Positions 1 through 64,000 of a DNA stretch of 64,000 nt are shown here, one piece after another (within the stretch, counting starts at the first letter, position 1; each line of letters starts with the position of its first letter). The stretch is from Oculina patagonica (taxonomy: Eukaryota), in NCBI RefSeq assembly GCF_052425735.1, contig NC_135761.1, forward strand, positions 43,152,001 to 43,216,000. Direction: 5' to 3'. A model generated the notes under the pieces. It did not search any database. It was not told where the DNA came from and worked only from the letters and a program-made list of their open reading frames with translations. The position numbers and the translations under genes were made by a program.

Positions 1-1192
1 TAACTGAAACAAGAAACTATTTTTGCGCTTTCTTACGACAAAATGGCTGAAAACCTAACGGGGAAGCAAATTCTAAGTCTTCCCAGCTAGATGAAAAGAA
101 TCAAGGCGGCAAAGTGAATGTAAGTTGGTCGAGCGAAACTCACTCAGTTCAGGCATTGCACAATTAATGTTAACACTTGCAAATGACGACTAACCCGGCT
201 CTTCAAGCGAACTATAGAGCATAGTTTGTTTTGAGTAATTTTGCGGTTTTCTGGCGAGTTTTGTAACCTTCAGTCAATCAGAAAGAAACGCCGAGTTTTC
301 TGGTAACGTCTCGCGTTTCACCGTTGGTTATTAATTCATTAACAGTGACAGCACCGAGACAATGATAAAAAACGATAGCCATATTAGCAGCATTGTGTAA
401 CGATCGTTTGAAGCGGCGTAGCATGTAATATATTTCAACAAGAAATATATCGCACAATCGCGGCCCAAAATACATCGAATTATTTTGCATGTTTTTGCTC
501 ACTGGTCATTTTTTATGACATGAAATGAAATGCGTTGTCCTACGAAGCTGTATTTTAAACGACTTAATTTATGTTGCGCCTTTAATAAAGTCAATTTCCT
601 TGGCCACATAGAGTGGAGAAAGTAATTTCAAATTGAAAGCAATAAAAAAGTTATTAACAGTACATAGAAAATGTTTTCCTTGTTGACATAAAGTTATGAC
701 AACGCCGGTGGATGTTAAGAAATTAGTGATTGAGAGGCGGATTTTAGTAAGGGAGGCGATTTTGGTCGAGTGAATAAATTACACGTAACGTTCTACTGTA
801 AAATATATATAAAGTAATTGTAATCTTTCTTATTAAGTGGTGCACCTTTGGATTAAAAAGACAACGTCTAAAAACCATTTACAATACTGCGATATTACAA
901 ATGAGATAAAGGTCGGTTACAGCAATTCTAACTCTTAACAAAACTACGATTTTCTACGTTTTGTTGTTTTTTCTATTAAACTTTCATATTGGATGTCAGT
1001 TACGTACTTTAACGTACTGTCGGTGCCAGCGCTATTGAAATCTTTCGTCAGGATGTGTTGTTTGGAATTAAAAAACAATAAAGCAGTTGAACTTACAGTA
1101 AAGAGATTTTTTTCGTATGTTCTTACTCTCAGACTTCACATATATCCTTTTTTAATTTGAAGTCGAATGGAAAGTCTCCCATGATTATATCT

Positions 1193-2332
1193 CTACAGGG
1201 CAGTATCTAATGTTTCTTGAACGTTTTCTCTGCCCTTAGAAGCTTCTTGACAGTTTTCTCCTGAAGATTTTTGCATTCCTTTAGATGTTATTTGCTCGCG
1301 TTTCGTCCTCTTATTGTTTCGCAATCCGCCGCCGCAAAAAAACGCAATGCTTCTCAATGCACGACGATAACTTTCAACAAATGTCAGACATATTATTGGA
1401 TTGACGGTAGAAGATAACATAATCGAAATCTGTGCTAAAAAATAGAACACTCTGTAAAAGGAACAAGAAGGCCTCCAGTAGTAAAAGAAATGTAGCAAGG
1501 TTTGCGGAATAACACAAATGTAAAACAGCACTACGACAACAACCGCCACTTCAATAGCTTTTCGTCTTTTCTTCGAAGAATTTCGTTGTGCATTAGGCGT
1601 GGTTTCCGCGAGGGCTTTGTTTTGCCTTCTTAAGACTACAGCTATTGTAGTGTACATGACGGTTATAATAAACATCGGAGCAATAAAAACGAAAGTTATT
1701 TGAACCCAAGCATATGCCTCGATAAGCTCGGGATTAATGTGAACTATTCCTATGCCCGCGTCAGCGCAAAATGTTTCATTGCCACTCATAACAAGTCCCG
1801 TACTTATAAGTGATGGAGAACTCAACAAACCAGCGAAAGTCCAGGTGAACACGATGGCTATTGTGCGAATCCGGGTTGAAATAATCCCAAGTTTTATTGG
1901 GAAAACGATGGCGACAAATCTATCAATTGCTATCCACACTAAGCTTTGAGTAGAAACAAAAAGGGACACTAAGCTTCCAAAGTAGAGAAACTTGCACAAA
2001 ATCGTTCCTAAGATTCCACGGACACGCCAATGCTTTGAGTCGGTTACCAATTCAGTTATATTAACAGGCAATACAATCAGCGGGAAAACCAAATCCGACA
2101 CGGCCATGTTTACGATGAAACAGTTAACTGTTTTTCGTAAATCTCGGTGTTTGTAGACAATGATGATTATGAAGGTGTTCCCAAGAAAACTGCCCAGCAA
2201 AACTAAGCAATACGCCGAAAGTTTTGATATTTTCCATGCAGTCGAATCAACAGAAATACACGTGGAGTTTTCTTGCCCCAGTGAAGTTTCGTTGCCAATT
2301 GCTGGGATTGTGGTGTAGTTTCTCAATGACAT
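1193..2332 (-). CDS. Intronless class A (rhodopsin-like) GPCR, neuropeptide-receptor-like orphan, 379 aa (GPCR-A, intact copy)
   Basis: Seven hydrophobic segments; GN in TM1, NMAVSDL in TM2, C..DRF at TM3, CVIP in TM6, NPIIC in TM7; N-terminal N-glycosylation sequons (NYT, NET, NST). Confidence 0.93.
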   Translation of the reverse strand: MSLRNYTTIPAIGNETSLGQENSTCISVDSTAWKISKLSAYCLVLLGSFLGNTFIIIIVYKHRDLRKTVNCFIVNMAVSDLVFPLIVLPVNITELVTDSKHWRVRGILGTILCKFLYFGSLVSLFVSTQSLVWIAIDRFVAIVFPIKLGIISTRIRTIAIVFTWTFAGLLSSPSLISTGLVMSGNETFCADAGIGIVHINPELIEAYAWVQITFVFIAPMFIITVMYTTIAVVLRRQNKALAETTPNAQRNSSKKRRKAIEVAVVVVVLFYICVIPQTLLHFFYYWRPSCSFYRVFYFLAQISIMLSSTVNPIICLTFVESYRRALRSIAFFCGGGLRNNKRTKREQITSKGMQKSSGENCQEASKGRENVQETLDTAL

Positions 2333-3402
2333 TATCTGCTGCTTTACTTTCCAGTCGTATCGTCAATGCAAGCGCTTTTGAAGCACAATTTTTTATGAAT
2401 ACAAAGGAATAATCTTTAAAGGAAATAAACTTCAATTTCGCTGGTTTCACATAAGTCAAGAATATTTTTTATAAATGTCATTTCTCCTTTGTTCATGTTT
2501 AAAAAGAGTAATCAGTGATAGTTTTCCTTCCGTGTACAAACTACCGGAATTACAAAAGATAATAAAGACTTTACTAGTATGAAACGCAGCCATTGGTAAA
2601 TATCGCATTGGAGTTAATATGTGCCAGTAAATCCTTTCAAGACCTTTCAATAGAAATTATCTAAATGAGTGAACACTTTTTCATTAAAATTTAATGCGTT
2701 TTCTTCAAAATGTAATTTACTTCAGATGGAATGAAAAATGTCAGTTAAAAAGTATTATTCCCATTGCTGTAGGGCGCCGTTTGTACAAAAGACCTTTTAT
2801 TAAACTTTTGGAGACAAGTCATTTCCTTGGCCTCATGGAGGGAAGTGATTTTAAATTAAACCTTAATAGAAAATGTCAGCTGGGTTCAGCTTTATTTATA
2901 ATAGCGAGGAGTGATCACAGTAAACCCGATCTTACAATTAGTAAACCAGGATTTGCTCTCTGGCTTTTTCTTTTTTTGTTATGTACGTTTTTTTTGTTGG
3001 GGGGGGGGGGGATGGGTGGGGGTGGCGCGATGAGGGGTTGAGATTGGTCAAAATGAGTCAGCCTTGATAGTTGACTCGGGAGATAGCATTCTCGAGGTTG
3101 CTTTTAAGCAGTCTTTAGAAACAGCAAGAAGATAATTATTAAACATAGAATTACGGACAAGTGAGCAAGCAATACCACAGCTGAAAGAAACATTGGAGCA
3201 GTTCATAAAGCACCTTTAAAATCGTTCTCGATTCTCTAACTTGTATTTGCCTCGCAATCTTGGCTCGAACATCTTTCGTAATATTGAAACGGTACTAAAT
3301 GTAAACATAATTCGCTGTACTTACATTTCCAAACATTTATTAGCGAAAATGTGGTGTCCATTAGCCTTTCCTGTCCTATTTAAATGTATCATTAATATAT
3401 CA

Positions 3403-4065
3403 TCACAAAACAGTATCCAATGTTCCTTCGTAGTTTCCTATAACCTGGGAAGTTCGTCGACAGTTTTCTCCAGGAAAATATTTTATCTTTTTTAGAGTAA
3501 TTTGTTCTTGCCATTTTACCATCTTTTTGTTTCGTGTTCTCAAGCAGGGATGTAAAATGTTTCTCAATCCATGACGATAACTTTCAACAAATGACAGGCA
3601 TACTATTGGATTGATAGTAGATGATGAGCAAAACATAAAAACCGCTAAAACGTTAAACCATCTCTGAAAGGCACAAGAAGTTCTCCAGTAGGGTACAAAA
3701 TATAGTAAAATGTGTGGAATAACACAAACGTAAATAGCAATACGATGACAACCGTGATTTTAGTAGCTTGTCTTCGTTTCTTTAGAGAATGTCGTTGTAC
3801 ATTTGGTGTGATGTCCCCTAAGGCTTTATTCTGCCTCTTTAAAGCAAATGCTATCGCAGTGTTCAGAAAGGTTATTATAAATAACGGCGCAATAAAGCGG
3901 AGAGTGATATGAAGCCAGAAATATCTAACGCCAGCTTTCTGACTAGTAAAAGCTGACTCTATGTGCACTATACTTCAAAACGTGTGGTTGCCATGTTTAG
4001 CAAGGCCCCGAGTTATCAGTGTTGGAAATAGAAAACGATTCCAATAATCCATATACAAGCTATGG
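3403..4065 (-). pseudogene. GPCR-B pseudogene, 5'-truncated (TM4 to C-terminus)
   Basis: Paralogous to 42619-43756. In-frame TGA in NHTF*SIVHIES (~3975) and a frameshift near 3730. INPIVC and the ...TLDTVL end are retained; the N-terminal half is missing. Confidence 0.88.
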
Positions 4066-7000
4066 TTGTTATTTTGATTTTCCTAAGCGAAGGAATAGTT
4101 CCAACGCTGTGGCATGCCATTTATGATATTAAAACCAAAAAGTTTCGGAACTCTATAGGTTTTAATATTTCGGCTTTTACTGTTCATGTAAGTAACGGAT
4201 ATGAAGACTGCAGAAACAACGATTCGAATGAACTGCCGAGTGAACAGCCAAACATGTGCATAAGCACCTGAAAGGTCTGAACAAACTGACTGAGCAGACG
4301 AAGGTCGAAAGTGCAGAAAACCATCCATAAGACTGACTGACTAGAGAGTTTACAGACTAGATGGTAAAGAAAAGTCCTAATAGTTATGTTTGTGTAAGTA
4401 ACAGACTCAATGACTGGCTATGGTGGTTTACTTAGTAGTGATCTGTTGTCTTTATTTAAATTTATCGCTTAGATAAATTACTATTTTAGTTTAATTAAGG
4501 AATTTATAATAGTGAGCTCACTAGTAAGTTTTCTTTGATCGGAGTAGATTGTCATGAAAGCTCAGAAAGTCTGCCATTCTCGTCAGGGGCACAGTGACAG
4601 ACCCTTTAGAGAGATAATTAATTCGCGAACAGTAAAGCTAGAAAACAGGATAAGCGCGCGCGGGAATACGTTACATTGATCTCTTTTCCGTATTGTAACG
4701 TACCGTTAACTAAAAGCTAAATCAGGGTAAATCTCTCTAAAACCACGTTTCAAACTGTGGTACCACAGCTGGCCCTACGTGGCTGAGCTAACTGTTTACA
4801 ATCTATACCGATGAAACGTTTACAAAAAGTTTAAAACCGGCAAAAATCTAATGACCTAAGTTAGGAAAGTTCGTTGGATGTGTTTAACAATTGATGATGA
4901 GATTACTTTACTAAAATTGCCGTAAACTAAATAAGCTTTCGCAGTTATGTTTTAAACATTGTCATTAGGATTCAATTACGGTAAATTAAATCTCTTAAAA
5001 ACCAAAATAATTTACTCACCATCGGAAAAAGCTGAGCGCTTGGCACGGAACAAACTCGCTTGGTCGTTTTCATTTGTTAGCTCGCGACGGTTTGTTGTAC
5101 ACGCGTACTTTAAATTTGAACGCTCGCATCATCCGTGCGCGTGCAATCTGGGCACCAAAACGAGTGGGTATTAGCATTACGCGCGGTTAAATTAAGTGTG
5201 GGAAAAGTTTTGACGTCTCTGGATAAATCCTTGATATATAAAAAAAAAAAAAAAAATTGTACGAAATTCGGCTACGTTACTTGACGACTGGCTATTGGGT
5301 TTTACTTGGTAGTAACAGGTTGTCTTTACGCCCGTAGAAATCGTTGAAATGTAAGTCGAGCTTCCATTTTTAAGCACGATTTATTCTCTTTCAGTTGAAC
5401 TGCACTGCATTTATATCTAATCTTTGTTTATTTCTGATGGTGTGAGGTATGTCTGCGAGGCCAGTTGATGAAACTCCTCGTCCTGACGAGTCCCTCAAAA
5501 TGGCTGCAAACATGAAGATCTTCGAAATTGGGCAGGTTTACACAGCTGTAAATATTTCATTAAGACGATACCAAAAGGTTTTTTTCAATAGGAACATTTT
5601 CTATTACATCTACTTTTCGGCTGCGTTGGTTTGATTGAAGTAGACCGCCTCACTTTTTCAAAAATAAAGTTTGAATCTGAGCCGTTTTCAAGTGTTTCAT
5701 CAAGGTGTGTGATGGGGGTGTCATTAATGTTTTGCTGCCAGCTTGATTCGAGCTCAATGTTCGTGAAAGTTGGTGTGATAAATTAAAAAGACATAATTTA
5801 ACAGGCTGTAGTGTTTGTTTGGTACAGAAGTTGTTAGTTCTTTTTTAATTAATTTTCAAAGTTGTGGTAAATTTAAGCCTTGACAGTGGTCGTTACAAGT
5901 GCTCGTTCGGGTGAACCGACAATCCTTAAAAACTCGAAAAAAATTAATGATCCGGTCAAGTGAATTGTGTTTTTAGTATAAGTACATGAAAGTCTTGCAA
6001 CACACTACAAAAGAGCGAAATCTATTTAACAAGCCAGATCGGGCAGACCACTATTACAGATACAGCCTCTTAATATTTCATTTGTGTTAATTTTCGTCTT
6101 CTGCATTATTCAAATTTATTTTTAAGTTCAGGGTAGAACTGTTCAAGTAGTTTGCTCGAGTAAACGCGGCTTTAGACATAAGAAATAGAAAATGTCAAGT
6201 CAAAATGTATACGAAGCCATTTTTTAAAAAAGAACGTCTTATAATTGTTTTTGTCTTCACAAAAAATCAGTTGTCTTGACCACATAGACCGAAGGAAGTA
6301 ATTTCAAATTGAAAGCAATAAAAAGATATTAAAATTACATAGAAAACGTTTTCCTTGTTGGCATAAAGTGTACAACTTATCGAGTCAAGTCCATCTTTTT
6401 TCCTGTCATCGGTCAGTAAATTCGGATTTAGAAGAAAGGGAAACTGAATAACCGGGGAGCTCTGCTTTTTTGCTTGGGTAAATCTATTAAATCTTTATTA
6501 TCACTCGTTTGTGGTCCTTTCCTTGCTGATAGCACCCAAATAATATTGTAGGGAACAAACAAATGATCAGATTTAATGAAGGTAAAATTGCTACCCTGAG
6601 GGGTGGTTAATGCTTCAACAAAATACGGACATACTTAGTGGTTATTGGTATGTCAAAGGCCATGGTTTTTCAGGTTTTCAGTCAAACCCCAAAAGGGCAA
6701 CTTTTTTTGCGCTTTTTGTATTGATACCGGGCCGATCCTTACGTAAGGTTATTTAAACTATGTTATCTAAAATTGTAGTACTTAAACGCCCAACCAAACA
6801 AAAACAGATTTGTCTAGTATAATGTGGTAGATGCTTAACTTTCAATGTTACAGAAATGAGATAAAGAAGACCTGTTGACAATGTTCTTGGTTGTAGTTTT
6901 TCCCTTGAGTAGGGTGTCGGTTTTCGAGTTTGGGTCCAAAGCACTAGTGTTTGTTTCCAATTATAAGGTGTATCGTGATTTTGTCCTAAAAGCTGTACTA

Positions 7001-10000
7001 ACATTTGAAATACCCTTTTGTTAGTTTGTCTTTTGTCAGACAACACGTTCGTCTTTAATAATTAATTTTCCATTTTGTTCGTGGCTTTTATCGTAATTCA
7101 CATGTGGTAAGTAATGATTAAGATGCATGTTCAATAATTATTTTGTTTTACTTTAATCTGCAGCGTTTTAAAAAATTGATCACAAACACTAATTTCTACA
7201 CCATATTTTATTAATACCCTCTATCATAATTCGCATGTGGTATGTGCTGACTGACATGCATGTTTTATTCCACATATCATTTAGCATTAAACGCCCTTGA
7301 ACGGAAGGTTCAGACCTTCTTTCGACAATGAAGATCCAAAAGCCTAATTTTCCGGTAAGTTTATCCTTAAAATCTTTTTTTTTTTCAACGCAGACTTGAG
7401 TTCTAAAGAAGAACGAACAGGTTTGTAGAAATTTATAATAAATATTTATACGGACACGGTTTGAAACGAAAAACATTAAAAAGAACCGGCCTAAAAATGT
7501 TGAACGTTATGCAAGTGATGCTATCGATGCATTTACTGGAATTGTGTAAAGAGTTTAATTAATATTCGTGTAAAATTTCGTGTTCTGACATATTCAAATC
7601 GGTGTCAAAAAGGTGGGCTTATTCAATGTTGAGAGTCGTCTCTTTGTTTTGAGAAAAATAATGAGTTTTAGTACAGATGGATTGAAATAATAAATAATAA
7701 GTGGCTTTTTCCTTTCGAGTTTGGGTGGCCCACTAAGCCAAGTATAACATGTCTTTTTGCCTTTATTAACTGTACCTTACCAAATCGTGATATTCATCGT
7801 GAAAATAAATCTATTTGCCTTGATTTCCATTGATTCTGCAAAGAAGGGTCAACAACGTAAATCGCAATCTCACACGTGGCATCGGTATCTTCAGCTTATG
7901 TCCTCGTCCGACGATTTTCCCAAAAAGCAACAAGAAGCAGGATCTTCTGAACTGCTTAGTTACCCGGTATGCATTGTGACAAGTTAATTACAGACACACC
8001 GGACATTTTGGGAATTTTGAGTGTGTGAATACCCCCGGTGAGAAAAGTATGCACTTAGCTTGGAGTAAGATGAGTTCTCACGTTTGAAAACGCTCCGCCT
8101 GGAATTTAGCCTCGGCTTTCGGTGAAAAAATAATACATGTATATATATGTTTTTACATTCTTGTTTCGCAACAACTTGCAGTTTCTTCGGGAATCCCCCG
8201 GTGGGAACTAAACGTTTTCGATCATTCAGATCATCATCGTTGTGTCTTGTGACTATTAGTATTTTATGAAACTGTCGTTAATATATGTAATGATGAGATA
8301 CAGCGATTCTCTTGATAGTAAATAGCGAATCATCAGCAAGGTTGCTTGAAACTTTTTTTTTAATATTAAAGTCGAGCCTTCGTCTGAAACAGCTTAAAAA
8401 AATCGCAGCTGTCAGAGGCTAACAAATTGTTTGAACTCATTAAGCTCTGTGCGTGTGGAAAGATTTATAAAGCCCACGATTAAATACAGACCAAACGGAG
8501 GTTTTTTTTTAGATTTTGCAACTACAAAACCACAATTATTCGAAAGAAATATTACACAAATTTTATACGCCCCTCAAAGAGAGCAAACGCTTGTCGTGTT
8601 TAACCACCAAAACTTTTTCTGGTGTTTTCGTGTTCAAAAATTAATTTTCCATTTTAACCTCCAGGGTTGATTACAAAAAGTCAATACATTTCGAATTAAT
8701 TCTTATTAATCTCCCTATCGTAATTTGCTTTTTATAAGTGCTCATTGATATGCATGTTTTGTTCAACATATTATTTAGCATCAAACACTATCGAACGATA
8801 GGTTGTGACCTTCTCTCGACAATGAAAATTCAGCAGAAAAATCCTTTGGTAAGTGTCTCCTTAAAATGTTTCTTTAAACGTTGACTTGAATACTAAAAAA
8901 AAACGAAACGATTTTGGTATGAAAAATGCAAAAAAGCGACTTAAAACGTTATGCAAATGATGATATCGATTCCTTCACTAGAATTGCAACGCTCTATGAT
9001 ATTTTGCTAATGTAGAATTTCTCTGATATCTGCGTTAATTTTCGTGTTTTGTCATATTCAAATTTGTGTGAAAAAGGTGGCTTTTTCCAATGTTGAGACT
9101 CGTCTTCGTTTTTATTCTATCTCAATCCGAGCAACCTATCACGTCTCCGGACTGATATATCACAGGTTTGTCCTCAGCTTTAAATGAATACACACTTTTT
9201 TTTCGCAACACCTTGCATTTTTTTCATTCAAACGCTCTTGTTGTATCACAAAGAAAACGAAGCTTAAACGTCCCCGACACAATCGTTTGGTGCTGATTTA
9301 GAATTGAAGTTTAAGTATTTACTTTGCATCTGCTTTTGTGTAATGTACTTCACTTTTATGCCCTTTTTGTGGTGGTTGTGCCTTCATAAGATCAGAGGTG
9401 TCTTAACGGTATATGTAACTTTCCCGAGACTTCGCTCTGACATGACTTTATGCACGTATAATGTACTAAGGAATGGAATATGCAGGTAAAAAATGGTAGA
9501 GATCAGTGTTTTATCTACTCTTGCGAAGATCTGTTCAGGACGCTCAAACAAATTGCATTAGATAGTCGTTTTAACAGTCACTGGAAAACAACAAAAAATA
9601 TTCTTGGTAGTTTTAGAATTTATCTTGTGGTTTGTTAAAGTTTTGCAGTTAAACACGGCCGTTTTCTAGAAACGTAAACAAAGTATGTTATGCTGAAAAA
9701 ATTAGTTGCGCATTTATGTCTGGTGATTTGCAAGCATAGAACTCTCTTCAACCCTTTGAACTTGACTCTTAATGTAAACATTTTGGGATTAAAACAATGT
9801 ACACTTTGTTTAAATTTTACTGTTTCACCTCTCCCTTTTTCAAGCGTTCGATGGGAAAATGCTTTAAAAAATTCCAGCTGTTGCAGGCTAGCAAATTGTT
9901 TGCATTTGTAGAAAGATTAATTAAGCCACGATTACAGACAGACGAAACAGCAGACGTTTCTTTTGATATTGCGACTTCAAACCTGCCATTATTTGCAAGA

Positions 10001-10222
10001 AATAGTCAGAAATTAGGCCCCTCAAAGACATCAAATGCTAGCCATGGCGAGTAATAAACCTTGTAAAGTAAAAACAAAAACTTACTTTGAAATGATTACA
10101 AATTAACAGACAGCAGGGCTGTTAGCCTGTGTTAACAAACTATCATCATTAAAACTCATCAAGTGATACCAACAGACAATGATCTTATCCATTTCTGGTA
10201 TTTTCCTACATTTCTTCAACCC

Positions 10223-10636
10223 AATTCTTTAAACGATATAGCTTTCGAAACTGGCAGTAGTTTTTTTTCTTTCCTCGCAAACGGTAGTAGCGAGCCTGTG
10301 ACAGAATGTTTGCATTGCCAGGCTCCATAAACTTCGAGACCGTGACCTAAAGGTTATAATTATTCACAAAAATGATTTTAGAAATTACACTTTTCACCGA
10401 CGTCAAACGCTTACCGCGGCAGGTAAATTAATTCTTTAAACGATATAGCTTTTGAAACTGGCAGAAGTTTTTTTCTTTCGTCGCAAACGGTAGTAGCGAG
10501 GCTGTGGCAGAATTTTTGCATTGCCAGGCTCCATAAACTTCGCGACCGTGACCTCAAGACTAGAATTATTCACAAAAATAATTTTAGAAATTACACTACT
10601 CACAGACGCCAAACGCTAACCGCGGCAGGTAAATTA
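10223..10636. repeat. Direct tandem duplication, two ~207-bp copies
   Basis: aattctttaaacgatatagct...cgcggcaggtaaatta occurs at ~10223-10430 and ~10431-10636. Confidence 0.85.
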
Positions 10637-10799
10637 ACCTTGGCTTGTAAATTAATTGAAAGTGTAGCTGCTGAGGTGCGTAAACAAACTACCATCATAA
10701 AAACTTAACAAGTCACCACAACAAAGAATTATCTAACGAACGTTTTTGTGTGTTTTCCTACGATACCTCAACCCAATTCTTTCAACAATGTAGCGTTCA

Positions 10800-11026
10800 A
10801 AGATTGATACGCAGCCAGGATGAGACATAATAAAAACTACAGTAAAAACGTTCACTGGCTTAAAATATTAAAAACAATATGAGCTTTCGGGTGTCGCTCT
10901 AAGATAAATATGACAGATAAAAATGAATTATTATCTGTCGAAGGCTGTAGAGCGAAAGCTGAAAGCTTATATTCTTTTTTTTAAAATATTCTAAGCCAGT
11001 GAACGTTTTTACTGTAGTTTTTAATA
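10800..11026. mobile_element. Small insertion with ~38-bp inverted repeats and a 9-bp target-site duplication (possible Mutator-type MITE)
   Basis: tagcgttca at 10791-10799 and 11027-11035; inverted pair aaaaactacagtaaaaacgttcactggctt / aagccagtgaacgtttttactgtagttttt; the paralogous site at ~47594 has one tagcgttca (empty site). Confidence 0.6.
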
Positions 11027-12246
11027 TAGCGTTCATAGCTCTGGGGGATGTTTTCTTTCGCCAGCATTTGTTGGAGGCTAATTAAGCCCACGATTAAAAA
11101 CAGGCGAAACAGACGTTTTTTTGATATCGCGTCTTCAAAGCTACAAGTATTTGCAAGAAATCTATCAGAAATTAGGCCCTTTAAAGACATCACACGCTTG
11201 CTGCGACAAGTAGTGAGTCTTGTAAAGTAATTCACAAGACTTTACTTTAGAACTTTATCCCCCCATCTTTATGCCTCCTAGTTGTTTTGTAAATTAACAG
11301 ACAGTCTGCTTAGGGTGTGTTAACAAACCACTAACATAAAAACTTAACAAGTCACCACAACAGATAATGATCTAACGCATGTTGTTTTTTATGGTCTCCC
11401 TTTCGATACCCCAACCCAATTCCTTCACCAATTCACCATCTTTGGCGGAACGTTTTTTTTCGCCGCGCACGGGAGTAGTGAAGCTGCGGCAGAATTTTTG
11501 CTTTTCCTCTTTTGAAACAAAGCACAGGCTCGCAAATTCCCGCCATCTGCACAAGCCATTACTAATTTTGAGTTTATGTGTTGGGACAGCAAGAATATGT
11601 ATCGGTATTTGAAAGAAAGGAGCATTTTCTAACGAGCCTTGGGTATTGTCATGATTTGCTTGCTTATGAGTAAATAATAAAAGCAATCCTCTGAAGTATT
11701 TACACGCTCGAAAAAGAATAAAAACGCACGATAATTTGCGTGGTACGAAATAATGGCCTGGTTTTGTTCTCTTTCTCGTCTGTTGTATATGGAAAACACA
11801 ATCGCGTTAGACTTTTGAGACGTTTTTAGAAGCTGTGCAAAGGAATAGTTTAGCCTTGCAATGATCTAAATACTCAGCTGCCATTACATATATGTGGTAA
11901 TGGGCATGTTATCATTTCTTGGCTTGACAACCACAAATAAACACAATTTCATTTTTTTTACCCACAAGGCTTAAGTTTTTCTTTTCTTGCAATTTGCAAG
12001 AAAAGAAAGCTCAGAGTTTAAGGCATCGTTTTCTCCAGCTTGAAACCTGTACAGCGATTGATATCTTGTGTTTTGTATCCCTGTATAAAATTAACAGGAG
12101 CCTATATAAAAACGATGGATTCCTAATTTGGTGAATCACGATGCAGTCCTTGTACTAAAAATAAGAAACGTACATTGTGTTTACACCCCTGTTAACAAAT
12201 AACGCTATTGTGGCTCCCTGTAACCATTTATTTCATTTATTTTCAG

Positions 12247-14180
12247 CCGAAGCGCACTATATGTGGAATAGCACAGTTCTCTGTATTGCTGATTATTTTT
12301 CACACTCCTGGAGTCATTACTGCAGCCGAGGAAAGTAACAGTGAAGAAAGATCTCAGAGAGGGATGGCACTGTTGAACCACACATACAAGTCTCTCTACA
12401 CTGAAGACTATCCCAGCTGCCTCATGGCGTGCATGCATGACTCACAGTGCAAGAGTTTAAACTACTGGTGGAATATTTTACAATGTGATCTGAATAACGA
12501 AACCAAATATTCAGCTGTGGCAAAGGTCTACATCCGTGATATATCATCCACGTACATGGGGTTGACTAGGCAACCAGGTATTAATAACCAAAGAACATAA
12601 AACAAAATGTTACAAACCTTAGATACTCTTTCCTTGTCGTGACCTTGTTCTTCAAAAAAGACCAAACATTCTGATCCACAATGTTTGTTATTTTACTTTG
12701 TAGAAATAAAAAGAAAGGTTTACCGCTCGTGCAGACACGTGCCTGCCTCAAATGGTGATGGAGAATATTTGATCGATCCAACATTGTCAGGAGACCCGTT
12801 CACTGTTTACTGTGACATGACAACTGATGGAGGTAAGTAGAAATAATACATGAGCAAATACAATACAATAACAAATAAGAAATGATCAACTGGTAAATTT
12901 ATGAAAAGAGAAGCTTCTCGATAATTTAGTCAATCCAATTAAAAGGTAAATTAATGCCATTGCTTGTATCAGCCCCTTTACGTGGGTAGTTGCGGATCGC
13001 ATAACCTCGTGGAAATGGCAGTCCCACCCGGGATCCAATGTAGGATTCTAAAACAACAAATACAAATCGATGAAGCAAACGGTATGGTTGATTACCTTCT
13101 ACCTTCTGTAGAATTCTTCGTGATCTATTAACTGCCTTCCAAGGGGAAGGTGATGGATAATTATGTGGAATACGCAATTCATTAAAGAATATTTAGGCGG
13201 GTGATCTTAAAGTTTCATCCGTTTTTCTACCATAACTAGTGGTTATTCTGCCGATTAAATATGAACAAGGGAAAAACCGCTTGAAAAGAATTGCCGAACG
13301 TTCTACGTGAACCTACCCCGGAGAACAGCCCCGCTTTTTATTGATGTAATAATCGGGTAATGAGACTACATTTATATCATTTTTTGACTGCTAGAAACAT
13401 ATCGGCGATATTTGGTCACTTTTGTGTCTTCCAGTATTAACTGGAACCACGTGTTTTATTTAGTAGCAGTCCGAAATTTGGATTTCACGATAATTCAAGT
13501 TTGTTGACTTGTACTTGAGTGATTCAAGTCGAAAGGGTGGACCCAAAAAATTAAAAAAATGTTCTATTTTCGTCAGTTCGATATGTGTCATTAAGCTCAC
13601 TCTTTTTTCCTACTTAGGTGGCTGGACTGCCATTCACATGATCGCATTCACAGAATCAAATCTCCGTTTTCAAAGTACTTCTTACAACATTCCGCATTAC
13701 AGAAATCTTTCCAACTACGGTGACCACCGTCAATATCTGGTACCACAGGTGCTACTAAACCTGCGAGATGACATGGTTTTCGACCAAATCAGGTTTTACT
13801 GCCACAAGAAGCAAGCCGGATCGGTGGTCCATGTTATGACCAATATGAACCCTCTGGGGGAGGCAGTGGTGAAGTACTTTATCGACGTCAACCTGGGATC
13901 AATCCGGCCCCTGGCATGTGGCTCGTACACAGTTCTGCCTGATGACAATTCTACACTGTCTAACGATTGCAGTAAGTTAGGTTGGAATGGCAGTCATGTT
14001 GACGGAAGGTGGGCAAATTACTATGCTAATAATGACGAACATCGAATCTTATCCCCTTTGAGACGATACGGCAAGGGCAGCTTTGCATCGAAAGTCAAAA
14101 CACGTGCTTGTGATGACAGCAAGGGAAGGTCAGAGAGCTCACTTTCTTCAGGAGACACTTGGAAAATTTTTGTGCGCTGA
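12247..14180 (+). CDS. PAN/apple + fibrinogen-like (YCDMTTDGGGWT) secreted-type protein, copy 1; exons 12247-12577, 12704-12832, 13618-14180; start codon appears mutated to AAG
   Basis: GT-AG introns keep frame (phase 1/1). PAN cysteine pattern SCLMACMHDSQCKSLNY..CDLN; FReD-type RSCR..DGEYLIDP..FTVYCDMTTDGGGWT. The paralog has ATG where this copy has AAG (12250-12252). Confidence 0.8.
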
Positions 14181-14256
14181 GATACAATGACATTGTGGAT
14201 CTATCTAGTAAAAGTTGCAAACAAACGTAGTAAAGATGAGAGTGGTTCTAGATTAA

Positions 14257-14677
14257 GGCTACGTTTACACGGACACGGTTTCATTTGTAACCGCATCGAA
14301 AGCGATGCGGTTACGCCTTTCGTTTACACGGCACCGATCGAGACCACTACTGTAACCGGGTCGTTTTGAAAACGCTGTCAAAAGTGGAGCGTTTTCAAAA
14401 CGATGCGGTTTCGTTGTCGTGTAAACAGTCAAAAACGGCGAAACCGCATCGATTTGAAAACGGCCATGTATTTTGGCACGAACTGGCTGGCTTGCGAAGG
14501 GTAAACATGGTGAAACAAGCATAGAGAGCAGCGCTTGCTTATGCAATCACATTCGAAAACAGTCGGAAAGTCGTTAAATAGGCTCCGTGTAAACACTTCG
14601 AAACCGTGTCGTTTTCGATGCGGTTTCGAGGTCATAAAACCGTGTCGATTGATAACCGTGTCCGTGTAAACGTAGCC
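14257..14677. mobile_element. PIF/Harbinger-type MITE
   Basis: 24-bp TIR ggctacgtttacacggacacggtt / aaccgtgtccgtgtaaacgtagcc with TAA on both sides; absent from the paralogous 3' UTR at ~51560. Confidence 0.88.
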
Positions 14678-14684
14678 TAAGTGT

Positions 14685-14800
14685 TCGTAGTGGCAGTAAA
14701 ATGCGTAACAGTGACAGCAGTAGTAGCAGCAGCAGCAGCCGAAGCAGTAACAGTAACAGCAGTAGCTGTAGTTGTAGTCGTAGTAGTGGTAATAATAAAT
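14685..14800. repeat. Degenerate (GCA/GTA)n trinucleotide microsatellite
   Basis: Runs of cagcag/tagtag; the homologous, expanded tract is at 51600-52400. Confidence 0.8.
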
Positions 14801-15351
14801 CACTTTATTTGCATGACCGCAATGTTTTACATAATTGCAAAAGCATATCTATCATAATTAACAATACAACAAGGTAGAAATGGGTACAAGTAGACGTTTG
14901 AGTTTGCCTGGGGGCAAACTGCATTGCGGTGACTGGATATAGCAAAGTTCACCAACTTGGATTCGTTTCGGTAAAGAGTCACTTAAGTCGTGACATACAG
15001 TGTATATACCTAGTGTGGGTCAGTTGATGTAGGATAAAAGTGATAAATCATACGTAAAACGTTAGTGCAGAAAATTGTCTTGTAATCGAAATAATATTCG
15101 GCAAACACTCATGATATATAAACCCATAAGTTATCCAAAATAGTTTCCTCAGAATATTTATTACCATTAACTTAATATTTAATAAGAAAGGCAGATAGCA
15201 AAAGAAAAGACAATGTAACCTAGAACTACCAGAAGAAGAATAGAAAGTTTAAGCAAGAACTGTAATGAATGTACAAATAAATTAGTTGAGTTGATAAAGC
15301 ACGAACGGCGAGTTTATGAACACTTGAAAATTTGAAAATATGAAAATTTAA

Positions 15352-15678
15352 GGTGGCTCTGAAACCGTTTCGTAGAATTTTTTTAAACTTTGCAAAAAGT
15401 TGTAACTTAACATGCTGATCAATGTTCAATAATAAAAAATGGGGGTCATCGAGCTCGTTTTTGAGTTATAAGCACTTAAAGTCAAAATAAAGGGTGTTTT
15501 TAACAGGTTATACTGTTGCTATAGTAACCAGTGACGTCATGAAAATAATCACAACATATTCACCAATCATTGGGCATTAATTTCATACCATTATTGTAGC
15601 ATCAACTGATAAAGATTTATAGTACTGACCCGTCAAAGTATAAGAGCTGGAAAGTCCTGGAAACCGTTACCAGCCACC
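15352..15678. mobile_element. Non-autonomous DNA transposon, TTAA TSD and GG..CC ends (Kolobok-like)
   Basis: ttaa|ggtggct...agccacc|ttaa; a second copy lies in inverted orientation at 62933-63507. Confidence 0.75.
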
Positions 15679-15789
15679 TTAAGTACACTGTAACCTTAAC
15701 CTTTGTAATGGGCTTATCCCTTGCTTCAATTCTGCTTGTAGTCAAGTGGAATACTTGTTTTCTTTAGTAATTTGCGGCGATATACATTT

Positions 15790-16140
15790 TATCACGACTA
15801 AAACATCACACGAGTACTACATGTAACATACGAGTAGCACACGAAACTTACGGGTACATGCGAATACATACGAGTAACATACGGATACATACGAGTAACA
15901 TACGGATACATACGGATACATACGAGTAACATACAGATACATACGGATACATACGAGTAACATACGGATACATACGAGTAACATACGGATACATACGGAT
16001 ACATTCGAGTAACATACGGATACAAACGAGTAACATACGGATACATACGGATACATACGAGTACTATACGGATACATACGAGTAACATACGGATACATAC
16101 GGATACATACGAGTAACATACGGATACATACGAGTGCGAG
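15790..16140. repeat. Tandem array of 10-11-bp units (catacggata / catacgagtaa), probably a subterminal repeat of a larger transposon; inverted degenerate copies at ~16680-16735
   Basis: Repeated atacgagtaac/atacggatac units are seen directly and explain the MYPYVTR-type spurious ORFs. Confidence 0.85.
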
Positions 16141-16878
16141 ACGAACAGGTTTGGGTTATACGTATGGCATTTTCTTTTTTTATTAAGAACACACTGCAGC
16201 ATCGATCACGCAATCTTCTAGCCACGCAGAGGTACCATGTAGAACGAATGCCGGTCAAAAGGGTGTGAGTATATTTCGCACTGGATAATCATTAAGCGCA
16301 AAACCCAAAAAGCCCTTAAAAGCTTTAGAAAATGAAGGTTTTACCACGCAATGTTTTTCTGGGTAAGGGGGATTGGGGGGGGGGGGGGGACGGGGCGAGG
16401 AAAGAACGCGTAATGAGTCCAAACGGACGTTTTTGTAGGAGACTACATACACCCTATTTGGACGCTTCACGTTGGTCTTATTGTCTGTAACACGTTAAAG
16501 TAAAGAAGGAGAAAAAATAAATCTTGTCATTTCCGGTCCTGCAAACCTTTTTTCCTCTCATTCCTTTCCCTCACCCTACATATCCTTTTTCTTAAATTAC
16601 ACCTATGCTGCATGTTATAGTGCCAAAACGGATATTATTTGTATAGTTTACTTATCTTGATACAATGAAAAAGACACTAGTATGTATCTGTATGTACCCG
16701 CATGTTAGTCGTATGTATTCGTATGTAACTAGCATGCGCACAAAATATATTCCTATCCTCGTTTAACTGATATACAGCTATTTCAATAAACGTTGTCGGA
16801 TCAAAGCTAAAAGCTTAAAGACAAGACCGAAAGGTAACACGGGTAGTCGGTTTAAAATTCATCGTGAGGCGTGACAAC

Positions 16879-19232
16879 ATGGAAGACATGGAAGAAAACA
16901 CAGTAGACGTTTGCCTGCGTGTCTTGAAGGCAGGAAAGAAAACCTCGCACGATACGTATCACATTCGAAACGTTCCTGTGAGTAACAGTGTAGCTCAACT
17001 AAAAGCATACTTATTGCAGAGATGCAAGGAGGAACTCAAGCCAGCAACAGATTGTAATTTTATCTTCGGCTACATCGGAGAAGCAAACAAGAAGTACTCA
17101 ATAACTTCGGAAGTTCAACTTGCAGAGGCGCTGTCCTTGGAGAAGAGGGGTATGGTTACCTTGTGGGTGGATCCCCATGTATCAAAAACAGAACACTCAC
17201 GGGCTCAAACAATGGGGAAGAAGAGAAAAGGTAAATCAATATTGGAATGAACACCATCTGTTTAATCTCGGCTTTATTACTCGAAAAGAGGGTTGAAAAT
17301 CAGGCACATCCGCTTGTTTAATTCAGGAAGCTGTTTTTACAATTTCTTGTTTTGTCTAGCTATCCCCGGTCCTAGTTCTCAGAATCTGACGGATGATGTG
17401 GAGGATCAGTCTAGCTACGAAGCACGCCTGTCAAGGTTGCGACAGGAGCATAAAATACCAGAGTTTAAGCTGCGATGTTGGGCCAGGATGTTGGTAAGGA
17501 AATTTAAATTCCCCGTCTGTTAAACATTCTCAGTGGGAAGAATACGATGTTCGGCTAGTTTTAAAAGTATTTCATTATTTGTCTCAATTTTTTATTCGAA
17601 ACTTTGTGAAAATCGTGTTCTTCACTATTTTTCTTTTCAAACTACGCGCCATGTGAATTAGCATTTAACTCACGGACTCCACGTGCATACATCTTTAATT
17701 ATGCCGCTTTTCAAAATTTTACCCGGTTGAAAATTAAAAAAAAAACCTATGTCGAAAATCTTACAGCAGTGAAATAAAATAATTAACTCAGTATCTGAAT
17801 ACAACTCAGTGTTAACTTTTTATATATTTATTTTTTTGCACAGGTTAACCCTTTAACCGGCAATCGTACATATGTGTACGAAAAACACCAGCAGTGATTG
17901 AAAACACTCTAGCTTTTACATATCTGGGCACATGATATTAATGACTGCTTTTTATGGCAAAGTGATAATTTTCATAGCTTTAAAAGCCAACTAACTGACT
18001 ACAACTCTTAATTTCTGTTGCATATGGTTGTTTGTTCAGCAGCAAATTTGAAAATGCCCGTTTTCTACGTAACAGGACAACAACAAAAAACACACATCTT
18101 TGCCTCCACTCCATTTTTTTAATGAAAAAATAATTCTGACTTCAAAAATATACATTTGCAGCAAACTTCAACCCTATTCCCTTCCGTTCACCAAGGAAAT
18201 TTCCCATCAATCATTCAGAAGACTCAGCAATTACTATTCGATTAGAGCTATGCTTGCAAACCTGTAATTTCCTCGTTGCTGAACGAAAGGGATGCTTGGG
18301 AAAAACAGTCATGGCGGCGGCATGAAAGGCTTCCTACCTTCATTCCATATATTTTTTATAAGTGTCGAGCCACCCAATCCTGCCGGCAAAATGTTGCACC
18401 GATTGCATTCTTTGGAAGTCAGAACTCGTCCAAAATGCCTTGGCAGGTCTTGGAATCCACCCACAGAACGGCCAGAGAGACAACTTTACCCATGGACCGC
18501 CATCTTTCGATTCGAATATTTCTGGCGTTCCAGTCAAGACAAAATCATCTCTCACCTCTGGTTTCTTTCAGATGCTGGCCTCTACCCACCACTCTAGCTT
18601 AATGATGCCAGCCTGGGGGCTTCTGCAGTGAAAAATGACTCGAAAAATCACTTATAAACACAAAACGAGCCAAATCCAAGCCCAACAGCTCGCTTACGAA
18701 CGAAGCAACTGCCGACTACTGACGTCACAATAAAAATCTGAGCCCTCGGTGTTTCGAAACAGCACACATTTTTACTTGGACTTCTTATATGCAATCACGA
18801 AGTTCTACAGAATGTATAAGCCCAAAAAACCCCTTAAGAAAGTCACAGAAATCTGCCGGTTAAAGGGTTAACGGGACTCATGACAGCGAAGAAGAACCAC
18901 CAGACTTGCCATTTTTTTCAGGGAGGTCGAAAAAGTGTAGAGGCAAACTACCAAATACAAGCCGCGATCGTGAGCCTGAGCAATCCACAAATAGCGCTGA
19001 GAGTAAGGTACGCAAATAACATAAAAAAGCCCATGCTGGTTATGTTGTGCATGTTAACATGTTTTATTGAACATCACGTTCTTGTGCCGTTTTGTTTCTG
19101 CAGATCCGAATTCGAAGTGTAATATTAAAGCAGTTAAAAGACTTGAAGGAGTTACAAGATGACGGCGTACTCTCCCAAGACGAGTTCGTGAGCCAAAAAG
19201 AAAAGCTAGTAACAGAGCTGAACGAACTCTAA
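16879..19232 (+). pseudogene. Transposon accessory gene (~251 aa reconstructed): beta-grasp/PB1-like N-terminus, KKRK NLS-like motif, LRCWARML..PPDLPFF segment, SHOCT-like C-terminus; exons 16879-17230, 17360-17493, 17844-17848+18872-19007, 19104-19232; exon 3 interrupted by a piggyBac-type insertion
   Basis: Canonical GT-AG sites give a stop-free frame once 17849-18871 is removed. The C-terminus LKQLKDLKELQDDGVLSQDEFVSQKEKL matches the SHOCT pattern. The beta-grasp assignment is inferred from the strand/helix pattern. Confidence 0.8.
17849..18867. mobile_element. Non-autonomous piggyBac-type element
   Basis: ttaa|ccctttaaccggca ... tgccggttaaaggg|ttaa: TTAA TSD, CCC/GGG termini, 14-bp TIR; no recognisable transposase inside. 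Confidence 0.9.
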
Positions 19233-19267
19233 TTTGTAACTGGAAAATGTCGAACGAATGTGTTTCA

Positions 19268-20492
19268 TTAAAAATATTCCGCGTGCTGAATATAGTTTCT
19301 GACTTCTTCGTCTGTAACTTGAAGGAACGCCTCTTCAACCATCAATTCAGGATCACAGCAAAATTGCCACGCTGCATCATTTTCTCTGATCCAATTTTTA
19401 GCTTGCGCGAAAAGCTCTTCTAATGGCATAAAATCGGGGCTATATGGTGGCAAGAAGATAATCATAGCTCCAGTCGCGTGAATAGCGTCCATAGGTGCCT
19501 GCGAGTGGTGAATCGCCGCATTATCTACAAGAATCATAAAAACAAAAATTAATGGACGCCTCTTTGTTTTGGATTTTAATTTAAACAACACTTTGAAACG
19601 TTCCTTACCTAATATTACCACCGATCGCGGATTCAATCCATTAAATGGAAGCAAATTAGGACAAAGCTTATTCGTCACAAAATCTAGAAACGTCGCGGCA
19701 TTAACATTTCCCTCGTAGATACCAAGGTCTATGATCCCGTCAGTACAAAGGACGGGAATGGCAGTAATACGCGGACCCCAGTTCTGAAAGAACTTTTTTA
19801 CCATTGCTCTTTTTCCAATGGGGCTGCGTCCAGAGGCTCGGGAAATTCTTTTATCCTATAATCATGACACAACAATCAATTTTAGATTTGGAATTCTAGA
19901 ACAAATTTTAACTGAACAAAAAAAATAAGAAAGGAACACTCACGAATCCGCTTTCATCTATAAACACAAACATTTCAGAATTTAACGTGCAAACATTTGC
20001 TCGGAAGATAACTCTTGCTTCTTCAGACCTTTGAAGTGCAATTTTGTTGAGCTATGAAGAGAACAGAGTAAATTTCAGGTTATATGAATGTTTCGTAAGC
20101 CGTGAAAACCAATTCAAAAGCACTTTAATACAAACAAACCTTTTTTCGACTAAAACGATTTCGTCTCAGATAGTAGAAAATGCTTGCCAATGCTAACTCC
20201 GATCCCGTTTGGGAATAAACATCATGAGCCACTTCTGAAAGCGTCTTTTCAGGGTGTTCTAGCACTGCTTCAAAAATCAAAAATTCCACGTGCGGGTGCA
20301 TGGCCACACTTTTTATGGGTCTTCCAATTGTGTTCGCTTTGACTGTACCGTAATTTAACCTTTCGACACATAACGCTCGATAGTTCTTGGGCACATTTGC
20401 AAAACCGCTGCCACTTCATCCAATTCATATCCCAAGATTTCTTTCATCCAAATGGCTCGCCATCGTAGGTCCTCACTGAACGGGCGAGGCAT
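19268..20492 (-). pseudogene. Intron-containing IS630/Tc1-like DD34E transposase (~321 aa); exons 20492-20140, 20051-19944, 19855-19609, 19524-19268; 1-nt frameshift near 20360
   Basis: N-terminal HTH MPRPFSEDLRWRAIW..., then FVFIDESGF, VVILDNAAIHH and FLPPYSPDFMPLEE, with 34 residues between the second D and E. Three GT-AG introns. Exon 1 is 353 nt, one short of in-frame. Confidence 0.9.
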
Positions 20493-21332
20493 GGCTGGTT
20501 TTGATGGGTTTATTTATAAAATATCCCACATAACCTTGCGGTCCTGGCTTTTAGATTTGAGCTTTGATCCGACAACGTTAATTGAAATAGCTGTATTCAC
20601 TCAGCAGGGAATTTGAAATCCAAGTGCATGTGATTTTTTAGGAGTCTTTTACGCAGATATCAACTTCCTTTTTACGACTGAATTTATTCAGGAGTATTGT
20701 GGGTAGCCTTGGTTGGTCGGTTTTCGGTTGGTCCATCATCTGTAAACTTCTCATTGCAACTCCGCTGACCAGCAGATATACTTGTAGAAAGAGTGTAGCA
20801 AGGCGGCCGTATAAAAGCGGCCGTATAAAGGCGGTCTTTTAAATTTAAGGGGTTTACAAGAAAAACCAGAAGCAAAGAAACAAAATATGGCTGACAATTA
20901 CGTGAAGAATTAAGTAATCGACTGCCAAAAAAGTGAACATTGAGAGCCAGTAATCTGCATTAATCGATCGATGACTTTCGTGTCTATCTTTCGAGCTAGC
21001 GTAGTACATGTAGTCGAATGTAGGAGCATTCGAAAACTAAATCGGGTTTCACATAAGCTTCATAAGCGATGGATCTATCTAGAAACCAGAGCGTTGGCTA
21101 AAATCGAGTGCGTGGCTGCTTGTTCCCAAGAAAAGGAAAAGCTTTTCAGATGAAACAGCACAATATTACATTTGTACCTGAATCAGTCTAATATTTTTTT
21201 TTTTACAGCGTTATTACTTAACAGCCTACATGTAAATTATTCTGCAATGCATACCTACGGAGCGATATAATAAACAAACCATTTTAGTACTATGGGTTAA
21301 AAAAAGAAAAAAAAAGGAAAAAAGAAAAAAAC

Positions 21333-21405
21333 TCTCCCCTCTGGGATTCGAACTCGCGACCTCTCGATCCGCAGTCAGATGCCTACCCGACTGCGCTACT
21401 TATGC
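21333..21405 (-). pseudogene. tRNA-Arg-derived pseudogene or SINE head followed by a T-run
   Basis: Minus strand gtagcgcagtcgggtaggcatctgactgcggatcgagaggtcgcgagttcgaatcccag has A- and B-box-like motifs, but the acceptor and anticodon stems do not pair. Confidence 0.6.
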
Positions 21406-21755
21406 GCATTTAGTCACGTGAGACGAAAATATCTTATATCAATGTAATTGACATTCCGCCGTTTATCTGTTATCATGTGCATCAAAGGAATGTTTGAATC
21501 ACCTGCTGCTCATAAATTTTCAAGGAATGAAAACTAAACTTTTAAACTTGGCAAAAAAATTCAGTCGTGGCTCGAAGAGCTCTTTGATCTAGGAAAAGCA
21601 AGCGTTTTCGGAGAAATGTAAATTTTAATTACGCGTCATAACGAGATCATTTAACGGTCCTCATTACGTGACGTTACAAAGAAAAAACCGCGCGCGCAGA
21701 AAAAATTTCGTTCGGTGGTGAAACCATTTAAAGATGGTTAACTGAAACATTCAAG

Positions 21756-24700
21756 ATGAATTGTCGGCTGGTTTTCAGAGTTATATTGGTTCTGCTAATA
21801 GCACGACTAGTTTATAACAAAGGTAAGGTTGAAAGCTGAAGAAATCATCATTTGTCTCACTAAATGATCTCGCGTTAAAAAAAGTTTGAACTTTTCATTT
21901 TGTCTGAATTTTCATTTAAATTTAAGGCCGTAAAACGCTCCCTTTTTACTTAAGCTTAGGCATGTAAAAACGTATGGGCTTACCGGAATTTTCGAAGAAA
22001 AGGTTTTGTACAATGGTTTTGCTTTCAGCTCTTTGTTGGTTCTGACGGGTCGTTGTAAAATTCAAGTCAATTTGCATCGATTCATTTTACGGGATGCGCG
22101 CGATAAGTAAAATGAATCGAACAAGAAATAAAACTTAGCTATCGCGGAAAGCCAACTGTAGCGGTAAAAAAATACAAGTTATTGTCTTTTCAATTTATCC
22201 ATAGATGATCCCCATGTGTTCCATAACACAGAAAAAGACGTAAGGGAAAGTAATTTGCCTTTCTTCCAGGTTTGTTCATTAACAGTTAGTTTGGTTACAA
22301 AGCCGGCGAAATGAATTACCGATTAGTTTTCTGTGGTTACTCTCTAAAAAATGTTCGAACTTTAACAAAAGCTGACAAACATTTTATCTTCCTATTCGAG
22401 CATATTATTGCCACTTAAAATATTGAATTATTCACTAAACTTATTTAGAAGCATTTTCCCCCTCCTTTGTTTTAGAATATCGGCATTAAATTCGCAGCAG
22501 CGTTTTTTTATCACCAGTAGTAAAAATTTGCTACCTCTGGCACCAAGATTGAGCGCCACCTAGATGGTGAAAATAATTTATTTAATACATATAATTTATT
22601 TAAAAACGAAGAGGAAAAAAAATTATTTTCCTCTTTTGCATTTTTTTTAAAAGCTGGTTCTCTAACATGAAATAGAAATTGCCCATCCCTGAATGGAATC
22701 GCTAAACATTCTTCTCACAGCTAAAGTGCACAGAGCGTTACCACAAGTCCCACAATATCCATTCATTTATGAAAAGAGAAATTTAACTTTAACATCCCAA
22801 ACCAGGTCTGTGCCAACTGGCTTATACAGTTTAAATGATATAAATTTTGCTATCTGCCATTTATGGCCGTTTTATGAAATATTTGCTTTCTACATGTTGA
22901 AGGTATGACTAAACGGTGTAAAATATTTCTATTTTCAAGACCTTTGTTATCTGCAATTTGCGATGATTTTAACGTTATAGTATTCCAAATAGCAATAAAT
23001 CAATTCCATTTCACTAATTTAAAATAATTTTTCTTTAATGTGCTAGAATGGATACTTTAAGCTCACAGCAGCTTTCAGTTATGACGCCGCGGAGGAATTA
23101 CTTAAAGTTTTTTACTTGGAGGTAAATATTGACGAGATACATACTGTTTTGACTGTTTATTTATCGGGGATTTGTACAAGTTCAATTTGCGTCCAGAAGT
23201 TGACGGCTTACAGTTCGAGTGTTCGTCAAATCACAGCAAAACAGTGATGAATAATTCTAGTATTAGTTCCTGAAAGTACAGCAAAACGAAACAAAACAGT
23301 ACTGAGACACTTACCCGTAATTCCGGACAAATCAACGACGGACGTAGCAAGAGTTCGTTTAACTATACGAAACTATGCGAAACTAGACTGTGCGAAACAC
23401 TAAACTACAATATGAATAAACAAATGTCGAGGCGTGCCCCTTGGAGCTGCACGGGGGCACGCCACATTACGTAAGTTCAGTTCTCGCAGTTTTCTTTGTT
23501 AACACATACAGCCAACAACTCGAAAATTGTTGAACTGAATGCAAGCAGATTACAACATTGCTCCTCATGACAAGCACCGCAAATTTGAAAACAAACTCTC
23601 CCACCGACAGCTAATTTGTCCCTCTTAGCCGGCTGGGCCTGGGGAACGAGGAACAAGTGGCTCTGGAAACACATGATTTGATGGTCAAGATTTTGAACAA
23701 AGAGAATTTAAATCTAGCCAATTAAATCAACCGTAGTAAAATCCATTACAGCACAGGGATTTTAAAACTGTTGATTTGATTGGCTAGATTTAAATTTATT
23801 TTTTGGAAAAACTATCTAATAAAATCATGTGTCCCCAGAGCCACTTGTTCCTCTTGCCCCAGGCTCAGCCGACTAAGAAAGACAAACGGCTCTGAGGACG
23901 TGAATAGTAGTAAATTCCCACCGGGAGCCCCCACTCCCAAACGCCCCAGGTTGGGATAAGATATGGGAAGAGGCGAGCCCAGAGGTGGAAAGGAGCGGGA
24001 GCTACTTAAGGCACAAAGGTGAGCCATCGCTGCGGAGAGGAGGGTGAGGCGACGATCTGAAGTCTGGCGTCCGTTTAAACGAAGAGAGTGAAAAACAGGA
24101 CAAAACAGACCTATTTATACTGAACTAGCCAAAAATTATGCACAGTAGACTCCCTTGAGTATATACAAAAGCAGGGAAGTAAACAAGTGATATCCCAAAG
24201 GAATTAGGGGAATTAGTAACTGCTTACTTCTAAACCGCTTTCAGTGTTCTTTTTTGTGTGTTCTTTTTGTCTAGCTTAAAGCACTTTCCTTGGCTACATT
24301 GCTTACTACTATTCCATTTGGTTATCTATTGGTATGTATAAAAACAGACACAAATTACGTAATTTAGTTATTTCGGATTTATTGAAATAATTTTAAAGTG
24401 ACCCTTTTAATTGAATACCTTTTTGTTTTCTAGGGATGGCTGTTTTTAAAAGCGGTAGGATACAAAGGTACTAACTTTGTCTCTCCACTCACTAATTTGG
24501 CGTTTCGAGCTATCTAATTGGTTCACACTTTGGATATTATATTATAAGTAAAAAACCGACGAGGTTTTTTTCTGATTAAACTAAGAACCTTTCTATCTTA
24601 CTTGAAGATCTCATCTTGGAAACTGAGTATTGCGCCTTAAACTTCAGTGTCGGGTTTTTCAAAGGCGGATTAGCACTAACCCAAGATTAAAAAAAATGAT

Positions 24701-27700
24701 TTAAGGTTCATTTTCGTTTGTATAAATGTGTTTTTATTGCTCAAATATAAATGAAGTTACAACCAAGGAAAAGAAATTAGAAGAGAAAAAACCTCGCTGA
24801 GAATCCCAATCGTGCATTGAACAACCCGGTACAGTAGAGGATTTGTATATTTCTGGTTTGCTGTTTTCTTTAGACAAGGAAAAGGAGAGGCTCCTATTGA
24901 AGGTGACAGAGTATCGGAAACTTTGCATGAAATTGGAGGTAATTACTTCAGCAATTTTTAATTAAGTTACTCTCGAGCTACGCTTCGGAGAGCCATAAGT
25001 TCATGTAATATTAATTTACAAAAAGTGCTATTTTTAGACTATTGAGCCTCCTAAAATTAAACATTTGCACTGATGAAGAGACTAAAATATCAGATTTAAA
25101 GGTTTCAATTTATACTAACTCTTTCATGCTTATAGATTTTGGCCAAATTTCACTGTTCGAAATCTTACAACAGTGAATACAACTTACATTTTAGCAAATA
25201 CTCGCGACAGTGCTGTTTTCGTACCCCCAAAACTCGGCTTCCTTTTTTCAAATAAACTAAGTGGTTAATCGTCAACATAGTTGTATTGTCGCGCCCTAGA
25301 AACTCGTATATTTCTAAAAACGCAAAAGTCTTTAAGTGTTAAGAAATCTGCAATTGGGTATAACATGATACAACAGTTACGCTGGGCAGTTACGCTACAC
25401 AGTTTGCCTCGTCTATTCATCCTTCGACTGTTTAACTTATATTTATATCTTTTTTCTCTTAGAGAGACGTTAACGTGCACAGGCGTGCGCGATTGAACAT
25501 CAGAAATGACCTGGGCAGAGCTAATGCCCGACTTGCAAAACTGGCAAGAGAAAATAAGGTAAGAAGAGTAAGACGGTTAAACAAATAAAACGACTAAATG
25601 AAGAAGGAAAAAATACAAATGATGACAATTGGATAAAGATGTGGTATCTGTATATCTAACACGGGAGACAGTATTTGATCAGGATATCCAAACCCGAAAT
25701 TATAGGTGTTTGAATTACCGATAAACATTTACCTGAAGATATCAGACAGCTGTTTTGATCTAACAACAAACCGATGTGGTACAAATAAAAGTATTTTTCT
25801 TTTTTACTTTAGCTCCCTGTGGCTGACAACAACGAGACTTTTCGTGATGTGGAGGTAAGCTTAAATTTCAGCCGTATTTGTTTCAGAGAAACTCACGAAA
25901 TACAAAGCGTATCAGAAATGATCGCACTACCATGTCTTAGAACAAAATCTAACTGATTTTCACTGAAACATTGTGGGCATTATTGCTGAAATTTAATCCT
26001 CGACCAACGGTTTGTGCCATTTCTGCCGTCAGTCATCTTAGCAGACCTATCGGGAAACAGTAGTTCTCTTCAACCGGTCAAAAGGTCACGTCCGTCAATT
26101 GTGGTTGGTACACTTCAATCCATTTTGTTTATGTCTGTTTATATGGTTTGTTGGCTGTCGCCATAATTATGATTGACGGCAGCAAAAAAACGAAATCGTT
26201 AGTTTGCTTTGAATTTCAGTGTTTGCATATCACTGAAAACCGCAATAATGGGAGCTTTTATTGAGGAGAAGAAAGAAAAAACTGAGAAGTAAGGTTTAAA
26301 ATATGTAAGTTAGGTATGTTACCTGCCCGATTTCAAGGACAGTGGTTTGTTGGCTTGCTTTGGTGAGCACTGACTGCTCTAAAGTGACTCATTAATACAT
26401 CGGAGAGGTTTTGATGTATTAAACTTGTTTTTTTGTGCTGTTCTTCCCTGCAAAATATTGATTTCAGTTTAGATTTCAACAACAGTTTGTCCGTACCAAG
26501 TCAACTTTTAAACAAAACATTCAAGTTATTTTGGAATAGATAGAGACAAGTTTTTGGTTAATTACAAAAACAAACAAACCAACCAACCAACGAACTAACA
26601 AAAGCTGACAAATATTGCACTCCAAACTGAAGGTCTCAGTAATGAACTATCTGCATTAATACTTTTTTTCTTAGATCTTAATGTTGAAGGCTGAAGCTTT
26701 TAAAAGCGAACGGAAATTGGGAAGTGCATTAAAAGAGGTAAGGTCTCAGATGTCCACCAATTGGTGTCATGTGTACTTTTTTTTAAACATAATAACCCTG
26801 AGATTGAGATTGACCGCGCTCTATCCGATACACATCAATAAGTTGCCACGTATCCAGCGTGGTTGACCCAATGGTGTAGTGGATATCACGCCTGACTAGT
26901 ACAGGGAGACGCGGGTTCGAATCCTGTTCGGGGCATGCAATTTTTCTTTCATTGCAGAGACGTCTTTCGAAAGCCATCTGTAATTTATTTACATCTTTCT
27001 TTTTAACCCTGAGATTATTCTAAGGAAACTAACCTTGTGCTGTTATTCTGCCAGTAAATCACATAATCATTTCACTAACCTAGTTTGGAAACCTTGATTT
27101 TTAGCAAAAAATAGATAAGCGTGCTCTCTTTAGACTAAATAGTTTGTGATTAACTTTCTGCATTACATTAATCTTTTTAGACAGCCATGTTGAAGGAGGA
27201 AAATGCGAAAAGTCAAAGTAAACTAAAGGATGCCCTAGACGAGGTGAAGTTTATGAAAGTCTACAAACTGGTGACATTTCACTTTGCTTTAATTATCCGA
27301 GCTTCGTTTATACCTAAGCTTTTTCTTTCTTTACAGAAAAAAGTAACAGATACCCCTTAGAATAGGGTCAATATGACGTTAATATATCCAACGAGACAGA
27401 TCTGCCTAAAGGGCCCCTCTACTCTTACGACTAGTTGACATTCAATTGTTGGGAATAATACCCTAATTCTAAATTTTTCAGGACAAGGGAGAAATAACAT
27501 TTAATCAGTAACAAAAAAAATGCGCGTTTTTGGATTTTATGACGTATAATTGTTTCCCAATCGTCTCACACAAAAGATCCTCCAATAAAAGCAACCATTC
27601 ACGTCATAAATTTAGCTTCTGGCTTGAATCGGTCATCGAAGAGGCCAACGATGCCAACATGGTTGACCCCGATGATAATGAAGACAACCTCGTCCCCAAG

Positions 27701-30700
27701 TCGAGCGGGGGGGGGGGGGGGGGCCCTTCCCGTTCTGAAGGGAAAAACACCCTGGGGATGAGGTTGCGATAAAGAAATCGATATCGAACTAGCCTATGCA
27801 TTAGCGCAGAATAGATTTTTCTTCCACTCACAAACTCTGTTTTCTTTCGTACTCCGCGAGCAAACTACGCGTCTTATTTGTTTCGTTGACGTTGTAACAG
27901 TTAAAGTGAAATAAACGCCTAATATCTATTTAACGCCCCTCCTAGGACCTCTATAATTTAATAGAGACCCCGGGCGTTTATTTAAGGTATATACCATCTA
28001 ATCAAAACAAATTGCGTTGTTAATCTCTTGTGTCCAGCTCTCTGAGGTTTCCGACAATGAGGCAACTGTCAGGGTAGAGGTAGGTTGAATTGTCTTTTTT
28101 GGTTAGCGCCAGGAAAGTACTCCTAAAACAAAAAGTGAGACAAAAATGAACATGATATAATCATAATATTAATTTGAATTTATGTTTTTGTTACCTCTAG
28201 TTGGCCTTAGCTAAAGCCAAACTTGACATTATGAATCAACAAGCCTCAAAATTCGAGAAAGAGGTATATTTTAATTTGTCTTTTCTTTAATTGCAAACGG
28301 ACGAATTCCCTTGCTGTGAATTATTTGATAACGTTATGTCGAGAGGAGGAAACAAGTGGCAGATGTGAAAAATCTATACATGTATCTCTAATATAAAGAT
28401 AAGTAGTGCTGTCCTTACTGTTCGAGTCTAGACCATTGTATTTCTCCGCATAACGCACTAATTTTTAGCTAGAATAAGATATTAGAGTGATACAGATATT
28501 GACGGAAGTTGTTTTGCACGCGTGGAAAACAATGTGTGGACAAAAATGTGTGCACGGAAGTTGTAGAACGGAAGTAATTTTACATGCTACCCCTCCCCCC
28601 CCCCTTAGTGACGTCAAAGCAGAGACCCTTCCCGCCGATTTTCATCATGACTGAGTTGCAGACATTCATTTACAATGTATCTTAAGCAAGATAAAAGACG
28701 CCTTGAAACCCCAAATAAAAATATATTAGCACTAGTGGTGGTCTCACCATCATTTTTGCCCAACTGTTGTATTTTATGGGTTTGTGTGCCAGGCTATGGC
28801 CCACTTAATAAAACTAATTCAATTAAGCTAATCCAAGAAAGTTATGGCAATCCAATCATTTATCTTTTAAAGATTTTCTTCAATGGTTAAGAATTGGCTA
28901 TTCCAACTTAGCCCTTGCTATTTCAAACTGTTACTTGTCTCCCTTTAACACTGTTTACATTCAGTTTATTTAAAAACCCAAAAAAACATGAATGAGCTGG
29001 CTCAAGAGCCCTTTTATTGTAATTTAGTTTCTTACGATCTGTTACACTATAAATTATTAACCACACTTTTGAACATCTCATTTGTTATAGACAATTGTAT
29101 TGAAGGGTAAAGCTGCTAAAACTCATAGGCAGTTTCAAGATGCGGAAACCGAGGTATAGTCGAAAATCGAGTGTGTCGCATATATAAAGCGCCCAAGCCC
29201 AACGCGGACAGTCACAAATAGTGTGCTGCTACGCTAAGGCTTCGCAGCAAAAGTGTGAAAAAATGAACATGATATCATCATAATATTAATTTGAATTTAT
29301 GTTTTTGTCACCTCTAGTTGGCCTTAGCTAAGGCCAAACTTGACATTATGGATGAGCAAGCTTTAAAATTCGAGGAAGAGGTATTTTTAAAATTTGTCTT
29401 CACTTTAATTGCAAATGGACGAATTCCTTTGCTGTGAATTATTTGATAACGTTGTGTCAAAAGGAGGAAACAAGTGGCAGATGTGAAAAATCTATACATG
29501 TGTCTGTAATTTTTAGTTAAGTAGTGCTGTGCTTACTGTTCGAGTCCAGACTATTGTATTTTTCCACAAAATTTTCTGTTTTTTGTAATTTAGTTTCTCA
29601 CGTCCTCTTACAATATAAATTATTAACCACACGTTTGAACATCTTATTTGTTATAGACAATCTTATTTAAAAAAAAAGCTGCTCAAACTCAAAGGCAGTT
29701 TGAAGATGCGAGAAACGAGGTAAAACTTCTACATGACATCAAATCTAGTTTTCAACCTATTTCACCCATTGTACTGTAGGCTCAGCGTGAGGTGCGACAA
29801 GGAACGGTTGTAAACAAAAGAAGTTCAATTCTCCAGTCCAAATATTCCAGGCTTCTGCATATGGCGAAAGACTGTACCATCTTTTAAAAGCTTATTTCGT
29901 TATTTTTTTGTTTAGCTCCTAGTGGTGTCCGACAATGTGGCAACTGTTAGGGTGGATGTTAGTTCAAAGTTTATTTGGCGCTAAGAACGTACTCCTGAAA
30001 CAAAGTAAAAAAATAACATAACATTAGAAAAAACGCTACTAACGCTCCTAGCAAAGAATAGTTTTTATCTTACTCATTTTCGATTAAACGTTTTAAACAG
30101 TCGGTAGTACTTTTAAGAAAAATACAATCGTAAAAATGTAAATGACGCTATTAAAGAATTTTATCTAATTCTTTAACTTCAAGGCTTCTTAAAGAAGCCT
30201 TGAAGTAAAAGAATCAGGTAATTCTTTTTTTAAAGTTTCTCTACTGTATTATTGCAAAAGGACAAATTCCACTTTCAAAGTTAAGAAGAGACTTTTATCA
30301 GGGCAATGTTCCAGGCAGTATCGGAAGAAATTGCGTTTGTTAGGAAATATCTACGAATTAAAAAGTAAATATAAAAATAAACAAACAAATAAATGAATGA
30401 ATGAATGAATGAATGAATAAACAAATTAGTACAATTAAGGACTTTCGCTTCCGTAAATACATATATAGTGCATATTTTGTGCTCCTCTCATAAGTACTCT
30501 GTAGTGATATTCTCACTTTTTACAAGACTCCTTCAGTTCTACTTTAGCTCTATCAGAGCTTATCCCTCCTGCTCACTCACTACCATTAGGTATTGGGTAG
30601 CAGTCCCCTGTCTAAAAAAAATAGAGAAGTTATGTCAAGGGAGTAAGAGTAGCAGGTGGAGTTGTGGGTCGGAGGCTTCGACCTTTCTGCCAACGCTTTC

Positions 30701-33700
30701 AGCTACTGAAAGCTGCTCGATTTTGCTTAATATAATGCTAAGTGACGTCACCAAAGATGTCAATGAGCTATGAAAGAAAACTGCTATTAACATCATCTTG
30801 TAAGTTTTAGTTTGCCAGGTCAAATGGTGAAAGAAAAAGCAGAGACCTGCAATTTAATTTACTATAAATAAAAGCTGCTTTTTACACCATTCTGTATGTT
30901 CCAGATTGCCAGGTCAGCTTTATCAAGTTCTGTCTCTTTCTTTCGTCTTTAATTAAAAGAAAAAAGAAAGAGTTAGAACTTGATAAAGCTGAGAAAGAGG
31001 TTCATGCTATGACTTAAGACATATATTCAGCTTATTCGATTAAGATTTTGGAAAAAAGCACAGAAGTGCACGCGGCAAGACCGAAAGATAGTATGGGTAG
31101 AAGTAGAGAGCTACTGCAAGCGCTGAATACTAATAAGACGTGAATTTGCATGTTTTCTTTCTCATACGTGTGAAAAAAGTACTTCTAGGCACGCTGAAGT
31201 TTAGAAGAATTTTCAATACTCAAAAATACATGTTACAGTAAAAGTAAAACTACAGAAAAAGGCCTCATGAGAGGAAAAATCCTTGACGTCTAAAAATACC
31301 AATCTGTAAATTTCCTCCAGGCTAATATGCAGATTTTAGTGAATTCCAAGACCACCTTTCGGTCTTGCCGCGTACACTTATGTCTTTTTTATGACAAACT
31401 TTCTCTCGAACTGGATATAAACAATTGTTGGACTGCATTTCGCAACTTAATTTTTATGAAATTAGTTCGTTCTTTGCGCATAAAACTGATTTCAAAATTT
31501 GGTGATTTTTTAGGATGCTTGATTTTCTTCTTTGACTTTTCAATTTCACGGTTTTAAATTTAACTGTGAAAATGAAAAGTTTAAGAAGAAATTGGCAAGG
31601 TTCTAAAAACGAAGGGATGCGTTCCTGCAGTTAATGTTTTCCCATTCAGGTAGCTGCAATATACCAAATAATGCCGTGAGCCTCAGTAATTATCCATTAC
31701 ATATTATACTCCCTATATCGAAATGTTTGTGTTAATTTCTAGCTTAAAAGTTGTGTGACATTTGTTCATTTTTTATAACGCTTTAAATATTTTAATAATC
31801 TGGTGACTTTCTGGCCGCCCGATTTTCTTCTTTGCTTCATCTTTCATTTTTACTAATCAAACTGTGGAAATGAAAAGGAAAGAGGAATTGCAAAAGGCTT
31901 AGAGTTTGATAATATGGGGGCGATATGTTGCGTTATAAACAAGTAACGGAGGGTGAAGGCGGCTGGGTTAGATTATTTGAAGGATCACTGAGGTCAGAGG
32001 GCACTGACTTTGTTAACAGCATAACTGAACAGGAGAATAGGCGGTTTGGGTGAAAGAAACAAGCTAAAGGCCTAAACGTTCTTTTCCATACGTTCATCCC
32101 CCACGCTTACTTATAATTAATTTCGGTCTCTTTCAGGTTACCCGGTTAAAGTTGGAAAAGAAGAATATGGTGAAAGAACTAGAAGAAACTAATAACGAGG
32201 TGATAAATTTGTTCACTTTAAATGCAAAAGAAATAACAGAAGCTTATTCCTCCCGCTCACTCACTAGCAAAAGGTATTTGGTAGCAGTCCCCTGTTTGGG
32301 AAATCAAGATAAGGTATGCCGAGGGAAAAAGACCAGCAAGGGGAATGGTGGGCGGGGGGCTTCGCCTTTCTGTCAACGCTCTCAGTAACTGAAAATTCTT
32401 ATTTATTTTGCTCAGGGGGAGGGGGAGGGTAAGAGGGGGGGGGGGGGTGACTCTACTCTTTACAGTGATTTATTCGTGACCGAATCATCACTGCTAGTAT
32501 GATGTCACATGGTATCGAGAGAGCGATTTGCTCTTAGGCAAGATACCTGTCTCTCTCAACCCAGATGTACAAATGGTTATAGGAGCTATTTTATTTCTGG
32601 GGGTAGCCGTGCGATGAACTAGTATCCTGTCAAGAGTGTAAGGCTTATTATTTAGTCACCTCATGATACTTGAGCTGGGATGGGCTCTGGGCTAAAGCCA
32701 CGAGGCGCGCACGCACTGGACAGTTATTTACAATGATTAATAACGCCAGCAGGAATGCTTATCAACTTTAGATAGAAAAAAAAAACAGTTTACATGTCAT
32801 GTGTTATGTTTCAGGTGGCCAGGTCCAATGATGAAAGGGAAAAAGTAAAACTGGAATTTTCAATTTCTAAGAAAGAGGTAATGTCTTTAAAATATATATT
32901 TAAACGCGAAGACTTGGGTGATGGTATTTGCCCTCGACCAAAATTTTAATCTCTAGATTGAACTTGTTATGTTTATTTCTGTCTTTTGTTTTATGAAATT
33001 AGTTCATTCTTTACTTCGCTCTGTAGTTATTTTAAAAATTTGGAGATTTTCAGGCTGCGCGATTTCCTGCTTTGCCTTTTCAAAAAACTCTGTTTCAGGT
33101 TAGCCGGTTAAAGCGTGAAAATGAGGAGATCGTGAAAGAACAAGAAGCAATTAAGAACGAGGTAATAAATTTGTTCACTTATAAATGCAAATGAAAAATT
33201 CTGGGAAAAATATAAATAATATTTAAAGAGAGTTATATTTGGGGAGGTGGAATTTCAACAATGAAGTACCTCATGCAATGTGTGAAGTAACGAGGGAATT
33301 GAAGGACAAATGTCAGTAAACATCAGTAAGAACAAACTATTTTGACACTTAAAGCAAGACCCTATAACTGGTGATCAAGTGTTACATTTTTAACTAATGG
33401 CTGTCTTGATCATGAACATTCCGTGCTTTTTCTAGTATTCTTCTACATTTGATGTTTTTCAGGGTGCTTGATAATATCGTGAAAGTAAAAATGCCAATAT
33501 CTCTTCCTTTGCATTTGCCAGTTTATTCTTGACAACTGCTAAGAGTAAGATAAAAAAATAACATAAATTTAAAGGAGAGTGACGGCTGCTGTGGCGAAAG
33601 GCAGACTTATTTGTAAAGGTGCAATGATTTTGGCTGTTTCAAGACAGTTTACGTTGACAGAACGTTATTTCAAAGAGCACTGTTCTGCCCTTTATTGACG

Positions 33701-36700
33701 TCTAACGAGTCTGTGTTATAGAATGCTAAGTGACAGAAATGCATACGAACTTTAAATACAAAAGAATGTTTTCAATATCATCTTGTGTGTTTTAGTTGGC
33801 CAGGTCCAATGTCGAAAATGAGAAAAGAGAAGTACAATTAACAAAAGCTATGGAGGAGGTAACGTCTTTGAGATTAGTTTTGATATAAAATTTAAAGACT
33901 GCAGGACTTGAAAAACTGAATATTGACCTGGGTGGTGGTATTTTGCCCTAGATCTAGAATGCAACTCATAGATTGAAAAGAAAAAAGATTAACCTTAAGA
34001 TGTCTTATCCATTAGGATGGCCCACAGATTTCAATTGTTTAGAATCATATGCAGCATCTGGTAGCTCAGTGAGGTTTTCTAAAAAAACAAACAAACAAAC
34101 ACATATATAAATAAACAATGCTATTAATAAGGTGTTATTACTTTCAGCTAAACAAAGTTAATAATGCTGTCATGCAGAGGGACAAGGAACTGATTGTTGT
34201 TAAGAGCGAGGTAATGACATTAAAATGTGTACTCTTAAAGTACAGGGAAATTGGGTGGTTAAAAGAAGGGGCTCAAAATGATGTTGTACCTTTTTAGTGT
34301 AAAAATAAGAAACTGGTATGAATACTGAAATAAGGACTAAAGCAAAGTAGATATGGCTTGTCAACACGTTAATCGAATGCAAAGTGGAACTGAGTTAAAA
34401 AATAAAAAAAGATCAACCTTATAATGTCTTATTAACTAGTATGGCCCATGATTATCAATATTGCTTAAACTCTTATGCGGCATCTGGTAGCTGAATAAGG
34501 TTTTCTCAAACAAACAAACAAACAAACAAACAAATAAACAAAAACGTTAATAAATAAACAATGCTAATAATAAAGTGTTACTACTTTCAGTTGAACAAAG
34601 TTAACAATGCTGTTATGCAGAAGGACAAGGAACTGATAATTGCTAAGAGCAAGGTAATGACATTCAAATGTGTAGTCTTGTAGTCTTATTATATTATTAT
34701 TAAGGTCTTACATGTAGTGAAAGATAGAACAACAAGAAATGAGCTTTAAATGGCTAATATGAATCTAAGTCTAAAATGGAGAAACAGACAGCAGATAAAA
34801 ATAAGCTTTTTCCCACGTACACTTTGTTATACTGAATTCGGTCATTCTCCATAGTAACTAATAATTTCAATTTATATTTTATAAGTTCAAATTGTAATTT
34901 AACTACAAAAGTGGTCGCCAGTGAAACCTTACTGATCTGAAGACTTCAATCAAGTCTCGTAGATTGCCATGGATTTCGAAAACTTTCACTTCCAAATTAC
35001 TTCCATGGAAAAACAATTTTAGATATCTGCTTAACATTTAAGTGGACGTTTCAATTTTCAATGCAACTTTAACATTAATGATTTTGATATCAAGTCCATT
35101 TTTTATTCATAAATGCTGCTGTGGTGGTCTGAATTTCACCTCAAAACCTGTAACGGAAATTACATCTTTCGACTAGATATATAAAAATAATTAAGCTGCT
35201 AATATGAAAAAAAAGACTGAAAAATGTTTACAAAAAGGTATAGTTTTGTAAATGTCAGTGGTCCCTTTCGCCAAAATGTCATCTGAACACATCTAATTTG
35301 GCGTTATTGGTGCATTTTTTTATATTTTTAACCAAGGAGTATTCCTTTAATAAAATGGGTTTGTTTTTGTTGATATTCTGAAGATTCTTTTCAGTGATGA
35401 AAAATTATTAAGAATTGGCTTTGGATTTTCTTTGCTTTACTTTTAAAAACGTTTTTTTTCCTGAGTTGCGAAACTCACGGTGCGGCTTCTTTGCCGGTGC
35501 GGCTTATCTGCGGGTGTTGTTTCAAAGGCATCTCGTTGACTGTTTGACTGTTAACTCGTGTTCAGTTGCATTTTGTCCGAGAAGAGAAATTGTTGACATG
35601 CATTATCAAAAACTCAGGCAAATTCTTCTTTCTTTACTTAACAATTAACTGTTATTAATGATGTTTGATTCTTTTTAGATTACGTCGTTAAATGACGAAG
35701 CAGCTAATATGAAAAAGAAATTGGCTTACGCAAACAACAAGGTAAAGTTTTGTAGATGGCTGCGGTGCCTTTCGCTAGGCTTTCAAAAATGGCTTTTTGT
35801 TACTCTTAAAGATCAGCGTAATTCAAGCATTATAACGAAAGTCACAAGTAGACAAATCGACATTTGGCTATATATTACCTTTAAAGTTTTTTCTTCGGTT
35901 GGACAGCGTAAACATTTTGAGGTAGTTAGGGAGAGTTTTTCTTTGACAAAGGGTGTTTGGTTTGCTGGTTTTGTAGGAAGGGACCTTATTAAAGTTCTTT
36001 TAGTTCTGGCATGACTGTTTAGAAGGATGTGCAGTTGTACACCTTTAACATATTTGATAACAAATAAAATTTGTCATCCCTTTATTCTCGATTTGTGTTT
36101 TTGATTGTTAAACGTTTTGCGTTCCCTGGCTCACGTAGCCGCACTGTTTGAGACAACATGGTGGTTGAATGGCTACTTTGGGTTAAACTACAGTCTGATA
36201 CCTTATCGATCAATTAGCTGGCAACGTTCAGAGCTAGCATATGTTTTAGCAAATTTTTATGTAATATAAATTGAAGTTGATGTGACAACCATGAAAGGAG
36301 TTCAGAGAAGTCATAAGATTACTCCATTCAAATATGCAGATCCGACACGCAATATGCTGCAAGACTTCCACTCTTGCGTTACATTCAAAGGTGAAATTCA
36401 CTTCTAGTGTACCATTATGATGCACTATTCGGGCTGGCCAATCACATCCCCCTTTTCTATTATGTCAATCAAGACCATGCGGTTTTATCTAGACATGAGT
36501 AGTTTAACTCTAATTTAATTCTTTGAGCTCCCTGGAAGAGTTTGCACTTGTTTCCATTAATTGACTGTTTAACAGCTAATCTTTGGAAATGGTTTTATCT
36601 ATATTTATAAAAGTTAACGTTCAAGAAAAGATTAATTTCTTGGTGATATCCTTACTAAATTAACTAGAAAAAAGACATGAACGTTAATTTTTAAAAAAAG

Positions 36701-37891
36701 ATTTAGCTATTATCAATAACATTTCGTTTTTTGCAGATCGCCTCGTTGAACAACGACATTGACAGAAAAGTAAAAGAACTAGCAAACGCACTTAATGAGG
36801 TAAGGATTTGTTTAGCCCCCTTTGTTACCATTAACAGTGACACCGAAAGATAGAAATTGATAAAAATGTATTTTTTCAACATAAAAGATCGTCTTTTTTG
36901 ATACAAATTGGCATAGTAAACCTACAGATGTAAAGTGGTTACAATGAAGACCAAGCGCTAACTCAGTTATGAATGATGTAAATGATTTATCTGTTGTGCA
37001 ACGCTTGATAAAAAAAAGGTTGAAAAACATTTCTTCCTTCCAAACTTATTGCTTTGGCGCAAAAATTCAGAAAAAAAGTATTCCTAGAACCTTATTGTTA
37101 CTTACTTTCACAGGACCTTAATTTCGCGAAAAAGAAATGTGCATATTTCGCGGGACTTAATTCTTGCGATTAGGCCAAAAAATACGTTGAAACAATAACG
37201 ATAATTTGAAAATCGCGAAAATTAAGTCCCGCGAAAATAAGTAACAATAAGGTAGCCATACACTTTTCTCGCAGATTAATATGACTTTACTTTTTTGAAT
37301 CATAATGTATGGTAATATTATGACAGGTTTTGCAAACCAGGAAGAAAGATTGCAACAACTGTAAGATGTTACGGTATGTACATTTAAGTAACATTTAATG
37401 TGGCACTTTGTTTTAATTTTAATTTTATTAAGTTTACAACACCTACATTTTCTGTTTGCATTTTTTGTTTCAGGTAAATGTCTTTAACTTTCACAAAATC
37501 ATAAATGGATTATTAAGTTTAAACAGTGAAAACACTTATACGATTTTGTCTTATTCCGTTTGTTTCGTAATGTTAATTTCGATTCAAAAATTAAACAATT
37601 CGAAGATCGTCAGAAATGCTCCTCCGCGCCACTCTCCTCTCATCGCTTGCAAATGCGATGAAGCATTAGTTTTCCTTTTCTTTTAATATATTACTTGAAA
37701 GAGGATTATGGATAAGTCTAGTATTTTGCTTGGCCTCCGCCTGATTAAACTTTCTTCTGATTTTTTTTTTATTTTGCTCTAACCACTTTAGAAAGCTAAA
37801 CGAGAAATTGAGATTGGAATGTGAAACTGAGGACAAGTTCCGAAGGGCTCAAGTAAGTGGTTTTGTTTTACGGAAAGTAACTATTTGCTAT

Positions 37892-37922
<31 letters not shown>

Positions 37923-37924
37923 TT

Positions 37925-37961
<37 letters not shown>

Positions 37962-39133
37962 GCTCATAGAAAACGAGGGCGAGTAGTCTAGTTGTTTTAG
38001 TAGAAACTCTAAAGGATTGCAGTCCGAAACCTACAATATTTTCCACTTTGATAAGAAAAATCAAGAAAATTTACCGCTTAAAAAGCTACGCGCGCGCGAC
38101 TGTTTTCTATCGGCGAATAGAAAACAGTGGGAGAACCAATCAGATTCGCGGATTTCCAATAGAACACAGCTGAGTTTTTACTAAATAAAGGTAATGTTGT
38201 CTCTAAATGAAATGAAATAAATCAGAGAAGAATGAAGAATGAAGAATGGTTATTGTCGTTGAATAACGTTGCTTAAACAACAAAATCAACATAAAAAAAT
38301 AAAAAATAAAAAACAAGATTGGCTTGTTCAATGGAAACAGAGAGTCCATTCTTGCAGCTCTTATTAAAGACCTTCTGTCAGTATGGAGGAGATATATATT
38401 TTTCATGTATTACAGGACGGGATGGTTGTCTTTAGAGATCAATGTAAAAGGTTACTTTCGTATCGTGGAGTAATATTTAATATCGAATTTTTTTATTTTA
38501 GCTAAACAAAGTCAGATTGCAGGCTGATGTTCATTTGGTGAGTAAAACAATTACATTGTATTATTATTTTTGATCTTTTTCTGAAAGCAAAGAAAATGAA
38601 AGAAAACTGTGATTTGATATTCTTATTCTGTCAAGGATTTTTTGGTATATGGTAAAACGGTCCTCGAAATTAATCAAAAAGTACTTGTAATGCAACAAGT
38701 CGGGTACACATTGCTCAATTTTAAGTATTCTCTTAAACTAATCATCTCTTTTTTTAGCAAATGGTAAATGACCACAAATGGCAGAACGACGTTCTACGAC
38801 AAAGGTAAGATTAATGACAGTGAATTTAAGCCATCATGGTTTAGAAGTTCCTTTAATATTAAGGTCATTGCCCCGAAATAGAACTGAACATAGATTTTCA
38901 ACCAAACTTTGCCTACTTGTTGATTACCGTAAGGAGACTTAAATATTGAAATAACCAAGTGGGGTCCCCATGTTCGTTTAGGAGCGGAAGACCTTGTATA
39001 TAACCCCATTATTCCTTAATAATTATCTTGGTACTACTGGTAAACATTTCCTGTGATAATTTATTTTTCAAACAAAGGAATTGATCTGTTTTCGTTTTAC
39101 AGAAAGAACTTGAACGCTACAACCAAAATATGA
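21756..39133 (+). CDS. Multi-exon membrane protein (~560 aa): signal peptide, short ectodomain, one TM segment and a long modular coiled coil. Exons 21756-21822, 22205-22269, 23047-23121, 24275-24331, 24434-24467, 24874-24938, 25463-25558, 25813-25854, 26675-26737, 27181-27243, 28038-28079, 28201-28263, 29091-29153, 29318-29380, 29657-29719, 29916-29957, 32137-32199, 32815-32877, 33099-33161, 33796-33858, 34148-34210, 34591-34653, 35679-35741, 36737-36799, 37327-37373, 37792-37852, 38502-38537, 38758-38804, 39103-39133 (last exon uncertain)
   Basis: Each exon has an AG acceptor (mostly after a pyrimidine-rich tract) and a GT donor, and phases join without stops. N-terminus MNCRLVFRVILVLLIARLV; TM ALSLATLLTTIPFGYLLGWLFL. 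Exons 1-6 and 8 are conserved with matching phases and near-identical lengths in the paralog at 56018+, while introns have diverged. Confidence 0.82.
23600..23905. mobile_element. Fold-back (near-palindromic) MITE in an intron
   Basis: cttagccggctgggcctggggaacgaggaacaagtggctctgg pairs with ccagagccacttgttcctcttgccccaggctcagccgactaag; inner arms aaatctagccaattaaatcaac / gttgatttgattggctagattt. Confidence 0.8.
26806..27003. mobile_element. Short insertion containing a tRNA-like sequence (~26864-26934), flanked by a 13-bp direct repeat
   Basis: taaccctgagatt at 26793-26805 and 27004-27016; internal tggtgtagtgg (A box) and gggttcgaatcc (B box); non-canonical anticodon arm. Confidence 0.7.
30811..31000 (+). 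pseudogene. Decayed copies of the 63-nt coiled-coil exon (30811-~30870 with a stop; 30905-31000 with an internal inverted duplication); further remnants near 31550-31615
   Basis: The start ttt/att gcc agg tca resembles intact exons 32815 and 33796; each reads into a TAA. Confidence 0.65.
32530..32700 (+). mobile_element. Decayed SINE body fragment
   Basis: ggcaagatacc..ctctctcaacccagatgtacaaatgg..gggggtagccgtgcgatgaactag resembles the conserved body of tRNA-derived metazoan SINEs (recognition only). Confidence 0.45.
37089..37254. mobile_element. Small MITE
   Basis: TIR accttattgttactta / taagtaacaataaggt with internal ttcgcg motifs. Confidence 0.7.
37889..38187. mobile_element. Non-autonomous element with a long terminal hairpin
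   Basis: aacaattagactac..gagcgatagtcaac(tcggctgcgcctc)gttgactatcgctc..gtagtctagttgtt hairpin; ttagtagaaactc / gagtttttactaa inverted pair. Confidence 0.65.
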
Positions 39134-41599
39134 GAAAAAAATGACAGGTGCCCATACTCGTTCACGAGAAAGAGACGACCAACTTTTCTCTCGGACTAAG
39201 CCGCATAGAAAAAAGCCGCCATGTAATGCGCAATGTAATACAGGGCAATGATCTGGAAAGCTTTACCCTAGTCATTTTAAAAAAATTAACAAATCATCTC
39301 TGTCAAAGTTGATTTTTTTTTAATTTTATGGCCGATAAGGTTAAAAACGAGAGTATTTATTGATTTTCGAGACACTGTGGTGGGTCTCGATTGGGCAAAG
39401 TATGTAGTACCTCCTAACGCAGCCAAAATGTCATTTTCCATCAAACGAAAACTGTTTTCGTCTAGCCTCGGTTAACCGTTGCAGTGAGCAATGTTTAAAG
39501 AAGAACTATTTTTGACGCAAACTCAATGGGGTGGTTTTCACAGTGATAGCCTTTTAAAGTAAAAAAGAATGTTTGAATTGTTTCTTAGTTTTAGTTTGCC
39601 TTTGTCTCCTCTTGTCTAGTCTAACATCTCAAGCGAAAATAAAAATATCTCATATCTTTCAGAAAGCTAGACAATTGTAATCTGTGAATGCGAGTAAAGT
39701 TAGCAGGAGGTGGTCCTCATCTCGAGTTTGAAAGCAAATAATTTTTTAGTGTAATAGCTCATAGTAACCTTCATGTATGCTCTTATTCTTTAGGTTGAAC
39801 GGTTTAACCCTGCAATCTGCACCATATAAACCACCGTGATTCATTTTCCGCTCTGCCGAATAATTTTACATAAAGTTTTCTAGCAATTTGAACAATGTTT
39901 TTATTGAATTGCGTTTATTTTGTAAAGTTTATCGTTGGACTGTAAACACCTTGCCAGGTGTTCACTGGAAACAACAATTCATAGTTTGAGTAAGTTCTCT
40001 AAATGTTTCAAATAAAATATTTTACACGTGTTGTATGTACTTTTCTTGCGTCGAATTCGTGAGATTTTCCTCCCCGGGGGGCCGGGAAAGGGGGGGGGGG
40101 CGAAAGGAGGAAAACTCAGGATCCCACAAAATCTAATTTCCGACATTACCCCAAAAATCCTAAACCAAAAACCCCAAATAATAACCCTGGGGGGGGAAAA
40201 AAAAAAAAATTTTTTTTATTATATTAAAAAAAAAAACCTTTTCCCCTTCAAAAAACCAAAAAAACAAAACAAAAATCAAAACAACAAACCCCCCCGCTTA
40301 GGAACCCCAAAGAAACCTCACTGCGTAGTTATGACGAGATATAATGAGAAAAGGTAAACGACACTTTTAAAATTTAGAAATGGTTTACTTTATCGATTCA
40401 TGCGTAATTGTATACTTTAGAGTTGTGGTGCACGCGGGAAGTTTAAAGAGTAGGAAAGAAGCGTAAGAGTAGCCGAGAGAAACTGTAGCTTTATAACATT
40501 GCCGGTGGAAATTTACAGCAAACCCGCGCCGCAGAAGAAACAAAAACAATATCAGATGTGATTCTTCACGGGAAAGGAGGGTTGCTTTAGTCCAGTTTTC
40601 TGTTCGAAGCTCCAGTTTTATTTTACTCTCGTTTAAAAACAATTGAATTGCGTTCGACGGTAGGAGAACGCATCCTAATCTTGTGGTGACCTGTGGTTCC
40701 GCAGTTGTCCTGTGAACGCGCAAGCGAAAGTCGTTCTATGTGTCGGTTATGTATGTATGTGGTATGTGGCTAGATGGCCCGATCGTGAGAAGTCATTAGA
40801 AAGAATTAATTGTCAAAATGACATTAGACCGTAAAGAGAGAGCGCGCGCAGAATCAATTCAATTAAGCGGATACCGCTAGGCTGTAAACCTTTTGCATTC
40901 GAGTGTGGCAGTACGTATCCTAATCTTCAGTTGGCGACCTGTAAACACACAAGCGGAAGTCGTTCTAGCTATGTGTCTTTTTGTGAGTGATATTAACCTT
41001 TGTTATAAGGAACTGTGACAGACCCTCTTTGGAAGAATCGTTTTGTGTTAAAACAGTTTCACCAAGTAATCTCTCTTTTTTATTAATTCGTGGGCCCCTT
41101 TTTGCTCCCATCTCATCTTGGGTACCTATCTTGGGTCGAACACACTCCTCTAATCTCTGATTATTACTAGTTTAAAAACATAAACGCTCTAGGAGGGCAC
41201 TTTTATTTCCTGATTGAATACAAATTTCTGTTAACTGTTGAGGAAAGACCGTGCGTTTTATAGCATGCTACATTTTCAGTTTCTGTGAGAGAGTACAATT
41301 CCCACAAAATTTGAACAAGGCGTCAAAATAAGTTAAAATGCTTCAAAAAGTACATCGATTCGCGGAAAAAAGACTGTTACAAAACGGTTTAACATCATGG
41401 GCTAACTTTGAATACAGTAGGAGGACAAGCCTGGTCGGGAATTGGATCTAAGGGTGATACGAACATTTTGAATGGTGCAGTTGTGGAAGAGATATTCAGA
41501 GCCGCTTGTGCTTTTCTCAGTTCCAGTGGACATAACGACGCTGTTTTCCTGAACGTGTTTGAAAATATTTGTGGCGAAAACAGCAAGAAATTTGGATCT

Positions 41600-42250
41600 G
41601 CCGAAGCTTTTCGTAGTCTCTTCGAAGAAGGTCGTAAATTAGTCGTGGTTTCCGCGTTTGATCTACCATCTTTGTTCTGCCGTCGCTATAACAGCGAACA
41701 TAACGGTTTTTGGGTTTATTGTTGTTTTTTTTTAAAATGGTTAAAAAAAAAAAAAAATTTTTATAATTAACGGGGCAATAAGTCACTTGAGTCAGATGTA
41801 CCCAATATTTCACTCAGAAAAAGTCCCGTATCTACCAGTAATGGGAAACTAAAAAGCCAGCAAACGTCCAGGTGAGTAGGATGGCTATTCAGCGCGAATC
41901 TTGGTTGAAATAAACCCAAGCTTTATTTCGAAAACGATGGCGACAAATCTATTAGCTGCTTTCCACACCAAGCTTTTAGCCGAAACAAAGATTGACATTA
42001 ACCTTGAGTTGGTTACCAATTAGGTTATTTCAACAAGCAATACCAACAGCGGAAAAAGACAAATCCGACGCAGCCATGCCTGTTCACGATAAAATAGTTA
42101 ATTGGCTTTCGTAAATGTCGGTGTTTGTTGATAATGATGATTACGAAGGTGTTCCCAAGAAAACTGTCCAGCAAAATCAGATACGCAAAGAGTTTTATTG
42201 CTCCAGTGAAGTTTTGTTCTAAATTTCTGGGATCGTGTTGTTGTTTCTCA
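41600..42250 (-). pseudogene. Heavily decayed GPCR-A pseudogene (paralog of 1193-2332)
   Basis: Minus-strand remnants LGNTFVIIII..HRHLRK, LVWKAANRFVAIVF and RQNKDGRSNAETT..SSKRLRKA align to GPCR-A with deletions and frameshifts. Confidence 0.8.
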
Positions 42251-42618
42251 GGGTTGAGATGATGAGCCAGCCTTGATAGTTGACTCGAGTGATAGAATTG
42301 TTGAGGTTGCTTTTAGGCAGTCTTTAGAAACGGCAAGAAGATAAATAAAAAACAGACTTACGGGCAAATGAGCAAGAAATACCACAGCTGAAAGAAACAT
42401 TTGAGCGGTTCACAAAGCACCTTTTAAATCGTTCTCGATTCTTTAAGCTATATTGGTCTCTCAATCTTGGCTCGAACGTCTTTTGTTCTGTTAAAATATC
42501 GCATAACGCTATTAAATGTAAACATAATTAGTTTGCTGTACTTACATTTTTAAACATTTATTTGCGAACAATTTTTTGTCCATTTGCTCTTCCTGCCCTT
42601 TGTATCATGAAAATATCA

Positions 42619-43756
42619 TTACAAAACAGTATCCAAAGTTTCTTTGGAATTTTCTGTAACCTGGGAAGTCGTCGACAGTTTTCTCCAGGGAGATATTCTA
42701 TCTTTTTTAGAGTAATTTGCTCTTGCCGTTTTGCCATCTTTTTGTTTCGCGTTCTCAAGCAGGGATGTAAAATGTTTCTTAATCCATGACGATAACTTTC
42801 GACAAATGACAGGCATATTATTGGATTGATAGTAGAAGATAAGCAAAACATAAAAACTGCTAACACGTTAAACCATCTCTGAAAGGCACAACAAGTTCTC
42901 CAGTAGGGTACAAAATATAGCAAAATGTGTGGAATAACACAAATGCAAAATAGCAATACGATGACAACCGTCATTTTAGTAGCTTGTCTTCGTTTCTTTA
43001 GAGAATGTCGTTGTACATTTGGTACGGTGCTTGCTAGGGCTTTATTCTGTCTCTTTAAAGCAATTGCTATCGCAGTGTACAGAAAGGTTATTATAAATAA
43101 CCGCGCAATAAGGCGGAGAGTGATATGAAGCCAGAAATATCCAACACCAGCTCTCTGACTAGTAAAAACTGATTCTATGTTCACAAGACTACAACTGAAA
43201 ACGTGTGGTTGCCATGTTCAGTAAGGCCCCGAGTTATAAGCGCTGGAAAATAGAAAACGCCTCCAACAATCCAGGTACAAGCTATGGCTATTGTGCGAAC
43301 CTTGGCTGAAATAAGCCCAAGTTTTACTGGAAAGACGACGGCGACAAATCTATCAATTGCTATCCACACCAAGCTTTGAGTAGAAACAATGACTGACAGA
43401 TCGCTTGCGAAATAGAAAAACTTGCACAAAATAGATCCCAAAATTCCACTGACACGCCAATGCCTCGAGTCGGTCACTAATTCAGTTATTTGAACAGTTA
43501 ATATCATCAGTGGAAAAACCAAATCCGACACGGCCATGTTCACGATGAAATAATTAACTGTTTTTCTTAAATGTCGGTGTTTGTAGACAATGATGATTAC
43601 GAAAGTGTTCCCGAAGAAACTGCCCAGCCAAATAGAAAAATACGCCAAAAGAATGAAAATTTCCCCTGCATTTGAATCAACAGAGAAACATTGCACGTTC
43701 TGTTCTGTTGCAGTTATGTTGGAAAGAATTGACGTCATATTGGGTGTAAGTAACAT
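42619..43756 (-). pseudogene. Near full-length GPCR-B with a 5-nt insertion (~43195) and a 1-nt C-terminal frameshift (~42672)
   Basis: ORFs 43181-43756 (TM1-4, DRF) and 42558-43184 (TM5-7, NPIIC) join as GNHTF-CSLVNIES if tcagt is removed; the ETLDTVL* end lies in a third frame. Confidence 0.85.
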
Positions 43757-46700
43757 CTTACATGTCCCACTGTTTTTGTTTCGAGTCCAACTGTATTGTC
43801 GCTACTAGCACAATCTTAAATAAATACATCCTTCTTCATAGCTTAATTTAAAATGTAAGCCATTTCCGCTGGTTTTATGTCTGTCAATTATTTTTATTTC
43901 AAGCCGCTTTTAACAAATTAATCAATTGCGACAAGTTTACTTTGAGTGTTGCAAGAGATAAAACCAAAGGTTTATAATAAAAACAACTGAGGACTTCATC
44001 AGTGTAAAACACAATCAATGTGGGATTAAAAGTTAATATCGCATCACAGTAATGTTTTTTTTACAAATCGTATTAACAGAATTCATCCGAACAGACAGAA
44101 AGGTTTCTTTTTAAGGAAAACCATTTTTTTTCATGTATGAAATTTATGGTAAATGAAATAGGAAATGTGATGTCAAAATGAATTTTATTTATTAACACTG
44201 GATTGTGTTTCTTTCCTTGCCGATAGCACCCAAATAATATTGCACGGAACAAACAAATGCTAAGAATTAATGAAGGTAAAATTGCTACCCTGAGTGGCGG
44301 TTAATGCTTCAACAAAATATTGACATGCCTGGTGGGGCGGGTGTCTGTGTTGGGGGGGGGGGGGGTGGGAGGGGAAACACAATAAATGCCCTCTATCGTA
44401 ATTCGCATGTGGTAAGTGCTCACAAATATGCATGTTTTTAATTCACATATCCGTTAGCATTGAACACCCTTGAACAGTAGATCCAGCAGCTTAATTTTTT
44501 GATAAGTGTCTCCTTAAAATGTTCTTCAAACGCCGACTTGAATACTAAAGAAAAACAAACGGATTTGTAGAACAATATTATAGCTATTTAAAATGAAACA
44601 GTTTTGGTATGAAAAAAATTAAAGCAGAAGCGAGTGGATACTTTGCTAATGTAGAATTTAACTAATATTTCATTTGTGTTAATTTGCATCTTCTGCATTA
44701 TTCAAATTTATTTATAAAAGACCGTCTTATTATTTTTTTGTCCTTACAAAAAAGGTCAGTTGTCTTGACCACATAGAGCGAAGGAAGTAATTTCAAATTG
44801 AAAGCAATAAAAAATTATTAAAATTACATAGAAAACGTTTTCTTTGTTGACATAAAGTGTAGAACTTATCGAGCCAAGTCCATTTTCTTTCCTGTCAACG
44901 GTCAGTAATAAGGCAAACTGAACAACCGGGGGGCTCTGCTTTTATGCTTGGCTTTAATATTTATTATCACTTAATTGCGGTTCTTCCCTTGCTGATGCAC
45001 GCAAGTAATATTGTAGGGAACAAACAAATGATCAGATTTAATGAAGGTAAAATTGCTACCCTGAGTGGCGGTTAATGCTTCAACAAAATACGAACATTCT
45101 TAGTGCTTATTGGTATGTCAAAGGCCATGGGTTTTCAGGTTTTTCAGTCCGACCCAAAAAGGGCAACTTTTTTGCGCTTTTTGTTTGATTCGGGGCGTTT
45201 CTTTCATAAGTTTTTTTAAACTATGTTGCCTAAAATTACAGTACTTTAGCGCCCAACTAAACAAAAACAGATTTGTCTAGTATAATGTGGTAGATGCTTA
45301 ACTTTCAATGTTACAGAAATGAGATAAAGAAGACCTGTTGACACTGTTCTTAGTTGTAGTGTTTCCCTTGAGTAGGGTGTCGGTTTTCGAGTTTGGGTCC
45401 AAAACACTAGCGTTTGTTTCCAATTATAAGGTGTATCGTGATTTTGTCCTAACAGCTGTACTAACATTGGAAATACCCTTTTGTTAGTTTGTCTTTTGTC
45501 AGACAACACGTTCGTCTTTAATAATTAATTTTCCATTTTAACCTCCAGCGTTAATAACGGACACTCAAAGCTATTTCAAACAAAATTTTATTCATGCCCT
45601 TTATCGTAATTCACATGTGGTAAGTGTTGTTTTAGATGCGTGTTCAATAAATATTTTTTTTTTACTTAAATCTGCAACGTTTTAAAAAAATTGATCACAA
45701 ACACTAATTTCTACACCATATTTTATTAATACCCTCTATCATAATTCGCATGTGGTATGTGCTGACTGACAGGCATGTTTTATTCCACATATCATTTAGC
45801 ATCTAAAAACACCCTTAAACGGTGAGTTCAGACCATCTTTCGACAATGAAGATCCAAAAGCCTACCTATCCGGTAAGTATATCCTTAAAACTTTTTTTTC
45901 AACGCAGACTTGAGTTTTAAAGAAAAACGAAAAGGTTTATAGAAGTTTATACCAAATGTTTATACGGAAACGGCTTGATATGAAAACAATAAAAAGAAAC
46001 TTGAAAATGTTGAACGTTATGCAAGTGATGATATCGATGCATTCACTGGAATTGTGTATTGTAAAATTTAAGTAATATTTGTGTTAAATTTCGTGTTCTG
46101 ACATATTCAAATCGTTGTGAAAGAAGTGAGCTTATCCAATGTTCAGGGTCTTCTTCGTTTTTATTCTATCAATATTAAGAAAGTTGCAATCCGAGCAACC
46201 CATGATGTTAATGGAATGATCTATCACAGGTTTGTCCTCGGCTTTAGGAAAATACATAACATTTTTTTTTTCTTTCGCCACATCTTGTAGTTTTTCAAGT
46301 TGAAATGCAAGTTATTTTGCATCTGCCTTTGTGCGCGCTGTGTACTTAACTTTCATGGTTGTTGTTCATTGATAAGACTACAGTTGTCATAACGGTACCT
46401 GTGGGAATTGATGTATTCGTGAAATAACGTTCCTAAGACTTGGCATTGTAAACATCATGACATGTTGCACGTACACTGTACTCAGACCATCATGAAATAT
46501 GCAGTAAGAAAATTGGCAGAGAGTAATGTTTTGTTTGTCAATGTAAAGGTCTGTTCACGATGTTCAAACACATTGCATTTGATGGTCATCAAACAGTGAC
46601 AAATCGACTTCAGTTTAGGAAAATCTTTTGGTTTGTTGTGAAATAATTTTTCGGTAAACTTACGAGTGTTTCTAGAATCATGAACAAAGGACTTATGCTT

Positions 46701-47748
46701 TAGAAATAAGTGGCACATTTATGTCTGCTGATTTGCAAGGATAGAGGTCTCTTCAACCGTTTGAACTTGACTATTTGTGTAATCACTTTAAGTAAAACAC
46801 TGTTAAAACCATGTACACTTAACGTTTTCGTTCATTCAAAATCATCACAGTGTCTTGTAAGTATTAGTATTTTATTAAACAATGATGAGGTACAGCGAGT
46901 ATCTTGATAATAAATAGTTTTTCATCAGCAATTTTGTTTTGGTCTGTCCTTTTCTTTTTTTTCGAGCCTCCGTTCGAAGAAGCTTTGGAGGCTAACAAAT
47001 GTTTTGAAATTAACTTAGGGCTCTGTACGTGTAGTAGGATTATTTAATAAAAAATACGCCCTTTAACGATAGCAAACGCTAGCCGTGACAAATGATGATA
47101 AACATTGTTTTGTAAATTAACAGACAGTGTGGCTGCTGGGTTGTGTAAACAAACTACCATTATTTATAAAAACTCAGTAAGTCATCAACAACAGGCAATG
47201 ATCTCACCCACAAAATCTTTTCTGGAGTTTAACTTCGATGATTCCTCGACCCAATTCTTTAACAATGAAGCTTTCGTAGCTGGTGGTATTCATTCCCGGC
47301 AGACGGGAGGGGCGAAGCTGGGAAATAATTTTTGCTTTGCCGGCCTTGTTTAACTTTACGACTTCAAAGCTATAATTATTCAAAAAAACTATTAAAGAAA
47401 TAAAACCAAACACTGACAACAAACGCGAACCTCAGGACGTTATTAACCTTGCCTTGCAAATTAACAGACAGTGTGGCTGCTGAGGTGTGTAAACAAACTA
47501 CCAACATAAAAACTTAACAGGACACCACAACAGACAATTATCTAACGGTGTTTTTGTTTTCCACAATACCTCAACCCAATTATTTCAACAAAATAGCGTT
47601 CATAGCCCTGACGGGATGTTTTCTGTCGCCTTGTAAATCACAATGTACTAGTACTACTACAATAAAAATCCTACATCCTGTGCACCCCCTTCAACAAATA
47701 ACGCTACCATAGCTCTGTGTAACACTTTATTCAATGTATTTTCAGCCG

Positions 47749-50700
47749 ATGTGGACTGTATGTGTGTTAGCACAGTTCTCTGTGTTGCTCATTATGTATC
47801 ACGCTCCAGGGATTGTTACTGCAGCCAAGGAACAAATATGCAGCGGTGAAGAACGATCTCAAAGAGGAATGGCACTGTTGAACCACACATACAAGTCTGT
47901 GTACACTGAAGACTATCCCAGCTGCCTCGTGGCGTGCATGCATGACTCACATTGCAAAAGTTTTAACTTCTGGTGGAATGTTTTAAAGTGTGATCTGAAT
48001 AACGAAACCAAATATTCAGCTGTGGCAAAGGTTTTCATCCGAGATACAACTTCCACGTACATGGGGTTGACTAGACAACCAGGTATTTATAACTAAAAAC
48101 ATAAAACAAAATCACGATTAAAAATAAAAAACGTTACTCTGGTTAAAAATTGTTATGAAGTGTTCGCAAAATGTCCGAAAGGGACTAGGGAAAGGGAGGT
48201 GGATAGTGCTCGTCTTTCAAGCGGGAGGTGGATAGTGCTCCCTTTCCCAACCGTGTTTTTGGAAACGATATGTAGATGATGTATGTGCCGCTGTCGAATC
48301 CAACCTGGTGCTAACCTTACAGAATGATTTGAACAATATCGAGCCATCTATCCAATTTACGGTTGAAAGAGAAACACAACGGAAAATATCCTTTCTTGAC
48401 GTCACTGTCTGTCGACAAGACGATGGCCAACTCTCCACTAAAGTCTATCGCAAACCGACACACACAGAAAGATATCTCTCGTTGACTCACAAAAGGGCTG
48501 TGGTCAAGTCTTTCACTGATCGTGAAAACAACTATTCCATCTTCTGCTGATCAACAGTCAAAGGAAATAAAACATGTGACCGCGGCACACAGGGCGAATG
48601 GCTACCCGAAGCGCTTTGTGATTGATGTTAGCAAACCGAAACGACCTTCTCAACAAACGCCTGCAACTGCACCGGATGACAAAAAAGGTCTCTGCATTTT
48701 GCTGTACGTCAAGGGTACTACGGAACCAATCAAACGAATTTTTAGCAATTATAATATCAAAGTTGCTTTAAAACCACACCAAAACCATCGGCAATTTGTT
48801 TCCCAAACCAAAAGATCCAGTTCCAAAAAATCAGACTCGTGGCGCAATTTATTCAATTCCCTGCCAAGTTTGTGACAAAAGCTACATCGGAGAATTGAAA
48901 CGAAAATTTTCCGCCCGACTCAAAGCATCAAAAAGCAGTTGAAAATAAACACTTACACAAGTCAGCTTTAGCGGAACATTGTTTGCATTCTGGTCACACC
49001 ATCTCTTGGGAATCGTCAAAGTTCCTACGTACAACCACAAATTGGCGCAAAAGACGTATTTTGGAGGCTTGAAAAATTAATACTTGCAAGAATCCGCTAA
49101 ACCGCGATGACGGCATACATTTACCGCACGAATTTCTAAATTTAGCCTTAAGGGACAGACATAATTAGCTTTCGATTTGCATATTATATAAGAACGTGCT
49201 TTTTATAAATTCACTTATCACTTTCCCCTGATGTAGCCTTAAGTTTTAGCCGAAACGTTGGTAGTCAGGTACCCAGGAGTCCAAAATGTGACACCCACGG
49301 GCATTTTTGTCTGATTTTTGGCAACATAGCTATTTTTACTAAATCGAGTACGCTGATTTCGAAAATCAATGTTGCCAAGCTTAATTCTTGCGTTAAGATG
49401 ATGTTTTGATGCATTTTTACACTAACAATGCTTTAAATGAATTTCTGGATGTATTATGCTTAAAATAGCTAAAGGAAAGAAAATTCCTTATTAGGACCGC
49501 GAATGCATAAAAACATCATCTTAATGCGAGAATTAAGCTTGGCAACATTTATTTTCGAAATCAGCGTACTCGATTTAGTAAAAATAGCTATGTTGCCAAA
49601 AATCAGACAAAAATGCCCGTGGGTGTCACATTTTGGACTCCTGGGTACCTGACTATGGGACATTTCGTACATTTTACGAACACTTCATAACAATTTTAAC
49701 CAGAGTAACGTTTTTTATTTTTAATCATGAATCAACCACCTGGTTACAGGACCATTTTTAAAAAATAAAACAAAATGTTGCAAACCTTAGATACCATTTC
49801 TTTATTGTCAGTTACTGATAAGACCTTGGTCTTCAGTTTGGACTAAGGACGCTGAAACTGTCTCGGAAAAGGTTGAAATGTAGTACTAAGCATTTATGGG
49901 TTCCTATGTCAATGGGAACGTTGAAGTAAAAAAGATTAATATGTCCTTTAGAGTTAAACTGATCCACAATGTTGTTTTTTTTCTTTTAGAAATAAACAGA
50001 AATGTTTACCGTTCGTGCAGACATGTGCCTCCCTCAAATGGCGATGGAGAATATTCCATTGATCCTACACTGTCAGGCAACCCGTTCACTGTTTACTGTG
50101 ACACGACCACTGATGGAGGTTATTAAAAATAATGCAATAAGGATAAGATAAGTAGTGATTAGCCTGCGCCGCAGACGAAACTAAACCCTTTTTAGCCGGG
50201 ATTAGATTACGTCTGCGACGCAGGCTAGTAATGATCAATTGGTAAATTTAAGAAACGATGAGTTCTTCAAGAATTTAATAAAGCTAAATGTAAATTAATC
50301 CGTTTCCTTGGCTCGTATCAGCTCTTTCACCACTGAAAATCTCATGGAAATGGCTGGTCACATAACCTTGTGACAATGGCGGTCACACATTGGACTTAAT
50401 CAGTGATTTTAAAAGAACAAATCTCAATCGATGAAGCAAATGGTGTGGTCGAATACTCTCCACCTTCCGAAGAATTCTTCCAGATCCATTAACAGCCGTC
50501 CATGGGTTAGGGGATAAATAGTTATATGGAATTCGCAAAGTGGTTAATCTGCCAGTGAACTATGAATAAGGGACTAGCCGCTTCAAAGAATTGCCAAACG
50601 TTCTAAGTACTGAACCTTGGAGGAATGCAGCCCTGCTTTTGCAATATTATTTCTTGACTACCAGAAACTATATTGGCGACATTGAGTCATTTTTTTTATC

Positions 50701-51489
50701 AAATATTAACTGAACACACGTGTGTTATTCAGTAGCAGTCGGAAACATGCATGTCACGATTATCCAAGTTTGTTCTCTCGTAGTTCAGGAGTTTCAAGTT
50801 CCAGTTTTAGTTCGTTTTCGTTTTTTAATTAACGGGTCCAAGTATATTTTGGTTGAAGTTAAAAAAAGATTGCTTTGTTATCGTTAATTTCATATCTGGC
50901 CCTAAATTTTACTTTTTCATACTTAGGTGGCTGGACTGCCATTCACATAATCTCATTCACAGAATCAAATCTCCATTTCCAAAGTACTTCTTACAACATC
51001 CCGCATTACAGAAATCTTTCCAACTACGATGACCACCGTCAATATCTGGTACCACAGGTGCTACTAAGCCTGCGAAATGACATGGGTTTCGACCAAATCA
51101 GATTTTACTGCCACAAGAAGCAAGCCGGGACGGTGGTCCTTGTTATGACCAATATGAACCCTCTGGGGGAGGCAGTGGTGAAGTACTTTATCGACGTCAA
51201 CCTGGGATCAATCCGGCCCCTGACATGTGGCTCATACACATTTCTTCCTGATGATAACTCTACATTGTCTAAAGATTGCAGTAAGTTAGGTTGGAATGGC
51301 ACTCATGTAGATGGCAGGTGGTCAAATATCAATGCTAATCAGGATAAACATCGAATTTTATCCCCTCTGAGACGATATGGTGTGGCCAGCTTTGCATCGA
51401 AAATCAAAACACGTGCTTGTGATGACAGCAGGGGACTGTCAGAGGGCTCACTTTCTCCAGGAGACACATGGAAAATTTTTGTGCGCTGA
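47749..51489 (+). CDS. PAN/apple + fibrinogen-like secreted protein, copy 2; exons 47749-48082, 49990-50118, 50927-51489
   Basis: Signal peptide MWTVCVLAQFSVLLIMYHAPGIVTA; PAN cysteines; YCDTTTDGGGWT; ends WKIFVR. The exon-2 donor is weak (gttatt). Confidence 0.82.
48113..49764 (+). mobile_element. 5'-truncated, frameshifted Penelope-like retroelement (RT C-terminus + GIY-YIG endonuclease) with pLTR and an inverted partial pLTR, in intron 1
   Basis: WKRYVDD, IQFTVERE..ISFLDV..TKVYRKPTHTERYL, ANGYP, GAIYSIPCQVCDKSYIGE, SALAEH, LNRDDG. 48113-48180 is the reverse complement of ~49663-49730. 12-bp TSD ataaaacaaaat (48101-48112, 49765-49776); the paralog intron has an empty site at ~12597-12608. 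Confidence 0.9.
49264..49653. mobile_element. Fold-back MITE with ~150-bp TIRs nested in the Penelope pLTR
   Basis: ta|gtcaggtacccaggagtccaaaatgtgacacccacggg ... cccgtgggtgtcacattttggactcctgggtacctgac|ta. Confidence 0.88.
50160..50227. mobile_element. 68-bp mini-MITE with TAG..CTA ends and an 8-bp TSD (hAT-like)
   Basis: gtagtgat|tagcctgcgccgcagacg ... cgtctgcgacgcaggcta|gtaatgat; absent from the paralogous intron at ~12870. Confidence 0.7.
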
Positions 51490-51599
51490 AATACAATGAC
51501 ACTCAGTAGATCTAGTAAAAGTTGCAAACAAACGTAGTAAAAATTACACTGGTTCTAGAATGAGTCTACGTTGTGGTAGTAAAATGCGTAATAGTGACA

Positions 51600-52402
51600 G
51601 CAGAACCATTAGCAGCAGCAGCAACAACAGTAGTAGTAGTAGTGGTAGTAGTAGTAATAACAGAAGTAGAAGTATCAATAGCAGTAGCACTAGCAGNNNN
51701 NNNNNNNNNNNNNNNNNNNNNNNNNNNNNNNNNNNNNNNNNNNNNNNNNNNNNNNNNNNNNNNNNNNNNNNNNNNNNNNNNNNNNNNNNNNNNNNNNNNN
51801 NNNNNNNNNNNNNNNNNNNNNNNNNNNNNNNNNNNNNNNNNNNNNNNNNNNNNNNNNNNNNNNNNNNNNNNNNNNNNNNNNNNNNNNNNNNNNNNNNNNN
51901 NNNNNNNNNNNNNNNNNNNNNNNNNNNNNNNNNNNNNNNNNNNNNNNNNNNNNNNNNNNNNNNNNNNNNNNNNNNNNNNNNNNNNNNNNNNNNNNNNNNN
52001 NNNNNNNNNNGTAGAAGTAACAGCAGCAGCAGCAAAAGTGGTGGTGGTGGTGGAAGTGATAGTGGTAGTGGTAGTGGTAGGAGTGGCAGTGGCAATAGTA
52101 GTGGCAGTGGCAGTGGCAGTGGCAGTGGCAGTGGCAGTGGTAGTAGTAGTNNNNNNNNNNNNNNNNNNNNNNNNNNNNNNNNNNNNNNNNNNNNNNNNNN
52201 NNNNNNNNNNNNNNNNNNNNNNNNNNNNNNNNNNNNNNNNNNNNNNNNNNNNNNNNNNNNNNNNNNNNNNNNNNNNNNNNNNNNNNNNNNNNNNNNNGTA
52301 GTAGTGTTAGTGGTAGGAGTGGCAGTGGCAGTGATTGTGGTAGTTGTAGTTGTAGTGGTGGTTGTGGTGGTGGTGGTAGTAGTGGTAGTGGTAGTGGCAG
52401 TG
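51600..52402. repeat. (GTA/GTG/GCA)n compound microsatellite containing two assembly gaps (N at 51697-52010 and 52151-52297)
   Basis: Directly visible. Confidence 0.95.
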
Positions 52403-53652
52403 AAATTCTTACATTATTACGCGTGCATCCTGTTTCTCGTTGAAAGAAAACAACAGCGCAAATGAAACAACAGAGTGCGTTAAAAATATTACCTATTCTT
52501 TAACTGTTTTCAACATTTTTATTTGTTGTTGACAAATTTGATTCCATAACCGTATGAAAACACTTAACCACAACGTCAACGTGAGTTAAAAATGTTTTTT
52601 TTTGTCTTTCGAAAGCCCAAAAAATACCTTTTGTGAGACCTTTTGGGCGAAAGGAGGACTGACGGACTGAATTTATGGAGAAAATAGTAATATTTTATGA
52701 TTCTTTCACGTCTGTAATGCTGCTTTTCCAGACTTTATCTGAAAAATACAAATAGAAAACAAACAAACAGATTTTAAGAATTGCAAAAGGAAAGTATTTA
52801 TTGTCCTTGACGTTTCTGGCCTCTAACATTGGCGTGCGAAATTATTAAGTGAAAATGTCGTTCTTTACAACAGATTTGTTAGTAAGCACTTAATGACTGT
52901 CTTCAAGGAAAACAGTGAGTTTTGTTTTCTCGAGACCCTCAATGGTTCCCCAGGCGAAGCCAATGGGAATATCGAGGGTCTTAATACAACTTTCAACAAA
53001 ATTGTCGTTTAATTAGCTGAAGACGACATGAATTTATTCATCATTTTTAGCTATCATCTTGTTCATAATTTGAGTAATTTAAAGCTGAGACGATCCCTGA
53101 ATACCACCAAACATTAAAATTCACCAACTTGGATTCGTTTCAGTAAATAGTTACTTAAGTCGTGACATACAATGTATATACGTAGTGTAGGTCAGTAGAT
53201 GTAGGATAAAAATGATAAATTATACCTAAAAAAATTAGTGCAGAAAATTTTCTTGTAATTGAAATCATACCCGGCAAGCACTCGTGATATATTAACCCAT
53301 AAGTTATCTAGAATAGTTTCCTCAAAATATGTATTACTATTAAAATAACATATATAACACGATATTAAGTTGAGATTTTAAAAGAAAGGCAGATGGAAAA
53401 AGAAAAGAGAATGTAACCTAGAACTACCAGAGAAAGAATAGAAAGGATAAGCAAGAACTGTTTAAGAGGCTCAAAGCACGAAGAAGACCTCAACGAGATA
53501 TTAAGAACACTGACATTGACGTTGAAATTGCAGAAAGTGTGTATTGCAAATAGTTTAAATAGTTTTTCTTTTGTTTTTGATTGTTACTCGCGTACGCCAG
53601 GCCAGATAACATCAACCGCACAATGTAACCATTATGTTTCCTTTGCATTTAA

Positions 53653-54051
53653 GGTGACTCGATCGAAATAAATGAGGTGCTGTATGCCTGTCAAAAATCA
53701 TTAATAACTTCACCATTTCTGACTCGATTTCCCCGAAACTTTCGCATTTTACTCGAAATTTATCGAAGAATAATACGCACGTCAATGTGTTGATGTAATG
53801 ATCGCAAGTTTTGCGCGATGTTAACTTTATTGAACACACCTATTTGGATAAAACTGCTATTTACACAAAACTGACCGTTAAGATTTCGTTTAAACTACTG
53901 CAATTAGCTCATTATAACATCTTATTATGACTCTCTAAGTTTCCGAAAAATCGTCGGAACAGAAACCTCAGGGAAATCGAGTCAGAAATGGTGAAGTTAT
54001 TAGAAATTTTTGACAGGCATACAGCACGTCATTTATTTCGATCGAGTCACC
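53653..54051. mobile_element. MITE with ~80-bp TIRs, TTAA TSD and GG..CC ends (Kolobok-like)
   Basis: ttaa|ggtgactcgatcgaaataaatga ... tcatttatttcgatcgagtcacc|ttaa. Confidence 0.85.
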
Positions 54052-54102
54052 TTAAGTTTGAGTTTGAGTGGACTACTAAGCCCAGTATAAAATTGCTTTT
54101 AT

Positions 54103-55068
54103 TATATATATAGCGAGAATTTTAAGCAATAAACCTTGCAAATAGAATTCTATATTTGCTATATTTCACATGTGAAAAAAGCGATACGTCCAATCAGCTT
54201 CGCGTATAGCTTTCTTCACATGTGAAAAATATAACCAATCAGCATCTAGAGTAGTACGACTCAACCAATCACAGCGCGAGAATTCAAATGGTTTCCAACG
54301 AGGTTGAGAAAGCGAGCGGCAAGTTTGCCCTCGACGGCAGTTTATGCTCTGAAAACAATTGGGTACACGTTTTATTTTTTTTACAAAACTTTGCCTTTTA
54401 AGAAGTTAATGGAAATGCAAGCCAACAGAAACACGCTAAACAAAACCTAAAGAATATAGCAGTGATAAAAATCATTCTTCAAAGGCGAAGTGAAGACAGG
54501 CGAAGGCGAAGTGTCGATAACTGAAAGCGAACTGAAGACAAGACTTTCTTCGGAACTTACAACACATCCGCGGACTTTCTAAGAATATCCAGGCACTCTT
54601 GAGATCGTCTTGGGTATATTGTAGTTTTTAATTGCATTCACGTCGTAATTATTGTTTAATTAACCGACTCCTTGCGTTGTCACAATTTGTTCACAATTCG
54701 CCAGTTGATTCGCCAGTAGTTTATTCGCTTGCGGCGAAGTTTCCTCGATGCGACACGAAGTTTTGCTGTTAATGTAATGTAATGTAATGTAATGTAATGT
54801 AATGTAATGTAATGTAATGTAATGTAATGTAATGTAATGTAATGTAATGTAAATGCAGTGTGTTTATTTAAATAAAGTTCTTGTCTAGGAGAGTTTGTCG
54901 CCAGTAATTTTTCTTTTTTATATTATTGAAATAGCGAATTCGCTTGTAAAGCTTTGTGCATTTGCAGCTTTGTTTTTTCGCGCCGTTATTAACTGTTGTA
55001 GGCTAAAGGTTATGAACTGGAAAAATCGGCCTTAAGTGTTCAATGGTTGAATTCTCGTTATATATATA
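54103..55068. mobile_element. Decayed non-autonomous element in TA-repeat flanks with an internal (TGTAA)n microsatellite (~54770-54851)
   Basis: tatatatagcgagaatt ... aattctcgttatatata inverted ends; about 16 TGTAA units. Confidence 0.55.
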
Positions 55069-56017
55069 CTAGTAATACGTGACTCGCAGGGCCTCGCGAA
55101 GCTCTGGGTTGGGGGGGGGGGGGGGGGGGGGAAAAAAGGAGGGTTTAATTTATTAGTGAGAGAAGCCCGGAGGGGAGAAAGGGGGGGGGGAAAAGGGGCA
55201 TAATAAACAAAGTTTTGCAACTCGTGAATATAAATCCGTACGGCGCACTTTCTATGAAGTAATCTATATTTCTAGCTGTACTTAACCGTGTACATTTCTT
55301 CACCGTGGAAAAAAATCTATTGCTCTGATTTTCACTGATTGCGCAAAGAAAGGTCCACAACGTATTTTGTTAGCAAGGGAAAAAAAGCTTTGCTAAATGA
55401 TTTAAATTTATATCGTCGCAAATTGCTAAAGTAAATGGACATTCCAGTTGAATAAAAGCAAAAATAAAGCAAGAGAATAAGTCCATTTTAACGGTTTCAA
55501 CCTAACATGAAAACAAGTGGGAGCGCGCGCCGCCGCCCGTAGCAGATCGCGCGCACGTACATTTATGGTCCATTTTCAGCCAACAAAAATGCCTGACAGA
55601 ATTACTCTTACGGATTCGCTTTTAAGCGAAGTCGACCATTTGTGAACTTCAAAAACAACAGTTATGGAATCAGCATATAATTAAGGCCTAAAATTTTCCA
55701 TTTTGTTAAGAAAACGTTTTCGTGAAACGAGCACGCGCACAATAAGATATTTCTATTATTATTTAACTGATACATTCCTTCAATTTAATTAATGTGGCAA
55801 GTACATGTGGTTTTTTAGTAGTCTCTTACGCAAAAATCAACTTCCTTTTCTAGGAAAAGCAAGCGTTTCTGGATAAATGTAAATTTTAATTACGCGTCAT
55901 AACGAAATCATTTAACGGTCCTCATTACGTGACGTAACAAAGAAAAAACCACGCGCGCGGAAAAAAATCCGTACAGTGGTGAAACCATTTGAGGATGGTT
56001 AACTTGAATAGTCCGCG

Positions 56018-59000
56018 ATGAATTGTCGGATATTTTTTAGAGTTTTATTGGTTCTGCTAATAGTAGGACGAGTTGATAACCAAGGTAAGGTTGAAAGCTG
56101 GAAAATACATAATTTTTTTTCACCAAATGATCTCGCGCTAACAAATTTTTCGGACTTTTCATTCTGGCTAAATTTTCGTCTCTAAAGCTTTAGCCCAACA
56201 AAAAGACCTTCTTACTTAAGATTAGCCATGTAAAAACACAAAGCTCTCCTGAATTTTCTTAAAATAGGTGTCTTCATATGGTTTTGCTTTTAGCGCTTTG
56301 TTATTTTTTGACCGGTCATCGCTGTGAAACTCAAATCAATATTTGCATCGGTTAATTTCACGCGCTTAAGGTAAAATAACTGCATACTGCCGACCATTTA
56401 CTCTAACCGCAAAAAAATAAACACAACTTATAGTGTTTTTTCGTTTTATCCGTAGATGATTCACGTGTGTTTTACAACAGAGAAAAAGACGTAAGGGAAT
56501 TTAATTTGCCCTTCCAGGTTAGTTTACATTTATTTACGTTTGCAAGCGGTAAGATTAGGTACAATGCCGGCGAAAGGAATAACTGATTGGTTTTCTGAGC
56601 TTATGTTTTCAATAAATGTTTGCTTTTTAACAAAGTTGCTAAACAGTTTACCTGCCTACTCATCACAAACTTTGAACGTTGTAACTTAATAAGTTGCAAT
56701 GCAAAGGTAATGAAATATTGAATTAATTCGAGAACAGCACTTATTTACAAGCTTTTTTCTTGCTGTCTTTAGTTTATACTGGAGGCATTCAAGTCGCATC
56801 ATAGTTCAGTTTTAATAAAGGCATTTGTCGGTTTATTAATTTATTCAAAAAATATTCATTTAATACTTTTGTATTTGGAGCTTAACAAAAGGAAAACTTA
56901 TCCCTCCCCACTCCAGGTTTGTTTTCAGAGCTGATTCCCTTACATTTGCAATAAAAACTGCCACTGCTTATTGTTATCAGAGGTCGATAATAATTTTGCG
57001 ATAACGCAAAACCTATTCAGTTATGAACACAAGGAGAAAAAAATTTAACATTCCGAATTATTCTGTTTCATCGTTTTATGTTTCAGCATGAAGTTATTCA
57101 ATTTACCGCAGCGTTCACTATCAACACTGCAAAGGAATTGATGACGTTAATTTACTCGGAGGTAAATACGGACAATACGCATACAGCTAAGACATGGTTG
57201 CAATCAAATAGCAAAATACTTCTTACGGAGAGCGCCGCAAATTTAAAGCATTAACAAACCAGCTGATAGGAAACTTTGCTGATTGCGATAAAGACAATTT
57301 CGAGAAACACAAAAAAGGCAACTATAGCGAAATTGAGTGGAAGAAAAAAAAATAATTGTAATCTTGAGAGATATTCACCCGAATTCCTGTACAGCGTTTT
57401 TATATATCGACAAAAAAGTAAAAAAACATGACTAAAGGTAGATTTCCACTGATGCGTAATTTTTTTACTTGCGTTTACGTGCGTGAAAAAGAGACAATGT
57501 ATGAGCGACTTGCGTACACGTTTACGAAAGTCGTTCATAACTTGCCTCTAAATTTTTTCACGCATGTAAACGCACGTAAAAAATAAAACGTTTCGCAATC
57601 CTGAAGGAGAGATTTTATAAGATAGGATATTTTTCTTAGTGTTGCAAAAACTATTGCGGATTAGAAATGGAACATCGTTCTCATCATCAAGAAATTGCCG
57701 AAAAACGAAAAGCTCGATTCTACTGATGCCAGGATACTCTGCCAGAAAATTTGATGAATTGTTTACTTTTCTTTTTGTTATAACCCCCTCTTGGAAATTG
57801 TGACACTTTTATTTTAATCTATGAAAATTGCACTTGAGATGTTGCGATGTACTTTATTCTTGATTTTTTTCCTGCTACATGTAAAATAAACCGATTCCTT
57901 TTGTTTTATTCTGGTAAAAAATGTAAACTGTAAGTGCGTGCTTTTTTCTAGCTGAAAGGACTTTCCTTGGCGACACTGCTTACTGCCATTCCATTTGGAT
58001 ATCTTTTGGTATGTAAAAATAAAAGTATAAATTAAGTGAATTTATTATTTCGGTTCACCGAAAATAATTTTTATGTCAACCTTTTAAAAAGAAATACCTT
58101 TTCATTTTCCAGGGATGGCTGTTTTTAAAAGCGTTAGGGTGTAAAGGTGGGTATTTTATCTTTTGACTCACTTTGTTTAACAGACAACGATTATTGCACT
58201 TGTTGCTTTCTGATTGGTTCGTAATCAGTCCCGGTATTTTATGAATAGGTCAACAGATATGCGCTGTGCCTATTATTTTTTATTTTTTTTATTTTGTGTG
58301 TTACACTCAGAAACTTCTTTTTTGATTTTCGGATATCATGCTTGATGCTCAGTGTCACCACTTAAACATCAGGGCCGGGTTGTTCGAAGGTCGATTTACA
58401 CTAACCCAGAATTAAAAGTTGAATCTAGATTCATTTTCTCCTGTACAAAAGTGCTTTTATTTCTTATGAATAACAGACGTCACAATTGGAGGGAAAATTT
58501 GGGAGAAATGATATCATAGTTGCGAGAACGCTCGCTTCCCACCGATGTGGTCCGGGTTCGACTCCCTGTCCCGGCTTCATATTTGGGTTGAGTTTGTTGT
58601 TGGTTCTCGTTCTTGCTCCGAGGGTTTTTTCCGGGTTCTGCGGTTTTCCTCCCTCCACAAAAACCAACACTTCTAAATTCCAATTCGATCGGGGATTTAG
58701 GGCCGGCGGGCCGGCCACAATGACAACTACTGGGAAACCAGTAATTGTGTTACAATACAAAAACTCGTTTTTATAGTCGGATAATATAAACAGAAAACCC
58801 CAGTAAAAAAAAGTAAAATCACATTAACGCTTGTCCTAGATTAGCTTAATCGTACTTTGAACGACCCGGTCTATTAGAGGTTTTGCATCTTTTTCGTTTG
58901 CTTTTTGTTGTTAGACAAGGAAAAGGAACGACTTTTATTGACAGTGACAAAGTATCAGAAGTTGTGCATGAAATTGGAGGTAATATTTGCTCATTTATGT

Positions 59001-62000
59001 AATTTATTTAGCCTCGTGCTACGCTTTGGAAGAAGCATTTGCAATGTTGTGGTGATTAAACACTTGGATTTACAGAAACGTTCGCATGCTTACAGATTTT
59101 GGCCAAACGTCGGGGTTGCATTGTGTTGCCATTGGCACTTCTACAACATACTTTTAATTCACAACAGGATTTCTATATAATATTAGCGCTATACCAAATA
59201 TTTACAAAGAAATACCGTGACGATATCACAACCGTTTTATTGAGGATTATGTTACTCGTAATGCGACATTTGTTGTGGCTTATTGTTATTGGAACTTTTG
59301 GTTGATCATTGTTGACCACAAATTTAAGAAACGGAAAATTTGCGCAACTCACACAGACTTCGACTGTCCTATTTGTACATAGCCGGTATTTAGAATTCTC
59401 TTGTACAACTTGTCCTGTAGCCAAGATTGCCGGTGTTTCTTGCTTGCTGAAGTTAAAGCAATTGAATTGAACGAGTTCTAAAGTGAAGCTAATGTTTTAA
59501 TTAAGCAAATATTAATCTGGGCGCTTATTAAATTTTTGGACCTTGAGAGTGGGCGCATATTCGAGGTGTGCGCTTATTCGAGGCTGGGCGCTTATTAAAT
59601 TTTCACCATTTTCAGCAAGTAGTAAGTTTGTTTTGTAACGAAAAAATAAATAGTAACAAAACGTGAAGATGTACTAAAGCAGAATATTGACTGTTCGTTG
59701 AAAGTTTCGTTGAATCGGTCTTCGGGTCTCTTAGTAGTACTTAGTCAATTTTAACTCCTCTTCTGCACTTCACTTTTTTTGTCGGGTACGGGTGGGCGCT
59801 TATTCGAGGTTGGGCGCTTATTAACTTTTCCTACCTTCAGGGTGGGCGCTTACTCGAGGTGGGCGCTTATTCGAGGTTGGGCACTTAATCGAATAAATAC
59901 GGTAAATCAATACAAAAAAAGCGAGGCAGGGTATTTAAGTGTGTTGTGCAATCAGTCAGTGAAGGTAAATTTAATTAATAAATAAAATCATTCAAGAAAG
60001 AAGGGGAAATAATTAAACAGGCTAATTGTTCGGAAACAGTTCTCAAACTCATTAATAATTCATGACGTTATAAGCCAACCAGAGCGCCCCATTCGGGTCA
60101 GGTGGATGAGTTGGAAACTCAATGAAACACCAGTTGAAAATCACTAGTGTTTCATCACGTTTTCATCACTAGTGTTTCATCACGTTTTCATCACTAGTGA
60201 AAAAATTGTTCTTAATCTGCATATTCATATATTACTCAAACACAGCTTTACATGAATCATTAATTTTTAATAAACAATGACCAGGAAAAACATTTCAAAT
60301 TACAAACTGACAAGCCTAAGTCATTTGAAATTAAAGTTTACAGTACATTTCTTAAAGTCGCCAAAACAGACTGGCATAGTATCCATATCCACATTCTGAG
60401 AAACTTTTTCTACCTTCCGTGACACGGACTCACTGCTGGAATCGACACTAATTGTCGCACATAGCAGCCTAGTGTGCGGCTGAACTTTGTGCAATCATAC
60501 TCTTTAAAACTCCACCAACCTCGAGTATGGAACATTGACCTTCGCACTCGTTGCCAATCCTCAAAAATCCCTAGCCCCTATATCTGGTAGACTTCGGTAC
60601 TGCCTCTCTACGCAAAGTTCTTCTTCCTCGATTGTTTTCGGGGAGCGAAACCTTCCTTCGGCCATGGCAAAAACAATATGTAAATCCCTTCAAGTTCACA
60701 ACGCTTTTAGAATACAAATTTGGTGCAACGCGAAACTATTGGATAATTAAAAACAAAAGCTCACAAATACAATGAATGCCGACTGAATACAACAAATCAC
60801 ACATACAAGGCATTTTAAAGAAAAATGGGAAAAAATACGACACTGCATAATTTTGTATTGTTTCTTTAGAGAAGTCATTTCAAAAACTCGTGCATCGTGT
60901 TTCATCACGATTTCAAACACGAGAAAAGATGAAAGCACGAGGCCGAAGCGGCCTCGTGCTTTCATCTGTTTTCTCGTGTTTGGAAATCGTGATGAAACAC
61001 TCGCACTCGTTTTTGAAATAGTACATAAAAATATTGAAAAAGGTGTGTTTATCTACTGACTTACTGAATTAATTGATTTATTTTGCAAATGTGGACTCAT
61101 GTCTCCTGCTTCTCCTACTAAACCATTAACAAGGAGACAAGGAGAAATAAATGCCAACACCCACCAAAACCCAATCGCAAAATGGGCAAGAAAAGTTTTT
61201 TAAAACTTAAAAGTACACAGGAACGATATATTACAACTCATTACCCACCTATGTTAAAAGTGTACCGTCCTTAAATAATTTTTAAAGTATGATAATTAGT
61301 TAATTTTTATTTGTAAGTTTTATTTTTTAGAGTTTGATCCCTTTGTTCAATTTGTTTTTTAAAAATAAAATTTTTCACACTTTTCTATTGTACAGAATTT
61401 TATTGTCCCAGGGTCCCAATGGATACCAGCCTCCTTGCTGAATGGGGCACCTTTGTAAAAGAAAGTTCCTTAACTTACCTTGCCTCACCTTATAATTACC
61501 TTAAGCAATAATATGTTTTTTGGTTGGCATTGGTAACTGGTGAAATGCCAAACCAGGAATGCAATTATAAAATTATCTTCCTGGTTTGGTCGCTTCACCA
61601 GTTAAAACAAAGACTCTGCAAGGGAAATTTTTTTTCTGTAGATGTCGGACAATTCATTTAAACTGATTAGGAAACCTGAAGCTTACACATCGCTATATAA
61701 ATCAAAATATTTCTCCCTTTTGTTTAGCTCTCTGTGGCTGATGATAATGGAACATTTTGCGGAGTCGAGGTGAACCTTAGTTTGAACTGTATTTGTCATA
61801 AAGAAACTTAACATGGGTTGGATCAGAAATGATACTGCTATGAAACGTTTTAGGCATAATAACAATAACTTTATTGAAGTGTCTGGGTATGTATTTACCC
61901 AACAGCAGCTAATTGCGGACACTCTACTACTATACAATATACATTTTTTCGTCAATATAATCTACCATTTGTTTAGTTTAGTCCTCAACATCTTTACATT

Positions 62001-62588
62001 TATGCCAGGTCCACCTGAAATCATAAAATAAACTTAAAAAGATGTTGAAGGTATCAATGTAAAATAGGTCAAGTTTAAGTGATTTACTATCCGCATTAAT
62101 ATCAAATTCCTTTTAGAAAGCGACATTGAGAGAAAGGCAGTTGCAAAGTGCTATGAAGGAGGTAAGTTTTCTAGATGTATATAAAGTTTTGCATTTCACT
62201 TTGCCATAAACATTATAACCCTCTGGAGAAAACAGAACCTTGTTAAACCATAATTCTCCTGTTGTATTATATTTGTGGTGTTTTGAACTTGCAGCGGAGT
62301 GCTGTTTTCTCCATTCGAGACACTATATGCCCCTTTTTAAAGTTTTTTGTTAGTTACAACATTTCTTCATCCATGCCCAATCTAAGTTTTTCACAGAAGC
62401 TAAACTAAGTATGTATAAAGAGATGTTGAAGGTATCACTACAAAAAAAGAAGCAAATTGTGCTCTCTTAGATAAATGTTTTACTGATTAGTTAATTATCT
62501 GCATTAATTTAACATTTTTTTTTAGATAACTAAGTTGAATGGCGAACTACTTAGAAGCAACACGAAATTGGAAAATGCCTTGAAGGAG
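56018..62588 (+). CDS. Paralog of the membrane-anchored modular coiled-coil gene (5' part; probably continues past the window). Exons 56018-56084, 56456-56517, 57087-57161, 57952-58008, 58113-58146, 58915-58979, 61728-61769, 62117-62161, 62526-62588
   Basis: Same phases and near-identical exon lengths as 21756+: MNCRIFFRVLLVLLIVG, LKGLSLATLLTAIPFGYLLGWLFLK, DKEKERLLLTVTKYQKLCMKLE. No counterpart of the 96-nt exon 7 was found. Confidence 0.8.
58501..58770 (+). mobile_element. tRNA-derived SINE nested inside a small MITE (58370-58870; related MITE at 24645-24832)
   Basis: B-box ccgggttcgactcc followed by the core gggtttttttccgggttctgcggttttcctccc typical of V/Meta-type SINEs; MITE ends ggccgggttgttcga / ttgaacgacccggtc. 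Confidence 0.75.
59515..59904. repeat. MITE-derived array of gggcgcttattcgagg motifs ending taaatacggta
   Basis: About eight degenerate gggcgcttatt units. Confidence 0.65.
60120..61028. mobile_element. Non-autonomous element with a terminal ~70-bp-arm hairpin (60878-61020) and gtttcatcac repeats
   Basis: tttcaaaaactcgtgc..gatgaaagcacgaggcc(gaagc)ggcctcgtgctttcatc..gtttttgaaa; gtttcatcacgttttcatcactagtg repeated at 60148-60200. Confidence 0.6.
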
Positions 62589-62932
62589 GTAAGTTTTCTA
62601 TAGATGTCTACAAACATTGCTATTTTAATTTTACTTCAGTTTTTAATAAAAAGCAGTAGAATGCTTACATTTGTGGAATAAGCTATCGGAAGAAATTAGG
62701 ATCCTACGGTCATTGAGCAGTTTTAAACTCCGTATTCGTAAATCGTTAATGCGATTTTCGTGTATTGGTGAAAACAGTTGCTCAAACTGCATACTTTGTA
62801 ACTCATTACATTACGAATTTTTAATGTGACAGAGTTACATCAATTTTATTTGTATGGTTATAATTTGCGTTAATTTTAATCCAAACTTTTACTCAGTCGC
62901 TTCCCGTGAGGTAACATCTAAAAATGATTTAA

Positions 62933-63507
62933 GGTGGCTGGTATCGGTTTTCAGCACCTTAAAAAAGCTCCTACTTTGACGGGACAGAACTACAAATCTT
63001 TATCAGTTGATGCTACAATAATGGTATCAAATAAATGCCCAATAATTGGTGAATAAGTTTTGGTTATTTTATTGACGTCACTGGTTACTATAGCGACAGA
63101 ATGACCTGTTTAAAACACCCTTAATTTTGGCTTTAAGTGATTATGATTCAAAAACGAGCTAGCTCAATGACCCCCATTTTTTATTATTGAACATTGATCA
63201 GCATGTTAAGCCGAGTAGATGTAAATTTTTTTCTTTTTTTTTCCTTTTTATAGCATTATTAACATAGTAGACACAATAATTTTTAGGTAGTGCATTTAAA
63301 CATTTTAGATTTTAGATTATACATTTTTACATTCCTATAGATTCTATTTTAGTTTTCTTTTATCTCTTATTTTAGTGGAACACGTGTAAACTAGCTATTC
63401 TAAGCTAAGCATGTTTCCCACTTTAAATAAAGTGTTGTATTGTATTGTATTGTATACAACTTTCTTCAAAGTTAAAACAAATTCTCCGTAGCGGTTTCAG
63501 AGCCACC
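62933..63507. mobile_element. Second copy of the TTAA/GG..CC element (see 15352), interrupted at ~63211-63455 by a non-LTR 3' tail ending aataaa..(ttgta)n
   Basis: ttaa|ggtggctg ... agccacc|ttaa; gcatgttaag and tacaacttt, nearly adjacent in the other copy, are separated here by ~245 bp. Confidence 0.75.
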
Positions 63508-64000
63508 TTAAATTTTTGGTACCTACCTACCTACCAAACCATAATTAATTATTAACTATCAGTATGAATATTTCTTCGTTATAGACAGCCTTTGTGAAGG
63601 GTAGAGTACAAACTCCAAAGGGAGTTATTTTTTTTGCGAAATTGTTTCCATTTTTTTTCTTGCTCCTTTTCCTTTCGTTTCTCTTGGCTTTGTTATTTCC
63701 ACCACTTTCTACTGTATCCATCCTTCCTTTAGACCAAAAAAGTTTTGATAAAAACATTGGTAAACCCTGTCAAGAGGACATCGATCTTTTACAGGTGTTT
63801 TGGCCTTTTAAAGCACCGATTTTGCACTAAAAAGTGATTGACTTTTTCTCGATTAGCTCTGTTAGGATGCGACCGATACGCAAAATGAATAGTTCTTTGA
63901 AAAGGTCAAACCTAGCTCTATCAGATACTTATCACCAAAATCTGCTGACTTTTAAATTAATGACGTCACAAGTGGTTCATTGACTGCTCCTCCAAATGTC

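Follow-up and report, generated by a model that had tools for sequence, protein, structure and literature searches.

Phase-symmetric exons of two or three heptads encode the rod of a putative membrane-anchored spacer in corals and change its length exon by exon

Genes in which each symmetric exon holds one structural repeat have long been known, with the collagens and CD23 as examples. Fibrillar collagen genes carry long arrays of phase-0 54-bp exons, which derive from tandem exon duplication and are exact multiples of the structural repeat. In the stalk of CD23 each 21-aa repeat has its own 63-nt exon, and human and mouse CD23 have unequal numbers of repeats. In kinectin, CLIMP-63 and the golgins, a single-pass membrane anchor is joined to a long coiled-coil rod with a tethering or spacing role, and kinectin bears short alternatively spliced cassettes inside its coiled coil; the kinectin, CLIMP-63 and golgin genes are not known to contain heptad-quantised exon arrays. 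In Dictyostelium interaptin, an actin-binding domain lies at the N-terminus and a transmembrane (TM) helix at the C-terminus. The schistosome MEGs have exons of mostly 6-36 nt, encode small secreted, largely unstructured proteins and show extensive documented skipping. At the protein level, CD23 is membrane-anchored and its stalk is an alpha-helical coiled coil with a heptad pattern (PMC6791321, PMC2212946). A literature search on interaptin-like proteins in corals and on heptad-sized exon arrays returned nothing pertinent.

In the window, the stretch of 64,000 nucleotides of Oculina patagonica DNA that was analysed and in which all positions are counted, the region 25813-36799 is the central part of an already annotated, real protein-coding gene, RefSeq LOC144650221, whose product is annotated as an uncharacterised protein. 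A 32-aa exon of the rod (25463..25558) matched XP_078366000.1, the 497-aa RefSeq model, with 100% identity in a search among 1.84 billion proteins. The product of 497-511 aa consists, in order, of a signal-peptide-like exon, a segment of ~47 aa, a TM helix of 22 residues, a heptad-periodic rod of ~400 aa and a C-terminal tail of 63 aa; 336 aa of the rod are encoded by 63-nt and 42-nt phase-0 exons. Sequence searches of Pfam, NCBIfam and PDB yielded only coiled-coil noise below threshold and no Pfam family; the best NCBIfam rows were SMC families, which scored 24-36 bits against cut-offs of 567-729 and matched in their coiled-coil arms only. In addition, a search by ESM Atlas features had no hit at >=0.9, and no globular domain was found in the protein.

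The array comprises 17 exons on the + strand, 14 of 63 nt and three of 42 nt, each of which is a stop-free ORF preceded by AG and followed by GT. All 17 are of phase 0-0 and sum up to 336 aa, or 48 heptads, and 14 of them end in the donor context GAG|GT, so that the exon positions, sizes and phases given by an earlier, sequence-only reading of this DNA, as well as its remark that the exons mostly end in GAG|GT, are borne out. Array exon 1 (25813..25854, 42 nt, LPVADNNETFRDVE) is present in all three gene models and is followed by two 63-nt exons (26675..26737 and 27181..27243) and by the 42-nt array exon 4 (28038..28079, LSEVSDNEATVRVE). Array exons 5 (28201..28263) and 6 (29091..29153), both of 63 nt, are used in the GenBank model only. 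The former is a recent duplicate of array exon 7 (29318..29380, 63 nt), which is used in all models, and the latter is 85% identical to its duplicate, array exon 8 (29657..29719, 63 nt), which is in RefSeq X1 and X2 and absent from the GenBank model. Array exon 9 (29916..29957, 42 nt, LLVVSDNVATVRVD) is stop-free between its AG and GT and has a weak donor, GAT|GTTAGT; it is used by none of the public gene models, of which at least one uses each of the other 16 of the 17 exons, and is possibly a decaying exon. Array exons 10 to 17, all of 63 nt, lie at 32137..32199 (a duplicate of 33099, 84% identical), 32815..32877, 33099..33161, 33796..33858, 34148..34210 (a duplicate of 34591), 34591..34653, 35679..35741 and 36737..36799, the last having copies in two paralogs.

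The first residue of every array exon occupies heptad position a, and a single register runs across the 48 heptads. Hydrophobic residues fill the a position in 37 of the 48 heptads and the d position in 35, being enriched at exon positions 1, 4, 8, (11), 15 and 18, and the period-3.5 signal of the 336-aa array reaches z = 9.4 against shuffles; this uninterrupted a/d periodicity is that of the alpha-helical coiled-coil class. Each array exon is an exact building block of three or two heptads. Because the exons are phase-symmetric and share one heptad register, the gain or loss of any of them keeps both frame and register. A chance pattern of ORFs was rejected, since a simple filter for hydrophobic a/d positions was passed by 10 of 23 stop-free AG/63 nt/GT windows inside the span, whereas outside it none of 26 such windows passed on the + strand and one of 46 on the - strand. 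A transposon or satellite origin of the array was also rejected, the repeats in its introns being separate elements.

The likeness to the CD23 (FCER2) stalk is one of gene architecture only, in that every one of the 14 63-nt exons adds 21 aa that stay in heptad register. CD23 is a type II protein whose extracellular stalk, built from only 3-4 repeat exons, carries a C-type lectin head. LOC144650221 has 17 array exons, lacks a lectin or other head domain, begins with a signal-peptide-like segment and has a rod that is probably cytoplasmic; Pfam, homologue and PDB searches found no sequence relation between the two. Exon gain and loss preserve the frame and the structural register in collagen genes as they do here, but the triple helix of collagen repeats Gly-X-Y (9 nt) and the alpha-helical rod the heptad (21 nt), and the proteins are unrelated in family and location. 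The combination of an anchor and a long rod recalls kinectin, CLIMP-63 and the golgins by analogy only, and no sequence similarity to them was found in Pfam, homologue and ESM Atlas searches. The relative of LOC144650221 in Orbicella faveolata carries the automatic name “interaptin-like”, and both interaptin and the coral protein have a long coiled coil on a membrane anchor. However, a Pfam scan detected no CH (calponin-homology) actin-binding domain in LOC144650221, whose N-terminus is made up of the signal-peptide-like segment and the TM helix, and the name reflects coiled-coil composition only.

The schistosome MEGs, to which the sequence-only reading had likened the locus, share with it runs of symmetric exons, an N-terminal signal peptide and a lineage-restricted, clustered family. 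They differ from it in that the array exons are of 42 or 63 nt instead of 6-36 nt, and in that the product is no small secreted, anchorless protein but one of 497-511 aa with a regular helical rod behind its TM helix. For a mostly intracellular-looking rod of this kind, the comparison comes down to exon symmetry and was not upheld. The locus adds a neat case to the genes that give each structural repeat its own exon, rather than opening a new class of system, and is less important than first hoped, the gene being already annotated and the principle known. It illustrates how a rod protein can change length without loss of frame or register, and it shows duplicated and dead exons, diverged paralogs and one annotated cassette exon side by side.

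Upstream of the array, the signal peptide, short ectodomain and TM helix that had been described are present as sequence features, and the signal-peptide-like and TM exons are kept in four paralogs. Exon 1 of the gene (21756..21822, + strand, as are all exons of the gene) carries the start codon and a signal-peptide-like hydrophobic segment, MNCRLVFRVILVLLIARLVYNK, and ends in phase 1; together with its GTAAG donor, it is kept in all four paralogs and forms the N-terminus of both RefSeq models. The following two exons were mapped from the 511-aa RefSeq model. Exon 2 (22205..22269) opens the short luminal or extracellular segment, DDPHVFHNTEKD, and is conserved as a block in the paralogs and in the Orbicella relative, and exon 3 (23047..23121, 75 nt, phase 0-0) encodes the rest of the segment (NGYFKLTAAFS...) and is conserved in Orbicella and in paralog up2. 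The first part of the TM helix, LKALSLATLLTTIPFGYLL, with Kyte-Doolittle windows >1.4, is encoded by exon 4 (24275..24331), which is conserved in all four paralogs and in Orbicella. Its end and a basic flank (GWLFLKAVGYK) are encoded by exon 5 (24434..24467), which ends in phase 1 and has a counterpart in a Logan contig (L017) from another coral. The rod starts in exon 6 (24874..24938, DKEKERLLLKVTEYRKLCMKLE) and continues in exon 7, the 32-aa exon mentioned above, which contains a conserved RRAR..RNDLGRANARL motif and is conserved in Orbicella.

With a cleaved signal peptide followed by one TM helix, the rod would lie on the cytoplasmic side of the membrane and probably is no extracellular ruler, a topology based on hydrophobicity and on the conserved signal-peptide-like exon. 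In all four paralogs, the hydrophobic N-terminal exon combines an MNxR n-region with a hydrophobic core of 12 residues, and paralog up1 offers a good cleavage motif of small residues, VGS|V. These features argue against an extracellular stalk without a head domain, in which the first hydrophobic segment would be no functional signal peptide and the TM helix would be a type II signal anchor. Such a stalk could be stabilised by interchain disulfides between conserved cysteines (CxxC) in the rod and tail, and it is consistent with the two arginines and the lack of a clean A-x-A cleavage site in the signal-peptide-like segment of LOC144650221, as well as with an Orbicella gene model that lacks the signal-peptide exon, at a locus with large gaps. 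However, the basic residues KAVGYKDKEKER directly follow the TM helix, as expected of a cytoplasmic flank, and no conserved N-glycosylation sequon was read from the rod sequences. Altogether, we consider the extracellular stalk unlikely.

The AF2 monomer model is helical over residues 100-502 apart from three short breaks, with a mean pLDDT of 63. Together with the a/d periodicity over 48 heptads, the predicted helix agrees with the coiled-coil product proposed earlier, but the breaks do not fit its continuity. They lie at two of the three 14-aa exons, one of them array exon 1, and near residues 291-303, all at low confidence. The single continuous rod of ~50 nm that had been envisaged is accordingly not what the model predicts, and several segments may make up the rod instead of one ruler.

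We favour, as rather probable, the reading that LOC144650221 is a real gene of a coral family whose heptad-exon rod serves as a membrane-anchored spacer or tether, with length variation being mostly evolutionary. In this protein, the two conserved ends would do specific work, whereas the rod would mainly set the distance between them, each exon contributing a step of ~3.1 nm (63-nt) or 2.1 nm (42-nt) if the rod is a coiled coil. The length would vary mostly between genes and species, and isoform variation within one gene would be at most modest.

The RefSeq isoforms X1 and X2 differ by array exon 4 (28038-28079) alone, which is annotated as a cassette exon, being present in the 511-aa model and absent from the 497-aa model. 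Isoforms X2 and X3 of the paralog LOC144650244 also differ by the homologue of this 42-nt exon. The GenBank model of LOC144650221 uses a different exon subset from RefSeq; because it contains obvious intron read-through, it is not reliable as isoform evidence. Sequencing runs matching the 3' end of the gene are DNA-like and RNA-like runs of related corals, and a run search with the whole array as query listed no run. The RNA-like runs X11 and X16, from a related coral, contain the GT..AG joints 35741|36737, which connects array exons 16 and 17, 37852|38502 and 38537|38758, whereas in the DNA-like runs X6 and X10 the introns are covered and the three joints are absent. The region of the spliced-contig test (33700-39699) spans four of the 16 array junctions, one of which is among the joints listed. 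Spliced transcripts joining array exons, as expected by the sequence-only reading, are thus seen at one of the 16 array junctions, in RNA-like runs of a related species and not of O. patagonica.

These data bear on a more dynamic reading, in which the 63-nt and 42-nt exons would be skipped in many combinations according to cell or condition, and graded rod lengths would tune the distance from the membrane to a target. The phase 0-0, register-neutral exons would permit such a regulated ruler, and the two pairs of RefSeq isoforms, together with the different exon subsets picked by two annotation pipelines, point in its direction. However, the annotation holds one cassette event per gene, which concerns the 14-aa exon and not the 21-aa ones, and the deviating subset is that of the GenBank model with intron read-through. 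Moreover, no exon-skipping joint, including any that skips a 63-nt exon, is among the joints listed for the RNA-like runs in 33700-39699, and no translated transcript fragments were found across the variable exons. We therefore regard the regulated ruler as quite improbable; what stands of the combinatorial variability claimed earlier is the pair of RefSeq isoforms with and without one 42-nt exon.

Variation is much more evident between genes. Homologue searches with the whole protein and with its N-terminal 160 aa retrieved Oculina proteins and one Orbicella faveolata protein only, and to date this small gene family is known from corals alone. In Oculina it sits in one segmentally duplicated cluster, where four tandem paralogs carry arrays of 63-nt and 42-nt exons with differing exon sets; these arrays count roughly 17, 16 and 7-8 exons, whose types differ. 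In the Orbicella relative, 14 exons of 63 nt and three of 42 nt keep the a/d pattern, with exon types that are lineage-specific. Exon sets hence differ across paralogs and species, and the paralog arrays follow no one fixed count; the exon sets that distinguish isoforms, paralogs and Orbicella agree with the earlier proposal that exons are lost and gained neutrally to frame and register.

The traces of this turnover are found within LOC144650221 itself. Self-BLAST revealed internal duplications of the array with 80-90% identity, including the block 28131-28453, which is 90% identical to 29249-29571. The longest intron (2.2 kb) harbours dead exon copies on the + strand: xARSN-type copies at approximately 30768..30990, one with a 32-nt insertion, were recognised by alignment to 32815 and 33796 and by self-BLAST, and a VSRLK-type copy at approximately 31545..31625, which has lost its splice sites and has a broken frame, by alignment to 33099 and 32137. 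An LALxKAKL exon comes after each of the SDNEAT-type 42-nt exons (the homologues of 28038 and 29916) in paralog up2 and in Orbicella, but is missing after those of LOC144650221. Tandem duplication of exons has lengthened the array and exon death has shortened it, with different outcomes in the paralogs and in Orbicella; exon-modular length evolution is well supported.

Between exon duplicates, pN/pS is ~0.65, and exon identity (0.80) is slightly higher than that of the introns (0.74). These values suggest weak constraint on the rod, and would also fit a slowly decaying or unimportant one. Exons barely more conserved than their flanking introns, the dead exon copies, the truncated RefSeq models of LOC144650244 and the confinement of the family to one segmentally duplicated cluster could all be expected of a fast-evolving, largely dispensable, lineage-specific cluster, in which the exon sizes would be a by-product of the tandem duplication of a 63-nt exon, with no selection on length. 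Compared to the array, which is only 33% identical between Oculina and Orbicella, the N-terminal and C-terminal parts are 59% and 62% identical, respectively, which speaks against dispensability. So do the a/d pattern and the exact exon lengths, kept in both genera despite the diverged exon sequences, and the spliced transcripts in a related coral, and we find a dispensable cluster hard to credit.

For the favoured spacer or tether, four tandem genes with differing rod lengths and the same end modules would provide a natural length series for tests in a coral cell. It is conceivable, though we would give it little weight, that corals set the tether length in 2-3 nm steps through the exon copy number of paralogs and haplotypes as well as cassette splicing, while the end modules bind fixed partners; if true, the family would be a natural, genetically encoded series of molecular rulers.

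The C-terminal one of these end modules is a conserved stretch of 63 aa with a CxxC motif inside. This motif, VLQTRKKDCNNCKML, is encoded by the post-array exon (37327..37373), which ends in phase 2, was taken from the 511-aa RefSeq model and is conserved in Orbicella and in the paralogs. Three conserved tail exons follow at 37792..37852 (..DKFRRAQ), 38502..38537 (LNKVRLQADVHL) and 38758..38804 (QMVNDHKWQNDVLRQ), linked by the two 3' joints of the RNA-like runs; the third ends in phase 2 and is conserved in Orbicella. The last coding exon of the RefSeq models (39794..39839) encodes LNGLTLQSAPYKPP and then a stop, and the protein ends 14 aa past the conserved helical tail. A 3' model that placed an acceptor at 37796 and the last exon at 39103 was replaced by the RefSeq structure, which is preferred because it adds the conserved exon 37327-37373; the alternative acceptor at 39103, read from the sequence, would give a different end of 10 aa. 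A C-terminal globular domain was also considered and rejected, none being present before the next gene. This neighbour of LOC144650221 is a GPCR gene, which occupies 42558-43756 on the - strand.

LOC144650221, the gene that carries the array (17 exons of 63 or 42 nt at 25813-36799, plus strand), represents a spliced, conserved coral gene family with a rod built of exact two- and three-heptad exons, the number and type of which vary between genes and species through duplication and decay. The 32-residue exon that immediately precedes the array (25463-25558) is 100% identical to a 497-residue protein in a search of 1.84 billion representative proteins. Cluster look-up identified this match as XP_078366000.1, "uncharacterized protein LOC144650221 isoform X2", of the stony coral Oculina patagonica, and placed the 511-residue isoform X1 in the same protein cluster. 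Mapped back on the window, X1 has 27 coding exons, including a signal-peptide-like first exon (21756-21822, plus strand), two exons for a segment of ~47 residues, two for the TM helix (24275-24331 and 24434-24467, plus strand), two for the early rod, 14 of the array (twelve 63-nt and two 42-nt exons), four for a conserved tail containing a CxxC motif, and a short last exon.

A mechanical scan for stop-free frames of 42 or 63 nt between AG and GT recovered all 17 exons at the exact coordinates claimed by the sequence-only reading; every one is phase 0-0 in a single continuous frame, and 14 of them end in GAG/GT, in line with the claim for most exons. Chance origin of this pattern was rejected: among stop-free AG-63 nt-GT windows, 10/23 inside the array span have hydrophobic a/d positions and are devoid of Pro, Cys and Trp, compared to 0/26 on the plus strand and 1/46 on the minus strand elsewhere in the window. 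Stacking of the fourteen 21-residue exons revealed hydrophobic residues at positions 1, 4, 8, (11), 15 and 18, and each exon therefore begins on heptad position a. In the concatenated array of 336 residues, position a is hydrophobic in 37/48 heptads and d in 35/48, with a period-3.5 power of 9.4 SD over shuffles. With phase 0-0 exons that all start on a, the proposal that an exon can be lost or gained with frame and register intact is structurally sound.

The membrane anchor claimed earlier is also present in the X1 model, as the signal-peptide-like exon and the TM helix. The former is conserved in all paralogs, and the latter is single and has a basic C-terminal flank, a combination that predicts a cytoplasmic rather than an extracellular rod. 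A decayed copy of the signal-peptide exon (22311-22400, MNYRLVF...), which has no donor site, lies ~550 nt downstream of the true first exon and is also conserved in the tandem paralog up2 (LOC144650244). Pfam, NCBIfam and PDB sequence searches gave no globular domain, returning coiled-coil noise far under the cut-offs, and the ESM Atlas gave no match of 0.9 or above. The AF2 model, from a four-sequence alignment, has a helix over residues 100-502 (mean pLDDT 63) with short breaks at 152-159, 213-216 and 291-303, the first two inside 14-residue exons. The suggested rod length of 50 nm is arithmetically right (336 residues at about 0.15 nm each), but presupposes the absence of hinges, which the AF2 model weakly disputes. 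We propose that the protein is a membrane-anchored spacer or tether, in which the ends would be functional and the rod would set the length.

Contigs from four public sequencing runs were aligned over 33700-39699. Two runs (X11 and X16) are RNA-like and of a related coral, and both have the GT..AG joints 35741/36737, 37852/38502 and 38537/38758, whereas the DNA-like X6 and X10 lack the three joints and cover the introns instead; thus, the predicted splicing is borne out for at least one junction of the array and two of the tail. Isoforms X1 and X2 differ solely in the 42-nt exon 28038-28079, and X2 and X3 of LOC144650244 differ in the homologous 42-nt exon and a 15-nt alternative acceptor. The submitter's GenBank model of 570 residues includes exons 28201 and 29091 and omits 29657, but is weak evidence because an intron is read through. 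Exon 29916-29957 has a weak donor and is in no gene model. For the combinatorial splicing envisaged from the sequence, the annotation gives one cassette exon of 14 residues, and no sign that a 63-nt exon is skipped was found among the joints listed for 33700-39699. A search for translated transcript fragments across the variable part of the array found none. We consider combinatorial length tuning by exon usage unlikely.

Self-comparison shows four recent tandem duplications in the array: 28131-28453 against 29249-29571 (90% identity), 29013-29156 against 29579-29722 (85%), 32127-32233 against 33089-33196 (84%), and 33981-34236 against 34405-34679 (80%). In the 2.2-kb intron 29958-32136, two exon types have left dead copies, which have lost splice sites or carry a 32-nt insertion. 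Since pN/pS is ~0.65 over six duplicate exon pairs, and exon identity (0.80) exceeds that of the flanking introns (0.74) only slightly, the rod sequence is under weak constraint. A recurring intronic element with a G/C run coding poly-Gly/poly-Pro (27600-27830, 30557-30711 and 32241-32480) was copied together with the exon duplications, and also occurs outside the gene near 2950-3040. Contig depth is very high in all four runs at 37100-37300, 37900-38300 and 38700-39300, which look like high-copy MITE-like repeats within introns of the 3' part of the gene; inverted-repeat joints lie near 37922-37960.

Outside Oculina, searches of 5.8 billion proteins yielded a single homologue, a 580-residue "interaptin-like" protein of Orbicella faveolata (37% identity), which we take to be a putative ortholog. 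The Orbicella locus comprises fourteen 63-nt and three 42-nt exons that share the a/d pattern, and the exon types reflect expansion within the Orbicella lineage. Identity between the two species is 59% over the N-terminal 153 residues, 33% over the array and 62% over the C-terminal 63 residues. The TM exons and the early rod exons also occur on a DNA contig of a further coral run. The Orbicella model (MZGG01001650.1, reversed, 3001-60216) spans 57 kb, of which 25.9 kb is N; since the annotated start exon is 26 kb upstream and encodes no signal peptide, the true first exon is probably hidden in a gap.

In collagen, symmetric 54-bp exons each span a whole number of structural repeats, a principle long known, and the 21-residue stalk exons of CD23 follow the same principle. 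Both share symmetric repeat-multiple exons with the LOC144650221 array, and the exon principle of the family is therefore not new; what is newly described here is a coral-restricted family with unusually pure and dynamic heptad-quantised exons. The drawn likeness to schistosome MEGs extends to exon symmetry and nothing beyond. The CD23 stalk has a heptad pattern (PMC6791321, PMC2212946).

Four tandem copies of the gene lie within C4:43.05-43.23 Mb, with duplicated genes for GPCRs and PAN-domain proteins interspersed among them; the window itself corresponds to C4:43152001-43216000. Matches to the N- and C-terminal modules are essentially confined to this cluster, the single exception being weak (E 0.006) and on the same chromosome. 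The paralog arrays differ in their exon types and contain about 17, 16 and 7-8 exons, each 63 or 42 nt long. Comparison of 1-15000 with 40000-52000 and C4:43.05-43.23 Mb indicated that the entire neighbourhood is a tandem segmental duplication, with one coiled-coil gene after each duplicated unit. The minus strand carries GPCR ORFs of the rhodopsin type, without introns, at 1193-2332, 3403-3968 and 42558-43756; the third is split into two ORFs and is possibly frameshifted. At 12208-14180, and once more at 47734-51489, a large conserved exon comes after a PAN/apple-like exon. The RefSeq models of LOC144650244 (C4:43052001 + 19274-20651) end by intron read-in (...VHVMF) after the second LQRSDD exon, and at least six more 63-nt exons and the conserved tail follow downstream; the annotation is probably truncated, or the gene split. 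Just past the 3' end of LOC144650221, odd long homopolymer runs of G, A, T and C (40060-40310) may stem from poor assembly or from a degenerate simple repeat, and 51700-52300 contains two N runs, either gaps in the assembly or masked sequence, with low-complexity triplet repeats on their flanks.
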